From positions 151,707 to 215,706 of the forward strand of contig JBIOWE010000006.1 of the NCBI GenBank assembly GCA_044868145.1: 64,000 nt of DNA, read 5' to 3'. Numbering within the stretch: the first letter of the stretch is position 1; each line of letters starts with the position of its first letter. The notes beneath the pieces were generated by a model. It ran no database searches. It had not been told where the DNA came from and was given only the letters and a program-made list of their open reading frames with translations. The position numbers were made by a program, and so were the translations under genes. This stretch comes from Patescibacteria group bacterium. Lineage in GTDB: Bacteria > Patescibacteriota > Patescibacteriia > UBA10025 > JBIOWE01. This document shows positions 1 to 64,000 of this stretch, one piece after another.

Positions 1-377
1 TCATATCGCTTCTGCATGACATTCTCGAAGACAGCTTGATGTTGCGAGCTGCTGACATCGCTCACATTTTCGGCCCAACGATTGCAGGGGGCGTCGTGTC
101 TCTCACAAAACAAAAAGGGGAAGACTATTTTGCAAAACTGCATAATGCCTCGTTCAAGTCAAAGTTAGTGAAACTGGCTGACCGGGTGCATAATTTACGT
201 GAAGTGCTCCATAGCCCCTGGAAGAAGCGGACAAAATACGTTCATGAAACCGAAGATTTTTACTTTGATTTCTCCGACCTCGTGAGCAAAGAGTCTCCGC
301 AAGAATTCTTGCAATCCGTTTCTTATCTTCGTCAGGAAATTCGGTTCGCCTGCGATCGCGCCAAAGCATCGCTCTAG
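1..377 (+). CDS. HD-domain small alarmone ((p)ppGpp) hydrolase-like protein, C-terminal part (N-terminus outside window)
   Basis: Frame is open to position 1. KLADRVHNLR matches the RelA/SpoT HD-domain signature KLADRLHNMR. No synthetase domain follows. Confidence 0.55.
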   Translation, partial: ISLLHDILEDSLMLRAADIAHIFGPTIAGGVVSLTKQKGEDYFAKLHNASFKSKLVKLADRVHNLREVLHSPWKKRTKYVHETEDFYFDFSDLVSKESPQEFLQSVSYLRQEIRFACDRAKASL

Positions 378-387
378 TAATCATTTG

Positions 388-425
388 GGCTCTCGTGAAG
401 ATCATCGCGAGAGCCTTTTGTTTTT
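388..425 (+). terminator. Rho-independent terminator
   Basis: GGCTCTCG-loop-CGAGAGCC stem followed by TTTTGTTTTT. Confidence 0.6.
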
Positions 426-438
426 CGGCTGTTTTTTA

Positions 439-447
439 TGGTATAAT
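439..447 (+). promoter_or_regulatory. Extended -10 promoter TGgTATAAT, 11 nt before the ATG at 459
   Basis: TGnTATAAT consensus. Short leader without SD. Confidence 0.4.
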
Positions 448-458
448 AGTCATGTTCT

Positions 459-830
459 ATGCAAAAAACCATAGCCGTCATAGGCGCCTCAGCTGATCGT
501 CGAAAGTATGGTAATAGGGCAGTGCGTGCATATGTGTCGCAAGGGTGGAGCGTGTTTCCCGTGAATCCGCATGAAAAGAAAATTGAGGGACTGAATGTGT
601 ATAAAAGTATTCAGGACATACCCGTTTCGCTCGATCGAATAAGTGTCTATTTACCGCCGACAATCGGCATGACCGTCATTGAGGCAATAGCAGCTAAAAA
701 GCCGAAGGAACTTTTCTTCAATCCAGGCTCAGAAAGCGCGCAACTGATTCAAAAATCGGAATCCCTTGGGCTACAGCCTATTCTCGAGTGCTCGATTACC
801 AACATTGGTTTAGACGCTGAACGACTATGA
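459..830 (+). CDS. CoA-binding domain protein (YccU-like)
   Basis: IAVIGAS...NP N-terminal Rossmann-like CoA-binding pattern, about 120 aa. Confidence 0.7.
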   Translation: MQKTIAVIGASADRRKYGNRAVRAYVSQGWSVFPVNPHEKKIEGLNVYKSIQDIPVSLDRISVYLPPTIGMTVIEAIAAKKPKELFFNPGSESAQLIQKSESLGLQPILECSITNIGLDAERL

Positions 831-1261
831 TTTATCTCGGCGCTGATTACGCTGGCTATGCACTCAAAGAAGCCATAAGGCGCTTTCTCACAAAGAAACG
901 CCTCGGTTTCAAAGACGTTGGAACATTTTCCAATAAGAAGAAAGACGATTTTCCCGATTACGCGAAGCCGGTAGCGCAAAAGGTGGCACGTTCGACAAAA
1001 GATCTGGGCATTCTCGTGTGCGGCACGGGTATCGGCATGTGTGTGGCGGCAAATCGCTTTCGGGGAGTCCGCGCGGCTCTTGTGCACGCAGTGAAGCAAG
1101 CCAAATGGGCAAAAACGCATGATAACGTGAACATTCTCTGCCTTGCCTCCTGGGCCGTCAGTAAGTCTCTTGCCTTGAAAATCATAGACGCATGGCTCAA
1201 GACTCGATTTGAACCACTACCACGACGCGTTCGGCGCTTTAAGAAAATCGATCAATGGTAG
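827..1261 (+). CDS. rpiB: Ribose-5-phosphate isomerase B
   Basis: RpiB/LacAB family length and motifs (ILVCGTGIGM). Start overlaps the upstream stop. Confidence 0.85.
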   Translation: MIYLGADYAGYALKEAIRRFLTKKRLGFKDVGTFSNKKKDDFPDYAKPVAQKVARSTKDLGILVCGTGIGMCVAANRFRGVRAALVHAVKQAKWAKTHDNVNILCLASWAVSKSLALKIIDAWLKTRFEPLPRRVRRFKKIDQW

Positions 1262-1890
1262 AAATAATTCCAGCAATTCTCGAAGATCGTATTGATCTCG
1301 TTGCCCAGCGTTTGAAGCAAGTGGAACCGTTCGTGAAGCAAGTGCAGGTTGATATTGCCGACGGAAAATTCGTTCCCAATCGCACCCATTTCAGCGCACA
1401 AGATTTACTCGGCATTTCGACGTCCCTCTCTATTGAACTGCACATGATGGTGAAAGAGCCGACTGCCACATTGCCGGTATGGTGCACGCATCCCCAATTG
1501 AACAGAATTATTGTTCACGTCGAATCGTCGCGCGACGTCAGACACGCCCTTGATTTAATCCGGTCATGCGGGAAGGAAGCGTGCCTCGCACTCAACCCGG
1601 AGACTCGGGCAAGCGTCATTGAATCGTTGGCCGGAGATTTCGACAGGCTACTGGTGATGGGTGTGCACCCCGGGCATTCTGGTCAAGCGTTTCTCGACGC
1701 CGTCTTGCCCAAAATTAAGTTCATCAGAATGAAGTATTCGCGCTTGCCCATAGAAGTCGATGGGGGAATCACGCATGATAACGCAAAGTCCATTGTCGAA
1801 GCAGGCGCCAGCGCGCTTGTCACGAACACACTTATTTTTCAAAACAACGACATTGACCAAAATATTCGTAAACTTCAACAAGCGATATGA
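1255..1890 (+). CDS. rpe: Ribulose-phosphate 3-epimerase
   Basis: VDIADGKFVPN and MGVHPGHSGQAF motifs typical of Rpe. Start overlaps the rpiB stop. Confidence 0.85.
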   Translation: MVEIIPAILEDRIDLVAQRLKQVEPFVKQVQVDIADGKFVPNRTHFSAQDLLGISTSLSIELHMMVKEPTATLPVWCTHPQLNRIIVHVESSRDVRHALDLIRSCGKEACLALNPETRASVIESLAGDFDRLLVMGVHPGHSGQAFLDAVLPKIKFIRMKYSRLPIEVDGGITHDNAKSIVEAGASALVTNTLIFQNNDIDQNIRKLQQAI

Positions 1891-2534
1891 AAATATTCCT
1901 TGACTCGGCAATTATCAAAGAAATAGAATGGTGCCTTGAACACGGCATCCTCGATGGAATTACGACGAATCCTTCGCTCTTACAGCGAACGGATCGTAAG
2001 CTTATGGATGTCATTAACGATATTCTCGACCTCGTGAAGGATAAACCGGTGAGCATTGAAACGGTTACGGAAACAGCCGACGAGCTGATCGAAGAAGGCA
2101 AGCGCGTAGCCAAACTCACAAAAAACGTCGTCGTCAAGATCGTCATGACGCCGGAAGGTATGAAAGCAACGCGCGTCCTCGCGTCAAAGGGGATTAAAGT
2201 CAATGTAACCTTGATATTTAGCCCTAGCCAGGCGCTTTTGGCGGCAAAAGCAGGTGCTTCCTATGTGAGCCCGTTTGTCGGACGCTTGGACGACATCAAG
2301 AAAGACGGTATGCAGGTTGTAAGAGAAATAGTGCAGATATTCAAGAACTACCAAGTTCCGACGCAAGTACTGGCCGCGTCTATGAGAAACGTGCGACACG
2401 TTGAAGAAGCAGCGCTCGCCGGCGCGGATATTGCCACCTGCCCGTTCAACGTCATTCAGGATTTATACAAGCATGAACTCACAGATAAAGGGATTGCAAA
2501 ATTTCTTGAAGATTGGAAGAAAGTACCGAAGTGA
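1887..2534 (+). CDS. tal: Transaldolase (short TalC/FSA-type)
   Basis: MKIFLDSA...GITTNPSL N-terminus and 215 aa length typical of short transaldolases. Start overlaps the rpe stop. Confidence 0.85.
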   Translation: MKIFLDSAIIKEIEWCLEHGILDGITTNPSLLQRTDRKLMDVINDILDLVKDKPVSIETVTETADELIEEGKRVAKLTKNVVVKIVMTPEGMKATRVLASKGIKVNVTLIFSPSQALLAAKAGASYVSPFVGRLDDIKKDGMQVVREIVQIFKNYQVPTQVLAASMRNVRHVEEAALAGADIATCPFNVIQDLYKHELTDKGIAKFLEDWKKVPK

Positions 2535-2584
2535 AATAAAAAATTAAATATTAAAAATAATGTCGAGACCAATTCTTAGGAACC

Positions 2585-3427
2585 ATGTTGGCACAATATA
2601 AACAACTCATCCGTAAAGCGTTCAAAGGCCAATACGCCATTGGCGCGTTTAATACGTCGGACCTGGAAATAACGCAGGCGATTGTTGAAGCTGGGGAAGG
2701 ATTGCGCGCGCCTGTGATTGTGAACACGAGCGAGAAGGCAATTGATTACGCAGGCCATAAAACATTAAGTCAAATAATTTTATTGATAGGGGAGCAAGCA
2801 GCCATTCCCGTTGTGTTGAATCTTGACCACGGACGGAGCATGTCGCTCGTGAAGTCGAGCCTGGCCCTCGGTTATACTGGTGTGATGTTCGACGGCTCGA
2901 GATGGCCTTTTTCTCGTAATGTGCTCATGACCAAAAAAGCTGTTCAATTGGCGCACCGCAAGGGCGTGCCGTGTGAAGGCGAACTGGGGAGTATCGCGGG
3001 TAAAGAGGATTATGTTCGAGGCAAAGGCGCATTGACGGATCCGAGCCTGGCGAAAGAGTTTGTGCGCAAAACCCGCGTTGATCTGCTTGCAGTCGCCGTG
3101 GGTACAGCCCATGGCTCGCTCCCGGGCGAGCATATTGATATTCCCCGGCTGCGGGAAATCCATCTCGCTATACCAACAACGCCCCTGGTGCTCCATGGCG
3201 CTTCCGGAACGCCAGCGAATCAAATACGGCAGGCGATTAAGTTCGGGGTTGTGAAAGTTAATATCGATACCGATCTTCGGCTCGCATTTTCGTCTGCGCT
3301 CTATAAAACTTTGCGCGATAAAACATTATATGACCCCCGTCAAATCTTGACCCCCAGCCGCATTGCAGTCAAAAAAGCGGTGACAAAAAAAATCCGTTTA
3401 TTTGGCAGTAGCCGAAAGGCTTCTTAG
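2585..3427 (+). CDS. fba: Class II fructose-bisphosphate aldolase
   Basis: AIGAFN, LDHG and HGASG motifs of class II FBA/tagatose-bisphosphate aldolase. Confidence 0.85.
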   Translation: MLAQYKQLIRKAFKGQYAIGAFNTSDLEITQAIVEAGEGLRAPVIVNTSEKAIDYAGHKTLSQIILLIGEQAAIPVVLNLDHGRSMSLVKSSLALGYTGVMFDGSRWPFSRNVLMTKKAVQLAHRKGVPCEGELGSIAGKEDYVRGKGALTDPSLAKEFVRKTRVDLLAVAVGTAHGSLPGEHIDIPRLREIHLAIPTTPLVLHGASGTPANQIRQAIKFGVVKVNIDTDLRLAFSSALYKTLRDKTLYDPRQILTPSRIAVKKAVTKKIRLFGSSRKAS

Positions 3428-3440
3428 CTTATGGCGTATT

Positions 3441-3487
3441 GCGTATAGCTTATAGTATGATGAGAGGTGTACCTATAAGCTATACGC
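3441..3487. promoter_or_regulatory. Perfect 15-bp inverted repeat (GCGTATAGCTTATAG / CTATAAGCTATACGC) with 17-nt spacer, 10 nt upstream of the kinase ATG; candidate operator
   Basis: Read directly. The arms are exact reverse complements. TATAGT lies inside the spacer. Confidence 0.45.
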
Positions 3488-3497
3488 TATTAACTAT

Positions 3498-4496
3498 ATG
3501 CCGACATTTGATGTGATTACCATCGGGAGTGCGACGCGAGACGTCTATCTGTTTAGCAAAAAATTTCACGTGATCAAGGACCGACGCATGCCGACCGGGC
3601 AGGCGGAGAGCTTCGCGTTTGGGACAAAAATCGAATTGGACCGCGTGTTGCTTGAGGTTGGCGGCGGCGCCACAAATACGGCGTTCACGCTGGCGCGTCA
3701 GGGTTTCCGCGTGGGCAGCGTCGTCAGGGTCGGTCGCGACCAGGCAGGGACGGAAATCGTCGATTTTTTAAAGCGACACCATATAACCCCGTTTGTGACG
3801 GTTGATCCGAAGCGTCCAACAGGATTTTCCGTTGTTTTTCTGACGAAATCCGGCGAACGCACAATTCTTGTGTATCGAGGAGCGAGCGACGCTATGCAGA
3901 GCGCCAACGTATCCTGGCAAGCTTTGGGCAAAACGAAATGGGTCTATATGACCTCGGTAAGCGGAAACGTTCCACTTATGAAACGGGTCGTCGGATTTTC
4001 GCGCAAGCGAGGTATCCGCGTTGCCGTCAATTTCGGGAAGCGCGAACTCGCCTTCGGCTTCAAGCGCTTATTGCCAGTTATTCAGAATGCGGACGTAACT
4101 TTTTTGAATCGTGAAGAAGCATCCAAGCTTTTTAGCGTACGCCCAAGCGACACGCGAGCACTCATTGCAAAGTTGAAAACCATGCGCTACGGCATGTTTG
4201 TTGTAACAGAAGGTAAGCGCGGTTCGATGGCGTTTGACCAATCGCGTCTTTTTACGGTTCGCGTAAAGCAAGTGAAGGTAAAAGATACCACGGGCGCTGG
4301 AGATGCGTTTGGCTCAGGATTTCTCGCAGGCTACATGCGAACCAAGAATATTCGACACGCGCTTACGTTTGGGTCCTTAAACGCTGCGGCAGACGTCCAG
4401 GCGATCGGCGCGAAGCATGGCGCGCTTGGCAGGGTGCGCGCTATTTCGAGCGATCCTTCTATCAAGATTACTATTGAAAAAATCCCAGGCACCTGA
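3498..4496 (+). CDS. PfkB-family carbohydrate/ribokinase-like kinase
   Basis: C-terminal DTTGAGDAF anion-hole motif and GG dipeptide N-terminal motif. Confidence 0.8.
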   Translation: MPTFDVITIGSATRDVYLFSKKFHVIKDRRMPTGQAESFAFGTKIELDRVLLEVGGGATNTAFTLARQGFRVGSVVRVGRDQAGTEIVDFLKRHHITPFVTVDPKRPTGFSVVFLTKSGERTILVYRGASDAMQSANVSWQALGKTKWVYMTSVSGNVPLMKRVVGFSRKRGIRVAVNFGKRELAFGFKRLLPVIQNADVTFLNREEASKLFSVRPSDTRALIAKLKTMRYGMFVVTEGKRGSMAFDQSRLFTVRVKQVKVKDTTGAGDAFGSGFLAGYMRTKNIRHALTFGSLNAAADVQAIGAKHGALGRVRAISSDPSIKITIEKIPGT

Positions 4497-4529
4497 TATA
4501 GTAGCCGTCATGATTCACGTAAACTGCTT

Positions 4530-6062
4530 ATGAACACGAAGAGCAGTTTTTTAGTCTCAAAATTGAATTTTTGGTCACGTCTCTCTGACCATACAAAGTA
4601 CCGGATACTCGAAATGATTCCGGGTTTGCTCGTTTGGACCACGTTTTTTTTCGCGCTTTTCTTTTCATTCATTAAGCCTCTTTGGGTAATCTATTTTATC
4701 CTCGTCTTCGATTTACTGTGGCTCATCCGCATACTCTACGTCACAATTTACATTATTGTTTCATACAAACGCTTCCGACAAGCATTGAAAGTCAATTGGC
4801 TAGAAAAGTTGCGGGCAACGCCCCGATGGGGGGAGTTTGTTCATACAATTTTTATCCCAACGTACAAAGAACCGATCGAGGTGCTCGACACAACCTTTCA
4901 GGCGCTGATACATTCGGACTACCCGCTTGAGAAATTTATCGTCATCCTCGCCGGAGAAGAGCGCGATCATGAGCAGTTCGTCAAGAATGCGCGGTTGATC
5001 CAAGAACGCTACGGATCGAAATTTGGGTATTTGATGGTTACGCTGCACCCTAAGGATATTGTCGGTCAGATTGCGGGTAAGGGGTCCAATCTGGCATTCG
5101 CAGGCAGGCAAGCGCAAGAATACATTGACAGCAAAGGAATTCCATACGAAAACGTGATCGTTTCTTCTTTTGATGCGGATACTTGCGTCCACCCGCAATA
5201 TTTCAGCTACTTGACCTATAAATATTTGACCTGTGAAAATCCAACGCGGACGAGTTTCCAGCCTCTAGCACTCTTTAACAATAATATTTGGCAAGCGCCG
5301 GCGTTCAGCCGCGTCGTTTCCTACAGCACGACGTTTTGGTTGCTTTCCGAACAGGTGCGGCCTGAGCGGATGTTCACATTCTCTTCCCATAGCATGAGTT
5401 TTAAGGCGCTTGTTGAAGTCGGCTTTTGGCAGGATGACATCGTGACCGAGGACTCTCGTATTGTTATCCAGTGTTTGATTCATTACGATGGCGCGTATAA
5501 GGTTGAACCTTTATATATCCCGTTATCTATGGATACGGTGCACGGCAAGAACCTTTGGGATACGATTAAAAATCAATATCGCCAGGTGCGGCGGTGGGCG
5601 TACGGCGTGGAGAATTTTCCTTATATGGCATGGAATTTTATCGGAAACAAACGCATGCCGTTTCTGGTGAAATGGCGCTATATGTGGAATCAATTGGAAG
5701 GCGTCTATTCCTGGGCGACTGCGCCGATTCTTATTACGATTCTTGGCCGCTTGCCCGTGTGGATCGCGAACCAGCGGGAGGAAGTTGCCGCAGCTGCTCA
5801 AAACGCGCCAGAGATACTTCAGGTGATTCTGACCATTTCCATGATCGGTATTTTTATTTCCGCCATGCTCGCAACATCGCTCTTACCCCCACGGCCGCAA
5901 TCATTCAAGCCCTGGAAACTCCTGTTTATGGTCGTGCAGTGGATTTTTTTGCCGGTCACGCTCATTTTTTTCGGTTCCATTCCGGCGATTGAAGCGCAAA
6001 CGCGGCTCATGCTCGGCAAATATCTGGGGTTCCATGTGACGGAAAAGGTAAGGAAAAGTTAA
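4530..6062 (+). CDS. Processive GT2 beta-glycosyltransferase (cellulose-synthase-like), polytopic membrane protein
   Basis: DAD, TED and QVRRW (QxxRW) motifs. N- and C-terminal transmembrane helices. Confidence 0.7.
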   Translation: MNTKSSFLVSKLNFWSRLSDHTKYRILEMIPGLLVWTTFFFALFFSFIKPLWVIYFILVFDLLWLIRILYVTIYIIVSYKRFRQALKVNWLEKLRATPRWGEFVHTIFIPTYKEPIEVLDTTFQALIHSDYPLEKFIVILAGEERDHEQFVKNARLIQERYGSKFGYLMVTLHPKDIVGQIAGKGSNLAFAGRQAQEYIDSKGIPYENVIVSSFDADTCVHPQYFSYLTYKYLTCENPTRTSFQPLALFNNNIWQAPAFSRVVSYSTTFWLLSEQVRPERMFTFSSHSMSFKALVEVGFWQDDIVTEDSRIVIQCLIHYDGAYKVEPLYIPLSMDTVHGKNLWDTIKNQYRQVRRWAYGVENFPYMAWNFIGNKRMPFLVKWRYMWNQLEGVYSWATAPILITILGRLPVWIANQREEVAAAAQNAPEILQVILTISMIGIFISAMLATSLLPPRPQSFKPWKLLFMVVQWIFLPVTLIFFGSIPAIEAQTRLMLGKYLGFHVTEKVRKS

Positions 6063-6114
6063 AAAGGAAAAAGTAAAAACGATGGAAGGATTGCTTTACA
6101 TTTTGATTTTTTAT

Positions 6115-7092
6115 TCATTCCAATTTTGCCTTCCCAATTTCCGGGCGTCCCTTTAAAAAATCTGCGCTGTCCATTTCCTTTTTTCCTTCGAGTTGCAGTC
6201 GCTCGAAAATTAAACTGCCTTTGCCACAGGTGACGGCAAGCTTGTTGTCCGTCGTGAGAAATGTTTTGCCGAGCAACGTGTTATCCGCGCAGGAGATGTG
6301 AGGGTTGAGAACGCTTGCCCTGGTTATTTTCAACATGGCGTTTGTGTCATGACGATGCCATAAAGTCCACGCGCCTGGCCAGGGGGTGAACGCTCGGATC
6401 TTTCTCTCTATCTCAATCGCGGAAGTTGACCAATCGATTTTGCCGTCTTCTTTTTTTATTATTTTAGTGTACGTCGCTTTGTCCTTGTCCTGCGGCGTTG
6501 GTTTGAGCTTTCCCTCGAGATAGGGGAGAAGCGCCCGTTCCAAAAGTCTGGCACTCTTTTTGGCAAGCAAATCGTGCAGCGTGTCAAATCTCTCATTGCG
6601 GGTGACGAGCGCGGTTTCTTGCGCGATAATCGGGCCGGTGTCCATGCTCTCGTCTATTTTCATCAAGGTGACGCCGCTTACCGAGTCGCCGCTCAGAATC
6701 GTGTGCTGTATCGGCGAAGCACCGCGCCAGCGCGGTAGCAGCGAAGCGTGCAAATTTAAAAATCCATGCTCGGGTATTGCAAGGATATTCGCCGGAATAA
6801 TTTTTCCGTATGCAATGACAATGGCCAGGTCGGGTCTTTCGGCTTTGACCCGTTCCTCGAATTCGTGCGTTTTGATTTTTTCCGGCAAAATAACGGGAAT
6901 GCGATGTTGTTCGGCTGCGAGTTTAACCGGCGACGCCGTTATTGTTTGTTTTCTGCCGACTGGCTTATCCGGTTGAGAGACGACCAAGCGAAGGTCCAGG
7001 TAGGGGAGTGTGAGAATTTTTTCCAGTGTCGGAAGACTGAAATCAGGCGTACCAAAGAAAATTGTCCTGTACTTTTTCTGTGACTGGTTCAT
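6115..7092 (-). CDS. fmt: Methionyl-tRNA formyltransferase
   Basis: Formyltransferase N-domain (IFFGTPDF, HASLLPRWRG) and C-terminal domain. Lies downstream of def. Confidence 0.9.
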   Translation of the reverse strand: MNQSQKKYRTIFFGTPDFSLPTLEKILTLPYLDLRLVVSQPDKPVGRKQTITASPVKLAAEQHRIPVILPEKIKTHEFEERVKAERPDLAIVIAYGKIIPANILAIPEHGFLNLHASLLPRWRGASPIQHTILSGDSVSGVTLMKIDESMDTGPIIAQETALVTRNERFDTLHDLLAKKSARLLERALLPYLEGKLKPTPQDKDKATYTKIIKKEDGKIDWSTSAIEIERKIRAFTPWPGAWTLWHRHDTNAMLKITRASVLNPHISCADNTLLGKTFLTTDNKLAVTCGKGSLIFERLQLEGKKEMDSADFLKGRPEIGKAKLE

Positions 7093-7565
7093 TGAGGAAT
7101 TGTCCCCCTGGTTATTTTGTCAGCGCCATCAATGAACAGCTTGCCGTTCAGATGGTCAATCTCATGCTGAATGACGCGGGCAAATAACCCCGAAGCTTTG
7201 AGACGTTTCTTTTCGCCAGACAGCGTCGTATTTTCCACTTCAATGGAATAGCTTCGTTTCATTGTGCCAAACACGCCGGGAATGGACAAACATCCTTCTT
7301 CCATCGTCTCTTTTTTCCAGGAGCGCTGGATGATTTTCGGGTTGACCAGGACGGTGGGCTCGGGTTCAGTTCGCACAAGCGCAAGGTTCAGATCAACGCC
7401 GATTTGATTCGCCGCGATCCCAATTCCATTTTGATTGAACATTGTTTCACGCATATCGCGAATGAGCTTCTTTGTTTCTGACGAATGTAAATCGTCGAGC
7501 GTCAGCTGCCGCGTCTTTTTGCGCAATATCTCGTTAGGATGTTTAACGACTTTTTGTACGGCCAT
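7089..7565 (-). CDS. def: Peptide deformylase
   Basis: GIGIAANQIG, EGCLSIPG and HEIDHLNG motifs. Confidence 0.9.
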   Translation of the reverse strand: MAVQKVVKHPNEILRKKTRQLTLDDLHSSETKKLIRDMRETMFNQNGIGIAANQIGVDLNLALVRTEPEPTVLVNPKIIQRSWKKETMEEGCLSIPGVFGTMKRSYSIEVENTTLSGEKKRLKASGLFARVIQHEIDHLNGKLFIDGADKITRGTIPQ

Positions 7566-7570
7566 AGGGT

Positions 7571-9481
7571 TTAAAGCAGACGTTCAGGGTCTCTATCGAT
7601 GAGTATATCAGATGGTACGTTGTGCATGAACGTCTGAAGCGCCTGACTTGATGTTGAGAATGGCAGCTTGATCACAATATAGCTACGCCATTTTTTATGG
7701 ACGCGTGGAACATAGGGATCGAGCCGTTGTACACGAACGAGCGAGGAAAGATTCTGGGCAAGCGTTTTGAGGTTAGCCAGCAGGCGATCCGCACGATGTC
7801 GGCATTTCTCCGCGCTCTGATCCTGCACGATGAGCTTAATGATTTCCATGAATGGGGGATAATCAAATTGTTTTCTTTGCGTGAGCTCAGCTTCATAGAA
7901 AGATTCCGGATCATCGTGCGCGAGCGCTTGTATGGCGGTGTGTTGGCTTGCGTATGTTTGAATGACGAACGTGGCCAGGGGGGCGTAATACGGCAGGAAC
8001 GCGAGTAACTGGTACGTCCGCTCGGCGGATCGAAAGTCAGGCAAGTGGAGCGTCGTGTCGGCCGAAAGTACACCAATGAGACTCACGCTCGCAGTGCGCA
8101 AGATCGGGATTGCCCGTTCCGTACCTATGAGAATATCGAACGATGTCGTCAGTCGGTCCGTATCGCTGTCAAGCCGCGCCACCTTGTGTTTTGGAAACGC
8201 TCGCCGGAGCTCGCGTTCGATTTTTTGCGTGCCAGAGCCCGTGAAGGCAAATCGAACGCCGGAGCACGAAGGACAAAATGGCGGTAGCTCGCTCTGCTTA
8301 TTATCTTTTTGGCAGTAAAGAAAGGGTTTGCCCGCATCACCCTTGCCGTATTCATAGAAGGTAAGCGTGGAGTGGCAGATCTCACATTGGAGTACATGTC
8401 CGCAGTCGCGGCACCGAACCGCAGATGCGCTGCCCCGCCGATTCAGCAATAAAAATACTTTGCTTTTTTCTTTGAGCGTTTGTCTGATCTGGTCTGTCAA
8501 CGTTTCGGAGATGGGAGAGTAGCTTTGCTTCTTAATTTCCTCCGCCATATCAATGAGCAAGCGGGGCGTTTTCTTTTGGGGTTGCGCGACCTCGAGCAGT
8601 TTCGATTTGCCTTCCTTGCACGCATAGTATTGTTCAATGGTTGGGCTATGCGACATAAAAATAAGCTTGGCGCCATGGAGCTCCGCGAGCTTCAGCCCGA
8701 CATCTCGGGAATCAAAACGCGGGTTTTGATCAGATTGCTTATGGTTCGGTTTTTCCGATTGATAGACGACAATAGTGTCGATCGTTTGTAATGGCGCGAA
8801 CAGGGCCAGTTTTGTGCCGAGAACAACATTTGCTTTACCCGTTTGTACGGCTCGCCAATTTGCATAAAAATCATTTTTCTTCATGTCGCTATGCAACCAA
8901 GCGATGATGTTTCCATGCAGAGGTAAAACGCGCTGGATCCAATCAATATCCTGAATCGTCGGCACAAGAATAAGTATTGGTTTGCCAACGTTTTTTACAA
9001 TTTCGTGCAAAAAAGATTGCTCTTCCGCGACTGTTTTTGCCCAAAAAAAGTATCGTTTCGCCTTATCCTTGCCCAAGGCTTGTACCAAGCTCGTGATTTC
9101 TTGTTGTGACCGTATATTCGTCGTTGGACTTTTTTTCAATTCTTTTGCTGCCAGATTTTTTTTTGGGATTTCCGGAAGCATCATTTTTATTACCGTGCCA
9201 AGGGAAACAAAATAGTAGTCGGCGATCCAGCGGCCAAGCTCTATTTGTTGTTTTGTGATCACGGGTCGCACGTCAACAATGGCCGCGATGTCTTTGATGC
9301 GTTTGCCTTGAATTGCCTGGTCCTTCAACTGGACGACCACGCCTTCTTTTATGGATGACCTGAATGGAATGCGGACACGTTGGCCCAGCGCAATCGTCGT
9401 CTCGAGCGAAGCGGGAACTCGATAATCAAAGACCCCGAGGTGTTTCGGGAACCGTTTTGAGAGAATAACTTCTGCGAACAT
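7571..9481 (-). CDS. priA: Primosomal protein N' (PriA helicase)
   Basis: Helicase motifs plus a Cys4 zinc-binding region (CRDCGHVLQCEICHSTLTF). Confidence 0.9.
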   Translation of the reverse strand: MFAEVILSKRFPKHLGVFDYRVPASLETTIALGQRVRIPFRSSIKEGVVVQLKDQAIQGKRIKDIAAIVDVRPVITKQQIELGRWIADYYFVSLGTVIKMMLPEIPKKNLAAKELKKSPTTNIRSQQEITSLVQALGKDKAKRYFFWAKTVAEEQSFLHEIVKNVGKPILILVPTIQDIDWIQRVLPLHGNIIAWLHSDMKKNDFYANWRAVQTGKANVVLGTKLALFAPLQTIDTIVVYQSEKPNHKQSDQNPRFDSRDVGLKLAELHGAKLIFMSHSPTIEQYYACKEGKSKLLEVAQPQKKTPRLLIDMAEEIKKQSYSPISETLTDQIRQTLKEKSKVFLLLNRRGSASAVRCRDCGHVLQCEICHSTLTFYEYGKGDAGKPFLYCQKDNKQSELPPFCPSCSGVRFAFTGSGTQKIERELRRAFPKHKVARLDSDTDRLTTSFDILIGTERAIPILRTASVSLIGVLSADTTLHLPDFRSAERTYQLLAFLPYYAPLATFVIQTYASQHTAIQALAHDDPESFYEAELTQRKQFDYPPFMEIIKLIVQDQSAEKCRHRADRLLANLKTLAQNLSSLVRVQRLDPYVPRVHKKWRSYIVIKLPFSTSSQALQTFMHNVPSDILIDRDPERLL

Positions 9482-9554
9482 ATCTGTTTACTGCCTTGTA
9501 TCTTACCATCTGCGCCCAATACAAAAAAGACCCCTTCGGCTCTCTTGGGGCGTC

Positions 9555-10349
9555 TTATGGCAATTGGAATAGGGCGCTTACGTACCCGGTGCCAAACGGC
9601 GCTTCGTACGAAAGGATTTGTGGCTTTACGTTGATGCTATTCAGGATGCCGAAGAAAATCGCGAAACTGCGCAAACCGCACTCTTGCACCTCTTCGACGA
9701 ACTGTGGGTCCAATTTCAGAAGTCCTTGGAAATCCTTTGCTTGAATTTTTTTGATTACATCTTGATCAAATTTCTCTGCCCACGCGGAGTAGCCTGCTGG
9801 CGATTCTTTTTTTGATCGACTTGAGAGTTCACCGGACGCAATGATGGCGATCCGTTTCGTTTCATTGACGATATCTTCTTGAAGTTTCATGCCAAACTGA
9901 TAATGAGCTTCAAGAGGCAAGAGTGAGTAGGACAGCGGAATAATCTTCACGTCCTGCCCTTTGGCGTCGTGCAAGAGCATGTACAGCGGCACCGAACTGC
10001 CGTGATCGAGCGTGGGTTGATTTGTGAGGACAACCGGTATGGTGCCTTCGAATTTCTCTTTCATGTGATGCGCCAAGCCAACATCGCCGGTTAGCGTCAT
10101 GGTGCTGGCAAGGTCGCCGAATTCAGCGAAGCTGATCGTATACTGCGGCGACAAATTAATGGAAAACGCGTCCGCAACCACCGAGCCGTGCGGCGAAATC
10201 AACAGTATTGTGTCCGGTTTTGTCGCGTATAACTCCTTTGCGATGAGGTCAAGCGACGCGCGGGTTTTTTCAACGAAACGGCTGTGCTCTTTGCCGATTG
10301 TCGGAATCAGGATCGGCGAATGCGGGACAATGGCGCTAAAAACTATCAT
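9555..10349 (-). CDS. Class III extradiol dioxygenase-like (LigB/Memo superfamily) protein
   Basis: N-terminal VPHSPILIP...SPHG pattern and about 265 aa. Family-level call only. Confidence 0.5.
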   Translation of the reverse strand: MIVFSAIVPHSPILIPTIGKEHSRFVEKTRASLDLIAKELYATKPDTILLISPHGSVVADAFSINLSPQYTISFAEFGDLASTMTLTGDVGLAHHMKEKFEGTIPVVLTNQPTLDHGSSVPLYMLLHDAKGQDVKIIPLSYSLLPLEAHYQFGMKLQEDIVNETKRIAIIASGELSSRSKKESPAGYSAWAEKFDQDVIKKIQAKDFQGLLKLDPQFVEEVQECGLRSFAIFFGILNSINVKPQILSYEAPFGTGYVSALFQLP

Positions 10350-10474
10350 ATCGTGATGAATTTCTAATGCCTAATTGATCTCATGACTAATCAATACCCA
10401 GTGGCTAATGACAGAATGACCGAAATTTAGACATTAGACATTGATTAGGAATTAGATATTAGAAATTAGTCATT

Positions 10475-11833
10475 TTATTGTACTATATCGATTGGATCTC
10501 CTTCCGGATGCAGGAAGAGGGCAGCATCTGTTGTCCGAATCAGGTTGTCCCACTTATACCCAAGCGCGTTAAACGCTTGTATCGAGGCGATGCCGCGACG
10601 TTGGCCGTTGGAAATCACATAGACGCCACGCATGCTCGGGGAAGTTACTATTTCTCCATCCTTGAACTTTATGGGATCACCCAGCTTATATTGGTTGATA
10701 GTCGTTTGTTCGACGACAACAGGTTTTCTGTTCGGAAAGCGGGACCGTAGAATTTCTCTGGACCAAATTGACTGGCGCACCCCGTTTTCTACGTACGAAA
10801 TCCCTCCGGTTTCAAGTGATTGTAGCAGGACCCCAGTGGGGTAAATACTTTGCATGTTGATGTTCGGCCCATTACTATAGACCGCAAGCTCTCCGTCGCT
10901 TGCGACGATGATTTCTTCTGGGTTAAATCCAATTTGCCGAAATACTTCTGGCGATTCAATATATCGTTTTGTGTCCCCATCAATCAGGAACACCCGACCG
11001 GTTGTATTGGAACGGACAAGTGAATAATTCGCGAATTTGATTGGCTGCCCTTCGTCGTACGCATCGATATCGCTTCGTGATACTTGAATGATGCGCGATG
11101 TGTCATATCTCGTAACAAGCGCCGTGCGAGAAAGGAAGGGTCTGCGCTTTCCATTTTGAATGAGGTACACGCCTTGTTCTCCTTGAACTTGCAGGAGCGA
11201 ACCGTCAGGGTAGTTCTTCAAAAACCACGAATTCCACAGCGTCCAAAACACTTCGTTGCCGTGAATATGGGGCGTATACGTGTACAAGTTCACGGTCGCT
11301 TGGTTTTGGATCGTGACGGTGACGTCATCGATAACATACGTACCCCCGACTTTAAAGTACCACTGACCTGCTTGGTCAATGTATTGGCGATTGCGCTTCG
11401 CGGCCCAGTTCACTTGGTTGAAGAATCCTTTGTATTGTTGGATGGCCGGATCATCTTTCGAGCACGAATCGCATACGCCGTAACCCGCTGCCCAGTCGTA
11501 TTGACTTTGGGTTGGCGTGGAATCAGTCACCAGGCTTTGTTCTTTTTGCAATACGACAATGAGCACCTGGGGGTTGATACGATAGTAGTTGCCAGCGTCG
11601 TAAATAACTTGCGCTGCGGTTTTTACGTTGCCCCACGGGTCAGTAATTTTATACGTCGCCAGCGTTCCTGTTTTGCCTTCAAGAAATCGCTGGATATGCG
11701 AAACCGACATGGATGCGTTATTCACCATGTCGAAGTCAGAGATGATATTGCCTGGATTAAACGTTGCCGTAGCGAAAACGGGGAAGGGGAATAGAAGCGA
11801 TGCAACGAATAATGCAATGGCGATTTTCTTCAT
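10475..11833 (-). CDS. Secreted protein with four C-terminal ~50-aa repeats
   Basis: The track ORF runs to 11992. The likely start is the internal M at 11833 (MKKIAIALFVASLLFPFPVFA signal peptide). Repeats have the form GxYLI-NGKRR...G(F/Y)...I...PI. Confidence 0.6.
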   Translation of the reverse strand: MKKIAIALFVASLLFPFPVFATATFNPGNIISDFDMVNNASMSVSHIQRFLEGKTGTLATYKITDPWGNVKTAAQVIYDAGNYYRINPQVLIVVLQKEQSLVTDSTPTQSQYDWAAGYGVCDSCSKDDPAIQQYKGFFNQVNWAAKRNRQYIDQAGQWYFKVGGTYVIDDVTVTIQNQATVNLYTYTPHIHGNEVFWTLWNSWFLKNYPDGSLLQVQGEQGVYLIQNGKRRPFLSRTALVTRYDTSRIIQVSRSDIDAYDEGQPIKFANYSLVRSNTTGRVFLIDGDTKRYIESPEVFRQIGFNPEEIIVASDGELAVYSNGPNINMQSIYPTGVLLQSLETGGISYVENGVRQSIWSREILRSRFPNRKPVVVEQTTINQYKLGDPIKFKDGEIVTSPSMRGVYVISNGQRRGIASIQAFNALGYKWDNLIRTTDAALFLHPEGDPIDIVQ

Positions 11834-11916
11834 AACGTGCAGAATTGTATGATACCATATTTTGGGAGAAATTGGAAGGGCCTTCTTTTTGAACCGCCAA
11901 AAACCAAGCGCAGGCC

Positions 11917-11975
11917 GCTGTGCCTGCGATTGGTGAATCGCATGGTCCAGCGCACCCACAGCGGGGTGCGCTGGA
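11917..11975. repeat. Intergenic repeat element, copy 1 (conserved ends CT(G/C)TGCCTGCGAT(T/A)GGT ... CGCACCCAC(A/G)GCGGGG(T/C)GCGCTGG)
   Basis: Near-identical 17-nt and 24-nt ends are shared with 21090-21148. Contains a GCGCACCC/GGGTGCGC hairpin. Confidence 0.6.
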
Positions 11976-11983
11976 TGGAAATA

Positions 11984-12009
11984 AAAAAGCACCGTTTTGA
12001 GGCGGTGCT
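11984..12009. terminator. Bidirectional terminator (A-run, GCACCG stem, T-run) downstream of the minus-strand small gene
   Basis: AAAAAAGCACCGttttgaggCGGTGCT. Confidence 0.5.
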
Positions 12010-12048
12010 CCTAGATACTTTAGCCTTGAATTACTTTGTTGGTACCTC

Positions 12049-12237
12049 CTAGTCAGGATAAGTAATGTCTAAGATGCTTCCCGGCACGACTTTGTAAACA
12101 GATTTGAATTCAGGGTCCGCTGATATTTTTTCCGCTAGGAGTTTGTTTCGTAGTCTTTTTTCCGCTTGAGCTATGTTCAGCGAGTCTTCAAAGACAATGT
12201 AAGGTAGAGCCATTACGAAGAAACAATGAGCATGCAT
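12049..12237 (-). CDS. Small hypothetical protein (62 aa)
   Basis: Strong SD (AAGGAGGA, 5 nt before the ATG), its own TTGACA-17-TAAAAT promoter and a downstream terminator. Confidence 0.5.
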   Translation of the reverse strand: MHAHCFFVMALPYIVFEDSLNIAQAEKRLRNKLLAEKISADPEFKSVYKVVPGSILDITYPD

Positions 12238-12258
12238 TTTTCCTCCTTATTTTAGGGT

Positions 12259-12287
12259 ATTTTAGAATAGTGCATTCCTTTTGTCAA
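12259..12287 (-). promoter_or_regulatory. Sigma70-like promoter TTGACA-17-TAAAAT for the 62-aa gene
   Basis: Read on the minus strand. Confidence 0.5.
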
Positions 12288-12294
12288 GACAGCG

Positions 12295-12354
12295 ATGCGG
12301 ATCTCAAGGATCCGCATATACCCTCGGTAGGTCAGGGCCAGGCCCTGACCTACC
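12295..12354. repeat. Two adjacent perfect palindromes (ATGCGGATC-tcaag-GATCCGCAT and GGTAGGTCAGGGCC-a-GGCCCTGACCTACC) in the divergent promoter region
   Basis: Exact reverse-complement arms. Related copy at 32931-32986. Confidence 0.6.
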
Positions 12355-12373
12355 GGCAAGGTTTGAGTTTCTT

Positions 12374-12402
12374 TTGTCAAGACGGCTTTTCCACGATATA
12401 CT
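12374..12402 (+). promoter_or_regulatory. Promoter TTGTCA-17-TATACT, 10 nt upstream of the tagA-like ATG (leaderless)
   Basis: Spacing and hexamers read directly. Confidence 0.5.
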
Positions 12403-12412
12403 GTACGTTGTT

Positions 12413-13159
12413 ATGGCTACAACGATATTGGGTACACGTATTGATACGCTGTCTAAGCAGAATGTTCTCGGGCGCGTTCGCTCTTTTTTAAATAGCAAAG
12501 AGCCGCATTTTATTGTTACCGCAAATCCAGAAATCGTCATGGCCGCGAAGCACAACGATGAATATCGCGCGATTTTAAACAAGGCGGATCTAGTGGTCGC
12601 CGACGGTATCGGTTTGAAATTCGCATCGCAGTACCTCGGCTCACCAATTCCGCAACGGCTTACTGGTGTTGAGCTAGTGTATGAGATTGCCGATATTGCA
12701 GAGGAAGAGAACGCGTCCATCTATTTGCTTGGCGCTGGCCACGGGATTGCGGAGAAAGCCGCTCGCAATTTAACCGAGCGATTTCCCGGTTTGACTATCG
12801 CGGGTTTTGAAAGCGGCCATCGGTTCGGGTGGTGGCGCGTGCCTGATGAGCGCATTGTGCGTCATATCAGAAGAAGCAAGGCCAAAGTTTTGTTTGTCGC
12901 CTTTGGTCATCCCAAGCAAGAAAAGTGGATTTATTACAATCTCCCAAAATTGCCCAACATCCGCATTGCCATGGGCGTGGGCGGCGCCTTTGATTACATC
13001 GCGGGCAAGGTGAAGCGCGCCCCAGTATGGATGCAAAAAATGGGACTTGAATGGCTGTATCGCTTGATGCGTGAGCCTTCACGGGGCCCACGTATCGTCA
13101 CGGCAGTTTTTCGATTCAGCTGGCACGTTTTAAAAAGTAAAAAAGCGCAAAACCAATGA
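12413..13159 (+). CDS. WecB/TagA/CpsF-family glycosyltransferase
   Basis: FIVTANPEIV...ADLVVADGIG motifs. The track start (12281) is an upstream TTG; the ATG at 12413 fits the family N-terminus. Confidence 0.8.
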   Translation: MATTILGTRIDTLSKQNVLGRVRSFLNSKEPHFIVTANPEIVMAAKHNDEYRAILNKADLVVADGIGLKFASQYLGSPIPQRLTGVELVYEIADIAEEENASIYLLGAGHGIAEKAARNLTERFPGLTIAGFESGHRFGWWRVPDERIVRHIRRSKAKVLFVAFGHPKQEKWIYYNLPKLPNIRIAMGVGGAFDYIAGKVKRAPVWMQKMGLEWLYRLMREPSRGPRIVTAVFRFSWHVLKSKKAQNQ

Positions 13160-13369
13160 GAATATACACAAAGCGGGGAGCGGGGAAGTCCCGCTACCGG
13201 TCTTCGTCGAGATTTCGCAACGCATCCTTCGCGAAACAGGTGAAAGTAAAGGCGGCCAATCAAAAGAAAAGGTGATGTTCCAATTGACGCCTTAAGAGGA
13301 TTTCTGTTAAAGTTGGTAAAGCTTATTGTTCGTTAACAAATAGTCAACCGAATAAAAGGAGGTGTTGCC

Positions 13370-14428
13370 ATGGCCGTACTGTATGAAATGGAAAAAAGGG
13401 GGCATGAACGTGTTTTTCATGTTTTCGACAAAGCATCAGGGTTACGTTGCATCATAGCCGTCCATGATACAACACTGGGACCTGCGCTTGGGGGGACTCG
13501 CATGTCTCTTTATAAGACTGAACAGGATGCATTAGTTGATGTCTTACGGCTCTCGCGAGGCATGACATACAAATCAGCGGTAGCAGACCTCTCGCTTGGT
13601 GGCGGGAAGGCCGTTATCATTGCTGACCCAGCGAAAGATAAAAGCGAGGAACTGTTCTTGGCCTACGGTAGAGCTATTGATCAGCTCGGCGGTTTGTATA
13701 TAACCGCTGAAGACGTTGGCACGACCGTTGCCGACATGGAAATAGTTCGTAAGGCTACTCGATGGGTAACCGGATTGCCGGAGAATTTAGGCGGTTCAGG
13801 CGATCCGTCGCCCGTGACTGCGTTCGGCGTCTATCGGGGCATGCAAGCTGCCATGGAAATCGTGTTTGGATCTGGCGATTTTCGAAGGCGTTCCATCGCG
13901 ATTCCTGGCTTAGGTAAAGTGGGTTATCCGCTTGCGGTGATGATGGCAAAAGACGGAGCGCAACTTTTTGTGGCTGACGTTAACCAAGTTGTTGCGCAGC
14001 AAGTGCAACGAGAGCTTGGTGCAACAATTGTGCATCCTGACGAAATTGCCACATTGAGTGTCGATATCTTGGCGCCTTGCGCACGCGGCGCAATTATCAA
14101 CAACAGGAATGTGTATACTATCAAAGCCAAGATAATCGCCGGAGCAGCGAACAATCAGCTGGAAGATGACAGCAAGCAAGGCCCGGTTCTTTTCTCAAAA
14201 GGGATTACCTATGTCGTCGACTTCGTGATCAACGCTGGCGGCGTCATAAACGTCTATAGCGAACTTGATCCCGCGGGTTTCAGCAGGGAAAAAGCTCTAG
14301 GACGCGCATCGTCAATTTACGATCGCGTAAAAGAATTGCTCACCATTTCCCGCTCGGAGAATATACCGACTACAGATGCAGCCATGATGATGGTTGAACG
14401 CCGGCTTGAGGCAGCTCGCAAAAAGTAA
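13370..14428 (+). CDS. ldh: Leucine (Leu/Val/Phe) dehydrogenase
   Basis: IIAVHDTTLGPALGGTRM and SDK...GGKAVI motifs nearly identical to characterised LeuDH. GGAGG SD. Confidence 0.85.
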   Translation: MAVLYEMEKRGHERVFHVFDKASGLRCIIAVHDTTLGPALGGTRMSLYKTEQDALVDVLRLSRGMTYKSAVADLSLGGGKAVIIADPAKDKSEELFLAYGRAIDQLGGLYITAEDVGTTVADMEIVRKATRWVTGLPENLGGSGDPSPVTAFGVYRGMQAAMEIVFGSGDFRRRSIAIPGLGKVGYPLAVMMAKDGAQLFVADVNQVVAQQVQRELGATIVHPDEIATLSVDILAPCARGAIINNRNVYTIKAKIIAGAANNQLEDDSKQGPVLFSKGITYVVDFVINAGGVINVYSELDPAGFSREKALGRASSIYDRVKELLTISRSENIPTTDAAMMMVERRLEAARKK

Positions 14429-14442
14429 AAATAATACATGAA

Positions 14443-14470
14443 GAGGTGCAAGCAAACGCACCTCTTTTTT
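14443..14470 (+). terminator. Rho-independent terminator
   Basis: GAGGTGC-loop-GCACCTC followed by TTTTTT. Confidence 0.65.
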
Positions 14471-14506
14471 ATTGATTTGTCGGTTCGTTTTTGATACACT
14501 AAAGCT

Positions 14507-16189
14507 ATGAAACGACTTTGGCTGACATGTATCCTTAGCCTCGTCGTCTTTTTTATCCCGTCGCATGCATACTCTCAATCAGAGAAGGTGCTTTCATTTG
14601 ATGCGACCATCACCCTAGTTTCCGACAGCACTTTCGTTGTCGAGGAGCATATCCTGTATGATTTTGGGAATCTCGAACGCCACGGTATCTATCGCGATAT
14701 TCCATATCAATACGAACGCAACGGCCTTACTTATAAGACACGTTTGGAGGTGCTTGACGTATCACCAGGACCCTACGAAACAAGCAAAAACGCCGGGATG
14801 CTGCACGTAAAAATTGGCGATCCGGATGTTCTTGTGACTGGTACGCAAGAATATGTCATTCGATATTCAGTCGAGCGTGCCATTAATTATTTCAGTGATC
14901 ATGATGAACTCTACTGGGATGTCACAGGCAACGGCTGGATAGTACCGATTGATGAAGCGTCTGCTACGGTAATGCTGCCGTCGGATCTGGATCCCAGCCA
15001 GGTTCAACTTGAATGTTTCACAGGTTCGGCTGGTTCGACTGATGCACAATGTACAAAACGATTGGAAGATCCTCGCAAGGTCGCTTTCGCGAGCAAGGCG
15101 CCGCTTGGGATAGGGGAGGGGCTGACGATTGTTGTTGGTCTGCCAAAAGGGGTTGTGCAACAGCCAAGCGCCTGGCAAAATATTCTTTGGATCATTCGCG
15201 ATAACTGGCCGTTTGCCCTGCCAATTGTTGCGTTACTGGTCATGTTGTATTTGTGGTGGACGCGCGGTCGAGATCCAAAGGACACGTTAGCAATCATTCC
15301 GGAATATGAACCGCCGACAAACCTTCGTCCAGCAGAGGTCGGAGTCGTCTTTGATCAGAGAGCCGACCTAAAAGATATCTCGTCAACGCTTATCGACCTT
15401 GCGATTCGCGGCTATCTGCGTATTATCCAGGGAGAAGAAAAGAAGTTGTTAAGCACGACAAAGGATTATACATTTACAAAATTGAAAGAACTGGGAGAAG
15501 ACGCAAAGCTGTTTGAAAAGGAAACTTTTGACGGATTATTCAACGGTGGTACGACGAAGCAACTCTCTGATTTGAAAAACAACTTCTATAAGCGTCTGGC
15601 TGATATCAAAACGGCTCTTTACAAAGGATTGGTTGAGCAAGGCATGTTCCCGACGAATCCGGAGCGGGTTCGCCACCTCTATTCGGGTATTGGCGTCGGT
15701 TTAGTTGTTGCAGGCTTTTTTCTGTTAAGTGGACTTTTAGGAGGCATCCTCATTGCATCAGGGGTGATTGTACTCCTGTTTTCATTGATTATGCCGCGCA
15801 GGACAAAAAAGGGCGTAGAAACCTATCGCGCGATTAAGGGATTCCGTTGGTTTCTGTCCGTTACGGAGAAAGACCGTTTAAAGTTTCACAACGCGCCAGA
15901 AAAGAAGCCGGAGCTTTTTGAAAAATTTCTGCCATATGCCATGGTGCTGAATGTGGAAAAAGAATGGGCAAAGCAGTTTGAAGGGATCTACCAACAGCAG
16001 CCGAACTGGTATCAAGGCGCGGCAAACGTGTATACTGCATTCATACTCTCTGATCTCATAAATAGTATGTCGCGCGACATGAACCATACCTTTGTTTCTC
16101 GTCCTGGCGGAGGGGGTGGCGCTTCTGGTTTTGGCGGAGGGGGTTTCTCGGGTGGTGGGTTTGGCGGGGGTGGCGGTGGAAGTTGGTGA
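14507..16189 (+). CDS. DUF2207-type membrane protein with Gly-rich C-terminal tail
   Basis: Signal peptide, large N-domain, transmembrane helices, and a GGGGGASGFGGGGFSGGGFGGGGGGSW tail. Confidence 0.65.
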   Translation: MKRLWLTCILSLVVFFIPSHAYSQSEKVLSFDATITLVSDSTFVVEEHILYDFGNLERHGIYRDIPYQYERNGLTYKTRLEVLDVSPGPYETSKNAGMLHVKIGDPDVLVTGTQEYVIRYSVERAINYFSDHDELYWDVTGNGWIVPIDEASATVMLPSDLDPSQVQLECFTGSAGSTDAQCTKRLEDPRKVAFASKAPLGIGEGLTIVVGLPKGVVQQPSAWQNILWIIRDNWPFALPIVALLVMLYLWWTRGRDPKDTLAIIPEYEPPTNLRPAEVGVVFDQRADLKDISSTLIDLAIRGYLRIIQGEEKKLLSTTKDYTFTKLKELGEDAKLFEKETFDGLFNGGTTKQLSDLKNNFYKRLADIKTALYKGLVEQGMFPTNPERVRHLYSGIGVGLVVAGFFLLSGLLGGILIASGVIVLLFSLIMPRRTKKGVETYRAIKGFRWFLSVTEKDRLKFHNAPEKKPELFEKFLPYAMVLNVEKEWAKQFEGIYQQQPNWYQGAANVYTAFILSDLINSMSRDMNHTFVSRPGGGGGASGFGGGGFSGGGFGGGGGGSW

Positions 16190-16231
16190 TTCTTTCGCTC
16201 CAAAGTAATAATAACTCTATATGCATAGTAT

Positions 16232-16627
16232 ATGAAAAAAATAATATTTTCCTCTTTGGTTATGGCTGTGCTCGCAACGATTTTTACAAGTTTTGTTATA
16301 AAGATTGATTCAAAAGAATATCCGACTACCCTTACGCAGCCTGCTTATGTCGACGATTTCTACGGATTCCCGCTCCCGTTTCGCGTACAAGAATGGCAGC
16401 CATCATGTAATGCATATCCCTCGGAATCGGGAGGAAGCGGGAAGTGTATTCTTGGTGAACAAAAATTTAGTTTTAAAGCCGGTGAACAGTTAAAGAATAT
16501 TTTATTGGACTTCGCAATTTATTTTCTCATTTCATATGTCGCGATTATGTTTATCAGGAAGATCATAAGTGTTAAAAAGAATATAAACACAAGTTCAAAG
16601 CCGCCTGGTGATTTTAAAAAGATATGA
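16232..16627 (+). CDS. Hypothetical small membrane protein (131 aa)
   Basis: N- and C-terminal hydrophobic helices. Translationally coupled to the next ORF. Confidence 0.4.
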   Translation: MKKIIFSSLVMAVLATIFTSFVIKIDSKEYPTTLTQPAYVDDFYGFPLPFRVQEWQPSCNAYPSESGGSGKCILGEQKFSFKAGEQLKNILLDFAIYFLISYVAIMFIRKIISVKKNINTSSKPPGDFKKI

Positions 16628-16848
16628 AAAGGATCGTCTGGATTATTATTTTTATTGTTCTCGCCGGTCTTTTGTATTACGGCTGGCGGAATCGTTCAGC
16701 TTTGCCAGTTATCGGCACAAACACGGACGTCAATGCGAAGAAAAGCCGAAACTTGGATTATTATTGCAATTTGCCGAATATTCCCAGTGATTATCAAAAG
16801 GATTGCGATAATTTCAAAAACGGATTTAACAGCGGACTTATACGATGA
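16624..16848 (+). CDS. Hypothetical membrane-anchored protein (74 aa)
   Basis: ATGA overlap with the upstream ORF. Its stop overlaps the xseA start. Confidence 0.4.
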   Translation: MKRIVWIIIFIVLAGLLYYGWRNRSALPVIGTNTDVNAKKSRNLDYYCNLPNIPSDYQKDCDNFKNGFNSGLIR

Positions 16849-18002
16849 AAGTTTATACCGTCTCTGAATTCAATAGCGCCTTGAAGTCCTACCTGGAAGA
16901 GGGGATGGCCAGCGTAGCAATTCAGGGCGAAGTCACTAGTTATCGAAAAGCCAAAGAAAAGCTTATCTATTTTGAGCTGAAGGATGACAAGGCGCGCGTG
17001 CTTTGTTTTATGCTCACGTGGGAGCTCAAAACGATTCTCGAGGATGGCATGGAAATCCGCGTGCACGGAAAGCCATCAATCTTCGTCGGCACAGGCGGTT
17101 TTCACGTCCGCGTGAAAGAAATCGAGCTGGTTGGCGCCGGCGCGCTACGAAAAGCGCTTGAACAACTTAAGCAAAAGCTTGAAAAAGAAGGGTTGTTCGC
17201 TCCAGAGCGCAAGCGTCCTTTGCCCCGTTTTCCATCGCATATTGGTTTGATCACCTCGCCGGACGCCGCCGCGTATACGGACGTCCTACGCATATTGAAA
17301 AATCGTTGGGCAGGCGTGACCGTGCACTTCTACCCGGTTTCTGTGCAAGGGTTCGGCGCCATCAAGGACATCATAGGCGCATTCAAATACTTCAATCGTA
17401 CGCACGAGGTAGAAGTGATTATTCTTACGCGCGGCGGCGGCAGTCTGGAAGATTTGCAAGCGTTCAACGCGGAAGACGTGGCCCGCGCTGTATTCGCGTC
17501 AACAATTCCCGTGGTATCCGGCGTTGGCCATGAACGCGACGTAACGATTGCCGACCTTGTTGCTGACCAGCGCGCTTCGACCCCTTCCAACGCTGCGGAA
17601 CGCGTTGTGCCGGATAAACATGAGGTACAAGCCGAACTCAGCTACATGGCTGAACGCCTGGAAGAACTTCTGCGACAGGAACTAGAAAGTAAGAACTTAT
17701 TTATTTCCACATTCGTTAGCAGATTTGAAGACTTGATACGACACAAACACACAGCTATAATAGAGAAAATTCTTCGCCTCAAGCAATCAGGCACGTATCT
17801 CATTCAGACGTGGCAAAATCGCATTCAAGAACATGAGCGTTTGCTCAAAACCCTTTCCCCGCAAGCAACGCTCGATCGGGGCTATAGCATTACGCGTAGG
17901 ATAGGGGATAAGAAGATTATCGCTAGCCCAACAGAGGTAAAGCCCGGCGAACGTATTCGAACGCGCTTGAAAAAAGGTGAGATTGAATCGAAGGTACAAT
18001 AA
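16845..18002 (+). CDS. xseA: Exodeoxyribonuclease VII large subunit
   Basis: OB-fold N-terminus plus catalytic core. Followed by xseB. Confidence 0.85.
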   Translation: MKVYTVSEFNSALKSYLEEGMASVAIQGEVTSYRKAKEKLIYFELKDDKARVLCFMLTWELKTILEDGMEIRVHGKPSIFVGTGGFHVRVKEIELVGAGALRKALEQLKQKLEKEGLFAPERKRPLPRFPSHIGLITSPDAAAYTDVLRILKNRWAGVTVHFYPVSVQGFGAIKDIIGAFKYFNRTHEVEVIILTRGGGSLEDLQAFNAEDVARAVFASTIPVVSGVGHERDVTIADLVADQRASTPSNAAERVVPDKHEVQAELSYMAERLEELLRQELESKNLFISTFVSRFEDLIRHKHTAIIEKILRLKQSGTYLIQTWQNRIQEHERLLKTLSPQATLDRGYSITRRIGDKKIIASPTEVKPGERIRTRLKKGEIESKVQ

Positions 18003-18004
18003 CT

Positions 18005-18238
18005 ATGGCCACAAAACAAAAGAAGAGCTTTGCAGAATCATTCGCAGAATTGGAAAAAATAACGGAGAAATTCGAGTCCGGCAATATTGACCTAGACCAA
18101 AGCTTGCAGGATTTTGAGCGCGGCTTGGCGTTAGCCAGTGAATTAAAGAAGCGTTTACAAGACGTGGAGAATAAAATCCGTACCATCAAAGATAAATTTG
18201 ATGATTTAGAGGACAAAGAGCCAGAAACCGAAGAATAG
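18005..18238 (+). CDS. xseB: Exodeoxyribonuclease VII small subunit
   Basis: 77-aa helical protein with an ELEKI..LE..DLDQSL pattern. Confidence 0.85.
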   Translation: MATKQKKSFAESFAELEKITEKFESGNIDLDQSLQDFERGLALASELKKRLQDVENKIRTIKDKFDDLEDKEPETEE

Positions 18239-18243
18239 CCGTA

Positions 18244-18339
18244 CCCCACACCATTTTTACAGTTTATGTTTCCTAACCCGTAACAGTTTACCACTTTTAC
18301 TATTTTGTTGTTTGAATGTCCTCTAAAAATGGTGTGGGG
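18244..18339. repeat. Long-range 16-bp perfect inverted repeat (CCCCACACCATTTTTA ... TAAAAATGGTGTGGGG) enclosing about 64 nt
   Basis: Read directly. Sits immediately before a promoter. Confidence 0.55.
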
Positions 18340-18368
18340 TTGACAGCAGTATTGTTATAGTATATACT
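18340..18368 (+). promoter_or_regulatory. Promoter TTGACA-17-TATACT followed by TATATACTA direct repeats
   Basis: Consensus hexamers. AGTATATACTA is repeated twice downstream. Confidence 0.55.
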
Positions 18369-18421
18369 AGGTATATATTAAGTATGAATGAAGTATATAC
18401 TAAGTATTAACGTTTTCTCCT

Positions 18422-18592
18422 ATGTACGACAATCGTTTGCGCAGAAAGGTGTTCCCGATCGGAAAGTACAGTTATGCGCTTACTGTGCCTAAGGATTTAT
18501 TGAAATTACTGGGTTGGCAGCCGGGGGAAGCGCTCGAAGTGGTGCCGGATTTGGGGAAAAAGCGAATTATTGTAAAGCGGTATAAGTTTTAG
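18422..18592 (+). CDS. AbrB/MazE/SpoVT-type (swapped-hairpin) DNA-binding protein, 56 aa; below the ORF-track cutoff
   Basis: MYDNRLRRKVFPIGKYSYALTVPKDLLKLLGWQPGEALEVVPDLGKKRIIVKRYKF matches the AbrB/MazE fold pattern. No SD. Confidence 0.55.
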   Translation: MYDNRLRRKVFPIGKYSYALTVPKDLLKLLGWQPGEALEVVPDLGKKRIIVKRYKF

Positions 18593-18747
18593 GAGACCCT
18601 GAATCAAGTTCAGGGTGACAATTAAAGACGGAATGCTCTTTTGCTGTCATGCTGAACCCTGTCCTGACGAATGTCAGGATTGTTTCAGCATCTCTATAGG
18701 TGAGGTCCCTCGCTCCGTCGCGTTTATATACGCGACTTCGCTCGGGA

Positions 18748-18793
18748 CGAAGGTCAAGTTTTCTTCATAAAGACTTGACCTTCGGTTTTTCTT
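18748..18793 (+). terminator. Rho-independent terminator (11-bp stem CGAAGGTCAAG / CTTGACCTTCG plus T-run) overlapping the next -35
   Basis: Read directly. Confidence 0.6.
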
Positions 18794-18803
18794 CGGCTAT
18801 ACT
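18775..18803 (+). promoter_or_regulatory. Promoter TTGACC-17-TATACT, 8 nt before the ATG at 18812
   Basis: Hexamers and spacing read directly. Confidence 0.5.
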
Positions 18804-18811
18804 AAAGAAGT

Positions 18812-19063
18812 ATGGAAGCCGAGGTTGTGGATATATTCGCTTCGTTTACGAAAGAAGGGCCAAGGCCTCAATTGATACGGCATAAGGGGCATAGTTATCG
18901 TATTAACCGCGTGAATTTGCATTATACGGCCAGGGAAGGGGGCAGGGTGGTCCATTATTTCGCGTGTTCCGACGATGCCAATTATTTCCAGTTGCGATTC
19001 GATCCGGTGGAATTACGCTGGCAATTGATGCAAATCGAGGATTACACGGAGCCAACTTCATGA
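18812..19063 (+). CDS. Hypothetical 83-aa protein, translationally coupled (ATGA) to dinB
   Basis: Its stop overlaps the dinB ATG at 19060. No recognisable motif. Confidence 0.45.
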   Translation: MEAEVVDIFASFTKEGPRPQLIRHKGHSYRINRVNLHYTAREGGRVVHYFACSDDANYFQLRFDPVELRWQLMQIEDYTEPTS

Positions 19064-20277
19064 ACCGTGTCGTTCTCCACCTGGACATGAACTCCTATTT
19101 TGCCTCAGTAGAACAGCAGGCAAATCCGTTTTTGCGGGGCAAGCCGGTTGGGGTCTGCGCGACTATGACAAAAAACGGCTGTATTATCGCGTCGTCGAAA
19201 GAGGCAAAAGCCGTTGGTATTAAGACGGGTTGTCGCGTGCAGGACGCGCTTTTTTTATATCCAAATGTCGCGCTTGTGCCGGTTGATCCGCCGAAATATC
19301 GTTCCACAACGCAAAAGATTTTTTCCATTATTGCGGAGTACACCGAAGACGTCGAGCATTATTCCATTGATGAAGCGTTTTTGAATCTCACGGGTTTCGT
19401 TGAGACGCTTGCGGAAGCAAAGGAGAAGGCTATGGAAATCCAACGGCGCGTCAAAGAGGAGGTGGGCGATTGGCTCACGTGTTCCATGGGTATAGCGCCG
19501 ACGCGCTGGCTTGCGAAGTTCGGGTCCGACACCGCGCCCAAAGGTGGAATTGTTGTGCTCAACCGTCAAAACCTTCTGGCGTATCTCAAGGGACGTGAAT
19601 TGACCGAGGCGTGGGGGATTGCGCATGGTTTGGAACGCCGGTTGCACGTGCTCGGGATTTGGACGCTTGACGAGCTGGCGCAATATCCGGTCGCGAATCT
19701 GATGCGCGTATTTGGTATTCGTGGATATGAGATGTGGGCCAACGTGAACGGTATTGAGTTCTCGCGGGTTGAGGAGCGACGCATCCCAAAGTCCATCGGC
19801 CATTCCCATGTGTTGCGTCGGCGCGTCCGTGACATTCAATTTCATCGCGCGGTGTTCATGCGCCTGTGCGAACGGACAGGTCGGCGCTTGCGCAACATGG
19901 GCCTGGAAGCCGGTGGCGTATTCGTACAGGTTGGCAGCGACATGGGCGGCGATGGCGGCGATAAGAAGTTAGCCGAGACTATTACCGGTAGCGATGAGAT
20001 TTTCCATCATACTTGGCAGATGATCGAGCGAACGGTTAGTATAGTTGTGCCGACGTTTTTTGCGGTGGGCGTGTTCCGTTTGCAGCCGATTTCCCAACAG
20101 CAGCGACTCTGGCGCAAGCCAAAGCGCCTTCATGTGTATAAAGCGCTGGATGAGATTAACGATAAGTTTGGCGAGGAAACAATTGTGTGGGGTTCGCTTC
20201 TTGGTCTAGAAAAGCATCATGCTCCGGATAGAATCGGGTTTCGGAAGACAGTAGGCTTGGATTGGCCATTGACATAA
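19060..20277 (+). CDS. dinB: DNA polymerase IV (Y-family)
   Basis: VLHLDMNSYFASVE N-terminus (catalytic Asp), Y-family palm and finger motifs. The track start is an upstream alternative codon. Confidence 0.85.
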   Translation: MNRVVLHLDMNSYFASVEQQANPFLRGKPVGVCATMTKNGCIIASSKEAKAVGIKTGCRVQDALFLYPNVALVPVDPPKYRSTTQKIFSIIAEYTEDVEHYSIDEAFLNLTGFVETLAEAKEKAMEIQRRVKEEVGDWLTCSMGIAPTRWLAKFGSDTAPKGGIVVLNRQNLLAYLKGRELTEAWGIAHGLERRLHVLGIWTLDELAQYPVANLMRVFGIRGYEMWANVNGIEFSRVEERRIPKSIGHSHVLRRRVRDIQFHRAVFMRLCERTGRRLRNMGLEAGGVFVQVGSDMGGDGGDKKLAETITGSDEIFHHTWQMIERTVSIVVPTFFAVGVFRLQPISQQQRLWRKPKRLHVYKALDEINDKFGEETIVWGSLLGLEKHHAPDRIGFRKTVGLDWPLT

Positions 20278-20434
20278 TGTGTATCACGTTTACCTTCAGT
20301 TGTCATTTCGAACCTCGACCCTGAGTTTATCGAAGGGGCGGGGTGAGAAATCTCCAAGCTATGAGGTACTGGCCAGGAGATTTCTCGTCCCTCGACAAGC
20401 TCGGGACTCGAAATGACAGCCAGGTTGACCTGCT

Positions 20435-20463
20435 ACCAGACGCTTGGTATACTGGGCGTAAGA
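20435..20463 (+). promoter_or_regulatory. Promoter TTGACC-17-TATACT upstream of dcd
   Basis: Hexamers read directly. Confidence 0.5.
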
Positions 20464-20470
20464 ATTTTTT

Positions 20471-21028
20471 ATGTCTATCAAATCTGATCGGTGGATTCGC
20501 GAGATGTCATTGAAGCACGGCATGATCAAGCCGTTTGCGAAGCGTCAAGTGCGCAAGGGGGTCGTCTCGTACGGTCTTTCTTCGTATGGATACGATATCC
20601 GCGTGGCGGACGAATTCATGATTTTTACCAACGTGAATTCCGCGATCGTTGATCCAAAGCAAATCAATCATGAAAAGTTGCTCGTGCGGGTGAAAGCGCC
20701 TTTCATCATGATTCCGCCAAATTCGTTTGCGCTTGCGCGTACTTTGGAATATTTCAAAATTCCGCGCAACGTCCTGGCTATTTGTCTCGGAAAGTCCACC
20801 TACGCGCGATGCGGAATCATCGTGAATGTGACGCCTTTTGAACCGGAATGGGAGGGATTCGTGACTGTTGAAATTTCCAATACCACGCCGCTGCCAGCGA
20901 AAATTTATGCGAATGAGGGAATCGCGCAGGTTCTGTTTCTCGAGTCAGACGAAGTGTGCGAAGTGTCGTATAAAGATCGCAAAGGGAAATACCAAAGCCA
21001 GAAGAAAATAACCTTGCCGAAAATTTAG
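20471..21028 (+). CDS. dcd: dCTP deaminase
   Basis: Dcd/dUTPase-fold motifs (SSYGYD, GxIxN). Confidence 0.85.
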
Positions 21029-21089
21029 GTCCTTCACGAACAAAAAAACCCAGAGCAGGCGGCTCTGCCCCGTATAAAATTTTACGGGG

Positions 21090-21148
21090 CTCTGCCTGCG
21101 ATAGGTTTTCCTGGTTCACGCCCATCGCACCCACGGCGGGGCGCGCTG
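21090..21148. repeat. Intergenic repeat element, copy 2 (see 11917-11975)
   Basis: Conserved 17-nt and 24-nt ends, preceded by two short hairpins. Confidence 0.6.
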
Positions 21149-21156
21149 GGTCTTCA

Positions 21157-21185
21157 TTGCAATCATGCAATTTTTTCGCTACAAT
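21157..21185 (+). promoter_or_regulatory. Promoter TTGCAA-17-TACAAT, 6 nt before the ATG at 21192
   Basis: Lies inside the 5' end of the track ORF 21165, arguing for the later start. Confidence 0.5.
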
Positions 21186-21191
21186 GAAGTC

Positions 21192-21812
21192 ATGAAAAAG
21201 CTTTTTTTGGATATTGAAACACTGCCCGCGGATCGGCTAGTCTGGGAGAAAGTTCGCGTTGGCATAAGCGATCGTTCTTCGTATGGAAAAAAATCTTACA
21301 GCGAAGACGAGCTGTACCGACGCACAGCCCTTGATGGAAATTTTGGTCGTTTGCTTTGCATTGGCTATGCGAAAGAACCGCCAGCCGGCAGCAAGTCCCA
21401 GATTATCATCGGCGACGAGGTGAAAATTTTGAAAAAGTTTTGGGACGTGGCCAAGGATGTTGACGTGTTTATCGGCCATAATATCATGGATTTTGATTTA
21501 CGCTTTATTTATAAACGTTCCGTCGTAAACAACGTGAAGCCGACGAAGTTTTTGAGCTTTGCACGGTATCGGAACAACCCTATCTTCGACACGTTGTACG
21601 AGTGGGATAAGTGGGTCGTGCGCAATACAGAGCACACGTCGCTTGATAAGCTGGCGAAAGCGCTTGATATTCCGTCATCGAAAGGAGAGCTCGACGGCTC
21701 AAAGGTATATGATTACTACCAGAACGGCAAATTGAAAGAGATTTACGATTATTGCAAAGCGGACGTTGAAGTGACCCGTCAGGTATACAAACGCATGACG
21801 TTTGAACCCTAA
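21192..21812 (+). CDS. RNase H-like 3'-5' exonuclease (DnaQ/PolB-exo-like)
   Basis: FLDIETLP Exo I motif, a later HN..FD motif and YxxxD Exo III-like motif. Confidence 0.6.
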   Translation: MKKLFLDIETLPADRLVWEKVRVGISDRSSYGKKSYSEDELYRRTALDGNFGRLLCIGYAKEPPAGSKSQIIIGDEVKILKKFWDVAKDVDVFIGHNIMDFDLRFIYKRSVVNNVKPTKFLSFARYRNNPIFDTLYEWDKWVVRNTEHTSLDKLAKALDIPSSKGELDGSKVYDYYQNGKLKEIYDYCKADVEVTRQVYKRMTFEP

Positions 21813-21813
21813 T

Positions 21814-23061
21814 ATGGCAACAACGTACGTCATTATTGGAGGGGGTGTGGCGGGCACCACCGCAGCAGAAACAATTCGCAGCCGCGACCCGAACGGTCGC
21901 ATTTTGATTATCTCCGAAGAACCGTTTCGGTTCTATTCGCGCGTGATGCTTTCGAAGCCAGAATATTTTTTGGAAAAAATACCGTTTGAAGATATTTTTT
22001 TACGAACAACAGCATGGTACGAAAAGCAGCGGATTGAATTTTTGCCGGGCCGGATTGTGACGCAAATCCACGTTGAGAAAAAAACCGTCGAAATTGATGA
22101 CGGCTCCGAGGTCGCATACGATAAATTGTTGATCGCCACAGGCACATGCGCCAACGAACTGCAAATACCTGGGGCTGACCTGCAGGGGATTTATTATTTG
22201 CGTACGCTCGATGACGCTCGTGCTATCATCGCCGCTATGAAAAAAGCGAAATCCGCCGTTGTGATCGGCGGCGGTTTTATTGGATTTGAGTTGTGTGATT
22301 TGTTCCGCCAGAAAAAGATGAATGTAACACTCGTGATCCGTGAAAAAACATATTGGGACCCTTTACTTGATCCCGTGTCCGGCCAGCTGATTGAGGCCGC
22401 TTTAACAAAGGGAGGGGTTCGCTTGGAAAAAGAGCAATACGTGACGGAATTTCGAGGAAGAGAAAGTGTGACGCATGTTGTGACGGATAGTGGAAAACAA
22501 TTGTCGTCCCATATGGTCGCGGTCGGCGTTGGCGCGTTTTGTGATATGACCTTTCTCCGCGGTAGCGGGATTGCGACGAAACGCGGTATTCTGACGAGTG
22601 AATATATGGAAACGAACGTCAAGGATATTTGGGCGGCCGGGGATGCCGCTGAATATAAAGATCTCACGTTGGATGAATATGTAATGATGGGCAACTGGGT
22701 GAATGCGCAGATGCAAGGCCGTAGCGCAGCGATGAACATGGTAGGCCAGCGTGCACCTTTTAAGTTTGTTTCGTTTTACACCACGCAGGGACTGGGGACC
22801 ACGCTGGCATTCGTGGGGGACGTTCGGCCAGATTCTCGAGAAACGATTGTGCGACATGAAGACCATACTTGGCGCACACGGATTCTCGTGGAGAAAGATG
22901 AAATCGTCGGCGCGACCATGATTAACCGCACGAGCGAGTTGCATTCTATCGGCAAGCTCATTCAGATGAATGTGAAAGTATCCACAATACGGGATCAATT
23001 GGCAGATCCTAAGGTCGTGCTGAAAGAATTGGTTGCTTCTTTGTTGAAGAAGCCAGCATGA
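21814..23061 (+). CDS. FAD-dependent pyridine nucleotide-disulfide oxidoreductase
   Basis: Two Rossmann GxGxxG/A motifs (VIIGGGVAG, VVIGGGFIG) and AAGDAA. The ATG at 21814 lies 1 nt after the upstream stop. Confidence 0.75.
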   Translation: MATTYVIIGGGVAGTTAAETIRSRDPNGRILIISEEPFRFYSRVMLSKPEYFLEKIPFEDIFLRTTAWYEKQRIEFLPGRIVTQIHVEKKTVEIDDGSEVAYDKLLIATGTCANELQIPGADLQGIYYLRTLDDARAIIAAMKKAKSAVVIGGGFIGFELCDLFRQKKMNVTLVIREKTYWDPLLDPVSGQLIEAALTKGGVRLEKEQYVTEFRGRESVTHVVTDSGKQLSSHMVAVGVGAFCDMTFLRGSGIATKRGILTSEYMETNVKDIWAAGDAAEYKDLTLDEYVMMGNWVNAQMQGRSAAMNMVGQRAPFKFVSFYTTQGLGTTLAFVGDVRPDSRETIVRHEDHTWRTRILVEKDEIVGATMINRTSELHSIGKLIQMNVKVSTIRDQLADPKVVLKELVASLLKKPA

Positions 23062-23108
23062 AAAAATCCTTTGTAAGATTTTATCCTGGCGCGCAACAAG
23101 CGCGCTTT

Positions 23109-23137
23109 TTTGACAATCTAAATCAGATTCAGTAAGA
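23109..23137 (+). promoter_or_regulatory. Promoter TTGACA-17-TAAGAT, then GGAGG SD and a GTG start
   Basis: Read directly. A weak GC hairpin plus T6 just upstream acts as terminator. Confidence 0.5.
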
Positions 23138-23160
23138 TAAAGGAAATCAAAGGAGGATCC

Positions 23161-23994
23161 GTGAACAGCTCTTTGAAATTCTGGTTGAAGGTTACACGGT
23201 TGTATCAATGCGTCATCGCTGGTTTGGCAAGTTGGATAACCGCTGTTCTTTGTGAAGGATCAACGTGGATTACTCAACAGAACGTTGTCGCCTTCGGGGT
23301 ATCAACTTTTGGTTGTCTTGGTGCATTTCTGATGCATTACGCTATTCGTCATGATACATATAAGAGCAAGTGGAAGGATGTTCACCATCAATATCGCCCG
23401 GCTTTGTTTTTGCATCTTGGTGCATATACATTTGCATTCTCAATGACCGTTGCTGCGCTATTCTTACCACTTGTCTGCCTATTCATCGTCACAATCAATT
23501 TCGCTGCTCTCTATATTTATGCCACTGTTATTCGTCATTGGTCATGGAAGAATCTCATTGCGTCTTTTCTTTGCATAACGCCGATTCTTATTGGTTGGTT
23601 TGCCGTTCAACATACAAATCCAGTGATACCATTTCTTCTCGTCAGTGCTTTTTGTATGTACATGGCTCGAGAAATCCTCAAAGATATGGAGGATCTCGAT
23701 GTTGATCGGGGTAAACGATTCACGATGGTTATGCGCTTTGGTCCTATTGCCACCATGCGGGTAGCTTCTTCTTTTCTCTTTGTCGCAGTCCTTTTCTACG
23801 GGCTAGCCGCCGTAACGATCCCACACCATTCAATGTCGGTTATTATTCCTTTCGTGATTGGGGCCATTCTTTTCTTCCAATTTGCCCTTCGCTTGTTGCT
23901 TGCCAGGGAATACACCTCTCAAGACTATAGAACCATTGATGCTGGTGTGGTAATGCTGATGCTAGCATTGTTGGCTGCCCGGGCAGGATTCTGA
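23161..23994 (+). CDS. UbiA-family prenyltransferase
   Basis: Polytopic. KDMEDLDVDRG Asp-rich motif. Confidence 0.7.
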   Translation: MNSSLKFWLKVTRLYQCVIAGLASWITAVLCEGSTWITQQNVVAFGVSTFGCLGAFLMHYAIRHDTYKSKWKDVHHQYRPALFLHLGAYTFAFSMTVAALFLPLVCLFIVTINFAALYIYATVIRHWSWKNLIASFLCITPILIGWFAVQHTNPVIPFLLVSAFCMYMAREILKDMEDLDVDRGKRFTMVMRFGPIATMRVASSFLFVAVLFYGLAAVTIPHHSMSVIIPFVIGAILFFQFALRLLLAREYTSQDYRTIDAGVVMLMLALLAARAGF

Positions 23995-23997
23995 ATA

Positions 23998-24027
23998 AGA
24001 GCATGTTAAAACGCATGCTCTTTTTAT
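23998..24027 (+). terminator. Rho-independent terminator
   Basis: AGAGCATG-loop-CATGCTCT followed by TTTTTATTT. Confidence 0.65.
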
Positions 24028-24056
24028 TTGATTTTTTGGAGCTTTTGGTTGATAAT
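24028..24056 (+). promoter_or_regulatory. Promoter TTGATT-17-GATAAT, 5 nt before the ATG
   Basis: Read directly. Confidence 0.45.
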
Positions 24057-24061
24057 GAGAA

Positions 24062-24856
24062 ATGGAAATGAAACATTCCTCGCCGAAACCAGTCAGAATT
24101 CTCAAACGGAACGTCTTACCGCACGAAATCGCAAACCAGTATCTCTATCATGAGTTTCTGAAAATTTTTTGGGACGTGAAAGATAAATCTTTCCGGCGGA
24201 AAATAAAGCAGTCACTCTTTCGGATGCGCAAACGTGATGGGAAACATACGTACTGGCTACTTGTGGCCGGAATAGGGGAGGGCTGGCGCGTGAAGTGGGT
24301 GTATCGCTTGTTGACGAACCCTGGTTACGTTTGGAACCTGGAGGAACGAAAGATTAGTGATTTAACAATGACCGGATTTAATCCCCAGATTGTTGACCGG
24401 ATCATTATGCGTAGTGGTCGAAATTTTTATCGATTCGCCGAGTACTATCATAAGCACCGGGTATTTTTCAAAAAATATATGCCCAATCTCAAATCACAGC
24501 CGGAGCGTGACAATCAGCCGGTGCTGATTTTTTACGACCATAAAGAGGGGACTATGCGATTATTTGATGGTATGCGCAGAACCGTACTTGCTGCCATAGC
24601 AAACAAAAAAACGATCAAGGCCTATGTCGGATACCCTCTTCGAAAAGGCAAAGCCATGGTGAATCTTGATAAAATTCAGTATCTTCGACTGCTTTTTCTT
24701 GACGCTCGAAAAGATAGGGAAACATATCGTTCGTTCGTGCATATCGGTAGGGAAATGGTTCGGCAATCTCAAAATGCTGCTCAAGCGTTTCGAAACAGTA
24801 TTAAGCCATGGACTCACAGCCGTGAAAGAAATTTTATTTTGGACATTTTGAAGTAG
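24062..24856 (+). CDS. Hypothetical basic protein (264 aa); C-terminal half may have a ParB/Srx-like fold
   Basis: The LIFYDHKEGTMRLFDGMRRTVLAAI pattern resembles the ParB/sulfiredoxin DG(H)HR core. Weak. Confidence 0.4.
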   Translation: MEMKHSSPKPVRILKRNVLPHEIANQYLYHEFLKIFWDVKDKSFRRKIKQSLFRMRKRDGKHTYWLLVAGIGEGWRVKWVYRLLTNPGYVWNLEERKISDLTMTGFNPQIVDRIIMRSGRNFYRFAEYYHKHRVFFKKYMPNLKSQPERDNQPVLIFYDHKEGTMRLFDGMRRTVLAAIANKKTIKAYVGYPLRKGKAMVNLDKIQYLRLLFLDARKDRETYRSFVHIGREMVRQSQNAAQAFRNSIKPWTHSRERNFILDILK

Positions 24857-24857
24857 T

Positions 24858-25181
24858 ATGAAAAAAATTCTTTGGGTCCTCATCAATTGTAATACCGTTA
24901 AAGAAGCCGACAAAATCGGTACAGCACTTTTAAAGAGGCGGCTTAGTGCATGCTATGATATTGTGCCTCGCTTGAAAACTGCGTATTTCTGGCCGCCAAA
25001 GTCTGGGAAGATCGCAAGCGCAAAAGGGGCTATCCTTATTGCAGAAACGCTACCTGGCTATTTTCAGAAAATATATAAAGTGGCAAAAGGGTTGCACAGC
25101 GATAAGATGCCATTTGTTGGGTCACTTGTTATTGAAGTGCGGAATGAGTATTACCAGTGGGTGAGGGGAGAAGTTCACTAG
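24858..25181 (+). CDS. cutA: CutA divalent-cation tolerance protein
   Basis: 107 aa. RRLSACYDIVP...LIAET...HSDKMPF...EYYQWV matches the CutA1 pattern. Confidence 0.65.
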   Translation: MKKILWVLINCNTVKEADKIGTALLKRRLSACYDIVPRLKTAYFWPPKSGKIASAKGAILIAETLPGYFQKIYKVAKGLHSDKMPFVGSLVIEVRNEYYQWVRGEVH

Positions 25182-25320
25182 TAGCCTATTCGCATAGGTG
25201 ACAAATTGATTTATCACCGGGTTGGTACCTACCAAGAAACGACTTTGACTTGTTTTTTTGCAGTGCTCAATGTTCTCTAGTATACTGTATCAGCGAGTTT
25301 ATCAGTGACATATATTACAT

Positions 25321-26106
25321 ATGAAGAAATCAATCATATTCATTATTGTTGGTCTTGTGGTAGTGGTTATTGTAGTGCTCGTGGTCATCAATAAGCCTGG
25401 TTATCAAAGCAGCAACACCGTAAATACCATTAACACAAATACCGCATCGGGCACCAGTACACAAGCGACCAATCCCGCGCAAACATTCAGATTCAGTGAT
25501 CCAAAGAAAAGCGCGCACTACGAAAGCAACACGCCGGCACACGGCTCGATTCTTCCAGCGCCGCCGGTGAACGTCGTGCTTGATTTCAACTTTGACCTAG
25601 CGACAGTCTCAACGATTTCGATCACGAAGGATGGAAAAGAGTATAGCACTGGCTCGACGACTATTGATGCGAACAAGCTCGCCATGCGCCGCACGATGGA
25701 TATGAACGCACCGGACGGACTCTATACCGTCAGCTACAACGCGTGTTGGCCGGACGGCAGTTGCCACGACGGCAATTTCCAATTCGCCATCGATCAAACA
25801 CGGGCAGCAAGCTTCGAAGACATGCGCGGGCAAACCGCAGTCACGATACACATGAAGGCCATTGCGTTTGAGCCGCGGAATATTCGCATCAGCAAAGGTA
25901 CCACTGTTACCTGGGTGAACGATGAATCGGACATCCATTACGTCAACACCGACGCCCACCCGAGTCACACGTATTACACGGCACAGAATTCTAACGCGCT
26001 AAGCAAGGGTGACACGTTCGCATTGACTTTTGATAAGCCCGGCGCGTATCCCTCTCATTGCAGCGCACACGCGGACCGAATGACAGCGATGATTTTAGTA
26101 GAATAA
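25321..26106 (+). CDS. Secreted fusion of a CopC-like copper-binding domain and a cupredoxin (blue-copper) domain
   Basis: Signal peptide, low-complexity linker, CopC signature (H..SNTPAHGS ... YTVSYNA..DG.CHDGNFQFAI), then a type-1 Cu site (H...C..H....M: HCSAHADRM). Confidence 0.65.
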   Translation: MKKSIIFIIVGLVVVVIVVLVVINKPGYQSSNTVNTINTNTASGTSTQATNPAQTFRFSDPKKSAHYESNTPAHGSILPAPPVNVVLDFNFDLATVSTISITKDGKEYSTGSTTIDANKLAMRRTMDMNAPDGLYTVSYNACWPDGSCHDGNFQFAIDQTRAASFEDMRGQTAVTIHMKAIAFEPRNIRISKGTTVTWVNDESDIHYVNTDAHPSHTYYTAQNSNALSKGDTFALTFDKPGAYPSHCSAHADRMTAMILVE

Positions 26107-26116
26107 TCAAGAAATC

Positions 26117-26148
26117 AAAAAGGCCCTTCAACAAAGAGGAGCCTTTTT
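26117..26148. terminator. Bidirectional terminator between convergent genes
   Basis: AAAAAGGC...GCCTTTTT with an imperfect inner stem. Confidence 0.45.
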
Positions 26149-26160
26149 GGTAAACGCGAT

Positions 26161-26448
26161 TTAGAGAATCGAGTCTTTTGCCTGCTTGGCAACGCGGAAC
26201 TTGACGACCGTCTTCGCGGGAATCTGGATCGTCGCGCCTGTTGCCGGGTTGCGACCTTGTCGCGCCTCTCGGTGCTTCTTTACAAGCTTCCCGACGCCCG
26301 GAAGGGTGAATTCACCCCTGCTCTTAACTTCGCTGTACGCTGTTTGCGCCAGCATCTCCATAAAATTGCCGACATCCTTCTTGGACATGCCGGTTTTTTC
26401 GGCCATGTGACCAAGGAGTTCGGACTTGCTCATGCCTTTGCCTGCCAT
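26161..26448 (-). CDS. hup: HU/IHF-family DNA-binding protein
   Basis: 95 aa. ELLGHMAEKTGMSKKD ... GRNPATG arm motif. Confidence 0.9.
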   Translation of the reverse strand: MAGKGMSKSELLGHMAEKTGMSKKDVGNFMEMLAQTAYSEVKSRGEFTLPGVGKLVKKHREARQGRNPATGATIQIPAKTVVKFRVAKQAKDSIL

Positions 26449-26648
26449 ACGCGTTTAGACCTTTCGCTTAATTGTTAATAAATCCACAAGGTAGTATAGC
26501 AGGAACGCAGGGAAACGCCAATGTTTACAAGGGTTTTTTCTAATACGAGGCTTCGGACAGTTTCCCCGCGGTTCCTTTTTTGGCTAACGAAAGGTCTTTT
26601 TACGCAAGGTAAAACCATAGTTCTTGTGGTATACTAGAAGCAATCTCC

Positions 26649-27794
26649 ATGCGAGTATTAACACACCGTTTGCGTTATCTCTACGCGCTGTCTATCCTTA
26701 TCGGCACCATAGTTGGCGTCGGTTTTTTTGGCTTGCCCTACGCCGCTCTGCAAGCCGGCTACGGCACACTGCTTTTGTATTTTGTTTTATTGGGCGCCGT
26801 TGTTCTTTTGACGCATTTGTTCTACGCGGAATTTTCTTTGCATACAAAGGGTCACCACCGGCTGGTCGGATACGCGAGTTTGTACTTAGGTCGGTTCGGA
26901 AAATGGCTGACGTTTCACGTTAAGATGTTTGGCATCTTCGGTGCGCTGCTTGCCTATTTGTTGATCGGCGGCAGATTCCTTGCTAGTTTGTTTGGCGGTT
27001 CAGTTATTTTATATACGTTTCTCTTTTTTCTGGCCGGCGCCTGGCTTGTGTGGCGTGGCTCACGATCTATTGGACCGGTTGAATTGGTCCTCTTGGGTAT
27101 CTTCGTTCTCCTGGTCGTCATAGTCTTCATTGCCGGCATTCCTTCGCTCCGTTTAGAGAACATCACAGGATTCAGCTCCGCGGCATTCTTCTTGCCCTAT
27201 GGGATCGTGTTGTTTTCCCTGTGGGGTATTGACGCGATTCCCGAATTACGCGATCTTTTATGGCACGACGCGAAGCACATGCGCCGTGCGATTACCTACG
27301 GCGTTTTGATCTCGATATGTATTTACATTGTGTTTACTTTTTTTGTTCTCGGCATCTCGGGCACGACAACAACAAAGGACGCTTTGTCCGGTTTAGCGCC
27401 GCATTTCGGGCAGACCATTATGTTCTTCGGATATCTCCTTGGAGTGATTACCTCGTTTACTTCCTTTATTACATTCGGTCTTGCGTTAAGGAAGACTTTT
27501 ACGTATGATTTGCGTTTTCCAAAATTTATCGCATGGACCATAACATGTTTTGTGCCGCTCTTCCTTTTCGTCATCGGCATTCAAAATTTCTTAACAGTCA
27601 TAAGTGTAACCGGCGCCCTGTTCATCGGTATTGAAGCGATTATCGTGTTTCTTATTTATATTCGGTTTAAAACGGTGCAAAAGCGTACGACCCTGCCACG
27701 ACTTCGCTTTTTGAAAGTTGTTTCATTTGCCATGGTCGTTGTCCTGCTCACCGGCGTATGGTTTGAAATTCTCGCATTATTGGGAGCGGTATGA
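26649..27794 (+). CDS. Amino-acid permease (Trp/Tyr-permease-like, about 11 TM)
   Basis: Polytopic. N-terminal G.G.FGLPYA motif. Extended -10 TGgTATACT upstream. Confidence 0.55.
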   Translation: MRVLTHRLRYLYALSILIGTIVGVGFFGLPYAALQAGYGTLLLYFVLLGAVVLLTHLFYAEFSLHTKGHHRLVGYASLYLGRFGKWLTFHVKMFGIFGALLAYLLIGGRFLASLFGGSVILYTFLFFLAGAWLVWRGSRSIGPVELVLLGIFVLLVVIVFIAGIPSLRLENITGFSSAAFFLPYGIVLFSLWGIDAIPELRDLLWHDAKHMRRAITYGVLISICIYIVFTFFVLGISGTTTTKDALSGLAPHFGQTIMFFGYLLGVITSFTSFITFGLALRKTFTYDLRFPKFIAWTITCFVPLFLFVIGIQNFLTVISVTGALFIGIEAIIVFLIYIRFKTVQKRTTLPRLRFLKVVSFAMVVVLLTGVWFEILALLGAV

Positions 27795-29218
27795 AAACAT
27801 CTCCTACAATACGTGTACGCTTTGCGCCTTCGCCAACGGGGTTTCTCCATATTGGCGGGCTTCGGACAGCTTTGTATAACTGGCTTTTTGCCAGGAAACA
27901 CAAGGGGGAATTTATCCTGCGTATTGAAGATACGGATCGTGAACGCATTGTCCCTGGAGCGCTTGAGAATATTCAAGAAGCGCTTAGGTGGTACGGTTTG
28001 AAGTGGAATGAAGGACCGGTGATGCAATCCGAACGGTTGGAAAAATACAAAGCCCATGCCGCGACGCTCGTAAAACAGGAAGGTGCATATGATTGTTTTT
28101 GTACGAAAGAACGGCTGGAGCGGGTGCGCAAAGCGCAGGAATTGGCAAAGCAGCCGCCGCGTTATGATGGCCATTGTCGTAACCTTTCAAAGGACGAAGT
28201 CACGAAAAGATTGCAAGCTGGCGAGCCGCACGTCATTCGCTTGAAAATCCCGGACGAGGGATCCACCGTTTTCCAAGATATTATTCACGGCAGCGTGTCG
28301 TTCGAAAATAAAAATCTCGACGACCAGGTGTTGCTGAAGTCTGACGGCTTTCCGACGTACCACCTCGCCAACGTGGTAGACGATCACGATATGGGAATCT
28401 CGCACGTGATTCGCGGGGACGAGTGGCTGCCTTCCACACCCAAGCACGTGTTGCTGTATGAAGCGTTCGGTTGGCGACTGCCGGAATTCGCGCACCTGCC
28501 CATTATTCTCGGCAAGGACCGGTCCAAGCTTTCGAAGCGCCATGGCGCAAAGCCGGCCTTGGAGTACCGCGACGCGGGCTATCTGCCCCAGGCGGTATTG
28601 AATTTTATTTCGCTGCTTGGCTGGAATCCGGGTACGGAGCAGGAAATCTTCCATGCAGGCGAACTCATTGAAGCGTTCGATCTTGCCAAGGTGAACAAAG
28701 CTGGCGCGGTGTTCGATTCCGATAAACTCGATTGGATGAACGGCATGTACATTCGAACAATGAAACCGAAAGAGCTTGCCAAAGCGCTTATGCCATTCGT
28801 TAAAGATCTCCACGCCACAGAGAAAGATCTGGAACGCATCGCACCGCTCTTTCAGGAAAGATTAAAAACGCTTGCGGAATTTAAGAACTACGCGATATTC
28901 TTTTTTCTAGACTCGCTCGATTATGATCCAAAGCTACTCATTCCCAAGAAAGGCACGCAACAGGAAACAGTGCGCGTTCTTTCCGACGTCAAAGAATTTT
29001 TGCCCACGCTGCCGAAGTCCGTATTCCGTCACAATCAACTTAAACAAAAGTTTGAACATTTTGTTCAGGAAAAGCAGTATACGAACATGGCCGTGCTCTG
29101 GCCGCTGCGGGTGGCGCTTACGGGTTTGGCCGCGTCGCCCGGCGTGTTTGAAGTTATGGAAGCGCTCGGCCCGGAGCGATCCATGAAAAGGGTAGGGGAG
29201 GCGATCCAAAAGCTGTAG
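27791..29218 (+). CDS. gltX: Glutamyl-tRNA synthetase
   Basis: RFAPSPTGFLHIGG (HIGH) and KLSKR (KMSKS) motifs. Confidence 0.9.
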   Translation: MKTSPTIRVRFAPSPTGFLHIGGLRTALYNWLFARKHKGEFILRIEDTDRERIVPGALENIQEALRWYGLKWNEGPVMQSERLEKYKAHAATLVKQEGAYDCFCTKERLERVRKAQELAKQPPRYDGHCRNLSKDEVTKRLQAGEPHVIRLKIPDEGSTVFQDIIHGSVSFENKNLDDQVLLKSDGFPTYHLANVVDDHDMGISHVIRGDEWLPSTPKHVLLYEAFGWRLPEFAHLPIILGKDRSKLSKRHGAKPALEYRDAGYLPQAVLNFISLLGWNPGTEQEIFHAGELIEAFDLAKVNKAGAVFDSDKLDWMNGMYIRTMKPKELAKALMPFVKDLHATEKDLERIAPLFQERLKTLAEFKNYAIFFFLDSLDYDPKLLIPKKGTQQETVRVLSDVKEFLPTLPKSVFRHNQLKQKFEHFVQEKQYTNMAVLWPLRVALTGLAASPGVFEVMEALGPERSMKRVGEAIQKL

Positions 29219-29221
29219 AAC

Positions 29222-29250
29222 TTGTCGTAGGCCCTGAATTGTGTTATAAT
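29222..29250 (+). promoter_or_regulatory. Promoter TTGTCG-17-TATAAT, 9 nt before the ATG at 29260
   Basis: Read directly. Confidence 0.5.
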
Positions 29251-29259
29251 GGCCAAACG

Positions 29260-30537
29260 ATGCTAAGAAAAGCGCAAAACAAAAGCACTGGCATTGTAAA
29301 CAAAAACAAAACCCGAACTATCGCATTCGCAGCTGGGGCATGCTTGCTTGTTGCCTCATTTTTTGTTTTGCCCAGGTTAATTTCGTTCGCGCAAGAGAGC
29401 ACGCCGGACAGCCAATCCATCATTTCTCTTGACCAGCAAATTCAGGATAAACAGCAACAGCTGGAGGACATTCAGAAACGCATTACGACCTATCAAGAAA
29501 GTGTCAAGATAAAGCAGCAAGAAGCGTTATCGCTGCAAAACCAGCTTTCAATGCTCGACGACCAAATTGCGACGACGCAGGCGGACATCGAACGCATCAA
29601 CATTGAGCTTCAGCAAATAGAATTGGAAATTAACAAGCTCGTGTTGCAAATCGCGGAGAAGGAGAATGAACTCGAAGCCAAACGGGAATCGCTCTCTCGG
29701 TACATCCAAGTATTATACCAATACGATCAAAAGACAGTTATTGAACTGTTCGTTGCGCATGATTCGTTCTCGGATTTTTATAATCAAATCCAGTACTCGG
29801 AGCAGTTGCAACAGAACGTGAAAGACGGTTTGGACGAGGTAAAATCGCTGAAAGATGAGTTGGAAACCAAGCGCCAGGACCAGGACGCGAAAAAGAACGA
29901 ACTCGACGACTTGCATAGTTCGCTGGAAACGACTGCCGTAACGCTTGGTCAACAGAAAACATACAAGGAAGATTTGCTTGGACAAACAAAAACGAACGAG
30001 ACAAAATTCGCGAGCTTGCTTGATCAGGCGAATCTTGAGCAGCAGCAAGCGTCGGCAGATATCTCGAATTTGGAGCGCCAGGCCCGCAATGAGCTTGAAG
30101 GGGAGGGGATAGACCTCAATCAGGAAATTGCCACGCTCATGTGGCCCGTGTCGCCCACCAAGGGTATTTCCGCGTACTTCCACGATCCGACCTATATTTT
30201 TCGCAGATACTTCGAGCACCCAGCCATCGACATCCCCGCGTCGCAAGGCACGCCTATTCGCGCTGCGGCGAGCGGCTACGTCGCCCGCGCCAAAGACGCG
30301 GGGTTCGGCTACAGCTACATTATGCTTGTGCACAACGAAGAACTTTCCACCGTGTATGGCCACGTGAGTCGCATTGACGTGCGCGAGGATTCCTATGTTG
30401 TCCGCGGACAGCAAATCGGCCTCGTTGGCGGCACTCCCGGCACCCCAGGCGCCGGTAACCTCACCACCGGCCCGCACTTGCACTTCGAAGTGCGTTCCAA
30501 TGGCATTCCAGTGAATCCGCTGGACTACCTGCCATAA
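29260..30537 (+). CDS. M23 peptidase with N-terminal coiled coil (EnvC-like)
   Basis: Long Q/E-rich coiled coil, then HxxxD and HLHFE M23 motifs. The track start is an upstream TTG. Confidence 0.8.
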   Translation: MLRKAQNKSTGIVNKNKTRTIAFAAGACLLVASFFVLPRLISFAQESTPDSQSIISLDQQIQDKQQQLEDIQKRITTYQESVKIKQQEALSLQNQLSMLDDQIATTQADIERINIELQQIELEINKLVLQIAEKENELEAKRESLSRYIQVLYQYDQKTVIELFVAHDSFSDFYNQIQYSEQLQQNVKDGLDEVKSLKDELETKRQDQDAKKNELDDLHSSLETTAVTLGQQKTYKEDLLGQTKTNETKFASLLDQANLEQQQASADISNLERQARNELEGEGIDLNQEIATLMWPVSPTKGISAYFHDPTYIFRRYFEHPAIDIPASQGTPIRAAASGYVARAKDAGFGYSYIMLVHNEELSTVYGHVSRIDVREDSYVVRGQQIGLVGGTPGTPGAGNLTTGPHLHFEVRSNGIPVNPLDYLP

Positions 30538-30560
30538 GACTTTCAATCTTGTCTCAATTC

Positions 30561-30590
30561 AAGAAGCGGCCAAAAAGCCGCTTCTTTGGT
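30561..30590 (+). terminator. Rho-independent terminator (10-bp stem AAGAAGCGGC / GCCGCTTCTT)
   Basis: Read directly. Confidence 0.6.
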
Positions 30591-30702
30591 TACACTTTTC
30601 GATCAGCCGTGCCCTTTTTTCCTTATACCCCACAGGGTAAAATCAATTTTCACAATCATTCTTTATCGAGTGACGCACGAGGCAGGGGACAGCTTGGGCT
30701 AG

Positions 30703-30885
30703 TTAGCGTAACACTTTTATCGCGAGTTGATTTTTCAAAGCCTCTACTTTATTCTCAAGACTCGATAAACCAATCGCTAAGTTTTGGAGGCCAGCGTATA
30801 AATTGTACTTCTCGGGTTCAGTTTCCGGGTTTCCAAAAAGACGCAGGTTCTCATTAAATTGCTTAGCTGCATTTATCAAATGCAT
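30703..30885 (-). CDS. Small helical hypothetical protein (60 aa)
   Basis: Strong SD (AAAGGAGGTG, 6 nt before the ATG). Starts 20 nt after the upstream gene. Confidence 0.5.
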   Translation of the reverse strand: MHLINAAKQFNENLRLFGNPETEPEKYNLYAGLQNLAIGLSSLENKVEALKNQLAIKVLR

Positions 30886-30905
30886 ATGTGCACCTCCTTT
30901 CTATT

Positions 30906-31733
30906 CTACTGAAGTTTTTCTTTAACCGTTAAATAGTGAAAAATTACCTTTGGTTTGTTAAGCGCGCTCGGATCGATTAAGCCGGCGCCAAAACGTGCTT
31001 TATCGTTGAAGCTCCCGTTGACCGAAAAATTCCAAACAATTTCTTGACCACCGTTCAAGTCAAATAATTTTCCGTTTTGGTCGTAAAATTTTATGTTTAA
31101 TGTCACCGATCGTGTACTGCCATTTTCGATTTTAGCGTTTACATCAATAGTTGCCTTCACTGGCTGATCGACTGGGAAGCTTTCTGTTAAATAGCATCTC
31201 AGTTCGCTAGTCACTTTACAATTCTCGGGAAATTCAGGATTCCAATTTGGGTTGTCGACATCAAACGATTTAAGGCTGATTGCACGTCTATCACCATCGC
31301 CGATGATGATTTGGAAAGCATTTTCTACGATGATGTAAAAATCCGATGCTTCTGTTAGCGGCGTGAATTTGACTTCAATTACTGCGTGTTCAAAAATCGC
31401 TTTTGTTGAGAGATAATACGCGAACCCTTTTTTTGTATATCCTAGTGACAAAACACCTTCTTTGTTGAACCTAATGTCTCCAATTTTATCAAAACCTTCG
31501 AAATTTGTTGTTTCAATGCTATCAAGGGCACTTTCGCTCAATACTTTCTGTCTCCCTACCTCTTGTTCCGCAATCTGTTTTTTTTCTGCGGGAGTTGAAA
31601 AAAAGAAGTTGTAAATTTGTGTAACTTCAGCGCTAAATTCAACGCTAATAAGAGCAAACGCAAAAACTACCGACCCTAATTTTACAACTTTTTTTCGCCA
31701 CCATTTACTTGATTTTTTTGCAGCATCCTTCAT
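30906..31733 (-). CDS. Hypothetical membrane-anchored/secreted protein (275 aa)
   Basis: N-terminal transmembrane helix. Preceded by a promoter and a roughly 100-nt structured leader. Confidence 0.5.
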   Translation of the reverse strand: MKDAAKKSSKWWRKKVVKLGSVVFAFALISVEFSAEVTQIYNFFFSTPAEKKQIAEQEVGRQKVLSESALDSIETTNFEGFDKIGDIRFNKEGVLSLGYTKKGFAYYLSTKAIFEHAVIEVKFTPLTEASDFYIIVENAFQIIIGDGDRRAISLKSFDVDNPNWNPEFPENCKVTSELRCYLTESFPVDQPVKATIDVNAKIENGSTRSVTLNIKFYDQNGKLFDLNGGQEIVWNFSVNGSFNDKARFGAGLIDPSALNKPKVIFHYLTVKEKLQ

Positions 31734-31840
31734 TTTGGACTATTTTTTTCATAAAAATATAGGCGAATTCGGCTTTCAAAGAAGTGTAAAGCCGGGGCTC
31801 ACCATTCCCCCTGACACAATATGTTGTACTCCCACAAGGT

Positions 31841-31868
31841 ATTATACTACTAAATGTGGGAAAGTCAA
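31841..31868 (-). promoter_or_regulatory. Promoter TTGACT-16-TATAAT (minus strand) with a roughly 100-nt hairpin-containing 5' UTR
   Basis: Read on the minus strand. UTR hairpins are GGGGaatggtgaGCCCC and GGCTTTacacttctttgAAAGCC. Confidence 0.5.
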
Positions 31869-31882
31869 TGAATTTTTTGCTT

Positions 31883-32815
31883 TTATTTCAATGGATGATA
31901 CTTCTTATGCGTCTTTTCTGCGTATTTGTCAGAGGCGTGGACGTAGCGCGTGGTTGTGTCTAGCGATTCGTGGCCGAGGAGTATCTGTATAGCCGCAGGA
32001 TTGGCGCCTTGTTCGGCCATGTAGGTCGCAAAGCCGTGGCGGAGGGAGTGGGCGCTCGTTGGGACATTGATACGCAAGCGATCCCTGTATTTTTTTATTT
32101 TCATTTGAATATAGTTTGTTGAGATGCGCGAAGTCGTTTTTTTGATATTGCTGCCACGGTAGGGGATAAAGAGGGCGAGGGCACTGTCTTTGCGAGCTCG
32201 CAAGTATTGTTCAACATGATGGTGTGCGCGATCCGTGAGATACACGAATCGCTGTTTTTTGCCTTTGCCTAAAATGAATATTTTGCCGGTCTGGTCTATT
32301 TGGTTTCTATTCAAGCTCACAAGCTCGGAAATGCGCATCCCGGTTGAAAACAGAACCTCGAGTATAGCGCGATTACGAAGCGCTACCACTTTTACTTTTT
32401 TTTCGAATTCAGTAGGGGATTCAATCAAGCGTACTAAGTCAGGGAATTCTGCCACTTGCGGGTGCTTCTTGATCGTTTTGGTCAATTTCACCATCTCTGG
32501 CGAGACAGATGTCGGGTAGTCATTATCAATCAGGTACTTGAGAAAGGACCGAAGGCTCGAAAGCATCCGGTTCACGGAAAATCCGCCTAGACGCTTCTTG
32601 CCTGCCTCGTCCTCGGCCGTTTTACGGTCCCGGGAGGCAAGGTATGCCTTGTACTGTTCTATATCGCGTTTCTTGAGCTTTGGGAAGGGGAGATTCGCCT
32701 CTTTAACCAAATACGTCTCAAACACTTTTAAATCGCGCTCGTAGTTGTATATGGTCTCCTCAGAGTAGTTATTTGTTTGGAGATTGAGGAGAAAGTCATC
32801 TAAATGGGGTAACAT
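31883..32815 (-). CDS. Tyrosine site-specific recombinase (XerC/XerD-like)
   Basis: C-terminal R...HSLRHGFAT...LLGH...TTRYVH catalytic signature. The track start (32980) runs through the upstream palindromes; the internal M at 32815 (MLPHLDDFL) is likelier. Confidence 0.75.
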   Translation of the reverse strand: MLPHLDDFLLNLQTNNYSEETIYNYERDLKVFETYLVKEANLPFPKLKKRDIEQYKAYLASRDRKTAEDEAGKKRLGGFSVNRMLSSLRSFLKYLIDNDYPTSVSPEMVKLTKTIKKHPQVAEFPDLVRLIESPTEFEKKVKVVALRNRAILEVLFSTGMRISELVSLNRNQIDQTGKIFILGKGKKQRFVYLTDRAHHHVEQYLRARKDSALALFIPYRGSNIKKTTSRISTNYIQMKIKKYRDRLRINVPTSAHSLRHGFATYMAEQGANPAAIQILLGHESLDTTTRYVHASDKYAEKTHKKYHPLK

Positions 32816-32930
32816 AGGAGTATAGCTCTTTATGTCTTTATTGGTGAGTGTAAGGGATATTATACACAGTAACAACTTTATTATATATAGGGCTTTATTT
32901 GTTGTAAAGCCCTGTTCCCTAGCTCTTTGA

Positions 32931-32986
32931 GGGTAGCCTCGATCCTCAGATCGAGGCGGTGCGGATCTGAGGATCCGCACCTACCC
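32931..32986. repeat. Composite palindromic element (CCTCGATC-ctca-GATCGAGG, GGTGCGGATC-tgag-GATCCGCACC, flanked by GGGTAG/CTACCC), related to 12295-12354
   Basis: Exact reverse-complement arms. Shares the GCGGATCT..GATCCGC core and GGTAG/CTACC ends. Confidence 0.55.
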
Positions 32987-33002
32987 GAATGGTGGTGATT
33001 GC

Positions 33003-33437
33003 CTAAAGCGCTTTCAGGACGAATAAGAGGATCGCAATATACATTATTTGTGTCGTTAGGCCCAGCGTCCACCCAACGCGCACCTGAATCGCGGCGTGGA
33101 AGGCTAGGAAGCGCCCGAGTCCCCTTCTGACAGCGGGAAAGATGCCGAAGATGGATATAACGTCCGGTAGGATGGCGAACGTAACGCCGATGAGCAGGTT
33201 TACCCAGTGCTCGGGGTACGAATAAAGCAATGCAAAGAATACGGCAATGCTTGAAAGCAGGTCCGGCCACATGTTCAGGAATTCCTTTGGCTCGGCTTTT
33301 TTCGGCGCGTCAAAGTCCTTATGCGGTACCAGGTCAAGCAAAAAGTGCGACGCTAGAGAAACGACGGCGACCAACGCAGGGTTTCCGATTTTGACACCGG
33401 CTACGGCGCCGGTCAACATGTGGGCAAGTAAAATCAT
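33003..33437 (-). CDS. Small polytopic membrane protein, possibly DUF457/YdjM-like metal-dependent hydrolase; paralog 1
   Basis: Four predicted helices and an HF(L/I)LD(L/F)(V/I)PH motif. 40-45% identical to the next gene. Confidence 0.45.
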   Translation of the reverse strand: MILLAHMLTGAVAGVKIGNPALVAVVSLASHFLLDLVPHKDFDAPKKAEPKEFLNMWPDLLSSIAVFFALLYSYPEHWVNLLIGVTFAILPDVISIFGIFPAVRRGLGRFLAFHAAIQVRVGWTLGLTTQIMYIAILLFVLKAL

Positions 33438-33524
33438 TCCAAAATTAAAGATTAAAAATTAAATATAAAAAATAAAGTAAAGGAATTTTCCGCATTTTTT
33501 ATTTTTGATCTTTTATTTTTACTT

Positions 33525-33956
33525 TTATATTATGAGCCACCAAAGGATTATAAGAATAAAAAACACTTGCACCGCAATACCCGGCACGATATGGATTTCA
33601 TGCTGTACGCGTTCGTGCAAATTGTAAAACCATTTGAACGTGGTTTTTGCCAGTTTGGTATTATCGAGCAGCGATAATAAGTCCGGCAGGATCGCAGAGA
33701 ATACGCCGAGCGTGATGAGTTTCCATTGATTCGCAAAGACGAGGAGAAAAACTGCATAGATCAATGTTGATGCTATGAGATCTGGCCAGATTCGAAAGAA
33801 TTCATTAAAATGGATTTTACGCGGCCTGGCAAAATTCCAATGCGGGATAAAGTCCAATATAAAATGAGACAAAAAGCCCGTCAAGGCAATGGCTATGGGG
33901 CTTTCGACTTTTACACCGATCACGGCGCCAGCCAGTACATGCGAGAGTAACATCAT
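33525..33956 (-). CDS. Paralog 2 of the small membrane protein
   Basis: Same architecture. Shares an identical 30-nt AT-rich leader with paralog 1. Confidence 0.45.
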   Translation of the reverse strand: MMLLSHVLAGAVIGVKVESPIAIALTGFLSHFILDFIPHWNFARPRKIHFNEFFRIWPDLIASTLIYAVFLLVFANQWKLITLGVFSAILPDLLSLLDNTKLAKTTFKWFYNLHERVQHEIHIVPGIAVQVFFILIILWWLII

Positions 33957-34039
33957 GTCAGTAAATTAAAGATTAAAAATTAAATATAAAAATTTGGAAG
34001 AATCACTTCAATATTTTTTATTTTTACCTTTTTATATAG

Positions 34040-34888
34040 TCACTTATAAAATACTTTACCGGGGATTCTTACGTCTATGTATTGTAACTTTGACCGCTGA
34101 TCGGCCAGGGTCGTATTAAGCGCCTGTATAAGCGTTTCCATTTGCGCCTGCAGACTTTCGCGTCGATCAAAGTAGATAGTGAATCCTTCGTCAGACTTGA
34201 TGTGCAGTTCAGAGCTGCCGCCTGCCAGAAGCGTGTTCATGAGGGCGTGCACCGTTGTTTTGTTCTTGAGATCGTCTCGGAGCGTAAGGATAAAGGATAT
34301 TGTATCTTCTGATAAAATGCGTTTGCCAACCGCGACCTCACCGCTCCCCTCTTGCTGGACGATGGTAGCGTCGCTGGCGACGTTCTCCGTTTGTTCTTGA
34401 CGCACAACAATGCCGTTCACGTCAACAGAGTAATACAATTCCCCGGTTTTCCACAGCAGCGCGGGCGGTTGCTCTTTGATAGTAATGATAATCGCGTTTG
34501 GTAATTTCTTCTTGATGGAAAGATCCTCGATACGATATTTCTTTTCGATGTTTTCTTTCAGCCATGATTTACTGAACAGGAATATGTTGCTTTGCGGATA
34601 GATTGCGGCGCGGCGTTGGTGCAATTGCCAATCCACAAGATTCATTTTTACGAATTCTGTATTGATGATTCCGTTTGTTTGTACTGCAACTGTCGTAATG
34701 GCGAATACCGGCGAATAAAATAATAGGTAGACCAGTCCGAACATGAGCAGCAAAGCAAGAAGGACAAAAAAGGAAAAGCGTTCAACGACAAACTGCTGCC
34801 ATGTTCTTTTCTGAAACAGCGGGTTGCGATAGAGAGGCTCTTTTGCGTCTACGATATTGAGTTGTTTACGTTTAAAATTCCAACGCAT
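34040..34888 (-). CDS. FtsQ/DivIB-like cell division protein
   Basis: Short cytoplasmic tail, single transmembrane helix, then a POTRA-like periplasmic domain. Confidence 0.55.
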   Translation of the reverse strand: MRWNFKRKQLNIVDAKEPLYRNPLFQKRTWQQFVVERFSFFVLLALLLMFGLVYLLFYSPVFAITTVAVQTNGIINTEFVKMNLVDWQLHQRRAAIYPQSNIFLFSKSWLKENIEKKYRIEDLSIKKKLPNAIIITIKEQPPALLWKTGELYYSVDVNGIVVRQEQTENVASDATIVQQEGSGEVAVGKRILSEDTISFILTLRDDLKNKTTVHALMNTLLAGGSSELHIKSDEGFTIYFDRRESLQAQMETLIQALNTTLADQRSKLQYIDVRIPGKVFYK

Positions 34889-34925
34889 GTAAGCTACAGT
34901 AAAAATGTGAGGTATAGCCCTTTAC

Positions 34926-35057
34926 TTGACATGTTTTATAGCGTATGTTATGTTTGTTTTGAAAGAAATCCTCTGCACTTTCTTGCTTGTGCTCCGATTC
35001 CAGGATGAGGTTTCTTTTCACAGTCCCCGCGACCATTATATGGGAGCGGGGTTTTTA
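34926..35057 (+). ncRNA. Candidate sRNA unit A (promoter TTGACA-17-TATGTT to CCCCGC hairpin terminator)
   Basis: Promoter hexamers at 34926-34954. Terminator CCCCGCGACC..GCGGGG plus T5 at 35025-35057. Confidence 0.4.
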
Positions 35058-35077
35058 TTGGTAGTTATGGAAAATGG

Positions 35078-35234
35078 TTGACGTCTTTTTCGCAGTCTGG
35101 TACATTGAGTTTGTCCGGAGCTTACCACTCCGCGTCATGCTCTTTCTCAATTCAGGTACTCTCATTTATTCTTTTTATCAAGTCCCTTTGATAGACCCCG
35201 CGACCATTTTACCATTATGGAAGCGGGGTTTTTA
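35078..35234 (+). ncRNA. Candidate sRNA unit B (TTGACG-17-TACATT to terminator)
   Basis: Promoter at 35078-35106. Terminator at 35196-35234. Homologous to unit C in its 5' block and terminator. Confidence 0.4.
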
Positions 35235-35273
35235 TTGCTAGTTTGGAAGTCATGAAATTCTGCATGAAAATGT

Positions 35274-35460
35274 TTGACACCTTTTTTGCAGTTTGTTACC
35301 TTTAGTTTGCCCGGAGCTTAGGCTCTAGACGGCATGTTCTTTCTAAGAGGATCCATTAGAGGATTCTTTATCTGCGAGATCCATGATTATCTGGGTCTTC
35401 GCCTAGTTTGCCAATATCCCCGCAACCATATCTACCATCGTGGAGGCGGGGATTTTTTAG
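35274..35460 (+). ncRNA. Candidate sRNA unit C (TTGACA-18-TACCTT to terminator)
   Basis: Promoter at 35274-35303. Terminator at 35419-35460. Confidence 0.4.
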
Positions 35461-35479
35461 TTATCCACAATGAGCACTT

Positions 35480-35620
35480 TGACAAATTTTTCGTTTGATT
35501 TATAGTATATTCAGCTAGAAGTTAGAGAAGCTCTAAGTCTTTTCTACAGCGTTAGCCGTAAACAACCAAAACGGTTGCCGCGAACACCCTCATTCTTTAA
35601 AGAGTGAGGGTATTTTTTAT
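35480..35620 (+). ncRNA. Candidate sRNA unit D (TTGACA-16-TATAGT to ACCCTCA hairpin terminator)
   Basis: Promoter at 35480-35507. Terminator at 35586-35620. No ATG in the transcript. Confidence 0.4.
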
Positions 35621-35750
35621 CCCCACACCAACTTTAGGAGACTTCTACCCACCTTCAGGTGAGGGTTTCTGACCTTTAGGTCAGGAAGACCGGGCTAAAG
35701 CCCTGAACACCCTCGGCTCAAGCCGGGTAGAAAAGAAGAAAAGTCGGGAT

Positions 35751-36875
35751 TTATTTTGTAATGATCCTAGGAAGGGAAGGATTGATACGGGAAACGATTT
35801 CGTAGTGAATTGTTTTTGCTTGATGAGCGAGTTCATTCGCGGTCATTTCTTCCGGGCCATCGTGACCAAGCAATACTACTTTGTCCCCTACTCTGACTTT
35901 GGGGATGTGTGTAACGTCAACCATCGTGAGGTTCATGCAGATGCGCCCGCGTACCGGGGCGCGCTTGCCCTGGACCAGCACGTCGGCATTGTTCGACAGA
36001 CTCCTATCGTACCCTTCATAGTAGCCGACTGGTAATACGGCGATCCTGGCAGGTCGTTTTGCCCGATATATGCGACCATAGCCAACGGTTGTGCCTCGTG
36101 ACACGGTTTTGACTTGAATAATGCGGGTATACCACGAAAGCCCTGGTTTCAGTGATATGCGGTTTTTGAAGCCGTTCTGAACTGACGATAATCCGTATAA
36201 AGAAATGCCGAGCCGCACCATGCTCAAGCGTGTATGTGGGTTCATAATTGTGGATGCGCTGCATGCGGCATGGCGCATCGGTATGTGCATTCCTTGCTGT
36301 TCAAGGTGCTTTATGGTTTGTTGGAATGCGGTAAGTTGCTTATTGGTAAATGCTTGGTTGATATTTTCGGAGTCAGCAAAATGGGTAAAAATCCCTTCCA
36401 GCGTTAAGCCCGGGAGTTTTTGTATCGCTTGGACGAATCGAACTGTGCCATTCGGTAGTACACCAAGCCGTGTTGTGCCGGTATCTATTTTGACATGGAT
36501 CATCGCGCGTTTGTTCAGACGGCGGCTCATGGCCGAAAGGTAGTGCGCCTGCTCAAGCGTGTACATGGGGAATCGGACTTTTGCCGTAATACCTTGGCGA
36601 ACCTGGTCGTTGTCCTGGTTGAAGTAGCTTAATACCATGATAGGCGCCTTGAGCCGCGCATGAATAAGGTTCAACGCCTCGTCAAGGTTCGCGACGCCGA
36701 GCCAGTCTGCACCGGCGCTTTTGAAAACCTTGGCGCATTCAACCATGCCATGCCCGTAAGCATTGGATTTGACGACGGCCATGATGCTTGTTCTATGTCC
36801 AACCAGTTTTCGAAACTGTTTGACATTATGAACGAAGCTTGAACGTGAAATTTCAAGCCACGTCAGTCCTTCCAT
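35751..36875 (-). CDS. alr: Alanine racemase
   Basis: AVVKSNAYGHG PLP-binding motif. About 370 aa. Confidence 0.9.
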   Translation of the reverse strand: MEGLTWLEISRSSFVHNVKQFRKLVGHRTSIMAVVKSNAYGHGMVECAKVFKSAGADWLGVANLDEALNLIHARLKAPIMVLSYFNQDNDQVRQGITAKVRFPMYTLEQAHYLSAMSRRLNKRAMIHVKIDTGTTRLGVLPNGTVRFVQAIQKLPGLTLEGIFTHFADSENINQAFTNKQLTAFQQTIKHLEQQGMHIPMRHAACSASTIMNPHTRLSMVRLGISLYGLSSVQNGFKNRISLKPGLSWYTRIIQVKTVSRGTTVGYGRIYRAKRPARIAVLPVGYYEGYDRSLSNNADVLVQGKRAPVRGRICMNLTMVDVTHIPKVRVGDKVVLLGHDGPEEMTANELAHQAKTIHYEIVSRINPSLPRIITK

Positions 36876-37165
36876 AATGTAAAATGTAAAAATAAAAAAT
36901 CAAAATGACAGATTAAAATTTATAAATATTCTTCTTTTTGAACCGCCCTTACGAAGCAATCGTCAAGAACTGCGGAGCGAAGAGGAGCGATCCCCCACCT
37001 CGAGCTTTGTCGATAGGTGGGGGATTTGATCCCGCTGTGTGAGGCCGAACTTGTCGAGGCCGAGTTCGGGTCAAAAGCGACGATGAGCCTGCAGTTCTCG
37101 ATTGCGGAGTCGGGCGGCGACTTTTTTCCGTCGCTTTTTTGGTCGTTCAAAAAAGCGACGAAACA

Positions 37166-38431
37166 TCAGATTTTGTTTTTGGGACTAATCTTCTTGATTC
37201 CTACGAATTTTTTTAGCGCCTTTGGAATGACTACGGAACCATCCATTTGTTGGTGGTTCTCGAGTATGGCAATAAGCGTGCGTCCGATCGCGTAGGCCGT
37301 TCCATTAAGCGTGTGTACAAAGGCCAACCCTTTTGGCGTTTTGAAGCGAATATGGAGCCGACGGCTTTGGAAATCCGTGCACGTGGAAATGGATTGGAGT
37401 TCGCGATAGCGGTTCTCTGACGGTATCCATGCCTCGATGTCGTACGTGCGGGCTGACGGAAACGACAGGTCGCCTGTGCATAAGCTCACAATGCGATACG
37501 GAATTTCGACTTTTTTCATAAGTTCTTCTGCTGCACCAAGCAGGAGTTGGAATTCACTTTCGGCTTGCTCCGGAGGTGAAAACGACACCATTTCAACTTT
37601 ATCGAATTGATGCACACGGAAAATGCCACGCGTATCTTTGCCGTAGGAGCCGGCCTCGCGGCGAAAACAGGTGGAGAATCCCGCGTATCGGATCGGTAAA
37701 TCTTTTGCCTCCAGCGTCTGTTCCGCATGCATGGGAATCAACGCGTGTTCTGCAGTGCCGATGAAATAGAGTTTGTCTTTGTCCAAATGGTAGCGTTCGT
37801 CCCTCCCCTGCCCTTCGAGGTAGCCTAGTCCTTCCATGTTTTCATCTTTCACAAGTTGTGGCGGAATGACGGGTGTAAACCCTTTTTTGAGGAGGGTGTC
37901 AAAGGCGAGTTGGACAAGGCCGAATTCGAGAAGCGCAGCTTCGTTTTTCAGATATCCAAAGCGCGTACCTGATACGTGAGCAGCTGTTTTCGTGTCAATC
38001 AGGTCGAGCGCTTTGCCCAATTCGTCGTGTGACTTTGGTTTGAACGAAAAGCGCGTGGTTGCACCGACTTCTCGCAGCACCTTATTCTCCGACGCGTCTT
38101 TACCAATGGGTACGTCCGACAGCGCCAGATTCGGCAGCTGTCGCAGCATGGCATTGCGTTCCGCTTCCAGCTTACGCACTTCTTGTTTGAGGTCGTCGGC
38201 CTTCTTATCGATTTGCTTCATGCTCGCGATGATGTCTTTTCTGTCGCCGCCTTTGTTCATTTCGCGATTCGCTTTGTTTTTCTCTGCTTGGTAGGCTTCA
38301 AGTTTGGCCATGGCGCTCCGTAACGCCTCGTCAACCTTCAGCAGGCGGTCAATATCAATTCGCGAACCTTTTTGCAGGAGTTTTTCCTTCAGTTCGTTGG
38401 GGTGTGTTCGAATGTATGCGAGGTCGAGCAT
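37166..38431 (-). CDS. serS: Seryl-tRNA synthetase
   Basis: N-terminal coiled-coil arm plus class II core motifs. Confidence 0.9.
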   Translation of the reverse strand: MLDLAYIRTHPNELKEKLLQKGSRIDIDRLLKVDEALRSAMAKLEAYQAEKNKANREMNKGGDRKDIIASMKQIDKKADDLKQEVRKLEAERNAMLRQLPNLALSDVPIGKDASENKVLREVGATTRFSFKPKSHDELGKALDLIDTKTAAHVSGTRFGYLKNEAALLEFGLVQLAFDTLLKKGFTPVIPPQLVKDENMEGLGYLEGQGRDERYHLDKDKLYFIGTAEHALIPMHAEQTLEAKDLPIRYAGFSTCFRREAGSYGKDTRGIFRVHQFDKVEMVSFSPPEQAESEFQLLLGAAEELMKKVEIPYRIVSLCTGDLSFPSARTYDIEAWIPSENRYRELQSISTCTDFQSRRLHIRFKTPKGLAFVHTLNGTAYAIGRTLIAILENHQQMDGSVVIPKALKKFVGIKKISPKNKI

Positions 38432-38440
38432 AGGTAGTTT

Positions 38441-38995
38441 TTAGAGACCGAGCGTTGGTGCGATGGTTTGCAACGCCGTGAGCACGTGCTGAATGTGTTC
38501 ATCCAAGGAAAGTTTCAGCTCCGCGGCACCTTCTCGTATTTCTTCTCGGTTCACTTGTTTGGCGAAACTTTTTTCCTTCATTTTTTTCTTTACGGCTTCT
38601 ACGTCCACTTCGGCAAGCTTTTTGTTCGGCCGGACTAATGCTACAGCGATAATAAATCCGGAAAGTTCATCGACCGAGAAAATCGCCTTATCCATGGTGT
38701 TTTCTCGCGGTGTACCAGTGTGCGGCGCGTGCGCCAGAACCGCGTGCAATAGCGCCTCTGGCCATCCATGCGTTCGCAGAATTTCTACACCTTTGAATGG
38801 ATGGTCTTTGAGATCCGGATATTGTTCGTAGTCAAAATCGTGAATAAGACCCACAATACCCCAGGTTTCTTCATCCTTCCCAAAGTGCTTCGCGTAATGC
38901 CGCATGGCTGCTTCAACGGCAAGCGCATGCTTCACGAGATTTGGATTTTTTGTGTGCTCCGTCAGCAAGGCGTATGCCGTTTCGCGCGTGATCAT
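38441..38995 (-). CDS. HD-domain (HDIG) phosphohydrolase
   Basis: H...HD...D metal-binding pattern (HALAVE...IHDFD). Confidence 0.7.
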   Translation of the reverse strand: MITRETAYALLTEHTKNPNLVKHALAVEAAMRHYAKHFGKDEETWGIVGLIHDFDYEQYPDLKDHPFKGVEILRTHGWPEALLHAVLAHAPHTGTPRENTMDKAIFSVDELSGFIIAVALVRPNKKLAEVDVEAVKKKMKEKSFAKQVNREEIREGAAELKLSLDEHIQHVLTALQTIAPTLGL

Positions 38996-40509
38996 TCCTG
39001 ATGCTTCGGTTTTAAGGTGGGGAAAAGAATCACTTCTTTGATATTGTGGGAGTTGGTCAGCAATGCGGTCAGTCGATCAATGCCCATGCCGAATCCGGCA
39101 GCAGGCGGCATCCCATACGAAAGCGCCTCGAGAAAATCCTCGTCCATACGCTCGGTCTCTTCGTCACCAGCCTTGTGAAGTTTTTCCTGCTCGAGAAAAC
39201 GTTCGCGTTGGTCTATCGGGTCGTTTAGTTCGGAGAACGCGTTCACGAGTTCGGTTTTGCCGACCAGCAATTGGAATCGCGCCGCGAGTTTTGGATCGTC
39301 CATCTTTCGCTTTGCGAGCGGCGAGAGTTCGATTGGATAATCAACGATAAAGGTAGGCTGGATAATAAAGGGCCGGATAAGCTCTTTGTAGATTTCGTCC
39401 AGAATTTTGGCATACCCGAACTTTTTTTCAATCGTCAATCCGCGTTTCCTCGCCTCGCTTGCCAGCGATTCCGTGGTCGAGTGATGGTCTATATCTATTT
39501 TTGCGAATTCTTTGAATGCGTCGTGGAAGGTCATTCGCTTATATGGAGCAGAGAAATCGATTGATATACCTTCGTATTCGACTTTCAGCGAGCCGGTACT
39601 TTTGTGCACCACGTCCTCGAGCAGTCGTTCGGTAAGCGACATGAGTTTTTCGTAGTCCATATACGCCGCGTAAAACTCTATTTGCGTGAATTCTGGATTG
39701 TGACTATGGTCAATTCCCTCGTTGCGGAAACATCGGCCAATTTCGTACACGCGTTCGTAACCCCCGACAAGCAGGCGTTTCAGGTACAGTTCCGGTGCGA
39801 CCCGCAGGAACAGCGGAATATTTAACGCTTCGTGATGCGTTTTGAATGGCCGGGCAAGGGCGCCGCCGGGGATCGGCTGGAGAATGGGCGTTTCGACCTC
39901 CAGAAAGGATTCCCCATCCAAGAACTCGCGAATCGCTTTTATGACCATGCCCCGTTTTCGGAATATCGCCCGTACCTCGGGATTTGCAATGAGATCAAGG
40001 TATCGCTGGCGATATCGGATCTCCACATCAGATAAGCCGTGCCATTTTTCCGGGAGTGGAGCCAGTGCTTTCGCGATCAAGCGATATTGCTCAACAAGCA
40101 GTGTTTGTTCGCCTTTTTTTGTGCGAAATAGTTTTCCGGTCGCTTCGAGGAAATCGCCGATATCGAGCTGGTCCATCGAGGCTGCGTACGCAGTCTCTCC
40201 AACCGTATCTTTTTTGAGGTAGATTTGTATCCTGTCCGTCCCATCTTCTATATGCATGAACGTCGAGCCCCCATGGAGGCGAATCGTTCGGATGCGTCCT
40301 ACGATGGTGAGCAACCCCTTGCCTTCGAGATCGTTAAATTTCAATTTCGCTTCATGGATTGTGTGCGTTCGGTTGGTTCGCGCTGGATACGGCTCTCTCC
40401 CCTTTTCGCGGATGGCGCGGAGTTTTTTTAAACGAATCTCATGTTGATCAGACGTTTTCATGTACTGTATCATACCAAAATTCGCTCTTGAGGGCAAACA
40501 AAAAACCAC
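38992..40509 (-). CDS. lysS: Lysyl-tRNA synthetase (class II)
   Basis: OB anticodon-binding domain plus class II motifs (FRNEG, GGAGFGIDRL). Confidence 0.9.
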   Translation of the reverse strand: MVFCLPSRANFGMIQYMKTSDQHEIRLKKLRAIREKGREPYPARTNRTHTIHEAKLKFNDLEGKGLLTIVGRIRTIRLHGGSTFMHIEDGTDRIQIYLKKDTVGETAYAASMDQLDIGDFLEATGKLFRTKKGEQTLLVEQYRLIAKALAPLPEKWHGLSDVEIRYRQRYLDLIANPEVRAIFRKRGMVIKAIREFLDGESFLEVETPILQPIPGGALARPFKTHHEALNIPLFLRVAPELYLKRLLVGGYERVYEIGRCFRNEGIDHSHNPEFTQIEFYAAYMDYEKLMSLTERLLEDVVHKSTGSLKVEYEGISIDFSAPYKRMTFHDAFKEFAKIDIDHHSTTESLASEARKRGLTIEKKFGYAKILDEIYKELIRPFIIQPTFIVDYPIELSPLAKRKMDDPKLAARFQLLVGKTELVNAFSELNDPIDQRERFLEQEKLHKAGDEETERMDEDFLEALSYGMPPAAGFGMGIDRLTALLTNSHNIKEVILFPTLKPKHQE

Positions 40510-40542
40510 GTTGAAATGCGTGGTTTTCTCTTGTACTTATGG

Positions 40543-41010
40543 TTAATGAATTGTAACGATTTCGAATTTTTTGGTGCCGCTTGGTACAGTGATCAGAACG
40601 GTATCGCCTGGCTTTTTTCCAAGAAAGGCATGGCCAATCGGCGATTCGTTAGATATTTTTCCGATGCTGGGGTCGGCTTCGTTCGAACCGACGATCAGGT
40701 ATTCATGTGTCTTTTTTTCGTCGCGTACTGTAATTTTTGATCCAATTCTGACGGTCCCCGATTTTCGTTTCGTATCCTTGATCACTGTCGCGTGCTTGAG
40801 CAGCGTTTCAATTTCAAGAATTCTGCCTTCAATAAAGGCTTGTTCATTTTTCGCCTCGACATATTCAGCGTTTTCAGAAAGGTCGCCCAGTTCTTTCGCC
40901 TCTTGGATGCGTTCGGCGATTTGGCGACGTTTTACGGTCTTGAGTTCTTCAAGCTCCGCTTGTAATTTTTCCAATCCATGTTGGGTAAGGAATGTGTTTT
41001 GTTCGCTCAT
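40543..41010 (-). CDS. greA: Transcription elongation factor GreA
   Basis: N-terminal coiled coil with acidic tip, C-terminal FKBP-like domain, 155 aa. Confidence 0.9.
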   Translation of the reverse strand: MSEQNTFLTQHGLEKLQAELEELKTVKRRQIAERIQEAKELGDLSENAEYVEAKNEQAFIEGRILEIETLLKHATVIKDTKRKSGTVRIGSKITVRDEKKTHEYLIVGSNEADPSIGKISNESPIGHAFLGKKPGDTVLITVPSGTKKFEIVTIH

Positions 41011-41156
41011 AGAGTTTAATCTTGAAAAAAATTCAACCCCCGGTCGTGGTCAGAGAGGCCCCCGGAGTTTTTTGCGCATTTCATTTTCCCTTGCTCTATA
41101 GGCAGGATACGCTGCTTTTTCTTTCTCGTCAAGTCCTTCAGTGATCCTGTCTGACC

Positions 41157-43082
41157 TCATCGCGAGAACCATTCCTGGAGTGCTTTAAGGGCCACAGGAA
41201 GCGCGGTTTGGTGTCCCTCACCGCCGGATTCGACCATTACCGTAATGGCGATCTCGGGGTGTTCGTACGGTGCGAATGCCGTGAACCAAGCATGCGTCGG
41301 CTTATCGCTGGCCCATTGCGCGGTTCCGGTTTTTCCGGCTGAAGAGACGGAGAGGCTTTGCATTGCCTTGCTCGAACCGCTTATTACCCCTTGGCGCATG
41401 GCAGATTGGATGATCCCGATATTCTTTGCGCTTGCAACGTTTGCAGCAATGGCTTCCCGCGCAATGTCTTTGATTGGTTTACCGGCTTCGTCCGTGATGC
41501 GTTTCACAATATGCGGTTGATAAATGGTGCCGCCGTTTGCGATCATCGCCGTGTAGTTTGCAACTTGAAGAGGAGTAACGAGCAAATCACCTTGGCCTAT
41601 GGCAAGGTGGTACGTGTCGCCGATGTACCATTGCTCCTTTTTGGTTTGTTCTTTCCATTCCATCGAAGGCAAAAAGCCAGTTGCTTCGCCCGCGAGGTCA
41701 ATGCCAAGCAAGCGGTTCAATCCATAACGTTGAAGGTACGTGCGAATTTTTTCAACACCGAGCCCTGTGAATGTCTCATCTCCGCCACCAATTTCATAAA
41801 AAAACGTATTCACCGATTCTGCGATTGCTTTGCGAACGTCAGTCACGCCGTGTCCGCCCGCTTTCCAGTCCGGGAAAAACCACTTATCAATCTGAATACC
41901 GCCCGTGCTCAAGAATGTTGTTCGTTCGGTAATAACACCATCTTCCAAGGCCGCGAGCGCGATAAGAGGTTTGATGGTAGAGCCAGATGGGTATTCGCCC
42001 GATACGGCTCGATAGAAAAGCGGATTCCTGGGGTCTTGTGTAAGCTTCTCGTAGTCCGTCGGGGACAGCCCTTGCACAAAAGCGTTATTGTCGAAAGAGG
42101 GAGCAGACACGATGGCGAGCACTTCGCCATTGCGCGGATCAATGGCTACTGCGGATGCGCCGGTGATTGTTCGGGAATTAGCGACGATCCGCATAATCTC
42201 ATGCGCAAGTGTTGTCTGGAGCTTTTCATCAATAGTTGTCTCAAGGTTTTCTCCGGGCCTGCTGTCCGCTTCCGCTGTTACTTTTTTTTCCTTGCCAAGC
42301 GAGTCCACTTCAACTTGTTTTTTTCCGTGTACACCCTTAACTTCTTGTTCATAATAGGATTCCAACCCGGTTTTGCCTACGAGGTCATTTGTTTCGTATG
42401 TGGTATCTCCTTTGGCGCGGATTGCATTCAGTTCTTCTTTTGAAATTTTCCCAACATAGCCCAAAAGGTGAGCAAACGCTTCCGGATCTTTATAGAGCCG
42501 ACTGCTGGTCAGTTCAACGTCAACGCCTGGCAGACTCGCGCTCGCAATTTCAAGCTTCAATGCTTGTTCATAGGGCAGCTTCTCTTTCACAATAGCAGGT
42601 TCAAAGGAATGCTGTGGTAGCGCTGCGATAAAGGTTTGCAATTCTTCTTCACTCATCATAATAAGGGGTGCAAGCGTTTTGACGAGCGATGCACGGCCAT
42701 CGCCTTTCGGGATGTCGGCAGGCGTGATGGTCACGACAAAGTTTGGCACATTGCTGACGAGCGGCGTTCCGTTCCGATCGAAGATAATGCCGCGCGGAGC
42801 AGGCAGAATTTTGTTGCGGATACGATTTTCTTCGGCCGCAACTTTGTATTCTTCGCCTTTCGCAACTTGGAGGGTGATAACGCGAGCAAACAGTGCGCCA
42901 AGGAGCACGAGAAAAAGCCCAAAAATGATTCTGGTTGTTGCCAAGTTTACGTGCAGGGAGACTGCCTGGCCCGAGGAGACTGCATCATCTCGAAATGAAT
43001 CGCCTTGCCACTTACGCTTGGCGTAATTTTTTATTCGGCTGTTTTGGGTATCAGGTTGTAGAGAAAAAGGATTTTTTTTCAT
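41157..43082 (-). CDS. mrdA: Penicillin-binding protein 2 (elongasome transpeptidase)
   Basis: SGSTIKP (SxxK), SSN-like and KTG motifs. N-terminal transmembrane helix. Upstream of mreD/C/B. Confidence 0.85.
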   Translation of the reverse strand: MKKNPFSLQPDTQNSRIKNYAKRKWQGDSFRDDAVSSGQAVSLHVNLATTRIIFGLFLVLLGALFARVITLQVAKGEEYKVAAEENRIRNKILPAPRGIIFDRNGTPLVSNVPNFVVTITPADIPKGDGRASLVKTLAPLIMMSEEELQTFIAALPQHSFEPAIVKEKLPYEQALKLEIASASLPGVDVELTSSRLYKDPEAFAHLLGYVGKISKEELNAIRAKGDTTYETNDLVGKTGLESYYEQEVKGVHGKKQVEVDSLGKEKKVTAEADSRPGENLETTIDEKLQTTLAHEIMRIVANSRTITGASAVAIDPRNGEVLAIVSAPSFDNNAFVQGLSPTDYEKLTQDPRNPLFYRAVSGEYPSGSTIKPLIALAALEDGVITERTTFLSTGGIQIDKWFFPDWKAGGHGVTDVRKAIAESVNTFFYEIGGGDETFTGLGVEKIRTYLQRYGLNRLLGIDLAGEATGFLPSMEWKEQTKKEQWYIGDTYHLAIGQGDLLVTPLQVANYTAMIANGGTIYQPHIVKRITDEAGKPIKDIAREAIAANVASAKNIGIIQSAMRQGVISGSSKAMQSLSVSSAGKTGTAQWASDKPTHAWFTAFAPYEHPEIAITVMVESGGEGHQTALPVALKALQEWFSR

Positions 43083-43086
43083 CTCT

Positions 43087-43620
43087 TTACGTACGACGAT
43101 TGAGCAGGAAACGAGTACTTAACCGTGTTTTCACGATCCTCGTTCCATGGATGAGCAACAGAACAATTCCAGTATTCAAAACCAATTGAAGCCCCATATC
43201 CCCTACTATTGTTCTGGAAAAAGGAAATGGATAGCGCGAGAGACCAAGGAGGTACGCGCCGTGACTTACGAGAATGAGTGCGATTAAAAAGTTGAGAGTC
43301 GCAAGCGCGGAGAGCGCGATAAAAGAAAGAGTGGATCGGTTTGTAAAAACGTTTTTCGCAAGGAGAAATGTTACGAGGACTGGTAGCGTCCACGCAATCA
43401 GATACGTGCCGTTGATCGAAACGGAATAGATGTCATATAAAATCCCCAGGATGATCCCAGCGGCAATGCCTTGTCGAAACCCCCGATACATGGTGAGGAG
43501 AAACAGGGCGACGAGCGGCAGATTGATCGCAAGCCCAAATGCGTCGCCGGAAGTGAATACGGCGAGATGAAAGATTCCAAGGAAAAGAATCAAGAGTAAA
43601 AGTGCAATTGTTTTGATCAT
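43087..43620 (-). CDS. mreD: Rod shape-determining protein MreD
   Basis: Small polytopic protein directly after mreC. Confidence 0.55.
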   Translation of the reverse strand: MIKTIALLLLILFLGIFHLAVFTSGDAFGLAINLPLVALFLLTMYRGFRQGIAAGIILGILYDIYSVSINGTYLIAWTLPVLVTFLLAKNVFTNRSTLSFIALSALATLNFLIALILVSHGAYLLGLSRYPFPFSRTIVGDMGLQLVLNTGIVLLLIHGTRIVKTRLSTRFLLNRRT

Positions 43621-44423
43621 ATGGTAATAACGACGCTTACAATTTGGGGGAGTTGAGCGTTCACCGTTTGGGAAATCGAAGCTTTCTTGAACAGTTCGCC
43701 GGGATTTGACGAAATGGTTTCAACTTGACCGATGACGAGGCCGCGTGGGATATACGTTTCTTGGCCAGAGGTGATTACCCAATCTCCTGCTTCTAGTTTT
43801 TTTTCTTGGGGGATCAACTCCATCGTTAGGGAAAGCCCAAAGGAACCAGTTACCACGCCCTCCGGATTGTCCTCATTTTGCACGACGGCTGCCACACGAC
43901 TTTGGTTATGTTGAAGCAAAAGCGCCAGAGAAGTATTGGCCTGCGTTTGTATGATTGTGCCTATAAACGTTCCTGGTCCAGCGATAAGAGGCATGCCAAC
44001 CCGTATCCCCTGTCCCTCACCTTTATTGATAATGAGCACGTTTGGGTTGTCCGGCGAGTGGCCGATGATTTTTCCCGTAACGAGCCGTAAATTAAATTCC
44101 CGTGCGAAGGCCAGTTCCTGTGTGAGAATTACGTTATCGTTCATCAACTCTCGCAAATTCGTTACTTCGTATTCAAGTTGGCGTGCGCGTTCGGCGAGCT
44201 GGTCGCGTTCGTCCGTCAGTTTCTGTTTGTCGGTGAAATACGTTTGAATATTCTGCAAACCGTTTTCGACACTTCCAAAGAACTCTTGCACTGGATTGAA
44301 AGCCGTCGCAAGGCCTCCTTGCAGGCCGCTATAGACACGTGTTGAGGTAAAGAAAAGAGTAGTACCAATAAGGAGAATAATTAATGGAATAAGAAGAAAG
44401 CTGCGTTGTGGTAAGCGTGCCAT
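43617..44423 (-). CDS. mreC: Rod shape-determining protein MreC
   Basis: Transmembrane anchor, coiled coil, beta-rich C-domain. Between mreB and mreD. Confidence 0.75.
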   Translation of the reverse strand: MARLPQRSFLLIPLIILLIGTTLFFTSTRVYSGLQGGLATAFNPVQEFFGSVENGLQNIQTYFTDKQKLTDERDQLAERARQLEYEVTNLRELMNDNVILTQELAFAREFNLRLVTGKIIGHSPDNPNVLIINKGEGQGIRVGMPLIAGPGTFIGTIIQTQANTSLALLLQHNQSRVAAVVQNEDNPEGVVTGSFGLSLTMELIPQEKKLEAGDWVITSGQETYIPRGLVIGQVETISSNPGELFKKASISQTVNAQLPQIVSVVITI

Positions 44424-44433
44424 GAAAAACGAT

Positions 44434-45486
44434 TTATTTAAGAATACTTTCGCCGCTGGAGAGTACGAGAACTCGCTTTAAGTTTTCCAAGTCTTCTAAA
44501 ACGATGCCCGTACCGCGAACAACAGCCGTCAACGGGTCATCCGTGATGTGGACAGGAATTTGGGTTTCATGGTGGATGAGCTGGTCGAGCCCGCGCAGAA
44601 GTGCGCCGCCTCCCGCAAGAACAATGCCGCGTTCATAGATATCCGCGACGAGTTCAGGGGGCGTTCGTTCAAGAGTTGACTTGATGTTTTCAACCATTGT
44701 ATTAAGCGATCGCGCGATTGCTTCCCGTACATGGCTGCTCGTGACCGCGACTTCTTTCGGAAGACCAGTGATAAGATCCCGACCTCGCATTTTTGTCTCG
44801 TGTGGGTGTTCTTCTTCAATTGCAGACCCAATTTTGATTTTTATTTCTTCTGCCGTTCGTTCGCCAAGCAGCAGGTTGAATCGCTCACGGGCATACTGAA
44901 TGATATTGCGATCAAGCTCGTCGCCCGCTACGGTCAGTGATTTCCAGGTGACAACCCCGCCGAGGGAGATAACGGCAATTTCGGTTGTTCCCCCACCGAT
45001 ATCAACAACCATATTGCCGGACGCGTCCTGGATAGGCAGTCGGGAGCCGATCGCTGCGGCAACTGGCTCTTCGATCAGGTATGCTTCTCGAGCGCCGGCG
45101 TGCACGGTCGCGTCTTCCACGGCTTTCCGTTCCACTTCGGTAACGCCGAGCGGGATGCCAATGACAATGCGCGGCCTCGGCAGAATGGTAAACCCCTCGC
45201 GATGGACTTTATTGATGAAATACTTCAACATTTTTTCCGTGACTTCGAAGTCAGAAATAACGCCGTTCACGAGTGGCCGGACCGCGACAATATGGGATGG
45301 AGTTTTCCCGACCATACGGCGCGCTTCCTCTCCGACTGCGAGAATTTGGTCTGTGCGCGTGTTGATCGCCACAACCGACGGCTCATTAATGACGATGCCG
45401 CGGTCTTTTACATACACAAGCGTGTTGGCCGTTCCCAGGTCAATGCCCATGTCGCGCGAAAATTTTCCGAGTAACGATTTGAACAT
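44434..45486 (-). CDS. mreB: Rod shape-determining protein MreB
   Basis: GIDLGTANTLVYV actin-fold phosphate-1 motif. 350 aa. Confidence 0.9.
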   Translation of the reverse strand: MFKSLLGKFSRDMGIDLGTANTLVYVKDRGIVINEPSVVAINTRTDQILAVGEEARRMVGKTPSHIVAVRPLVNGVISDFEVTEKMLKYFINKVHREGFTILPRPRIVIGIPLGVTEVERKAVEDATVHAGAREAYLIEEPVAAAIGSRLPIQDASGNMVVDIGGGTTEIAVISLGGVVTWKSLTVAGDELDRNIIQYARERFNLLLGERTAEEIKIKIGSAIEEEHPHETKMRGRDLITGLPKEVAVTSSHVREAIARSLNTMVENIKSTLERTPPELVADIYERGIVLAGGGALLRGLDQLIHHETQIPVHITDDPLTAVVRGTGIVLEDLENLKRVLVLSSGESILK

Positions 45487-45489
45487 TGG

Positions 45490-46737
45490 CTAGATTGCGT
45501 AGAATGCCTGAAGTTTTTTTATGACCGGTTCAAGCGTTTCGACTTTTGATTTCTGCTCGTTCCGGAAACGCATCTCTATATTTTCTCCGGTTTTTTCGCT
45601 TGTAATAAGGCGCACGGGCATGCCAAGAAGATCCGCGTCCTTAAGCTTTGCGCCGGCAGCGATCGGGCGATCGTCATAGAGTACAGTATATTCTTTACGA
45701 AGCGCGTCATAGATTTTGAGAGTCTTTTGCTTGCCCGATTCCTGGGGATGCAAATCGATCAAGTGTACCTGGAATGGCGTGACAGTCTTTGGCCAGAGAA
45801 TCCCCTGCTCGTCGTGATGGGTCTCCACGATCGTTCCCATGAGTCTGCCTAGGCCGATTCCGTAGGACGCCATGACGATGGGTTTCATTTCGCCGGACGC
45901 ATCAACATAGTTCGCGTCGAGCGCATCAGCGTATTTTGTGCCTAGTTTGAAAATATTGCCCACCTCGATACTGCTCGCTTCTTTCAGAGTTTGTCCGCAT
46001 TGAGGGCACGATGCTCCCGCTTTGTGTTCGGCAATTTCTTTGTTTTGGGCATAATCCTTAGTCGGACAGAAGACGATCGTATCTTCGCCGTTTGGGGCCA
46101 GTACTTGAAACTCGTGGGAACGCTCTTTCGAAAAAGAGCCTCCGGACGCTTCCGTAAGAATTGTTTCAAGGTCGCAGAGAGCAAAGATGGCGTGATAGGC
46201 TTTGATGACTCGCTGATAATACGTATCGAGATCCTGTTCGTTTGCGTGAAAGCTATACAGGTCTTTCATGGGAAATTCCCTGCCCCGCAGAAGTCCGGAC
46301 TTTGCTCGGGCTTCATCCCGGAATTTCGTTTGGATTTGGAACAGCGCAAGCGGCAGGTCTTTATACGATTGAATGTGCCTACGGATAATGTCAGTCAGCA
46401 CTTCTTCATGCGTTGCCGCCAGGCCGACTGGCCGTTTTGAGCGATCTGTGAACTGGTACATAATGCCAGCGAGTGACTGCCATCGACCGGTTTTATCCCA
46501 AAGCTCTTTTGGTTGCAGGGACGGCATAAAGAGCTGTTGTCCACCGATCGACGTCATTTCTTTGACCACAATTCTCTCGATGTTTTTGAGCACCGCGTAG
46601 CCGAGCGGCAAATACGAATATACGCCGGCCATCAATTTTTCGACGAAGCCGCCGCGCGTCAGGAGCACGGCGTTAGGGCTCTCTTCGTCTTTTGGTGTCG
46701 TTTTTTGGGTTCGCGGGAACAGTTGTGATTGCAACAT
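45490..46737 (-). CDS. proS: Prolyl-tRNA synthetase (short form without editing insertion)
   Basis: Class II motifs plus C-terminal anticodon-binding domain. Confidence 0.85.
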   Translation of the reverse strand: MLQSQLFPRTQKTTPKDEESPNAVLLTRGGFVEKLMAGVYSYLPLGYAVLKNIERIVVKEMTSIGGQQLFMPSLQPKELWDKTGRWQSLAGIMYQFTDRSKRPVGLAATHEEVLTDIIRRHIQSYKDLPLALFQIQTKFRDEARAKSGLLRGREFPMKDLYSFHANEQDLDTYYQRVIKAYHAIFALCDLETILTEASGGSFSKERSHEFQVLAPNGEDTIVFCPTKDYAQNKEIAEHKAGASCPQCGQTLKEASSIEVGNIFKLGTKYADALDANYVDASGEMKPIVMASYGIGLGRLMGTIVETHHDEQGILWPKTVTPFQVHLIDLHPQESGKQKTLKIYDALRKEYTVLYDDRPIAAGAKLKDADLLGMPVRLITSEKTGENIEMRFRNEQKSKVETLEPVIKKLQAFYAI

Positions 46738-46743
46738 AGCTGT

Positions 46744-47853
46744 TTAGAAGATCGTATGAAAAAAGTTTTTAATTTGTTCGCTAAAACGAGAAACATCGCG
46801 GAACGTCACAAGAATCACGAGGCCGATAAGTACAAAAAATCCGACGTTATGAACCGTTGCTTCGATTTTTCGGTTAATTGCTTTTCCGCGAATTTTTTCA
46901 ATGATAAGAAAAAGTACGCGGCCGCCGTCCAGCGCTGGGATTGGTAAAAAGTTAATAACGGCAAGATTCAATGATAAAAGGGCGGTAAACTGCAGAATGT
47001 AAATGAATCCGAGTTTCGCGACTTGTCCAGTAAGTACCGCGATGCCGATGGGCCCGGCAATGTCCGCGCCAACCGGCACACCAATAATCAAGTTTCGCAG
47101 CACCGTGTAGAATGCCTCAATAATCCGCCAAAGCAACATGCCGGTGGTTTTGAGACCTTCCCAAATTGCGAGGTGCGGCGCATAGCTGATCAGTCCCGAT
47201 TCAACGAGTCCAATGCCGACCACAGCATGATCCGACCCCTCAAGTATTGTGGGCGTGACAGTGACTATGCGTTCCTCGCCGCCCCGCTTCACGAGTAGCG
47301 TCATGGGTTGAGCGTTTTTCTCTTTGGTATAATTTTGGAAAACGGTAATCGTGGTAACGGGCTGGTCATCTACTCTCAGAATCGTGTCGCCAACCGCAAG
47401 GCCTGCTTGCGCTGCGGGCGACTGATCCTGCACTTCCACTATTTGGATTTTTAGATCACGCACGTTTGCTCCGGCAACGCCGTCCTGGTCAACCACCGAC
47501 GGCAAACCAATCATAAACCCAATAGAAATCAGCACAAATGCGAGGACAATATTCATACCCACGCCAGCAGAAAGAATAAGAAAGCGCTGCCACACCTTTT
47601 TTGAGGTAAAGCTGTCCTGGTCCGTTGGGTGGTCCCCTTGCTCGCCTTTAATTTTGACGAACCCGCCAAGCGGTATCCAGTTTATTGAGTAGGTTGTGTC
47701 GCCTCGCCGAACGCCGAACATGCGAGGTGGAAAACCAAAGCCAAATTCTTCTACCTTCACACCCATGCGCCGCGCCATAAGAAAATGGCCCAGCTCATGG
47801 ACAAAGATGAGGAGGCCGAGTACGACAACAAAGATGATGACGGTTAACCCCAT
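46744..47853 (-). CDS. rseP: RseP-type site-2 metalloprotease
   Basis: HELGHF zinc motif, PDZ domain, multiple transmembrane helices. Confidence 0.8.
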   Translation of the reverse strand: MGLTVIIFVVVLGLLIFVHELGHFLMARRMGVKVEEFGFGFPPRMFGVRRGDTTYSINWIPLGGFVKIKGEQGDHPTDQDSFTSKKVWQRFLILSAGVGMNIVLAFVLISIGFMIGLPSVVDQDGVAGANVRDLKIQIVEVQDQSPAAQAGLAVGDTILRVDDQPVTTITVFQNYTKEKNAQPMTLLVKRGGEERIVTVTPTILEGSDHAVVGIGLVESGLISYAPHLAIWEGLKTTGMLLWRIIEAFYTVLRNLIIGVPVGADIAGPIGIAVLTGQVAKLGFIYILQFTALLSLNLAVINFLPIPALDGGRVLFLIIEKIRGKAINRKIEATVHNVGFFVLIGLVILVTFRDVSRFSEQIKNFFHTIF

Positions 47854-47858
47854 GGTCT

Positions 47859-48410
47859 TTAGAACGCTATGATGTCTTTCTCTTTTTTCTCGACAATTTC
47901 ACGGATCTTTTCGTTATATTCGTCAACAATTCTTTGCATATCTTTCTGCGATCGGAACTGCTCATCCTCTGAAATCTTTCCTGTTTGCTCGTCGAGTTTG
48001 AGTTGTTTCCAAGCTTCCTCTCTGGCCGTGCGGATACTGACTCGGGCACTCTCCCCTTTTTCGTGCAGAACTTTTATTAGCTCCTTGCGACGTTCTTCCG
48101 TGAGCGGCGGAATGACAAGCCGCAGTAGATTTCCTTCGTTAATGGGGTGCAAACCGAGGCTCGATGCCGCGATTGATTTCTCGATTTCTTTACTTGCCTG
48201 TTTATCCCACGGCTGAATGACGATTGTTTTAGCGTCTTGCACTACAATACTCGCAAGTTGCCCCAGCGGAGTTTTGACACCGTAATAATCTATCAAAATG
48301 TTTTCTACAAGGCTGGCATGCGCGACACCTGTGCGGAGTCCGCCAAGTTCGTTTTTGAGGTGCTGTATTGTTTCGTCAAATTTCTTTTGTAGTTGTGGGA
48401 ATCGTTCCAT
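47859..48410 (-). CDS. frr: Ribosome recycling factor
   Basis: Internal M (MERFPQLQKKFDE) gives a 183-aa Frr. The track start extends 38 codons further upstream. Confidence 0.85.
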   Translation of the reverse strand: MERFPQLQKKFDETIQHLKNELGGLRTGVAHASLVENILIDYYGVKTPLGQLASIVVQDAKTIVIQPWDKQASKEIEKSIAASSLGLHPINEGNLLRLVIPPLTEERRKELIKVLHEKGESARVSIRTAREEAWKQLKLDEQTGKISEDEQFRSQKDMQRIVDEYNEKIREIVEKKEKDIIAF

Positions 48411-48415
48411 AGTGA

Positions 48416-49468
48416 TTATTTTTTCACGAACTGCGTGCCCGCATAGAGAATGGACGGATCGTCCGGATTCATGAGCAGAAAATTTATTTTTCGGTTCGTT
48501 TGCATGCTCCTGAGGGTTTTCCACGTTGTCCCACCATCGACAGATTTATAGAGTACATTATTAATCGTGAAAAAGATTTGTTTTGGGTTCTGTGGGTTTA
48601 CGATTGCCGCTTGGATGGGTAGAGTATGAAATGGCACGATCGTTTGAATCGGCTGCCAACTTTGCCCGCCGTCCGTGGTCCCGACAATACCGTAGTCTGT
48701 AGCCAGATAGATGTGTTCCGTTGCCGGGTGAAAATCGATGAAGTGTATCGACAGTGCTCCAGCGAATTGTCCAAGAGCCGCGGTGGTTGTTGCCCATGTT
48801 TCTCCTCCATTGGTTGATTTGTCAATACCTTTCTGCTGCGTGAGTAAATAGATTGTGCGGTTATTTTTTTCGGAAATGAGCAGTTTTTGCGCGCCGGATC
48901 CTTTCCACGGGAGCGCCTTCCACGTATTCCCGAAATCATGGCTCATAATAACGCTGGACGGCGTGGACGCGTACACGATGCTCGAGTCAAAAGTATCAAT
49001 GGCGAGCGAGGTTATTGGTTCATTTGGCCTTGCTTCGACGTACACAACATGCCAGGTCTGCATATTGTCTGAAGTTTTGAGAATCGTATTTCCCTTAGCC
49101 GCATACGCGAGTATCTTATTTTTTTGGTCAATTTCCAGGCTTGTATACGACCCGCTGTTGAGAGTGGTTTTTTCCCATACTTCAGTCTCATTTTCGGTTT
49201 TGTATACCCCATTTTGTTTGGAAACGAAATACAGCGTTGTCGGCGTTGACGGATCAAACAGTATCAGTGCCGTATCTTCGCGCGCGATCGTCACGGTCGT
49301 GTTCTTATTTTGGCCGATGAATACCCGTTGTTCCCATGTTTCACCACTGTCGGCGGAACGGAACACGCCACCATCCGGTGTGCCGCTCGTCGTGGTATTG
49401 ATGATGCATCCGGAGAGAATGAAGGCCATCGCTGGCATGGCGAGAAAAAAGAGAATAGGACGTTTCAT
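48416..49468 (-). CDS. Lipoprotein with BNR/Asp-box repeats (beta-propeller)
   Basis: Lipobox LSGC. Five SxDxGxTW-type motifs (SADSGETW, SHDFGNTW, STNGGETW, TTDGGQSW, SVDGGTTW). Confidence 0.6.
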   Translation of the reverse strand: MKRPILFFLAMPAMAFILSGCIINTTTSGTPDGGVFRSADSGETWEQRVFIGQNKNTTVTIAREDTALILFDPSTPTTLYFVSKQNGVYKTENETEVWEKTTLNSGSYTSLEIDQKNKILAYAAKGNTILKTSDNMQTWHVVYVEARPNEPITSLAIDTFDSSIVYASTPSSVIMSHDFGNTWKALPWKGSGAQKLLISEKNNRTIYLLTQQKGIDKSTNGGETWATTTAALGQFAGALSIHFIDFHPATEHIYLATDYGIVGTTDGGQSWQPIQTIVPFHTLPIQAAIVNPQNPKQIFFTINNVLYKSVDGGTTWKTLRSMQTNRKINFLLMNPDDPSILYAGTQFVKK

Positions 49469-50496
49469 ACTGCGAGAAGAAAATTTTCAAAAGCTAAGCG
49501 TGGGTTGATGAATTGTTCAAGCAATCGTTTTGTTCTTTCTGTATGTTCGATCAGCTCTCGGAGTTTTGTGACAGGGAATCGTTTTGCAGCATCTTCGAGG
49601 GGTTTTCTGAGAAACTGCGATACAACAAAGTGGCCGTTGCCTGATTTGATCAATATGAGATCTCGACAAATGGTACGAAAATGATCAAGGTACAATGCGT
49701 ATTGTTCTTTTTCGCTCATTTCCGTTTCGGAATCGTCGAACGGCGAGAAGCGATCGATCAGCGTTTTCTCGTTTATAGCGTTGAGTACTGTGCGTGCATC
49801 TCGCTCGTAGAGGTCTATTGCTGCTGGTGTTTCCATATATGTTTTTGCCAGCCCCGGCCGGCCTGCGGCGAGTCTCACTGCAGCTTTTCGGCGGCCTTCG
49901 TCCCCCTTATGGGTCGCGGCAAGCCACGTATCGATCTCACGCTCGGGTACTAAGTGAAATTGAAGAATTTGACATCGAGAAAGCACGGTCAAGGGGAAAC
50001 GCTCTATGGAGTCCGTGATGAATAAAAGCACCGATTGAGGCGGTGGATCCTCCAGCGTTTTTAAGAAAGCGTTGTGAGCTTCTTGCGTCATACGTTCTGC
50101 GCCATTGACGATGACAATTTTGTCTCTACGCAAGAACGAGCGCATCCCGAGGCTGTGTTGGACGCTCCGCGCCTGGTCGATGCCGACTTGTTTGTTGTCT
50201 TCGGGTTCAATGAGCTGTACGTCAGGATGGATGTTTCGTTCAAATTCTTTGCAGGCATTGCACGTGTCGCATGGAACGTGGCCACCGGTATTGGTTCTTT
50301 CGCAGAGCAATGTTTTTGCAAATAATCGAGCTATCGTCCGCTTCCCGGTTGATGGCGGGCCGACAAATATGGAGGTCCTAAGGATGCGATGACTGGCGAT
50401 TGTTTTTTGCAGGTATTTCACGATTGTGGCATGGCCGCACACCTGCCAACGAAACATCGTCCTCGCGTTTGCTTTGGCGGGAACCTTACTTTTCAT
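49465..50496 (-). CDS. holB: DNA polymerase III delta' subunit-like AAA+ clamp-loader protein
   Basis: GPPSTGKRT Walker A, zinc module (CDTCNACK), SRC motif. Start may be the internal M at 50457. Confidence 0.7.
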   Translation of the reverse strand: MKSKVPAKANARTMFRWQVCGHATIVKYLQKTIASHRILRTSIFVGPPSTGKRTIARLFAKTLLCERTNTGGHVPCDTCNACKEFERNIHPDVQLIEPEDNKQVGIDQARSVQHSLGMRSFLRRDKIVIVNGAERMTQEAHNAFLKTLEDPPPQSVLLFITDSIERFPLTVLSRCQILQFHLVPEREIDTWLAATHKGDEGRRKAAVRLAAGRPGLAKTYMETPAAIDLYERDARTVLNAINEKTLIDRFSPFDDSETEMSEKEQYALYLDHFRTICRDLILIKSGNGHFVVSQFLRKPLEDAAKRFPVTKLRELIEHTERTKRLLEQFINPRLAFENFLLAV

Positions 50497-50554
50497 AGCT
50501 TCATTATTCTAACAGGAATGCCCCTTTTTGGCAAGTGCATTCCACGACGAATTT

Positions 50555-51751
50555 TTACGCAAAAAGCTGGAGTGTTTGTTCGGCACACTTCCGCCAGCTG
50601 AACAACTGAATTCTTTGGAAGCCTTTTTCACGATATGCCGCGCGGAGCGCACTGTCTTCTGCCAATGTTTGCATTGCGTGGGCGATTGCGTCTGGCCGCT
50701 TGGGGTCTACGAGGATTGCGGCGTTCCCTGCCACCTCTGGCATGGATGCGACGTTTGACGTAATCACTGGCGTGCCGCAGGCCATGGCTTCGATAATAGG
50801 TATGCCAAACCCTTCATAGAGCGATGGCAGCAGAAAGCATGTCGCCGCGTTGAGAAGGTATGGGAGTTCTTCTTGCGCTACCCAACCGATCTCGTGTACG
50901 TCATGCGCAATGTCGTTTCGTCTCATTGTTTCCTCTACCTCCGAATAGTTGTACCCGGGATTGCCGACAAGAACGAGCTGGTGTTTGTCATGATCCTTGG
51001 CGATCCGTTTGAACGTTGCAAATGCCTCGATTATACCTTTTGTATTTTTCTTTTCCTCAAGTCTGCCAATCGTAAGAAAAAAGGGCCTATTTAAGCCATA
51101 TTTTTGCAGTACTGAAGTTATTTTTGCCGTATCGTCTATGACATGGTATACGTTTTTGTCGTATCCATTATGGATAACCGTCAAATCCGCATGAATGTCG
51201 GAATATGTTTTTTCAATCTCGTGTTTCGTAAATTCCGAAACTGCAATAACGGTCTGAGCATGTTTCAATGCAAAGCGAGCGGAGAATCGATGATAATCAA
51301 GTTCACTCGCACCATATTTACCCAACGAAGAAATTCGAATCAAAGCATCCAGAATGTATTTGAGAAAACCACGCGTTCCAATTTTTTTCTTTGAGTATAG
51401 TATGGGAAATTTTTCGAATCCGATATCGTGGAGCGTTGTTATTGTTCGTCGGGGACGGATGAATGGTATTGTATGAGCAGGCACGAATAAAACGTCCGGA
51501 GGGTGGATGAGCATTTCCCAGGACAGACGAAGCTGGGTCCAAAGCAACTTTGGCGGCCAGCGTAGTACCCTTGAGCGGAAGCCTTTCGGCAGTTGGGCGA
51601 GGTCGGAACGCAGTGGCGTTTTTGAATATAAAACAAACTCCACGTCGTTTGGAGCCATTGTTTTCAACTCATTGATCATGTGGAACGCATACCACTCGGT
51701 TCCGCTTCTCTCCCGTTCGTTGGCGCGTGATGCATCAATGCCAACAATCAT
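50555..51751 (-). CDS. GT4 glycosyltransferase
   Basis: EGFGIPIIEAMACGTPVI and E..G.. GT4 C-terminal signature. Confidence 0.8.
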   Translation of the reverse strand: MIVGIDASRANERERSGTEWYAFHMINELKTMAPNDVEFVLYSKTPLRSDLAQLPKGFRSRVLRWPPKLLWTQLRLSWEMLIHPPDVLFVPAHTIPFIRPRRTITTLHDIGFEKFPILYSKKKIGTRGFLKYILDALIRISSLGKYGASELDYHRFSARFALKHAQTVIAVSEFTKHEIEKTYSDIHADLTVIHNGYDKNVYHVIDDTAKITSVLQKYGLNRPFFLTIGRLEEKKNTKGIIEAFATFKRIAKDHDKHQLVLVGNPGYNYSEVEETMRRNDIAHDVHEIGWVAQEELPYLLNAATCFLLPSLYEGFGIPIIEAMACGTPVITSNVASMPEVAGNAAILVDPKRPDAIAHAMQTLAEDSALRAAYREKGFQRIQLFSWRKCAEQTLQLFA

Positions 51752-52759
51752 TTATTTTGCCGCTAAGATACTTTTTTTGTATGATTCAAGGTTATCGAGC
51801 GCCACGCCAGTCCCCTTGACGACACACAGCTGCGATTCATCCGCGACATAGGCAGGCACCCCCGTTGATTGGGTAAGGAGTAAGTCCATGTTGCGCAGTT
51901 GGGCAGTTCCACCGGAGAGCACCATCCCTTTGTCCATGACGTCGGCGGAAAGTTCCGGCGGCGTTTCTTGCAACACAGATTTTACCGCTTGAATAATTTG
52001 CGCGAGTTCGTCTTGAATCGCTTCCGTCACGTCGTCGCTTTCAACAGTGACGACCTTCGGCAATCCCTGAATGGAATCACGTCCTCGCACTTCCATCGTG
52101 AGCTTTTCTTCCATAGGCAGCGCAGAGCCGATTTGAATTTTGATCTCCTCTGCCGTTTGATCACCAATCACCAGCGTGTGTTTTTTTCGGACGTACTCTT
52201 GTATGGCAGCGTCCAGCTTATTGCCGCCGACGCGTACTGACGTGTTTGCGACAATGCCGCCAAGGGAAATAACGGCGACTTCCGTAGTTCCACCGCCGAT
52301 GTCCACGATCATATGGCCGGAAGCCGAACCAATGGGAATATTAGCGCCGATGGCGGCTGCGATAGGTTCTTTGATAATGTATGCGGCTTTGGCGCCAGCT
52401 TGCAGCGTTGCGTCAATCACTGCACGACGCTCGGTGGATGTGATGCCCGCCGGCACAGCAATCATTACTTCCGGTCGGAACAAGCGGACACCCCCGACTG
52501 CTTTGTTGATAAAATATCTGATCATGGCTTCCGTTGTTTTGTAGTCCGCAATCACGCCGTCTTTCAACGGGCGCGACGCGACAATGGTGTCGGGTGTTCG
52601 GCCTAACATCTCTTTTGCTTCATTGCCAACGGCCATGACCTTTTTATCGATCAGGGAAATTGCCACAACGGAAGGTTCATTGAGCACAATGCCCCTTCCG
52701 GGAATGTAGACAAGCGAGTAGGTTGTGCCGAGGTCAATGCCGATTTTTTTAGAAAACAT
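51752..52759 (-). CDS. Second MreB/Mbl-like actin homolog
   Basis: IGIDLGTTYSLVYI. 335 aa. Embedded in the glycosyltransferase operon. Confidence 0.8.
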   Translation of the reverse strand: MFSKKIGIDLGTTYSLVYIPGRGIVLNEPSVVAISLIDKKVMAVGNEAKEMLGRTPDTIVASRPLKDGVIADYKTTEAMIRYFINKAVGGVRLFRPEVMIAVPAGITSTERRAVIDATLQAGAKAAYIIKEPIAAAIGANIPIGSASGHMIVDIGGGTTEVAVISLGGIVANTSVRVGGNKLDAAIQEYVRKKHTLVIGDQTAEEIKIQIGSALPMEEKLTMEVRGRDSIQGLPKVVTVESDDVTEAIQDELAQIIQAVKSVLQETPPELSADVMDKGMVLSGGTAQLRNMDLLLTQSTGVPAYVADESQLCVVKGTGVALDNLESYKKSILAAK

Positions 52760-52762
52760 GGG

Positions 52763-54748
52763 TTAAAATTCAATAGTGAACTGTCGGTCGGTTTGCAAAT
52801 CAGTTTGGAAAACCACCTTATTTTGTCCCTTTTCCACCACTTTGTCAAATGGGGTGATCCACGACCAGGGCGTGTCGAATTCCAGCGTAATGTTCAGGCC
52901 GTGTCCAGGTGTGCCTGCCTGCTTTTGCACGAATAGTTTATATGGTTGTTCTGATGCCACGATTGATTCCGGAAGCGAGTAGCGCAGCACGAGATCTCGC
53001 TGCTCGTCGGGTTCTATGCAGACAAACGTTCCGAAGACGGTCCTGCCCTCCTCTTCCGATGTCTCCACCATACCTTCGTCACTTTTTTTGCAATCAACCA
53101 TGGCGCCTTCATGACTGATTAGCTTCGCGCCTTGAGGCACATACACCCGTGTATATGTCCTATATCGAGTTGTTTTCCAGGTAATCGTACCAGTATGATG
53201 GTAGGTGATCCGTACTTCCGCTTCACCCTTCCCTTGCCTCGTTATGAGTGTATAGCGAATGGATCGTTCTACCGCAGGGTCACTTTTCAAACTTGCGAGA
53301 TTTGCGTCAATGACCATAAGGTAATCCCCTGCTGTTTGTTTGATTTCTCCACCCCAGCCCGCCTGGACAACAAGATCTTCGAGGTCCGCATCGTTTGTGT
53401 AGAGTAAGATGTGCCGTTCGGATAAGTCGTTTTCAATGGCGCCGAAGAAGGCCGGCCAGTCTTTCTTGGGAAGATTGAGAATCCTTTCGATCAAGATCCC
53501 CGCAAGGTCACCAATAATTTCTTTCCGTTCCTTTTGCTCGATCCCCTGCCGTAAGAAACCCTGCTCTACTTGGTACTGTAACGTGTCAACAAAGTTATCC
53601 TTGGTAAAGAGAATGCCGTTGACCCGGATATCGCCGGTGATGGCTATGAGCGATTGAATGAGTGAAGGTGTTATGGCAATAACCCCGTCGATTTTTTTCT
53701 CCGGCCCGCGTTCAAGGCGGTAAAACTCAAGCGCCTTTTTTGCAGAGGTAGGGAAATCGGGCGACCAGTTTGCGTCGCGCAGAAACCATCTGTGTACATT
53801 GTTGTAACGCGTGAGCTGCGATGGGGGGTCGACAAATAAATAGTCTTCCGCTTGGCTATCGAGGTTATAGACATTATCCGTATTGAACGAAACAATCTCA
53901 CCATCTTTGAGTTTCACGATTCCGTATGTGCCAATGAATCCGCCGGTGGGCCTCATTTCCGTGTTGTTTTGGAGCAAAAATAAATAGGTTTTTTGATTCG
54001 GATAGCCAACCACGAGCGGGACGATTTGCGAGGCGGTTACGGCCTGATCAAAGGTTGTTTGCAAAGAAGGTATTTTTTCTTTGATTGGCCCAGTCGTCTC
54101 TTTGATTTTTCCCAACAGGCCTTTATCGGGAATGTCATTAATGTATTCGGCAGCTTTATCAACTCGCGCTTTTACTGCTAGTAAATCGGGTTTTGATTTG
54201 TAAATTTTTTCCAAAATAACGCGCTTGTCGCCTTGACTTAAACTTGAGAACGTAAACGTATCGTCGTGCTTAAACGGTTCAATAATGGATTCTGCGAGCG
54301 TGACCACGTCTTGCATGCCCTTGCCCGCCTCAACACCAGCCAGCAAGAGCTTTTCTACCGCGCTTATCTGGGTATTAACCAAAGGCACAAAGCGCAGGAT
54401 TGTCATTTTTCGCAATGCATCACGCGAGTGCTCAAAGGCGTTGGTCGCGTTCGTGAGCGAGGTCGATGCGCGCTCAAATTCCTGCTGCGTAATTTCGTCT
54501 TGCGCTTCGAGGAATGCGTCCCTGCCTTTCAGCGCTTGCCTGTAAGCTTCCAGGCCGTAAGGTTTGTAAATGAAAAAAATCGTTGTGCATGCCGCAAGCA
54601 GAATGACAAGAATGAGCACGACAACAATCCACACGGTGCGGCGTTTTTTGCGGGATTGTTGGGAATCGATTTCTGAAAGCAGGTTTCGTTTTTTTTGTTT
54701 AGGCATGCTCGGTTTTTTGCGGACTGCGTGCACCGAAGTATTTGGCAA
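52763..54748 (-). CDS. DUF4012-like membrane-anchored protein
   Basis: N-terminal transmembrane helix, about 660 aa, MRPTGGFIGTYG motif. Overlaps the upstream GT2 3' end, so the start may be the internal M at 54706. Confidence 0.5.
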   Translation of the reverse strand: MPNTSVHAVRKKPSMPKQKKRNLLSEIDSQQSRKKRRTVWIVVVLILVILLAACTTIFFIYKPYGLEAYRQALKGRDAFLEAQDEITQQEFERASTSLTNATNAFEHSRDALRKMTILRFVPLVNTQISAVEKLLLAGVEAGKGMQDVVTLAESIIEPFKHDDTFTFSSLSQGDKRVILEKIYKSKPDLLAVKARVDKAAEYINDIPDKGLLGKIKETTGPIKEKIPSLQTTFDQAVTASQIVPLVVGYPNQKTYLFLLQNNTEMRPTGGFIGTYGIVKLKDGEIVSFNTDNVYNLDSQAEDYLFVDPPSQLTRYNNVHRWFLRDANWSPDFPTSAKKALEFYRLERGPEKKIDGVIAITPSLIQSLIAITGDIRVNGILFTKDNFVDTLQYQVEQGFLRQGIEQKERKEIIGDLAGILIERILNLPKKDWPAFFGAIENDLSERHILLYTNDADLEDLVVQAGWGGEIKQTAGDYLMVIDANLASLKSDPAVERSIRYTLITRQGKGEAEVRITYHHTGTITWKTTRYRTYTRVYVPQGAKLISHEGAMVDCKKSDEGMVETSEEEGRTVFGTFVCIEPDEQRDLVLRYSLPESIVASEQPYKLFVQKQAGTPGHGLNITLEFDTPWSWITPFDKVVEKGQNKVVFQTDLQTDRQFTIEF

Positions 54749-55514
54749 AATATTTAAGCCACGATGCCGTATGAATTCTCGTCGGGTAGCTGAATAATCC
54801 TTTCAGCCCAGGATTCGCGGCAGACTCACGTTTATGATAATGAACCAATTCAATATGCGCAATGTAATAGACATCAAAGCCGGCTTCCCAGAATCTTCTG
54901 CACCAATCAACGTCTTCAAAGTACAGGAAGAATCGTTCATCCATTGGACCGACTTTTTCAAACGCGCTGCGCCGAACAATCATACAGGCGCCAACGAACC
55001 AATCAACTGGTCGGTCTATCGCGTGGTCAAAGTCGAGCATCAGGTATTGTTGGAGCCGTCGCTTCGCAAAGGGCAGCTTTCCGATGGGCGTCCGTCGCAA
55101 CAATGGGATGAAAAATGTGGGGAAACGGTAACAGGACAGCTGCACGCTACCGTCCGGATTCAGGAGTTTTGGCCCAGCAATCCCGACTGACTGATGCTGT
55201 TCCATAAACGTGTGGAGTCTCGCAATAGCATTGTCAAGAATGGCAATATCCGTGTTCAAGAGCAAGAAATAATTGCCTTGGGCTTTACGTATGCCAAGGT
55301 TCATCCCACCGGCGAATCCCCTGTTTGTTTCCGATTTAATGAACGTCACATCGGGGAATTCCTGTTGCATCATGGTTTCTGTGCCATCGTTTGAATGGTT
55401 GTCTACGACAATAATTTCGAATTTGAATGGTAGATGAAACAACCCAATGCCCTTTAAACATTGTTTCAGGAGCCCGCGGGTTTTGTAGTTAAGAATGATA
55501 ATGGAAAGATCCAT
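54699..55514 (-). CDS. GT2 glycosyltransferase
   Basis: LSIIILNYKT...DNHSNDGT and DxD-region motifs. Confidence 0.8.
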   Translation of the reverse strand: MDLSIIILNYKTRGLLKQCLKGIGLFHLPFKFEIIVVDNHSNDGTETMMQQEFPDVTFIKSETNRGFAGGMNLGIRKAQGNYFLLLNTDIAILDNAIARLHTFMEQHQSVGIAGPKLLNPDGSVQLSCYRFPTFFIPLLRRTPIGKLPFAKRRLQQYLMLDFDHAIDRPVDWFVGACMIVRRSAFEKVGPMDERFFLYFEDVDWCRRFWEAGFDVYYIAHIELVHYHKRESAANPGLKGLFSYPTRIHTASWLKYFAKYFGARSPQKTEHA

Positions 55515-55627
55515 GCTCTATGCATTGACAAATGACGAATGTCGAATGATCCGCCCGACTCGCTGCAGACGCAGCTGCGTCGAAGCGGGCGGGCTAATGC
55601 CTAAACAATAGTTGAGCGCTTCAATGA

Positions 55628-56602
55628 TTAATCAATGAATGATCGTAGGTCGCCTTCTGATGTTTTTCGCATTTTCATAATCTGCGCACGTTTTTTCATC
55701 ATTTTTGGTAGCAAAAAGAGAAATTGTAGGAAACCGAGGAATGTCGTTTGTTCCAAGAGAAAGACGTACAGAAATTTTCTGAGCTCGTACCAAATGATGA
55801 ACGGTAGATCTCGAAGAAAGTTGCTTGGTAACTCATTTTTTGCGATCATGAGCAACTGATTGCGATAGGACAAACGATTGATGAGCTTCCGGTCCTTGCG
55901 GGGTTGTAACGAGCGGATACGCCTGCTATGAAACGCGATTGCCGAAGGAACATACAGCGCTTTCCAGCCGGCGAGCTGTAATCGCCATGCCAGATCAACG
56001 TCTTCTTTGTAAGCAAAGAAATCTTCGTCGAAATATTCTTGTCCGAACTTGATTTGCTCAAGCGCTGCGCGACGCAAGAGAACCGCCGAACCGGAAAAGC
56101 CGAAGACGAATTCTTCCGCGTCATATTGCTTTTTGTCTGCTTCCCCTTCCCCCCGGTTGATTACCTTGCGTGATCGAAAGATTTGCAGGCTAGCAACGTC
56201 TATTCTAACAGAATATTGGCCATTTTTCAATGACGTGTTCGGCCGAAGTAGTTTGCCGGATGCGCTTCCGAGTGTTGTATCCCCTTCTATTTTGCTTATG
56301 AGAATTTCCAGGAATCTGGGTGAAAGCGTCACGTCCGGATTCAAGCAAAGAACGTAGGGCGTAATTGACGCGTTTATTGCCTGATTATGTGCCTTACAGT
56401 AGCCAGTGTTTCTGTCGTTACGTATGACTCGGATGTGAGGGGCTTTCTGGATATGTTCGAGCGTTCCGTCTTGCGATGCGTTATCGACGATAACGATTTC
56501 AAATGCGCGAAATGTCTGCGCTTGAATCGATGCAAGGCAGAGAGGCAAATCGTTTTTACTATTCCATGTAACGAGTGAAATTGTTAGTTTTGGATTTGAC
56601 AT
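55628..56602 (-). CDS. GT2 glycosyltransferase
   Basis: ISLVTWN...VDNASQDGT motifs. Confidence 0.8.
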   Translation of the reverse strand: MSNPKLTISLVTWNSKNDLPLCLASIQAQTFRAFEIVIVDNASQDGTLEHIQKAPHIRVIRNDRNTGYCKAHNQAINASITPYVLCLNPDVTLSPRFLEILISKIEGDTTLGSASGKLLRPNTSLKNGQYSVRIDVASLQIFRSRKVINRGEGEADKKQYDAEEFVFGFSGSAVLLRRAALEQIKFGQEYFDEDFFAYKEDVDLAWRLQLAGWKALYVPSAIAFHSRRIRSLQPRKDRKLINRLSYRNQLLMIAKNELPSNFLRDLPFIIWYELRKFLYVFLLEQTTFLGFLQFLFLLPKMMKKRAQIMKMRKTSEGDLRSFID

Positions 56603-56651
56603 TGTGCGTGTTTCACGCTATTTTAGAATTAAAGAAGAGGAGGGAGGAGCC

Positions 56652-56774
56652 ATGAAGGCACTAATAAAAATTATCGAATTCCTTCTGACCGTTATTGGAT
56701 TCTTGGTTGCACTTGGGATGCTTCTCTACATTCTGGCCTTTCACAAGGACCGATCGGAGACAGTACAGAGCTAG
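56652..56774 (+). CDS. 40-aa single-TM peptide (MKALIKIIEFLLTVIGFLVALGMLLYILAFHKDRSETVQS), not in the ORF track
   Basis: Very strong SD (AAGAGGAGGGAGGAG) ending 3 nt before the ATG. TTGACA-17-TATTTT upstream. Stop overlaps the stop of the convergent gene. Confidence 0.4.
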   Translation: MKALIKIIEFLLTVIGFLVALGMLLYILAFHKDRSETVQS

Positions 56775-58288
56775 CTTTCGATCTTTTGCTCACCCCCATT
56801 GGGTGAGCTTTTGATTTGCATTATGATACTCGCGAATACGACAATGAACATAATGCCGAGCGGGTGGTTAAGGTATGGAGTCGTAAAATGGGTAATGATT
56901 AATGCAAGGAATGCAAACAGGAGTCCCAAGGTGAGCGCACGGCCTTCATCCGGCCTGGTCTGTATCAACATTAGTCCTTGGCGGGCGATGACCCAAAGGA
57001 AGTACACATATGCCGCCAGTCCCAGAAAACCCATTTTAAGCGCGATATCTAGATACCCCCATTCAAAGGCGTATGAGGTATAGTTTCCGCCATTCAGTTC
57101 TTTCGTTCGCGGATCGAGCGTTTGATACGTTACTGTGGTTCCAAATCCCGATCCAAAGATCGGGTGTTCAAGCGCTTTGCTCACAAGAGGCTTGAATAAT
57201 TGGAATCGGCTGCCGAGTGCGGGCTCCTCCGTTGTGGTAATGCGCTGGCGAATCAAACTCGCGGCCGAGGATCCGCTCCTCCCCCCAGGCAGTTGAACAT
57301 TAATAAGGAACGTGATAAACGCCACTTCGAGAACCGCTAGCCCGACCATTATCCCGATGACCCTGCCAAAACGTTGCCAGCCGATTTTCTCTTTGGCTAG
57401 CCAGTAGATAAAAAGCACCACGAGCGAGATTGCCAGGGCGAGCCAGAAGCTTCTTGAGAAACTGATAGTGAGCGTAAGGCTTGAAAGAATCGCCACAAGC
57501 CACACAACACGCCAATCTTCCTTGCGCCATGCATGCCTTTTTCTGCCAACCAGAAAAACAATTGCGATGAGAAACGCGAACAAAGCCCAGATATGGCTCT
57601 GGAAAAAGATGCGAAAGAAGTTTTCCGTGATTTGGGCAATTTCGCCGACCCCGGTATTGCGCACCCACCTATACATTAGTCGAATGAGCGTTTCATCGGT
57701 TTGATGGGAGAAGTAATACAGCAAAAAAAGCGTTTTTATCCCAATGACCGACACGCTTGCGAACATCGTTTGTAGGGTTTGTGAAATGCGCTTCCAATTA
57801 TTGATGACCGTGAAACCTACAAACAGTAATCCAAAATACAGATATCCATTGACGTCAAAAAAGATATTTTTTGGATCATTATGATATAAGACCCCCATGA
57901 CCACGCCAAGGATAAGGAATGCTAGTAAGATTAAAAAAGGTAAAAAAAACGGTGAACGTTTCAATGTAATTTTTCGCGCTCGGATGACATGAAAAAGCCA
58001 GCCGAGGAATACGGCGAGAAAAATGCCGAGCCGTATGGATACAGTGAATTCGCCCATGTCAAAAGAAAAGAGATACCCCTTTGATCCAACGATCAGCTCC
58101 GCGAGCGCGATCCAGAAACCATATTCAATTTTCCAAAATGACAAAACAAGCGCTGCGCCTAGCGTAAGAAAAAAAACTACATGGTTGATCGGTCCAACAA
58201 AGTATCCAAGAAACGATGCTATCTCAAAAATAATAAGCAGCCAAAATGTTATTTTAAAATGCTGGCCGTAGAGTTTTATCTGGTTCAT
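56771..58288 (-). CDS. O-antigen ligase/polymerase-like polytopic membrane protein (Wzy/WaaL family)
   Basis: At least 10 transmembrane helices with a large periplasmic loop. Sits in the glycan cluster. Confidence 0.55.
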   Translation of the reverse strand: MNQIKLYGQHFKITFWLLIIFEIASFLGYFVGPINHVVFFLTLGAALVLSFWKIEYGFWIALAELIVGSKGYLFSFDMGEFTVSIRLGIFLAVFLGWLFHVIRARKITLKRSPFFLPFLILLAFLILGVVMGVLYHNDPKNIFFDVNGYLYFGLLFVGFTVINNWKRISQTLQTMFASVSVIGIKTLFLLYYFSHQTDETLIRLMYRWVRNTGVGEIAQITENFFRIFFQSHIWALFAFLIAIVFLVGRKRHAWRKEDWRVVWLVAILSSLTLTISFSRSFWLALAISLVVLFIYWLAKEKIGWQRFGRVIGIMVGLAVLEVAFITFLINVQLPGGRSGSSAASLIRQRITTTEEPALGSRFQLFKPLVSKALEHPIFGSGFGTTVTYQTLDPRTKELNGGNYTSYAFEWGYLDIALKMGFLGLAAYVYFLWVIARQGLMLIQTRPDEGRALTLGLLFAFLALIITHFTTPYLNHPLGIMFIVVFASIIMQIKSSPNGGEQKIES

Positions 58289-59235
58289 TTATGTACTGTA
58301 CCGATTATGTTCCAATGCCAAGCCAATTGATTCACAAAAGGAATACGCTCAATCAATGAGTCCATATTTTGGTACAATCGCTGCATCTGTTTGGACGGAT
58401 GTGCGTTTCCCTTGCTCATGCGTTCTTTGAGCCGAACGTACGAATCATAGAGTTCGAGCGTGTATTTCACGGGACGCATTTCGTTCAGTTCAATGCCGGT
58501 ATCGGCAAACAACCGTTCGATCTGCTGTTTGCTAAATCCTTCGGATGAGTCGTCGGCTACGGAGTCTACGCTGCGGTCACGGCGCTTTCGTATGAGCCGT
58601 TTTACCGGCGCCAAGAGCGGATAAATGAGTTTATAGGGCCAGCGATTTGGTTCAACCCCGAAGACGACTACCCCGCCGTTTTTGGTCACGCGCTTTATTT
58701 CCAAAAGTCCTTTCCCGGGGTTTTCGAGGTGGTGGAACGCGGCAGCCATCAACACACCATCAAAGCTGTTGTCGGCGAATGGTATATGTTCCGCGTCCGC
58801 GAGGATGAACGCGACGCGATCTTGGACGCCAATGTCGTTCGCGAGCTGTCGGGCGAGTTCCAGCGCCTTCAATGACACATCTGTCTCGATCACGTTTTGC
58901 CCTGCTTGCGCGATTTCAAAACCGTCGGCTCGGTTACCGCAACCCAGCTCCAAGATAAGCGAGTTGCGCGGCAGATCAACCAACGGTTTTCGAAAATGTT
59001 CGTGGAATGGTGCTGACCGGTTGTCGAGCTTGCGTTTGCCTTCTTGTTCGTAAGTCAAATCCCAAAATCGCTCCTCGGTTGTGCGAAAGAGGTTGTGGTC
59101 AGGTGGTAGAAGGTTGAGTATCCCGTTTTTTTCTTGAAACACTGTATGGCAGCCTTTATGGGAGTATCCATTATCTTTTTTTTCGAGCGGTGCGCCGTGA
59201 ATGGGACAATGGACGATCTGCGCGTAGTCAATCAT
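58285..59235 (-). CDS. Class I SAM-dependent methyltransferase with N-terminal Trm112-like zinc ribbon
   Basis: LELGCGNRADG motif I. N-terminal C..H...C.H ribbon. Confidence 0.75.
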   Translation of the reverse strand: MIDYAQIVHCPIHGAPLEKKDNGYSHKGCHTVFQEKNGILNLLPPDHNLFRTTEERFWDLTYEQEGKRKLDNRSAPFHEHFRKPLVDLPRNSLILELGCGNRADGFEIAQAGQNVIETDVSLKALELARQLANDIGVQDRVAFILADAEHIPFADNSFDGVLMAAAFHHLENPGKGLLEIKRVTKNGGVVVFGVEPNRWPYKLIYPLLAPVKRLIRKRRDRSVDSVADDSSEGFSKQQIERLFADTGIELNEMRPVKYTLELYDSYVRLKERMSKGNAHPSKQMQRLYQNMDSLIERIPFVNQLAWHWNIIGTVHK

Positions 59236-60082
59236 GGCTTTTTGTTAGGTCAACAATGAGCGCTAATACAATGCTGATTGGATAGAGCGCGAGAAGCGCG
59301 AGTGCGGAGGCCGGGGTGTCGTGCTTGATGAAATATCGAATCGCGCTGTCATTAAACCAAATTTGTTTTCTTACTGCTGATTGTTGGACGAAGCTTTTGG
59401 CTTTGTGATGGACGATTGTTGCCCTCGGGGTGTAGTATACTTGCCAGTTTTTGTTTTTTGCTCGTTTGCAAAAATCCACCTCCTCGAACCAAATGTAATA
59501 ATCTTTATCGAGTAATCCGATTGCATCGAACACCTTTTTTCTGACCATAAAAAAAGCGCCCATCACTTGGTCGACGGTCTGTTCTTGTTCATAATCAAAA
59601 TCCTTGGCGAAATATTTTTTGAGGGCGGGATGGTTCGGCGCAACATGATGCATTTTTAGGAAAATGAATGCCATCGCGGCGAGCGTTGGAAATCTCCTGA
59701 CTGAAGGTTGTAGCGTTTTATCTGTGTTCAAGAGTTTGCATCCGGCAATGCCGCATTGAGGTTTTTCTTTCATGAATCGTATTGTGGTGGTCAGCGCACC
59801 CTCCATGATCTCCGTATCTGGGTTGAGCAAGAGCACAAACTCCCCTTGGGCCTTTTGTATTGCTTGATCATTCGCTTCGGCAAACCCAATAGTGCGATCA
59901 AGAGCAATAAGGTTCACGGACGGGAACTGTTTCCGCACCATGTCCGCGCTTCCGTCGCTTGAACCATTATCAATAACAAAAACCTCGTGAGAGAGGTTTT
60001 TGGTCGTTCGTTCGATTGATGCAAGACACTTCTTTAATAATTCCTGGACGTTCCAATTGACGATTATCACGGATAAATCCAT
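59228..60082 (-). CDS. GT2 glycosyltransferase
   Basis: MDLSVIIVNWN...IDNGSSDGS. The track start at 60169 is a TTG; the ATG at 60082 lies 7 nt after a TACAAT -10. Confidence 0.8.
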   Translation of the reverse strand: MDLSVIIVNWNVQELLKKCLASIERTTKNLSHEVFVIDNGSSDGSADMVRKQFPSVNLIALDRTIGFAEANDQAIQKAQGEFVLLLNPDTEIMEGALTTTIRFMKEKPQCGIAGCKLLNTDKTLQPSVRRFPTLAAMAFIFLKMHHVAPNHPALKKYFAKDFDYEQEQTVDQVMGAFFMVRKKVFDAIGLLDKDYYIWFEEVDFCKRAKNKNWQVYYTPRATIVHHKAKSFVQQSAVRKQIWFNDSAIRYFIKHDTPASALALLALYPISIVLALIVDLTKSHD

Positions 60083-60089
60083 ACGACAT

Positions 60090-60118
60090 ATTGTACAATT
60101 TTTTGGGGATTTTTGCAA
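60090..60118 (-). promoter_or_regulatory. Promoter TTGCAA-17-TACAAT, 7 nt before the GT2 ATG (leaderless)
   Basis: Read on the minus strand. Confidence 0.5.
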
Positions 60119-60333
60119 TGAGTTGAATATTCCTGATTGTTGTTGTACAATTAAATAAACTCTCCCCAATTCAAGGGGATTTTTTTATAGCTATTACCGC
60201 CCCTCTGGAACCGTTAGTACATATACAAAGCACGTATGATATCCCCTCCTTACCAAGGAGGGGATGAACGGACGACGTAGACTCGCCCCGCATGGTTTCT
60301 CGAGGGGAGGTCCGAGGGGCATTCAAAAACCAA

Positions 60334-60690
60334 ATGACAATTCTTTTTAATAGAAAATCTTTAACGTCGAGGCGTAAAATTTTGAGACTCACGATGCCGA
60401 AAGCAGAGGTGATTCTTTGGCAATACTTAAAGGATAGGCAAATAGTCGGATATAAGTTCCGTAGGCAATATAGCATTAGTAAATATGTTGTTGATTTTTA
60501 TTGTCCGAGGAAGAAGTTGGCAATCGAAGTGGATGGACCAACACATTTTTCCCTGCAAGCGATGGAATATGATATCAAGCGCCAAGCATTGATTGAATCT
60601 TTTGGGATTAGGGTGATACGCGTAACGAATACAGATGTATATGAAAATATTCGAGGTGTAATAAATGAAATACAGAAGCATTTGGTATGA
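60334..60690 (+). CDS. DUF559/Vsr-like endonuclease-domain protein
   Basis: LW..L...GYKFRRQ..I..Y.VDFYC...KLAIEVDG..H pattern of DUF559. A perfect hairpin lies 70 nt upstream. Confidence 0.55.
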   Translation: MTILFNRKSLTSRRKILRLTMPKAEVILWQYLKDRQIVGYKFRRQYSISKYVVDFYCPRKKLAIEVDGPTHFSLQAMEYDIKRQALIESFGIRVIRVTNTDVYENIRGVINEIQKHLV

Positions 60691-60795
60691 AAGCACTTAA
60701 TAATCGACTAATTTCTCGATGCGGGATTGATTCCGTTTGCCAAAAACGATAAAATGTGGTACAATTGACGTAATAAAATATATAAATCCTTTGAG

Positions 60796-60812
60796 AAGGA
60801 ATATTATTCCTT
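60796..60812. promoter_or_regulatory. 17-bp perfect palindrome AAGGAATA-T-TATTCCTT, 16 nt upstream of the giant ORF ATG
   Basis: Read directly. Candidate operator. Confidence 0.4.
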
Positions 60813-60827
60813 ATTTTGTGTTTGCTC

Positions 60828-63800
60828 ATGGCTGTACGTCGTCGAAACAGAATAAATAAGAAAAGAAAAAAGACCAACGCAATGAAGGGGCGATTTCGCC
60901 TTCTTTTTGTTTTATCTATTGTTTGCATTGGTTTATTTTCCATGGGTATGGTCTTGGCTGCTGGGAATACTACCAACGTTACGGCTCAACCGACGTCGTG
61001 CACCGGCTGGCAAAACGCTAGCAAAGCGGAAGCAATTGATTTGCTTGGCTCGTCAGATCTTGGTAGTTTTTCCGGCCAAAACTCTTCGTTTTTCTATAAC
61101 TCCCCCACTCCTGCTGATGCGCTAAGCGCGCCCTCGAATATTCTTGATTGCGCATCTTTTACAGTAACCGATTCTTTGCCAGCACGGTCAACGATCACGC
61201 GGGCAGCCGTTTCTTTTTCCTTTGCAGCGAAGTCGTACCCGGAGAATGAGGATGTGGTGAGCTTTGCGTATTCATTGGATGGAACAAATTGGACGACGCT
61301 CGACTCATTTGCACTCACTGGTGATACAAGTAATGCCATCCACGAAGGTTATCGGGAATATCCCGTGACCGGCATCAGACCTGAAACGCTAGCGCAGCTT
61401 CGCGTGCGTGTGACCTATTTCGCGACGGAACCGACGCATGAGTCCGTAAGCTTTCTTGATAGCGTTCAATTACAGGTATCCTATGAAACGGCAAAAGGTC
61501 AGAAGCCTTTGGCATTACCCAATGACGTAGCTGTATTTACAAAAAAAGATTTCAAGCAGTCCGAGCAGCCATCTTTGGACGTTGAAGTTGAGCACCGTTC
61601 TCTGTTTGGATTTCTTGGCGTTGACCCGACTGTTCGCGCCGTGCACTCGATCCGTGTGGTCGATCCACATGGTGTTGAACGGGAAGGTATCGTGACCGAG
61701 CAACGGCATGATGAAGGCAGGAAAACTTTTGAGCAATATTCCCTCGATCCCGCAAACTTCACTTCACCAGGAAAGTACGAAGTGATTATTTCCATTGAGC
61801 AAGATGGACAAACCGAGCAGGTGCAAAAGGAATTCTCTTGGGGCGTGCTTGTCATGAACACGATGAAGTCGGTGTACCGTCCGGGCGAGACGGCGCATTT
61901 CGGCATGGGCGTGCTCGATCCGTCAGGCCACACCATCTGCGATGCGCAGTTAGAATTGCGTATTACTGATCCAAAGGGTCGTACAGCTCATCTCACAACG
62001 GCGAAAAGCCAAATTCGCTACTCGCAAGAATGCGGTCCCGATAACGTTACGAATTTGCCTGATTATTCAGCCGAATACGGGGTGGAGGGCGCTGGGGATT
62101 ATGCGCTTGTGCTAACCGCGACCACAGGCAGCGGCACGTATACGATTACTGACACGCTCTTTGTACGAGAGAGCATCCCTTTCGATATTATAAGAATTGG
62201 GCCGACGCGTATTTTTCCAAAAGCGAACTACGAAATGTTCCTTGAGATTGTACCGACGTATGATTACAAGGGAACAGTCGAAGAATTCGTACCTTCATCG
62301 CTCAGTCTGATTCGCATCGACCAAGCAGGGACGAGTTTTGAAGTTGATAAAAACACGACAGGCATTCGCTGGAATGTGGATTGGAAAGCCGGACTAGCAT
62401 ACACGTTGTCATACCAATTTGACCCTCCTGACGTGAGTCCGGATTTGCACGTCCTTGGTCCGGCAAAGGTCGGATCATTTCAAGAATATCGCCAGTGGCA
62501 AATCGCCTCGGACTCAACTGGTTCTGGGGCGCCGACCCGGCAATGGATGACGGGTTTTGAAAACAATACGACGACAGCTGATATCGAGTACACCGCCAAC
62601 GTCGGTTCGCCGACTGTACAAACCACGACCGTTCGTTCTGGAACGTACGCCATGCAAACGAACGTTTCGGCCACGACCGCCGGATTCAGCAACGACTTTG
62701 AGTCAGCTGACGCCGCGACTGGGCACTATTTCCGGGAGTACGTTCGGTTCACCACCTTGCCAAACGCCAACACCTTGATCATGGCTATCCGCGATTCCGG
62801 CGCCACCAACCAAGCCAGCATCCGGTATGACAACACGAATGCTAAGTTTGAGCTGTGGAACGAGGAGGACTCGGCGCAAATCGGTTCGGATTCGACCGGA
62901 ACCATTACCACCGGTACCTGGTACAGGCTGGAAATGTATGTTGACTTCGGAACGGCGGCAACCGGCGATACAATTGTGAAGGCACGTCTTAATGGCACAG
63001 AGTTTGCTGCGGCTACGAACGTCAACTGGGCCAACGGCGTTATGACCATGCAAGGCGGTATTATTACCACCAACGCCACCGCCAATGCGTTTATCGACGA
63101 CGTGGCGATTAACCTCGACTCAACAACCTCGGTCGCCGGCGAAGGCTACCCCGGCGAGGGGAAAATCATTTACCTGCGGCCGAACGGCAACGGGACGAAC
63201 ACGGCCTGGACCGGAGATTCCACCGCGGTTGACGAAGTGACGCCGAACGACGGTACCGATGTCATTAGTTGTTCCGCGAGCGCCCAAGCTGAGGATTATA
63301 CCTTAACCGATGCTACTGCCAACGGGGTCAATGCTCTTGATACCATCAAAGTTCTTCAGACGTATGTACGCGTAGGCAACTCATCATCCGGTTCGTCCCA
63401 CAACTATAGTATTGTCCTGAACCTGAGTGGGACGGCCGATACGGTATCGAACGTAACAATTGCTACTGCTACGACGTGGTTTACTATTGACGATACAAAA
63501 CCGCGAAATCCGACGACCACGATTGCGGCCACGGGCAACGTTTCTCAAGGGCAAGTATCGTATGATAAGCCTGGTACGACGACTGATCCCTGGACGCCGG
63601 CGGACGTTGATAGCGCCCAGGTCAACATCAACACGGGCGACTGTGCGCCGGTGACCAACATCAGCACCGTTTGGGTTGAAGTCGAGTACGTGGCCGCCGA
63701 GGGTGGCCGACTATACTCTTCGGGTTTCGAATTGCAAAGCACGACCGCTGACATGGAATACACCGCTAATGTCGGTTCGCCAACTATCAGCACCAGCACG

Positions 63801-64000
63801 GTCCGTTCTGGCGCGGCCTCGCTACGAGCCAACCCCTCCGCAACGACGGCCGGCATGAGCTACGATTTTCGCTCGGCCGACGATGCTACTGCAACGTTTT
63901 TCCGGGCTTATGTCCGGTTTACCACCTTCCCGAACGCCAACACGTTGATCATGGCCATTCGTGATAATGCGGCCACGAATCAAGCAAGTATTCGTTTTGA
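60828..64000 (+). CDS. Giant secreted/surface protein with repeated concanavalin A-like (LamG-like) modules; runs off the window end (absent from the ORF track)
   Basis: Manual translation shows no in-frame stop from 60828 to 64000. Basic N-terminus then signal/TM (second ATG at 60882: MKGRFRLLFVLSIVCIGLF). A roughly 390-aa module is repeated (TADIEYTANVGSPT...FREYVRFTTLPNANTLIMAIRD near 62570; a second copy near 63750). WYRLEMYVDF...AFIDDVAI resembles the LamG/ConA-like core. Confidence 0.7.
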   Translation, partial: MAVRRRNRINKKRKKTNAMKGRFRLLFVLSIVCIGLFSMGMVLAAGNTTNVTAQPTSCTGWQNASKAEAIDLLGSSDLGSFSGQNSSFFYNSPTPADALSAPSNILDCASFTVTDSLPARSTITRAAVSFSFAAKSYPENEDVVSFAYSLDGTNWTTLDSFALTGDTSNAIHEGYREYPVTGIRPETLAQLRVRVTYFATEPTHESVSFLDSVQLQVSYETAKGQKPLALPNDVAVFTKKDFKQSEQPSLDVEVEHRSLFGFLGVDPTVRAVHSIRVVDPHGVEREGIVTEQRHDEGRKTFEQYSLDPANFTSPGKYEVIISIEQDGQTEQVQKEFSWGVLVMNTMKSVYRPGETAHFGMGVLDPSGHTICDAQLELRITDPKGRTAHLTTAKSQIRYSQECGPDNVTNLPDYSAEYGVEGAGDYALVLTATTGSGTYTITDTLFVRESIPFDIIRIGPTRIFPKANYEMFLEIVPTYDYKGTVEEFVPSSLSLIRIDQAGTSFEVDKNTTGIRWNVDWKAGLAYTLSYQFDPPDVSPDLHVLGPAKVGSFQEYRQWQIASDSTGSGAPTRQWMTGFENNTTTADIEYTANVGSPTVQTTTVRSGTYAMQTNVSATTAGFSNDFESADAATGHYFREYVRFTTLPNANTLIMAIRDSGATNQASIRYDNTNAKFELWNEEDSAQIGSDSTGTITTGTWYRLEMYVDFGTAATGDTIVKARLNGTEFAAATNVNWANGVMTMQGGIITTNATANAFIDDVAINLDSTTSVAGEGYPGEGKIIYLRPNGNGTNTAWTGDSTAVDEVTPNDGTDVISCSASAQAEDYTLTDATANGVNALDTIKVLQTYVRVGNSSSGSSHNYSIVLNLSGTADTVSNVTIATATTWFTIDDTKPRNPTTTIAATGNVSQGQVSYDKPGTTTDPWTPADVDSAQVNINTGDCAPVTNISTVWVEVEYVAAEGGRLYSSGFELQSTTADMEYTANVGSPTISTSTVRSGAASLRANPSATTAGMSYDFRSADDATATFFRAYVRFTTFPNANTLIMAIRDNAATNQASIRF

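Follow-up and report, generated by a model that had tools for sequence, protein, structure and literature searches.

We describe here a 40-codon open reading frame (ORF), placed head-on inside a surface-glycan operon, that is probably a genuine, autonomous and lineage-specific mini-gene for a small membrane peptide, expressed in the way proposed below. It lies in the window that we analyzed, a stretch of 64,000 nucleotides of an uncultured Patescibacteria (Kerfeldbacteria-like) genome. Between positions 56596 and 56818 of the plus strand, a purine run, the ORF and a terminator follow a promoter-like site in the right order and with the right spacing. Judging from these signals, the cassette is very probably a real expression unit. 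That four ordered signals and a frame resembling a transmembrane (TM) segment should come together by chance is very unlikely. A preliminary description of this DNA had proposed a small TM peptide gene on the strand opposite to a glycosyltransferase operon that contains it. Our analysis supports this proposal, which is strengthened by the presence of a terminator at 56788-56818.

The cassette and its operon

The elements of the cassette and its two neighbors are the following.

55628-56602, minus strand: GT2a, family-2 glycosyltransferase, 324 aa, no Shine-Dalgarno (SD) sequence (PF00535, E = 2.3e-23)
56596-56624, plus strand: sigma-70-type promoter-like site TTGACA-17-TATTTT, matching the consensus at 10/12 positions
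56603-56770: spacer of 168 nt between the Wzy-like gene and GT2a, containing the cassette
56631-56651, plus strand: short 5' leader, in which a purine run of 19 nt, containing two GGAGG cores that overlap, is followed by CC
56652-56774, plus strand: ORF of 40 codons and a TAG, translation MKALIKIIEFLLTVIGFLVALGMLLYILAFHKDRSETVQS
56771-58288, minus strand: Wzy_C (O-antigen ligase/polymerase-like) membrane protein, 505 aa (PF04932, E = 1.4e-13)
56788-56818, plus strand: intrinsic terminator GCTCACCC-CCATT-GGGTGAGC followed by TTTTGATTTG, 14 nt after the peptide stop

The two neighbors belong to a co-directional cluster composed of GT2c, a methyltransferase, the Wzy-like gene, GT2a, GT2b and a DUF4012 gene, with more co-directional ORFs downstream. 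The genes of this glycan cluster otherwise overlap or almost abut. The peptide ORF is convergent with the Wzy-like gene, divergent from GT2a and head-on to the operon. Its start is located 49 nt from the GT2a ATG and its end overlaps the Wzy stop (-3 nt), the peptide TAG (56772-56774) and the minus-strand TAG of Wzy_C (56771-56773) sharing the palindrome CTAG at 56771-56774. This overlap of the stop codons is the one that the preliminary description had reported. A search of the cassette for a minus-strand promoter serving GT2a returned an isolated TAAAAT without -35 hexamer, and otherwise matches at 8/12 positions only.

Expression signals

The rules used for promoters, SD sequences and terminators are extrapolated from model bacteria, the host being here a Patescibacteria genome. 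The TTGACA-17-TATTTT promoter claimed earlier is present. Its -35 hexamer TTGACA (56596-56601) lies just outside position 56603, where the feature had been made to begin, and overlaps the GT2a start codon (ATG 56602-56600, minus strand). After a 17-nt spacer comes the -10 hexamer TATTTT (56619-56624), whose end is 27 nt away from the peptide start codon, and transcription of the unit is predicted to start at about 56631. Matches at 10/12 positions or better number 27 in the window versus 16 in shuffled sequences; a promoter match alone is thus weak evidence and is itself rather likely to be fortuitous.

The leader consists essentially of the purine run AAAGAAGAGGAGGGAGGAG (56631-56649), which with its 19 nt is the longest of the window. 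Its GGAGG cores, at 56639-56643 and 56643-56647, stand 8 and 4 nt before the ATG. A GGAGG followed by an ATG at 4-8 nt occurs at nine sites only over both strands of the window. The duplex with the anti-SD sequence has an energy of -12.5 kcal/mol, among the top 3 of the window's starts. The exceptional strength attributed to this ribosome-binding site is therefore real, but it ends 2 nt before the ATG and not 3 nt as had been written. That most genes of the window have little or no SD is also borne out, since the mean anti-SD duplex energy over 63 long ORFs is -2.5 kcal/mol and only two of them, the GDH-like gene at 13370 and the UbiA-family gene at 23161, reach -10 kcal/mol or below. A missing translation signal had been named as one half of what would refute the peptide; such signals are clearly present, with a double GGAGG before the ATG at 56652.

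Downstream of the ORF, the terminator forms a perfect 8-bp GC-rich stem of -13.9 kcal/mol. It is an addition to the elements listed in the preliminary description. On the plus strand it sits where the convergent Wzy-like gene has its last 13 codons. Read on the minus strand, the same hairpin precedes AAAAGATCG and has no U-tract, hence no minus-strand terminator is formed there. Because of this missing U-tract, the hairpin at 56788 serves the plus-strand transcript only, and the 40-aa ORF is the only plus-strand feature upstream of it. Under strict rules, which require a perfect stem of 7 bp or more, 4 or more GC pairs and a T-tract, 8 terminators were counted in the window; ten shuffles yielded 0-2 (mean 0.8), which corresponds to an approximately 10-fold enrichment. 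At least five of these eight fall 3-40 nt after co-oriented stop codons. A loose terminator finder had been tried and was replaced by the strict version, its 142 matches versus about 95 in shuffles not being discriminative. The hydrophilic C-terminal tail of the Wzy-like protein is variable in length and sequence in all relatives, and because of this variability it is expected to tolerate the overlap with the terminator. With a same-strand promoter upstream and an intrinsic terminator downstream, the ORF displays what defines an independent transcription unit.

The same layout is found at all five SD-led starts of the window, where a promoter match is followed by a GGAGG-containing leader and then by the start codon. 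Besides that of the peptide, these are:

12237, minus strand: 62-aa ORF, SD-led, 17-27 nt from the -10 end to the start
13370: GDH-like gene, SD-led, 56 nt from the -10 end to the start
23161: UbiA gene, SD-led, 17-27 nt from the -10 end to the start
30885, minus strand: 60-aa ORF, SD-led, 17-27 nt from the -10 end to the start

The cassette hence follows the layout that this genome itself uses for stand-alone transcription units. The window has about 40 ORFs of 20-80 aa that are led by an SD; a promoter and a strict terminator were both found for two of them only, the 40-aa peptide and the 62-aa ORF, and only the peptide is TM-like.

The 40-aa peptide

The ORF runs from the ATG at 56652-56654 to the TAG at 56772-56774. 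Its product is made of MKALIK, a hydrophobic core of about 20 residues and the tail HKDRSETVQS. The N-terminal end carries the lysines K2 and K6, and the C-terminal tail is of mixed charge, with no aromatic cluster. The preliminary description had read this product as one hydrophobic helix with a charged tail. Consistent with this reading, the Kyte-Doolittle maximum over 19 residues is 2.66, and AlphaFold2 proposes one continuous helix covering residues 2-39 (pLDDT 92). Among open 39-codon windows in the non-coding frames of the window's genes, 0.27% are equally TM-like. With 10.43, the codon-usage score falls on the median of real coding windows, but it has no discriminating power once conditioned on hydrophobicity. 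Altogether, with a length within 50 aa, a single TM helix and a credible translation initiation signal, the ORF has the characters by which small membrane proteins are recognized, and its product is predicted to be a single-pass membrane peptide.

Conservation and origin of the cassette

The relatives of the flanking genes are all Patescibacteria MAGs. The peptide itself has been registered as entry P0001, a 56-aa version starting at the GTG 56604 that is annotated by public gene callers. In a word-index search of 5.8 billion sequences the only homologue found was P0001 itself, and an exhaustive phmmer search of 1.84 billion representatives again returned only the query. The P0001 cluster has one member. 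No match was obtained by tblastn against 160 related loci, and no significant one in phage and plasmid collections. With Pfam, only noise (DEC1 and TMEM171) appeared at E <= 1, and the NCBIfam and PADLOC profiles gave 0 matches each. The best PHROG match, phrog_502 (E = 0.012), covers residues 1-19 only and is not significant. At the RNA level, both strands of 56450-56950 were compared with Rfam 15, and no match was seen at the gathering score or at E <= 1.

The peptide is present on two contigs, one of 397,665 bp and a 57-kb Logan contig. The locus of the latter, the one second locus that is readable, is identical to the window. Assembly of run SRR30692719 also gives a contig that carries the cassette. 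The peptide was not found in 165 related loci, including those that have both flanking genes. A lack of conservation of the peptide in relatives that retain these flanks was the other half of what the preliminary description had named as a refutation, and this half is borne out, the peptide being absent from every such relative. The closest relative is only 58-61% identical in Wzy, which gives this conservation test a low resolution. Because the peptide is devoid of any homologue, evolution provides no evidence of purifying selection on it.

The closest relatives keeping both flanks are three loci, L163-L165, with 58-59% identity in Wzy, 49-50% in GT2a and 70% in GT2b. In these loci a single nt separates the Wzy stop from the GT2a ATG (TAAtATG). 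More distant loci possessing GT2a display Wzy-to-GT2a gaps of -62 to +13 nt, and relatives without GT2a have Wzy-to-GT2b gaps of 34-99 nt. The single long gap among the relatives, 275 nt in locus L098, contains nothing resembling the peptide ORF. Since L163-L165 keep both flanks 1 nt apart without the cassette, the 168-nt cassette is a lineage-specific insertion or a de novo expansion that has broken a tight junction. It is flanked by an imperfect direct repeat that matches at 13/16 positions (56583-56598 and 56803-56818), a likeness that chance could produce. Neither terminal inverted repeats nor transposon-like ends were found around it, and the 64-kb window contains no paralogue or second copy of the cassette or peptide and no sign of an internal origin for it; beyond the window, the genome was checked for a second copy at the level of called proteins.

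Proposed working of the unit

We propose that the unit entered by insertion, or originated, between two genes which in the relatives are 1 nt apart and presumably translationally coupled. The sigma-70-type promoter would start a transcript near 56631 that extends to about 56815 (about 185 nt) and whose leader of about 20 nt would be essentially the double GGAGG ribosome-binding site. In a genome that otherwise initiates translation without SD, this double SD could ensure efficient translation of the 40 residues. The peptide would be inserted into the membrane as one TM helix with a short charged tail, and transcription would end at the intrinsic terminator, within codons of the Wzy-like tail that seem dispensable. 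As a rule, small membrane proteins act by binding to larger membrane proteins, which they modulate, or by perturbing the membrane (PMC7549839). By analogy, the peptide may bind or perturb a larger membrane component, or the membrane itself.

A further consequence concerns the operon. By geometry, the whole of the small mRNA is complementary to the operon mRNA around the Wzy/GT2a junction: the last Wzy codons lie opposite its 3' end, and its 5' end is opposite a point about 29 nt upstream of the GT2a start. Because the unit is transcribed against the operon, one would expect synthesis of the peptide and transcription of the operon to be mutually antagonistic, through the collision of RNA polymerases within about 200 bp and through pairing between sense and antisense RNAs. 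The idea that convergent transcription modulates the Wzy-like gene is geometrically possible, since the plus-strand terminator is located inside its last 13 codons.

Alternative explanations

The preliminary description had likened the peptide to a type I toxin. In such a module, a membrane-damaging peptide would have its mRNA neutralized by an antisense RNA, which could be here the read-through operon mRNA or an antisense RNA starting in the Wzy 3' end, and a loss of operon transcription would release the synthesis of the toxin. We consider this explanation unlikely. At the protein level, Fozo et al. 2010 ask for a length of at most 70 aa, a predicted TM region and a C-terminal end enriched in polar, charged or aromatic residues (PMC2887945), and the peptide shows all of this, with its 40 aa (or 56 aa from the GTG), its predicted TM segment and its polar and charged tail HKDRSETVQS. 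A self-contained orphan insertion of patchy distribution would suit a toxin as well, and so would the complete antisense coverage that the operon transcript provides by geometry. The locus tells otherwise. The same study requires spacers of at least 400 nt upstream and 250 nt downstream (PMC2887945), whereas the neighbors stand at 49 nt and -3 nt and the whole gap measures 168 nt. An antitoxin sRNA gene was searched in 56450-57050, where the minus strand showed neither a promoter match of at least 9/12 nor a terminator; the best minus-strand promoter matches, at 56850-56820, reach 8/12, consensus scans being a weak test in the Patescibacteria phylum. The only certain antisense RNA to the peptide mRNA is that of the operon. 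No tandem repeat or extra copy is seen in the 64-kb window, and no known type I toxin family (Hok/Gef, Fst, Ldr, TisB, Ibs and others) is significantly matched with the Pfam, NCBIfam and PADLOC profiles.

Type I toxin mRNAs typically possess long structured 5' UTRs, and a leader of about 20 nt is too short for one. The strong SD is predicted to be mostly paired, as a type I system would have it, but its unpaired probability of 0.232 is to be compared with 0.226 +/- 0.097 in 300 synonymous recodings; there is no sign of a selected SD sequestration, the pairing being no stronger than in the recodings. We also rejected a pairing of the peptide mRNA with tandem sRNA-like units located at 34.9-35.7 kb, for which the duplex scores were neither meaningful nor significant. 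The peptide is therefore not classed as a type I toxin. Membership is not supported and the resemblance is one of peptide architecture only; it does not extend to an sRNA antitoxin, to the spacers, to the copies or to a family match. A particular version, in which the mRNA of the glycan operon would serve as a non-canonical antitoxin to a 40-aa membrane toxin, seems to us highly improbable. If true, the cell would be addicted to the expression of the operon, enforced by a membrane toxin encoded antisense within it, and this would be notable for Patescibacteria, a phylum without known type I toxin module. Type I systems have been reported only from Proteobacteria, Firmicutes and Tenericutes, with one cyanobacterial candidate (PMC12390103).

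One would also wonder whether the cassette does anything at all. It could be a proto-gene of recent origin, what is left of a larger insertion with its expression signals still in place, or a chance ORF, the complement of its SD being then a polypyrimidine tract that serves the minus-strand mRNA upstream of the SD-less GT2a. The operon mRNA indeed has a CU-rich tract 30-48 nt upstream of the GT2a start, but the other SD-less genes of the window have no comparable polypurine/polypyrimidine tract. The orphan status of the peptide, its absence from all relatives and its weak N-terminal similarity to phrog_502 would suit a DNA with little or no function, and the one second assembly that carries the peptide is identical and offers no variation on which selection could be tested. 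Against this, the ORF ends just before its terminator like an intact unit, and the four correctly ordered signals together with the TM-like frame are hardly a product of chance, which contradicts the chance ORF in particular; we hold the explanation as a whole for rather unlikely. A quite improbable alternative is that the RNA, or the act of transcription, is the functional product, which would down-tune or uncouple Wzy and GT2a, as in an excludon or in transcriptional interference, the peptide being incidental. A promoter directed against the operon, a terminator placed within the Wzy coding end, a transcript spanning the whole intercistronic junction and an insertion that disrupts the 1-nt juxtaposition seen in relatives would all agree with it. 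A pure antisense RNA would need neither a double GGAGG at optimal distance from an ATG nor an open TM-like frame of 40 codons ending 14 nt before the terminator. Moreover, the fold of the whole plus-strand transcript is not unusual (z = -1.39), and Rfam has no match for it at E <= 1. Finally, the real product could be the 56-aa form (MRVSRYF...) starting at the GTG 56604, in which the purine run would encode EEEGG. This start is the one chosen by the gene callers, and a missing SD before the GTG is not disqualifying where most genes are SD-less. But this GTG lies between the -35 and the -10 of the only promoter-like site, because of which the predicted transcript starts downstream of it, and the ATG at 56652 has an SD at the spacing used by other SD-led genes; the longer form is accordingly very unlikely.

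Comparison with known systems

The preferred reading thus remains that of a small membrane peptide expressed from its own unit, and we place the peptide in the class of bacterial small single-pass membrane proteins, of which it is an orphan member. YohP, AcrZ and MgrB belong to this class. Like them, the peptide has less than 50 aa, essentially one TM helix, short polar ends and no enzymatic domain, and its ORF is preceded by a strong ribosome-binding site in a small transcription unit of its own. Such proteins show conservation between related species, and for most of them a regulon or partner is known, whereas the peptide described here has no homologue. It also differs from them in being antisense inside an operon, in a Patescibacteria genome that hardly uses SD sequences. 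Ribosome-binding site and TM criteria are those by which the class was found (PMC7549839).

A parallel can also be drawn with the type I toxins of the Fst/Ldr or TxpA kind, which are of similar length and likewise combine a TM helix at the N-terminus with charged or polar residues in the C-terminal tail; a lineage-specific intergenic insertion and, by geometry, a complementary RNA are further common points. Unlike these toxins, the cassette has no detected antitoxin sRNA gene of its own, no long structured leader, no large flanking spacers, no tandem copies and no sequence membership in a toxin family.

The promoter directed against the operon, the overlapping transcripts and the possible antagonism recall excludon and cis-antisense arrangements. 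In an excludon, the antisense RNA is a long one that serves at the same time as mRNA of a neighboring divergent operon. The antisense unit measures here about 185 nt, is closed by a terminator of its own and encodes a 40-aa peptide only. Switches based on convergent transcription have been the object of general modelling (PMC4519249).

Finally, the peptide resembles orphan or taxonomically restricted small genes (PMC13554803) and the entries of the global smORF catalogue (PMC11364881) in being short, in having no detectable homologue and in its TM prediction, which is common among smORFs. In contrast with many predicted orphans, the cassette has a full and independently significant set of expression signals.

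Significance

Taken by itself, the cassette represents a single hypothetical small protein. If it is expressed, it would be a clean case of a taxonomically restricted gene for a small membrane protein in an ultra-small, SD-poor Patescibacteria genome, and of a mini-gene wedged head-on into the normally 1-nt junction of a conserved surface-glycan operon. The comparison of the starts also suggests a local rule, according to which SD sequences mark here promoter-proximal starts with short leaders, and which could be used for finding more unannotated small genes in such genomes. The locus would offer a testable case of the birth or insertion of new mini-genes in streamlined genomes, as well as of antisense-embedded peptides that may tune or police cell-envelope operons.

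Surroundings of the cassette in the window and in relatives

An imperfect 16-nt direct repeat brackets the cassette, the plus-strand mini-gene (promoter, SD, 40-aa membrane peptide and terminator) lying between the Wzy-like gene and the glycosyltransferase gene GT2a. Its two copies, GTTAGTTTTGGATTTG (56583-56598) and GTGAGCTTTTGATTTG (56803-56818), are identical at 13 of 16 positions with a spacing of 220 nt; one is located in the first codons of GT2a and the other in the 3' arm and T-tract of the terminator. This repeat may be due to chance or may be the trace of an insertion event.

The 324-aa GT2a itself displays a presence/absence polymorphism in the interval between the Wzy-like gene and GT2b, the next glycosyltransferase gene of the cluster, when the related loci L081, L001-L009 and L161/L162 are compared with L163-L165 and L010-L013. 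Most of the closest genomes are devoid of GT2a, and GT2b there starts 26-99 nt past the Wzy-like gene. In other relatives that possess GT2a, its position ranges from an overlap to 13 nt beyond the Wzy stop.

In more distant Patescibacteria relatives, SD-led small ORFs of 47-75 aa with one or two transmembrane segments occur in clusters of two to four. These clusters share the strand of the Wzy-like gene and start about 1.8-2.7 kb past its 3' end. Their products show no homology to the window peptide.

Small-ORF clusters in related loci
L031, 9006-9769
L127, 8130-8964
L044, 9918-10308
L063, 9847-10244
L065, 9309-9641

A 76-aa ORF convergent to the Wzy-like gene, and just downstream of it, is also observed in L136, a 1.9-kb metagenome contig (1540-1767, minus strand). 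It combines a strong SD (-11.4 kcal/mol) with a strict terminator, and its product contains one transmembrane helix followed by a Cys-rich CxxC...CxxC tail; its sequence is unrelated to that of the window peptide.

Other putative small transcription units in the window

A second complete mini-gene is found at 11988-12287 on the minus strand. Its 62-aa product is not membrane-like and is without match in Pfam and NCBIfam.

Elements of the 62-aa mini-gene (minus strand)
12287-12259, promoter TTGACA-17-TAAAAT, 11/12 match
12237-12049, 62-aa ORF preceded by the SD AAGGAGG
12009-11988, strict terminator

Immediately 3' of the gene ending at 30906, a 60-aa minus-strand ORF (30703-30897) is preceded by a promoter with a 9/12 match and by the SD AAAGGAGGTG, which is very strong at -15.2 kcal/mol. 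The product, which has no family match, looks helical or coiled-coil. A 102-aa TTG ORF on the plus strand (30549-30857) conflicts with it and is probably spurious.

The 860-bp gap at 34890-35750, flanked by two minus-strand genes, contains four promoter-to-terminator mini-units on the plus strand, none of them with a convincing ORF.

Mini-units at 34890-35750 (plus strand)
Unit 1, promoter TTGACA from 34926, terminator hairpin 35025-35051
Unit 2, promoter TTGACG from 35079, terminator hairpin 35193-35231
Unit 3, promoter TTGACA from 35275, terminator hairpin 35416-35453
Unit 4, promoter TTGACA from 35479, terminator hairpin 35586-35611

Units 1-3 have in common the terminator stems CCCCGC[G/A]ACCAT...GCGGGG, and units 2-3 also the promoter and 5' region. 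By appearance, they look like tandem paralogous small-RNA genes; a search of Rfam returned no match to them, even at E <= 1.

Further elements lie on the plus strand at 18340-18800, in the gap that follows the gene ending at 18002, and may represent additional small transcription units.

Elements at 18340-18800 (plus strand)
18340-18368, promoter, 11/12
18662-18679, strict terminator
18748-18784, very stable hairpin, -20 kcal/mol
18775-18803, further promoter

Use of SD sequences

Among the long genes of the window, in this SD-poor genome, strong SDs are restricted to the Glu/Leu/Phe/Val dehydrogenase-like gene (13370) and the UbiA prenyltransferase gene (23161), each with its own promoter-like site directly 5'.

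Start regions with a strong SD
13345-13372, dehydrogenase-like gene
23110-23163, UbiA prenyltransferase gene

Promoter-proximal starts with short leaders seem to be where the SD is used in this genome.

Follow-up and report, generated by a model that had tools for sequence, protein, structure and literature searches.

The window analysed here, a 64,000-nt stretch of DNA from a Patescibacteria group bacterium, ends within a long open reading frame on the forward strand (60828..64000), which makes up the 5'-most 40% of a gene with 2,546 codons. As the initial annotation had proposed, translation of this frame yielded 1,057 codons without a stop before it runs off the window end; by our own arithmetic, a run of this length would occur by chance in random sequence with a probability of ~(61/64)^1057, or roughly 1e-22. 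The frame is missing from the program-made list of open reading frames because frames crossing the window end go unlisted. Both ATG codons suggested as starts (60828 and 60882) were found in the sequence, and the public gene call begins at the second. From 60882 to the window end, 1,039 of 1,039 residues are identical to the public protein P0088 (2,546 aa), whose complete gene occupies positions 10001-17641 of public contig L004 and which supplies the full product beyond the window. The description of the frame as unannotated did not hold, since the identical product had already been called on two public contigs, albeit without a name. The gene is also intact in a second assembly and has a collinear orthologue in Ca. 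Microgenomatus auricola (51% identity). Upstream of the gene, a consensus scan returned a promoter-like site (60737..60765, forward strand; TTGCCA-17-TACAAT with a TG extension, 10 of 12 matches), which is a pattern match only.

Outside the gene, a divergent envelope and glycan cluster on the reverse strand (50555..60169) bears out the adjacent surface-glycan cluster described earlier, with Pfam matches to GT2, methyltransferase, Wzy_C, GT2, GT2, DUF4012, MreB and GT4 families. Other flanking genes in the window and on contig L004, among them holB, are also cellular; those downstream encode a polysaccharide flippase and proteins that are secreted or anchored, and include rpsI. Pfam searches with the small downstream proteins returned only dockerin, a weak cohesin and IS200 matches.

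The encoded protein starts with MKGRFRLLFVLSIVCIGLFSMGMVLAAG (60882..60962, forward strand), in which basic, hydrophobic and small residues are arranged as in Sec signal peptides. The basic and hydrophobic N-terminus noted before is confirmed, and this segment is predicted to serve as a Sec signal peptide or to anchor the protein N-terminally; the hydrophobicity maximum within the first 50 residues is 2.71. It is followed by an N-terminal extracellular region (60963..62537, forward strand; P0088 aa 28-552), to which the homologues P0001-P0011 match at ORF aa ~140-570 and whose conserved columns were taken from alignment A4. The last ~280 aa of this region form a conserved unit directly before the module pair described below in 19 of 30 large relatives. 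Searches of Pfam, NCBIfam and the PDB with the whole window ORF had a sub-threshold MG2 match as their sole return. This putative MG2-like (alpha-2-macroglobulin-type) beta-sandwich segment (61860..62003, forward strand; ORF aa 345-392) falls just below the Pfam threshold (PF01835, E 2e-7, 31.7 bits against a cut-off of 32.8), its PDB match to the MG2 domain of alpha-2-macroglobulin is weak (E 0.17), and the MG2 match of the relative P0093 is likewise weak. When the N-terminal region was searched as a profile against the PDB, no relative emerged, and the full-length protein had no match in NCBIfam.

The repeat of ~390 aa reported for this frame could be confirmed at both the protein and the DNA level. 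After splitting the ORF sequence, blastp aligned residues 571-667 with 961-1057 without gaps (69% identity over 97 aa, E 6e-42), and positions 62551-62830 share 70% DNA identity with 63721-64000, which sets the repeat period at 1,170 nt or 390 codons. Complete P0088 contains exactly two tandem copies of the module and no long array. Module 1 (62538..63707, forward strand; P0088 aa 553-942) consists of two domains and shares homology with phrog_14065 over the N-terminal 383 positions of that family. Of module 2, the window includes the first 97 residues (63708..64000, forward strand; P0088 aa 943-~1325; HMM match to model positions 1-97) before its end cuts the module, which is complete in P0088 (aa 943-1324). 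The tandem pair is kept, always in exactly two copies, in ~28 clusters of proteins of 1,000-6,500 aa, mostly with hydrophobic N-termini.

Diversity-generating retroelements (DGRs) directed at lectin-fold proteins of the cell surface are common in CPR genomes, and in this lineage modules 1 and 2 have unusually similar LamG halves (70%, compared with a family average of 40%). Both observations would suit a repeat that serves as a hypervariable DGR target or belongs to a recently amplified, contingency-type array. Against this, the sole direct repeat within 60-64 kb is only 70% identical, leaving no near-identical template/variable pair, and no reverse transcriptase was found among the domain-scanned ORFs. 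Furthermore, module-1 copies and module-2 copies fall into separate orthologous groups, which argues for an old and conserved duplication, and the ~28 relatives each have exactly two copies. We regard a DGR target or recent array as next to negligible.

An AlphaFold model of module 1 (AF2; pLDDT 89.6, pTM 0.90) revealed a ConA-like jelly roll and, after it, a sandwich of the galactose-binding-domain-like type. The LamG/ConA core that the initial annotation had recognised accordingly stands for the first half of the module, but not for the second. Domain 1 (62538..63122, forward strand) is a ConA-like, LamG-type (Cip1-like) jelly roll and matches the two-sheet antiparallel sandwich of that superfamily, which typically spans ~180-200 residues and includes a concave sheet. 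Domain 2 (63150..63707, forward strand), for which structure prediction was also run separately, resembles galactose-binding domains of the CBM32, discoidin and fucolectin type and matches their distorted beta-sandwich, which typically has ~130-180 residues and discoidin/CBM32 topology. Both are folds classically used for non-catalytic carbohydrate binding. A Foldseek search of BFVD returned whole-module matches to phage virion proteins (TM 0.6-0.73), whereas the structures closest to domain 1 belong to polysaccharide lyases and not to lectins.

By sequence, the placement of domain 1 in the ConA-like lectin/glucanase superfamily is tentative. The window module itself had no Pfam match at E <= 0.1, with LamG models below threshold on the window sequence, and relatives scored just under the Pfam thresholds for Laminin_G_3 (25.0 vs 27.6 bits) and the Cip1-like family PF21340 (26.4 vs 27). 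The family profile built from alignment A1 matched Cip1 (3ZYP) in the PDB at E 5e-8. Laminin_G_3 (PF13385) jelly rolls of phage and bacterial surface proteins belong to the same superfamily as domain 1, and we take the C-terminal strand motif 'DDVAIN' of the module to resemble their 'DDVRIY'-type strand; the match of one relative and the PDB profile search, however, place the module nearer to Cip1-like PF21340 than to Laminin_G_3. It differs from Cip1 and from the PL20/PL7 lyase branch in its additional fused galactose-binding-domain-like domain and in its location within a giant multidomain protein. The domain 2 half gave no Pfam or PDB sequence match and was assigned to no defined CBM family by sequence.

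The lyase neighbours of domain 1 raise the question of whether the protein is a surface-tethered lyase or depolymerase, which would cleave the capsule, EPS or wall glycans of a host to gain access or to feed and would not be a passive adhesin. In PL7 enzymes, the catalytic and substrate-binding cleft is lined by Arg, Gln, His and Tyr residues. Alignment A1 contains no invariant His, Gln or Tyr; the invariant columns of the module family are E8, G35, R66 and P215, and S34, D187 and D188 of domain 1 are present in at least 90% of sequences. No conserved stretch of 7-10 columns occurs in this alignment. Cip1 binds its structural calcium through three side-chain ligands, Glu7, Ser37 and Asp206, and its cleft residues are His98, Arg100, Gln104, His83, Glu194 and Tyr196 (PMC3764139). 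In the HMM alignment S34 aligns with the calcium ligand Ser37, and E8 and D187/D188 correspond by position to Glu7 and Asp206, respectively. Domain 1 would be a calcium-stabilised jelly roll, with a putative site formed, as in Cip1 and PL20, by the N-terminal loop, the 'bent finger' loop and the C-terminal strand. The conserved E8, S34-G35 and D187/D188 map to this predicted calcium 'grip' and not to the cleft, with Arg66 (~ Cip1 Arg70) as the exception. In one profile alignment that covers part of the domain, the window module has Gln, Ser and Asp where Cip1 has His98, Arg100 and Gln104, while His83 falls in an insertion and the alignment range stops short of Glu194 and Tyr196. As these three alignable cleft residues are not conserved, membership in PL7/PL20 was rejected. 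In addition, the full-length protein matches no Pfam lyase or hydrolase family, and Cip1 itself gave no convincing lyase activity (PMC3764139), so that we consider an enzymatic role unlikely.

A HMMER search of protein clusters at 50% identity gave 1,495 matches to the module (~1,500 clusters). This widespread module has no Pfam entry. Its match to phrog_14065 (E 3.6e-32) extends from module residue 1 to 387 and covers profile positions 3-383 of 1,152; since the remaining ~770 positions (two thirds) are unmatched, membership applies at the domain level only. phrog_14065 and the shorter phrog_2448 comprise phage virion proteins listed by PHROG under 'unknown function', and homology includes the whole two-domain module. 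Streptomyces phage Hiyaa gp13, a 'minor tail protein', and its relatives share 28-29% identity across 99% of the module. In most matches listed, the module is situated at the protein N-terminus. Genomic contexts were clearly phage in four of five cases inspected, and four phage contigs carry the module in structural gene blocks, one of them at the usual position of a receptor-binding protein, after the tape measure and before the lysis genes. All phage genomes and contigs that were examined have the module in virion proteins. This phage virion link was absent from the initial annotation. Searches with the window module itself detected no relative among viral contigs and only two among genome contigs.

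The similarity to phrog_14065 and to phage virion proteins, together with an IS200-like transposase just downstream on L004 and a DUF559 endonuclease-like ORF upstream, could indicate a tail fibre or other virion protein of a prophage or its remnant. The flanks are cellular, however, and no terminase, portal, capsid or tail genes were found within 10 kb on either side. Phage-type relatives listed mostly carry a single module, starting at residue ~3, and lack a signal peptide, and a minority bear a hydrophobic leader (e.g., P0055 on phage contig L007), whereas here a module that is internal and tandem-duplicated resides in a secreted cellular protein of 2,546 aa. The whole architecture is moreover conserved and collinear across Patescibacteria lineages. 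All relatives bearing a taxon label are of Patescibacteria type (Parcubacteria, WWE3, Microgenomatus, Nomurabacteria and Patescibacteria group). A phage origin of the gene as such is very improbable, given this gene context.

Downstream of the module pair, P0088 continues with a conserved linker and three repeats of ~220-270 aa rich in Thr, Ser, Gly, Asn and Ala, which are probably beta-helical; P0091, one of the relatives, bears the name of a right-handed parallel beta-helix repeat protein. Large relatives range from 1.0 to 6.5 kaa, with most of the variation in the repeats, and many of them have in common the N-terminal unit, the linker and the region preceding the C-terminal domain. P0088 shares its C-terminal ~170 aa with an adjacent secreted protein of 359 aa (75% identity), and this pairing with a small downstream paralogue is kept in Ca. 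Microgenomatus auricola. No relative of the C-terminal domain was found in Pfam or the PDB, and no LPXTG motif, SLH domain or C-terminal transmembrane segment was seen in the full-length protein. A resemblance of the C-terminal domain to WxL cell-wall-binding domains was considered but not supported: 25 members scanned against Pfam at E <= 5 gave no WxL match, and the PDB provided no relative.

These features also bear on a purely structural role, in which the protein would be an S-layer-like, sheath or fibre subunit of the envelope that assembles with the small protein sharing its C-terminal domain and recognises no specific ligand. Apart from the shared domain and its retained pairing, the acidic, Thr/Ser/Gly/Ala-rich composition of the protein and the adjoining glycosylation and Wzy genes would fit such a component, and a fibrous CPR cell surface has been ascribed to giant proteins. 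Conversely, neither the window part nor P0088 contains an SLH or other S-layer domain in Pfam or NCBIfam, and the S-layer-like character suggested earlier found no supporting evidence. A protein of this length (2,546 aa) that combines several distinct domains of ligand-binding type is generally unlike a lattice subunit, and size variation concentrated in the repeat region fits differences in adhesin stalk length better than a crystalline lattice. We therefore judge a structural component without a ligand to be rather improbable. Of the glycosylation proposed alongside, a modest excess of sequons remains (53 vs 42 +/- 5.5 in shuffles), but no other evidence points to it.

Taken together, we favour the interpretation that the frame encodes the 5' part of a secreted giant surface adhesin of Patescibacteria (CPR) that would bind glycans, probably on a host cell, and assign it a probability of about 0.6. 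A cell-surface adhesin appears most likely because the protein holds two copies of a sugar-binding-type module that is otherwise found in phage particle proteins, and a role in cell-surface recognition fits since the same module occupies positions on phage particles that are typical of host-recognition or decoration proteins. According to this model, the protein would be exported by Sec and held at the envelope by its C-terminal domain, either through wall binding or through co-assembly with the small paralogue. The long repeat region would project the module pair outwards, where the modules may bind glycans on the surface of another cell, most plausibly the bacterial host of a presumed episymbiont, a lifestyle assumed from relatives.

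Proteins of this kind are already known in CPR bacteria, but the P0088 family itself has not been described before. Giant CPR surface proteins with adhesion domains, including ConA-type domains, have been proposed as host-recognition factors (PMC8080830, PMC13059738), and a Saccharibacterium requires lectin-like and dockerin proteins of its envelope for epibiotic growth (PMC10633639). P0088 can be likened to the large membrane proteins of Vampirococcus lugosii and Absconditicoccaceae and to the envelope proteins with lectin-like and dockerin domains in Southlakia epibionticum. Shared features comprise great length, a signal peptide or transmembrane segment, adhesion or glycan-binding beta-sandwich domains including ConA-type ones, reduced genomes and envelope-gene neighbours, with host-cell recognition proposed for the known proteins. 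The passages considered describe the latter by generic Pfam domains (FN3, integrin, VCBS, PKD and ConA); they mention neither the tandem LamG-GBD pair with its preceding MG2-like unit nor a C-terminal domain that recurs in a neighbouring protein, so that P0088 differs at the level of description.

Host recognition and attachment in CPR/Patescibacteria are little known beyond type IV pili, and the giant surface proteins that are the usual suspects for attachment are mostly unannotated. One such family now gains a defined architecture and confident fold assignments, and an uncharacterised, very widespread module (~1,500 clusters) is tied to phage virion proteins. At present, this constitutes an advance in annotation and not a new mechanism. 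The 390-aa module nevertheless offers a concrete, expressible unit for glycan-binding tests and a possible marker for comparing the host-recognition repertoires of CPR bacteria and phages. More tentatively, the module pair may be a cell-surface recognition cassette that phages and Patescibacteria share and exchange; ultrasmall episymbionts would then find and hold their bacterial hosts by means of the glycan-reading device that phages bear on their virions, with the giant protein forming part of a fibre or anchor together with its small neighbour sharing the C-terminal domain. If this were true, hosts of CPR lineages that have not been cultivated might be predicted from the specificity of the module, much as phage hosts are from receptor-binding proteins.

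Translation of the window confirmed that the frame at 60828-64000 on the forward strand spans 1,057 codons with zero stops, as the initial annotation had claimed. Both proposed ATGs (60828 and 60882) were found, and the frame is indeed missing from the mechanical ORF list, for the sole reason that it runs off the window end. Neither ATG showed an obvious Shine-Dalgarno sequence, while a pattern match placed a promoter-like site (TTGCCA-17-TACAAT) at 60737-60765. A 132-aa ORF with DUF559/MTES_1575 (endonuclease-like) matches lies at 60292-60690 (+), between a glycosyltransferase cluster and the giant gene. The full-length protein, P0088 (2,546 aa), came from an exhaustive HMMER search; the window product is identical to it over all of the 1,039 residues encoded between the second ATG and the end of the window. 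The gene of P0088 is located on the 57-kb Logan contig L004, where the upstream genes are the same as in the window, and on a 397,665-bp NCBI contig, to which the other window proteins looked up map as well. The P0088 gene thereby supplied the stop codon that an extension of the contig was meant to find; the frame had been called unannotated, but it is already called in public data, though nameless.

P0088 comprises a signal peptide (residues 1-27), an N-terminal region with a sub-threshold MG2 match (28-552), two copies of a 390-aa module (553-942 and 943-~1325), a conserved linker (1326-1558), three repeats of ~220-270 aa (1559-2234), a conserved pre-C region (~2235-2370), and a C-terminal domain (last ~171 aa). 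Thr, Ser, Asn, Gly, and Ala make up 63% of the repeats, and one relative (P0091) carries the name "right-handed parallel beta-helix repeat protein". The rise in GC content to 0.54 over the final 2 kb of the window probably reflects the protein composition (Thr 15.8%, Ala 10.6%, Ser 10.0%, Gly 9.7%). N-glycosylation sequons are in modest excess (53 vs 42 ± 5.5 in shuffles), at best a faint hint that the protein is glycosylated, as had been thought possible.

The proposed repeat of ~390 aa was recovered at both levels: residues 571-667 of the ORF align with 961-1057 without gaps (69% identity over 97 residues, E 6e-42), and DNA 62551-62830 aligns with 63721-64000 (70% identity) at a spacing of 1,170 nt. 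That the repeat is a DGR target was rejected, as the DNA copies are just 70% identical. In the lineage of the window, the two modules share 70% identity in their LamG halves (62538-63122 vs 63708-64000, continuing into L004), compared with a family average of 40%, and 38% in their second halves. This suggests that the LamG halves were homogenised locally, by domain-limited homogenisation or gene conversion, and it is this similarity that made the repeat visible in the initial annotation.

No Pfam or NCBIfam family was found for the 390-aa module. An AlphaFold2 model based on a 51-sequence alignment confidently predicted two beta domains (pLDDT 89.6, pTM 0.90), the first of which (module residues 1-195) has the jelly-roll fold of ConA-like proteins. 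Further structural matches of this domain are CBM66 (14.2), a laminin LG domain (12.8), and a phage Dit CBM (12.7). The module family profile detected Cip1 (PDB 3ZYP), a ConA-like superfamily protein and putative lyase, at the sequence level (E 5e-8). Of each module, the first half thus fits the ConA/LamG assignment, which is limited to that half. The structural neighbours of the domain, the best of which are polysaccharide lyases, would support the giant protein being a tethered polysaccharide lyase or depolymerase, a reading weakened by the putative cleft residues of Cip1 (His98, Arg100, Gln104), which are not conserved and align with Gln, Ser, and Asp in the module. In the module family alignment, E8 and G35 are invariant and S34 and D187/D188 are conserved at ≥ 90%. 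The structural calcium ligands of Cip1 are Glu7, Ser37, and Asp206 (PMC3764139); E8 and S34 probably correspond to the first two, and D187/D188 to Asp206 by position only. Given the conserved, putative calcium-ligand equivalents and the non-conserved cleft residues, we read the module, from its sequence, as a putative non-catalytic binding unit.

The exhaustive search yielded 1,495 module cluster representatives at E ≤ 1e-3 (262 at E ≤ 1e-30), and the retrieved module proteins were classified into three groups. The giants (~28 clusters, 1,000-6,500 aa) carry two full-length modules back to back, separated by 2-4 residues, with mostly hydrophobic N-termini and an extra full or partial module copy in 2-3 of them. 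The second group (~165 proteins, 300-1,300 aa) bears one module, which begins at residue ~3, and no hydrophobic leader, and the third (about a dozen proteins of ~420-460 aa) combines such a leader with one module. Several lines of evidence suggest that the second group is phage-encoded. The module matched phrog_14065, a phage protein family of unknown function, with E 3.6e-32, and tblastn matches were confined to Streptomyces phages, among them Hiyaa gp13 and Galactica gp11, with annotations of "minor tail protein" or hypothetical; in Hiyaa, the gene is flanked by major capsid and head-tail adaptor genes. Foldseek against BFVD matched the module along its whole length, at TM 0.6-0.73, to phage virion proteins (phages of Sphingomonas, Vibrio, Roseovarius, Achromobacter, and Serratia), and a relative of P0020 is located on an IMG/VR contig. 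Clearly phage contexts were seen in four of the five metagenomic contigs examined: L002 encodes terminase, major head protein, and a tail-fibre adaptor; L007 encodes terminase and a Mu-type protease, and P0055, which carries the module there, is one of the leader-bearing third group; L008 has the module 3' of the tape measure and a LamG_3 protein and 5' of lysis and integrase genes, the usual position of a receptor-binding protein; and L009 has it between portal-MuF and capsid. In addition, genes for Wzy_C, glycosyltransferases, and a sugar epimerase are present on L007 (17717-21253). On L003 (1-7589), a contig not established as phage, the stand-alone module adjoins genes for glycosyltransferases, DegT aminotransferases, a formyltransferase, and an epimerase. 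Both contigs suggest that surface-glycan modification functions travel with the module.

That the giant gene itself is a prophage gene was rejected, since its context contradicts it. The window resembles an ordinary small-genome bacterial chromosome (aminoacyl-tRNA synthetases, PBP2, FtsQ, alanine racemase, MreB, holB), and the surface-glycan cluster noted earlier lies divergently upstream (GT2, methyltransferase, Wzy_C, GT2, GT2, DUF4012, MreB, GT4). Within this envelope cluster, a 661-aa DUF4012 protein is encoded at 52763-54748 (-), between MreB and GT2 genes. Elsewhere, a low-GC stretch (30000-36000, 0.44-0.45) contains a tyrosine recombinase gene (31883-32980 (-), Phage_integrase E 5e-32) adjoining a ~1-kb region without a long ORF that carries AT-rich 13-14-bp tandem units (AAATTAAAGATTA); sites at 33441-33477 and 33963-33994 were singled out in this stretch.

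The giant family is coherent and its module pair is old. An NJ tree grouped the module-1 copies with each other and likewise the module-2 copies, with few exceptions, and mean identity between proteins is 36-44% for modules in the same position vs 32-36% for paralogous modules. The N-terminal unit, ending exactly at the first module, is common to P0088 and 19 of 30 large relatives; the post-module linker and the pre-C region are each present in 16 and the terminal domain in 5, and length varies mainly in the repeat region. All taxon-labelled relatives are Patescibacteria-type: the module occurs in Candidatus Microgenomatus auricola, Parcubacteria, and WWE3, and the N-terminal region is common to Nomurabacteria and "Patescibacteria group" relatives. 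The window is therefore probably from a CPR bacterium. The Ca. M. auricola orthologue is a 3,000-codon ORF collinear with P0088 (51% identity), followed by the same small paralogue.

This paralogue is a 359-aa secreted protein encoded ~900 bp downstream of the giant gene (L004 18551-19630; also L005 9317-10462), whose C-terminal half is 75% identical to the last 171 aa of P0088. The shared domain has 23 database relatives, small proteins of 166-295 aa, those labelled being from Patescibacteria or annotated "predicted secreted protein", and marks out a family of small secreted proteins in Patescibacteria. It had no sequence match in Pfam or PDB, which left its assignment as a WxL-type wall-binding domain unsupported. 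We infer that this domain would either hold both proteins at the envelope or allow them to assemble together. Right after the giant gene stop lies an IS200-like Y1 transposase ORF (L004 17777-18265; PF01797, E 1.2e-7). Further downstream lie a protein with a signal peptide and a C-terminal TM segment and a dockerin-type I protein (20748-21602; E 3.3e-6, above the Pfam cut-off). The latter adjoins an anchored protein with a weak cohesin match (21735-22880; E 0.004), likewise with a signal peptide and a C-terminal TM segment; this pair may act as a small surface tether of the cohesin-dockerin type in a CPR genome.

In the best-supported reading, P0088 would be exported via Sec to the surface, where two glycan-binding-type modules, presented on a long repeat stalk, would serve in adhesion, with a bacterial host as the most plausible target. 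A rival is that the protein is a structural part of an S-layer or fibre; known domains of that type were not found. Adhesion fits the CPR literature on giant surface proteins, in which those with adhesion domains, ConA-type included, are proposed as host-recognition factors (PMC8080830, PMC13059738); lectin-like and dockerin envelope proteins are reported as required for epibiotic growth of Southlakia (PMC10633639). Giant surface proteins with lectin domains are a known kind in CPR bacteria. The literature searched turned up neither this family nor the conserved tandem pair of modules nor the homology of the module to phage virion proteins. The feature most worth pursuing is that these bacteria have a putative recognition module in common with phages.
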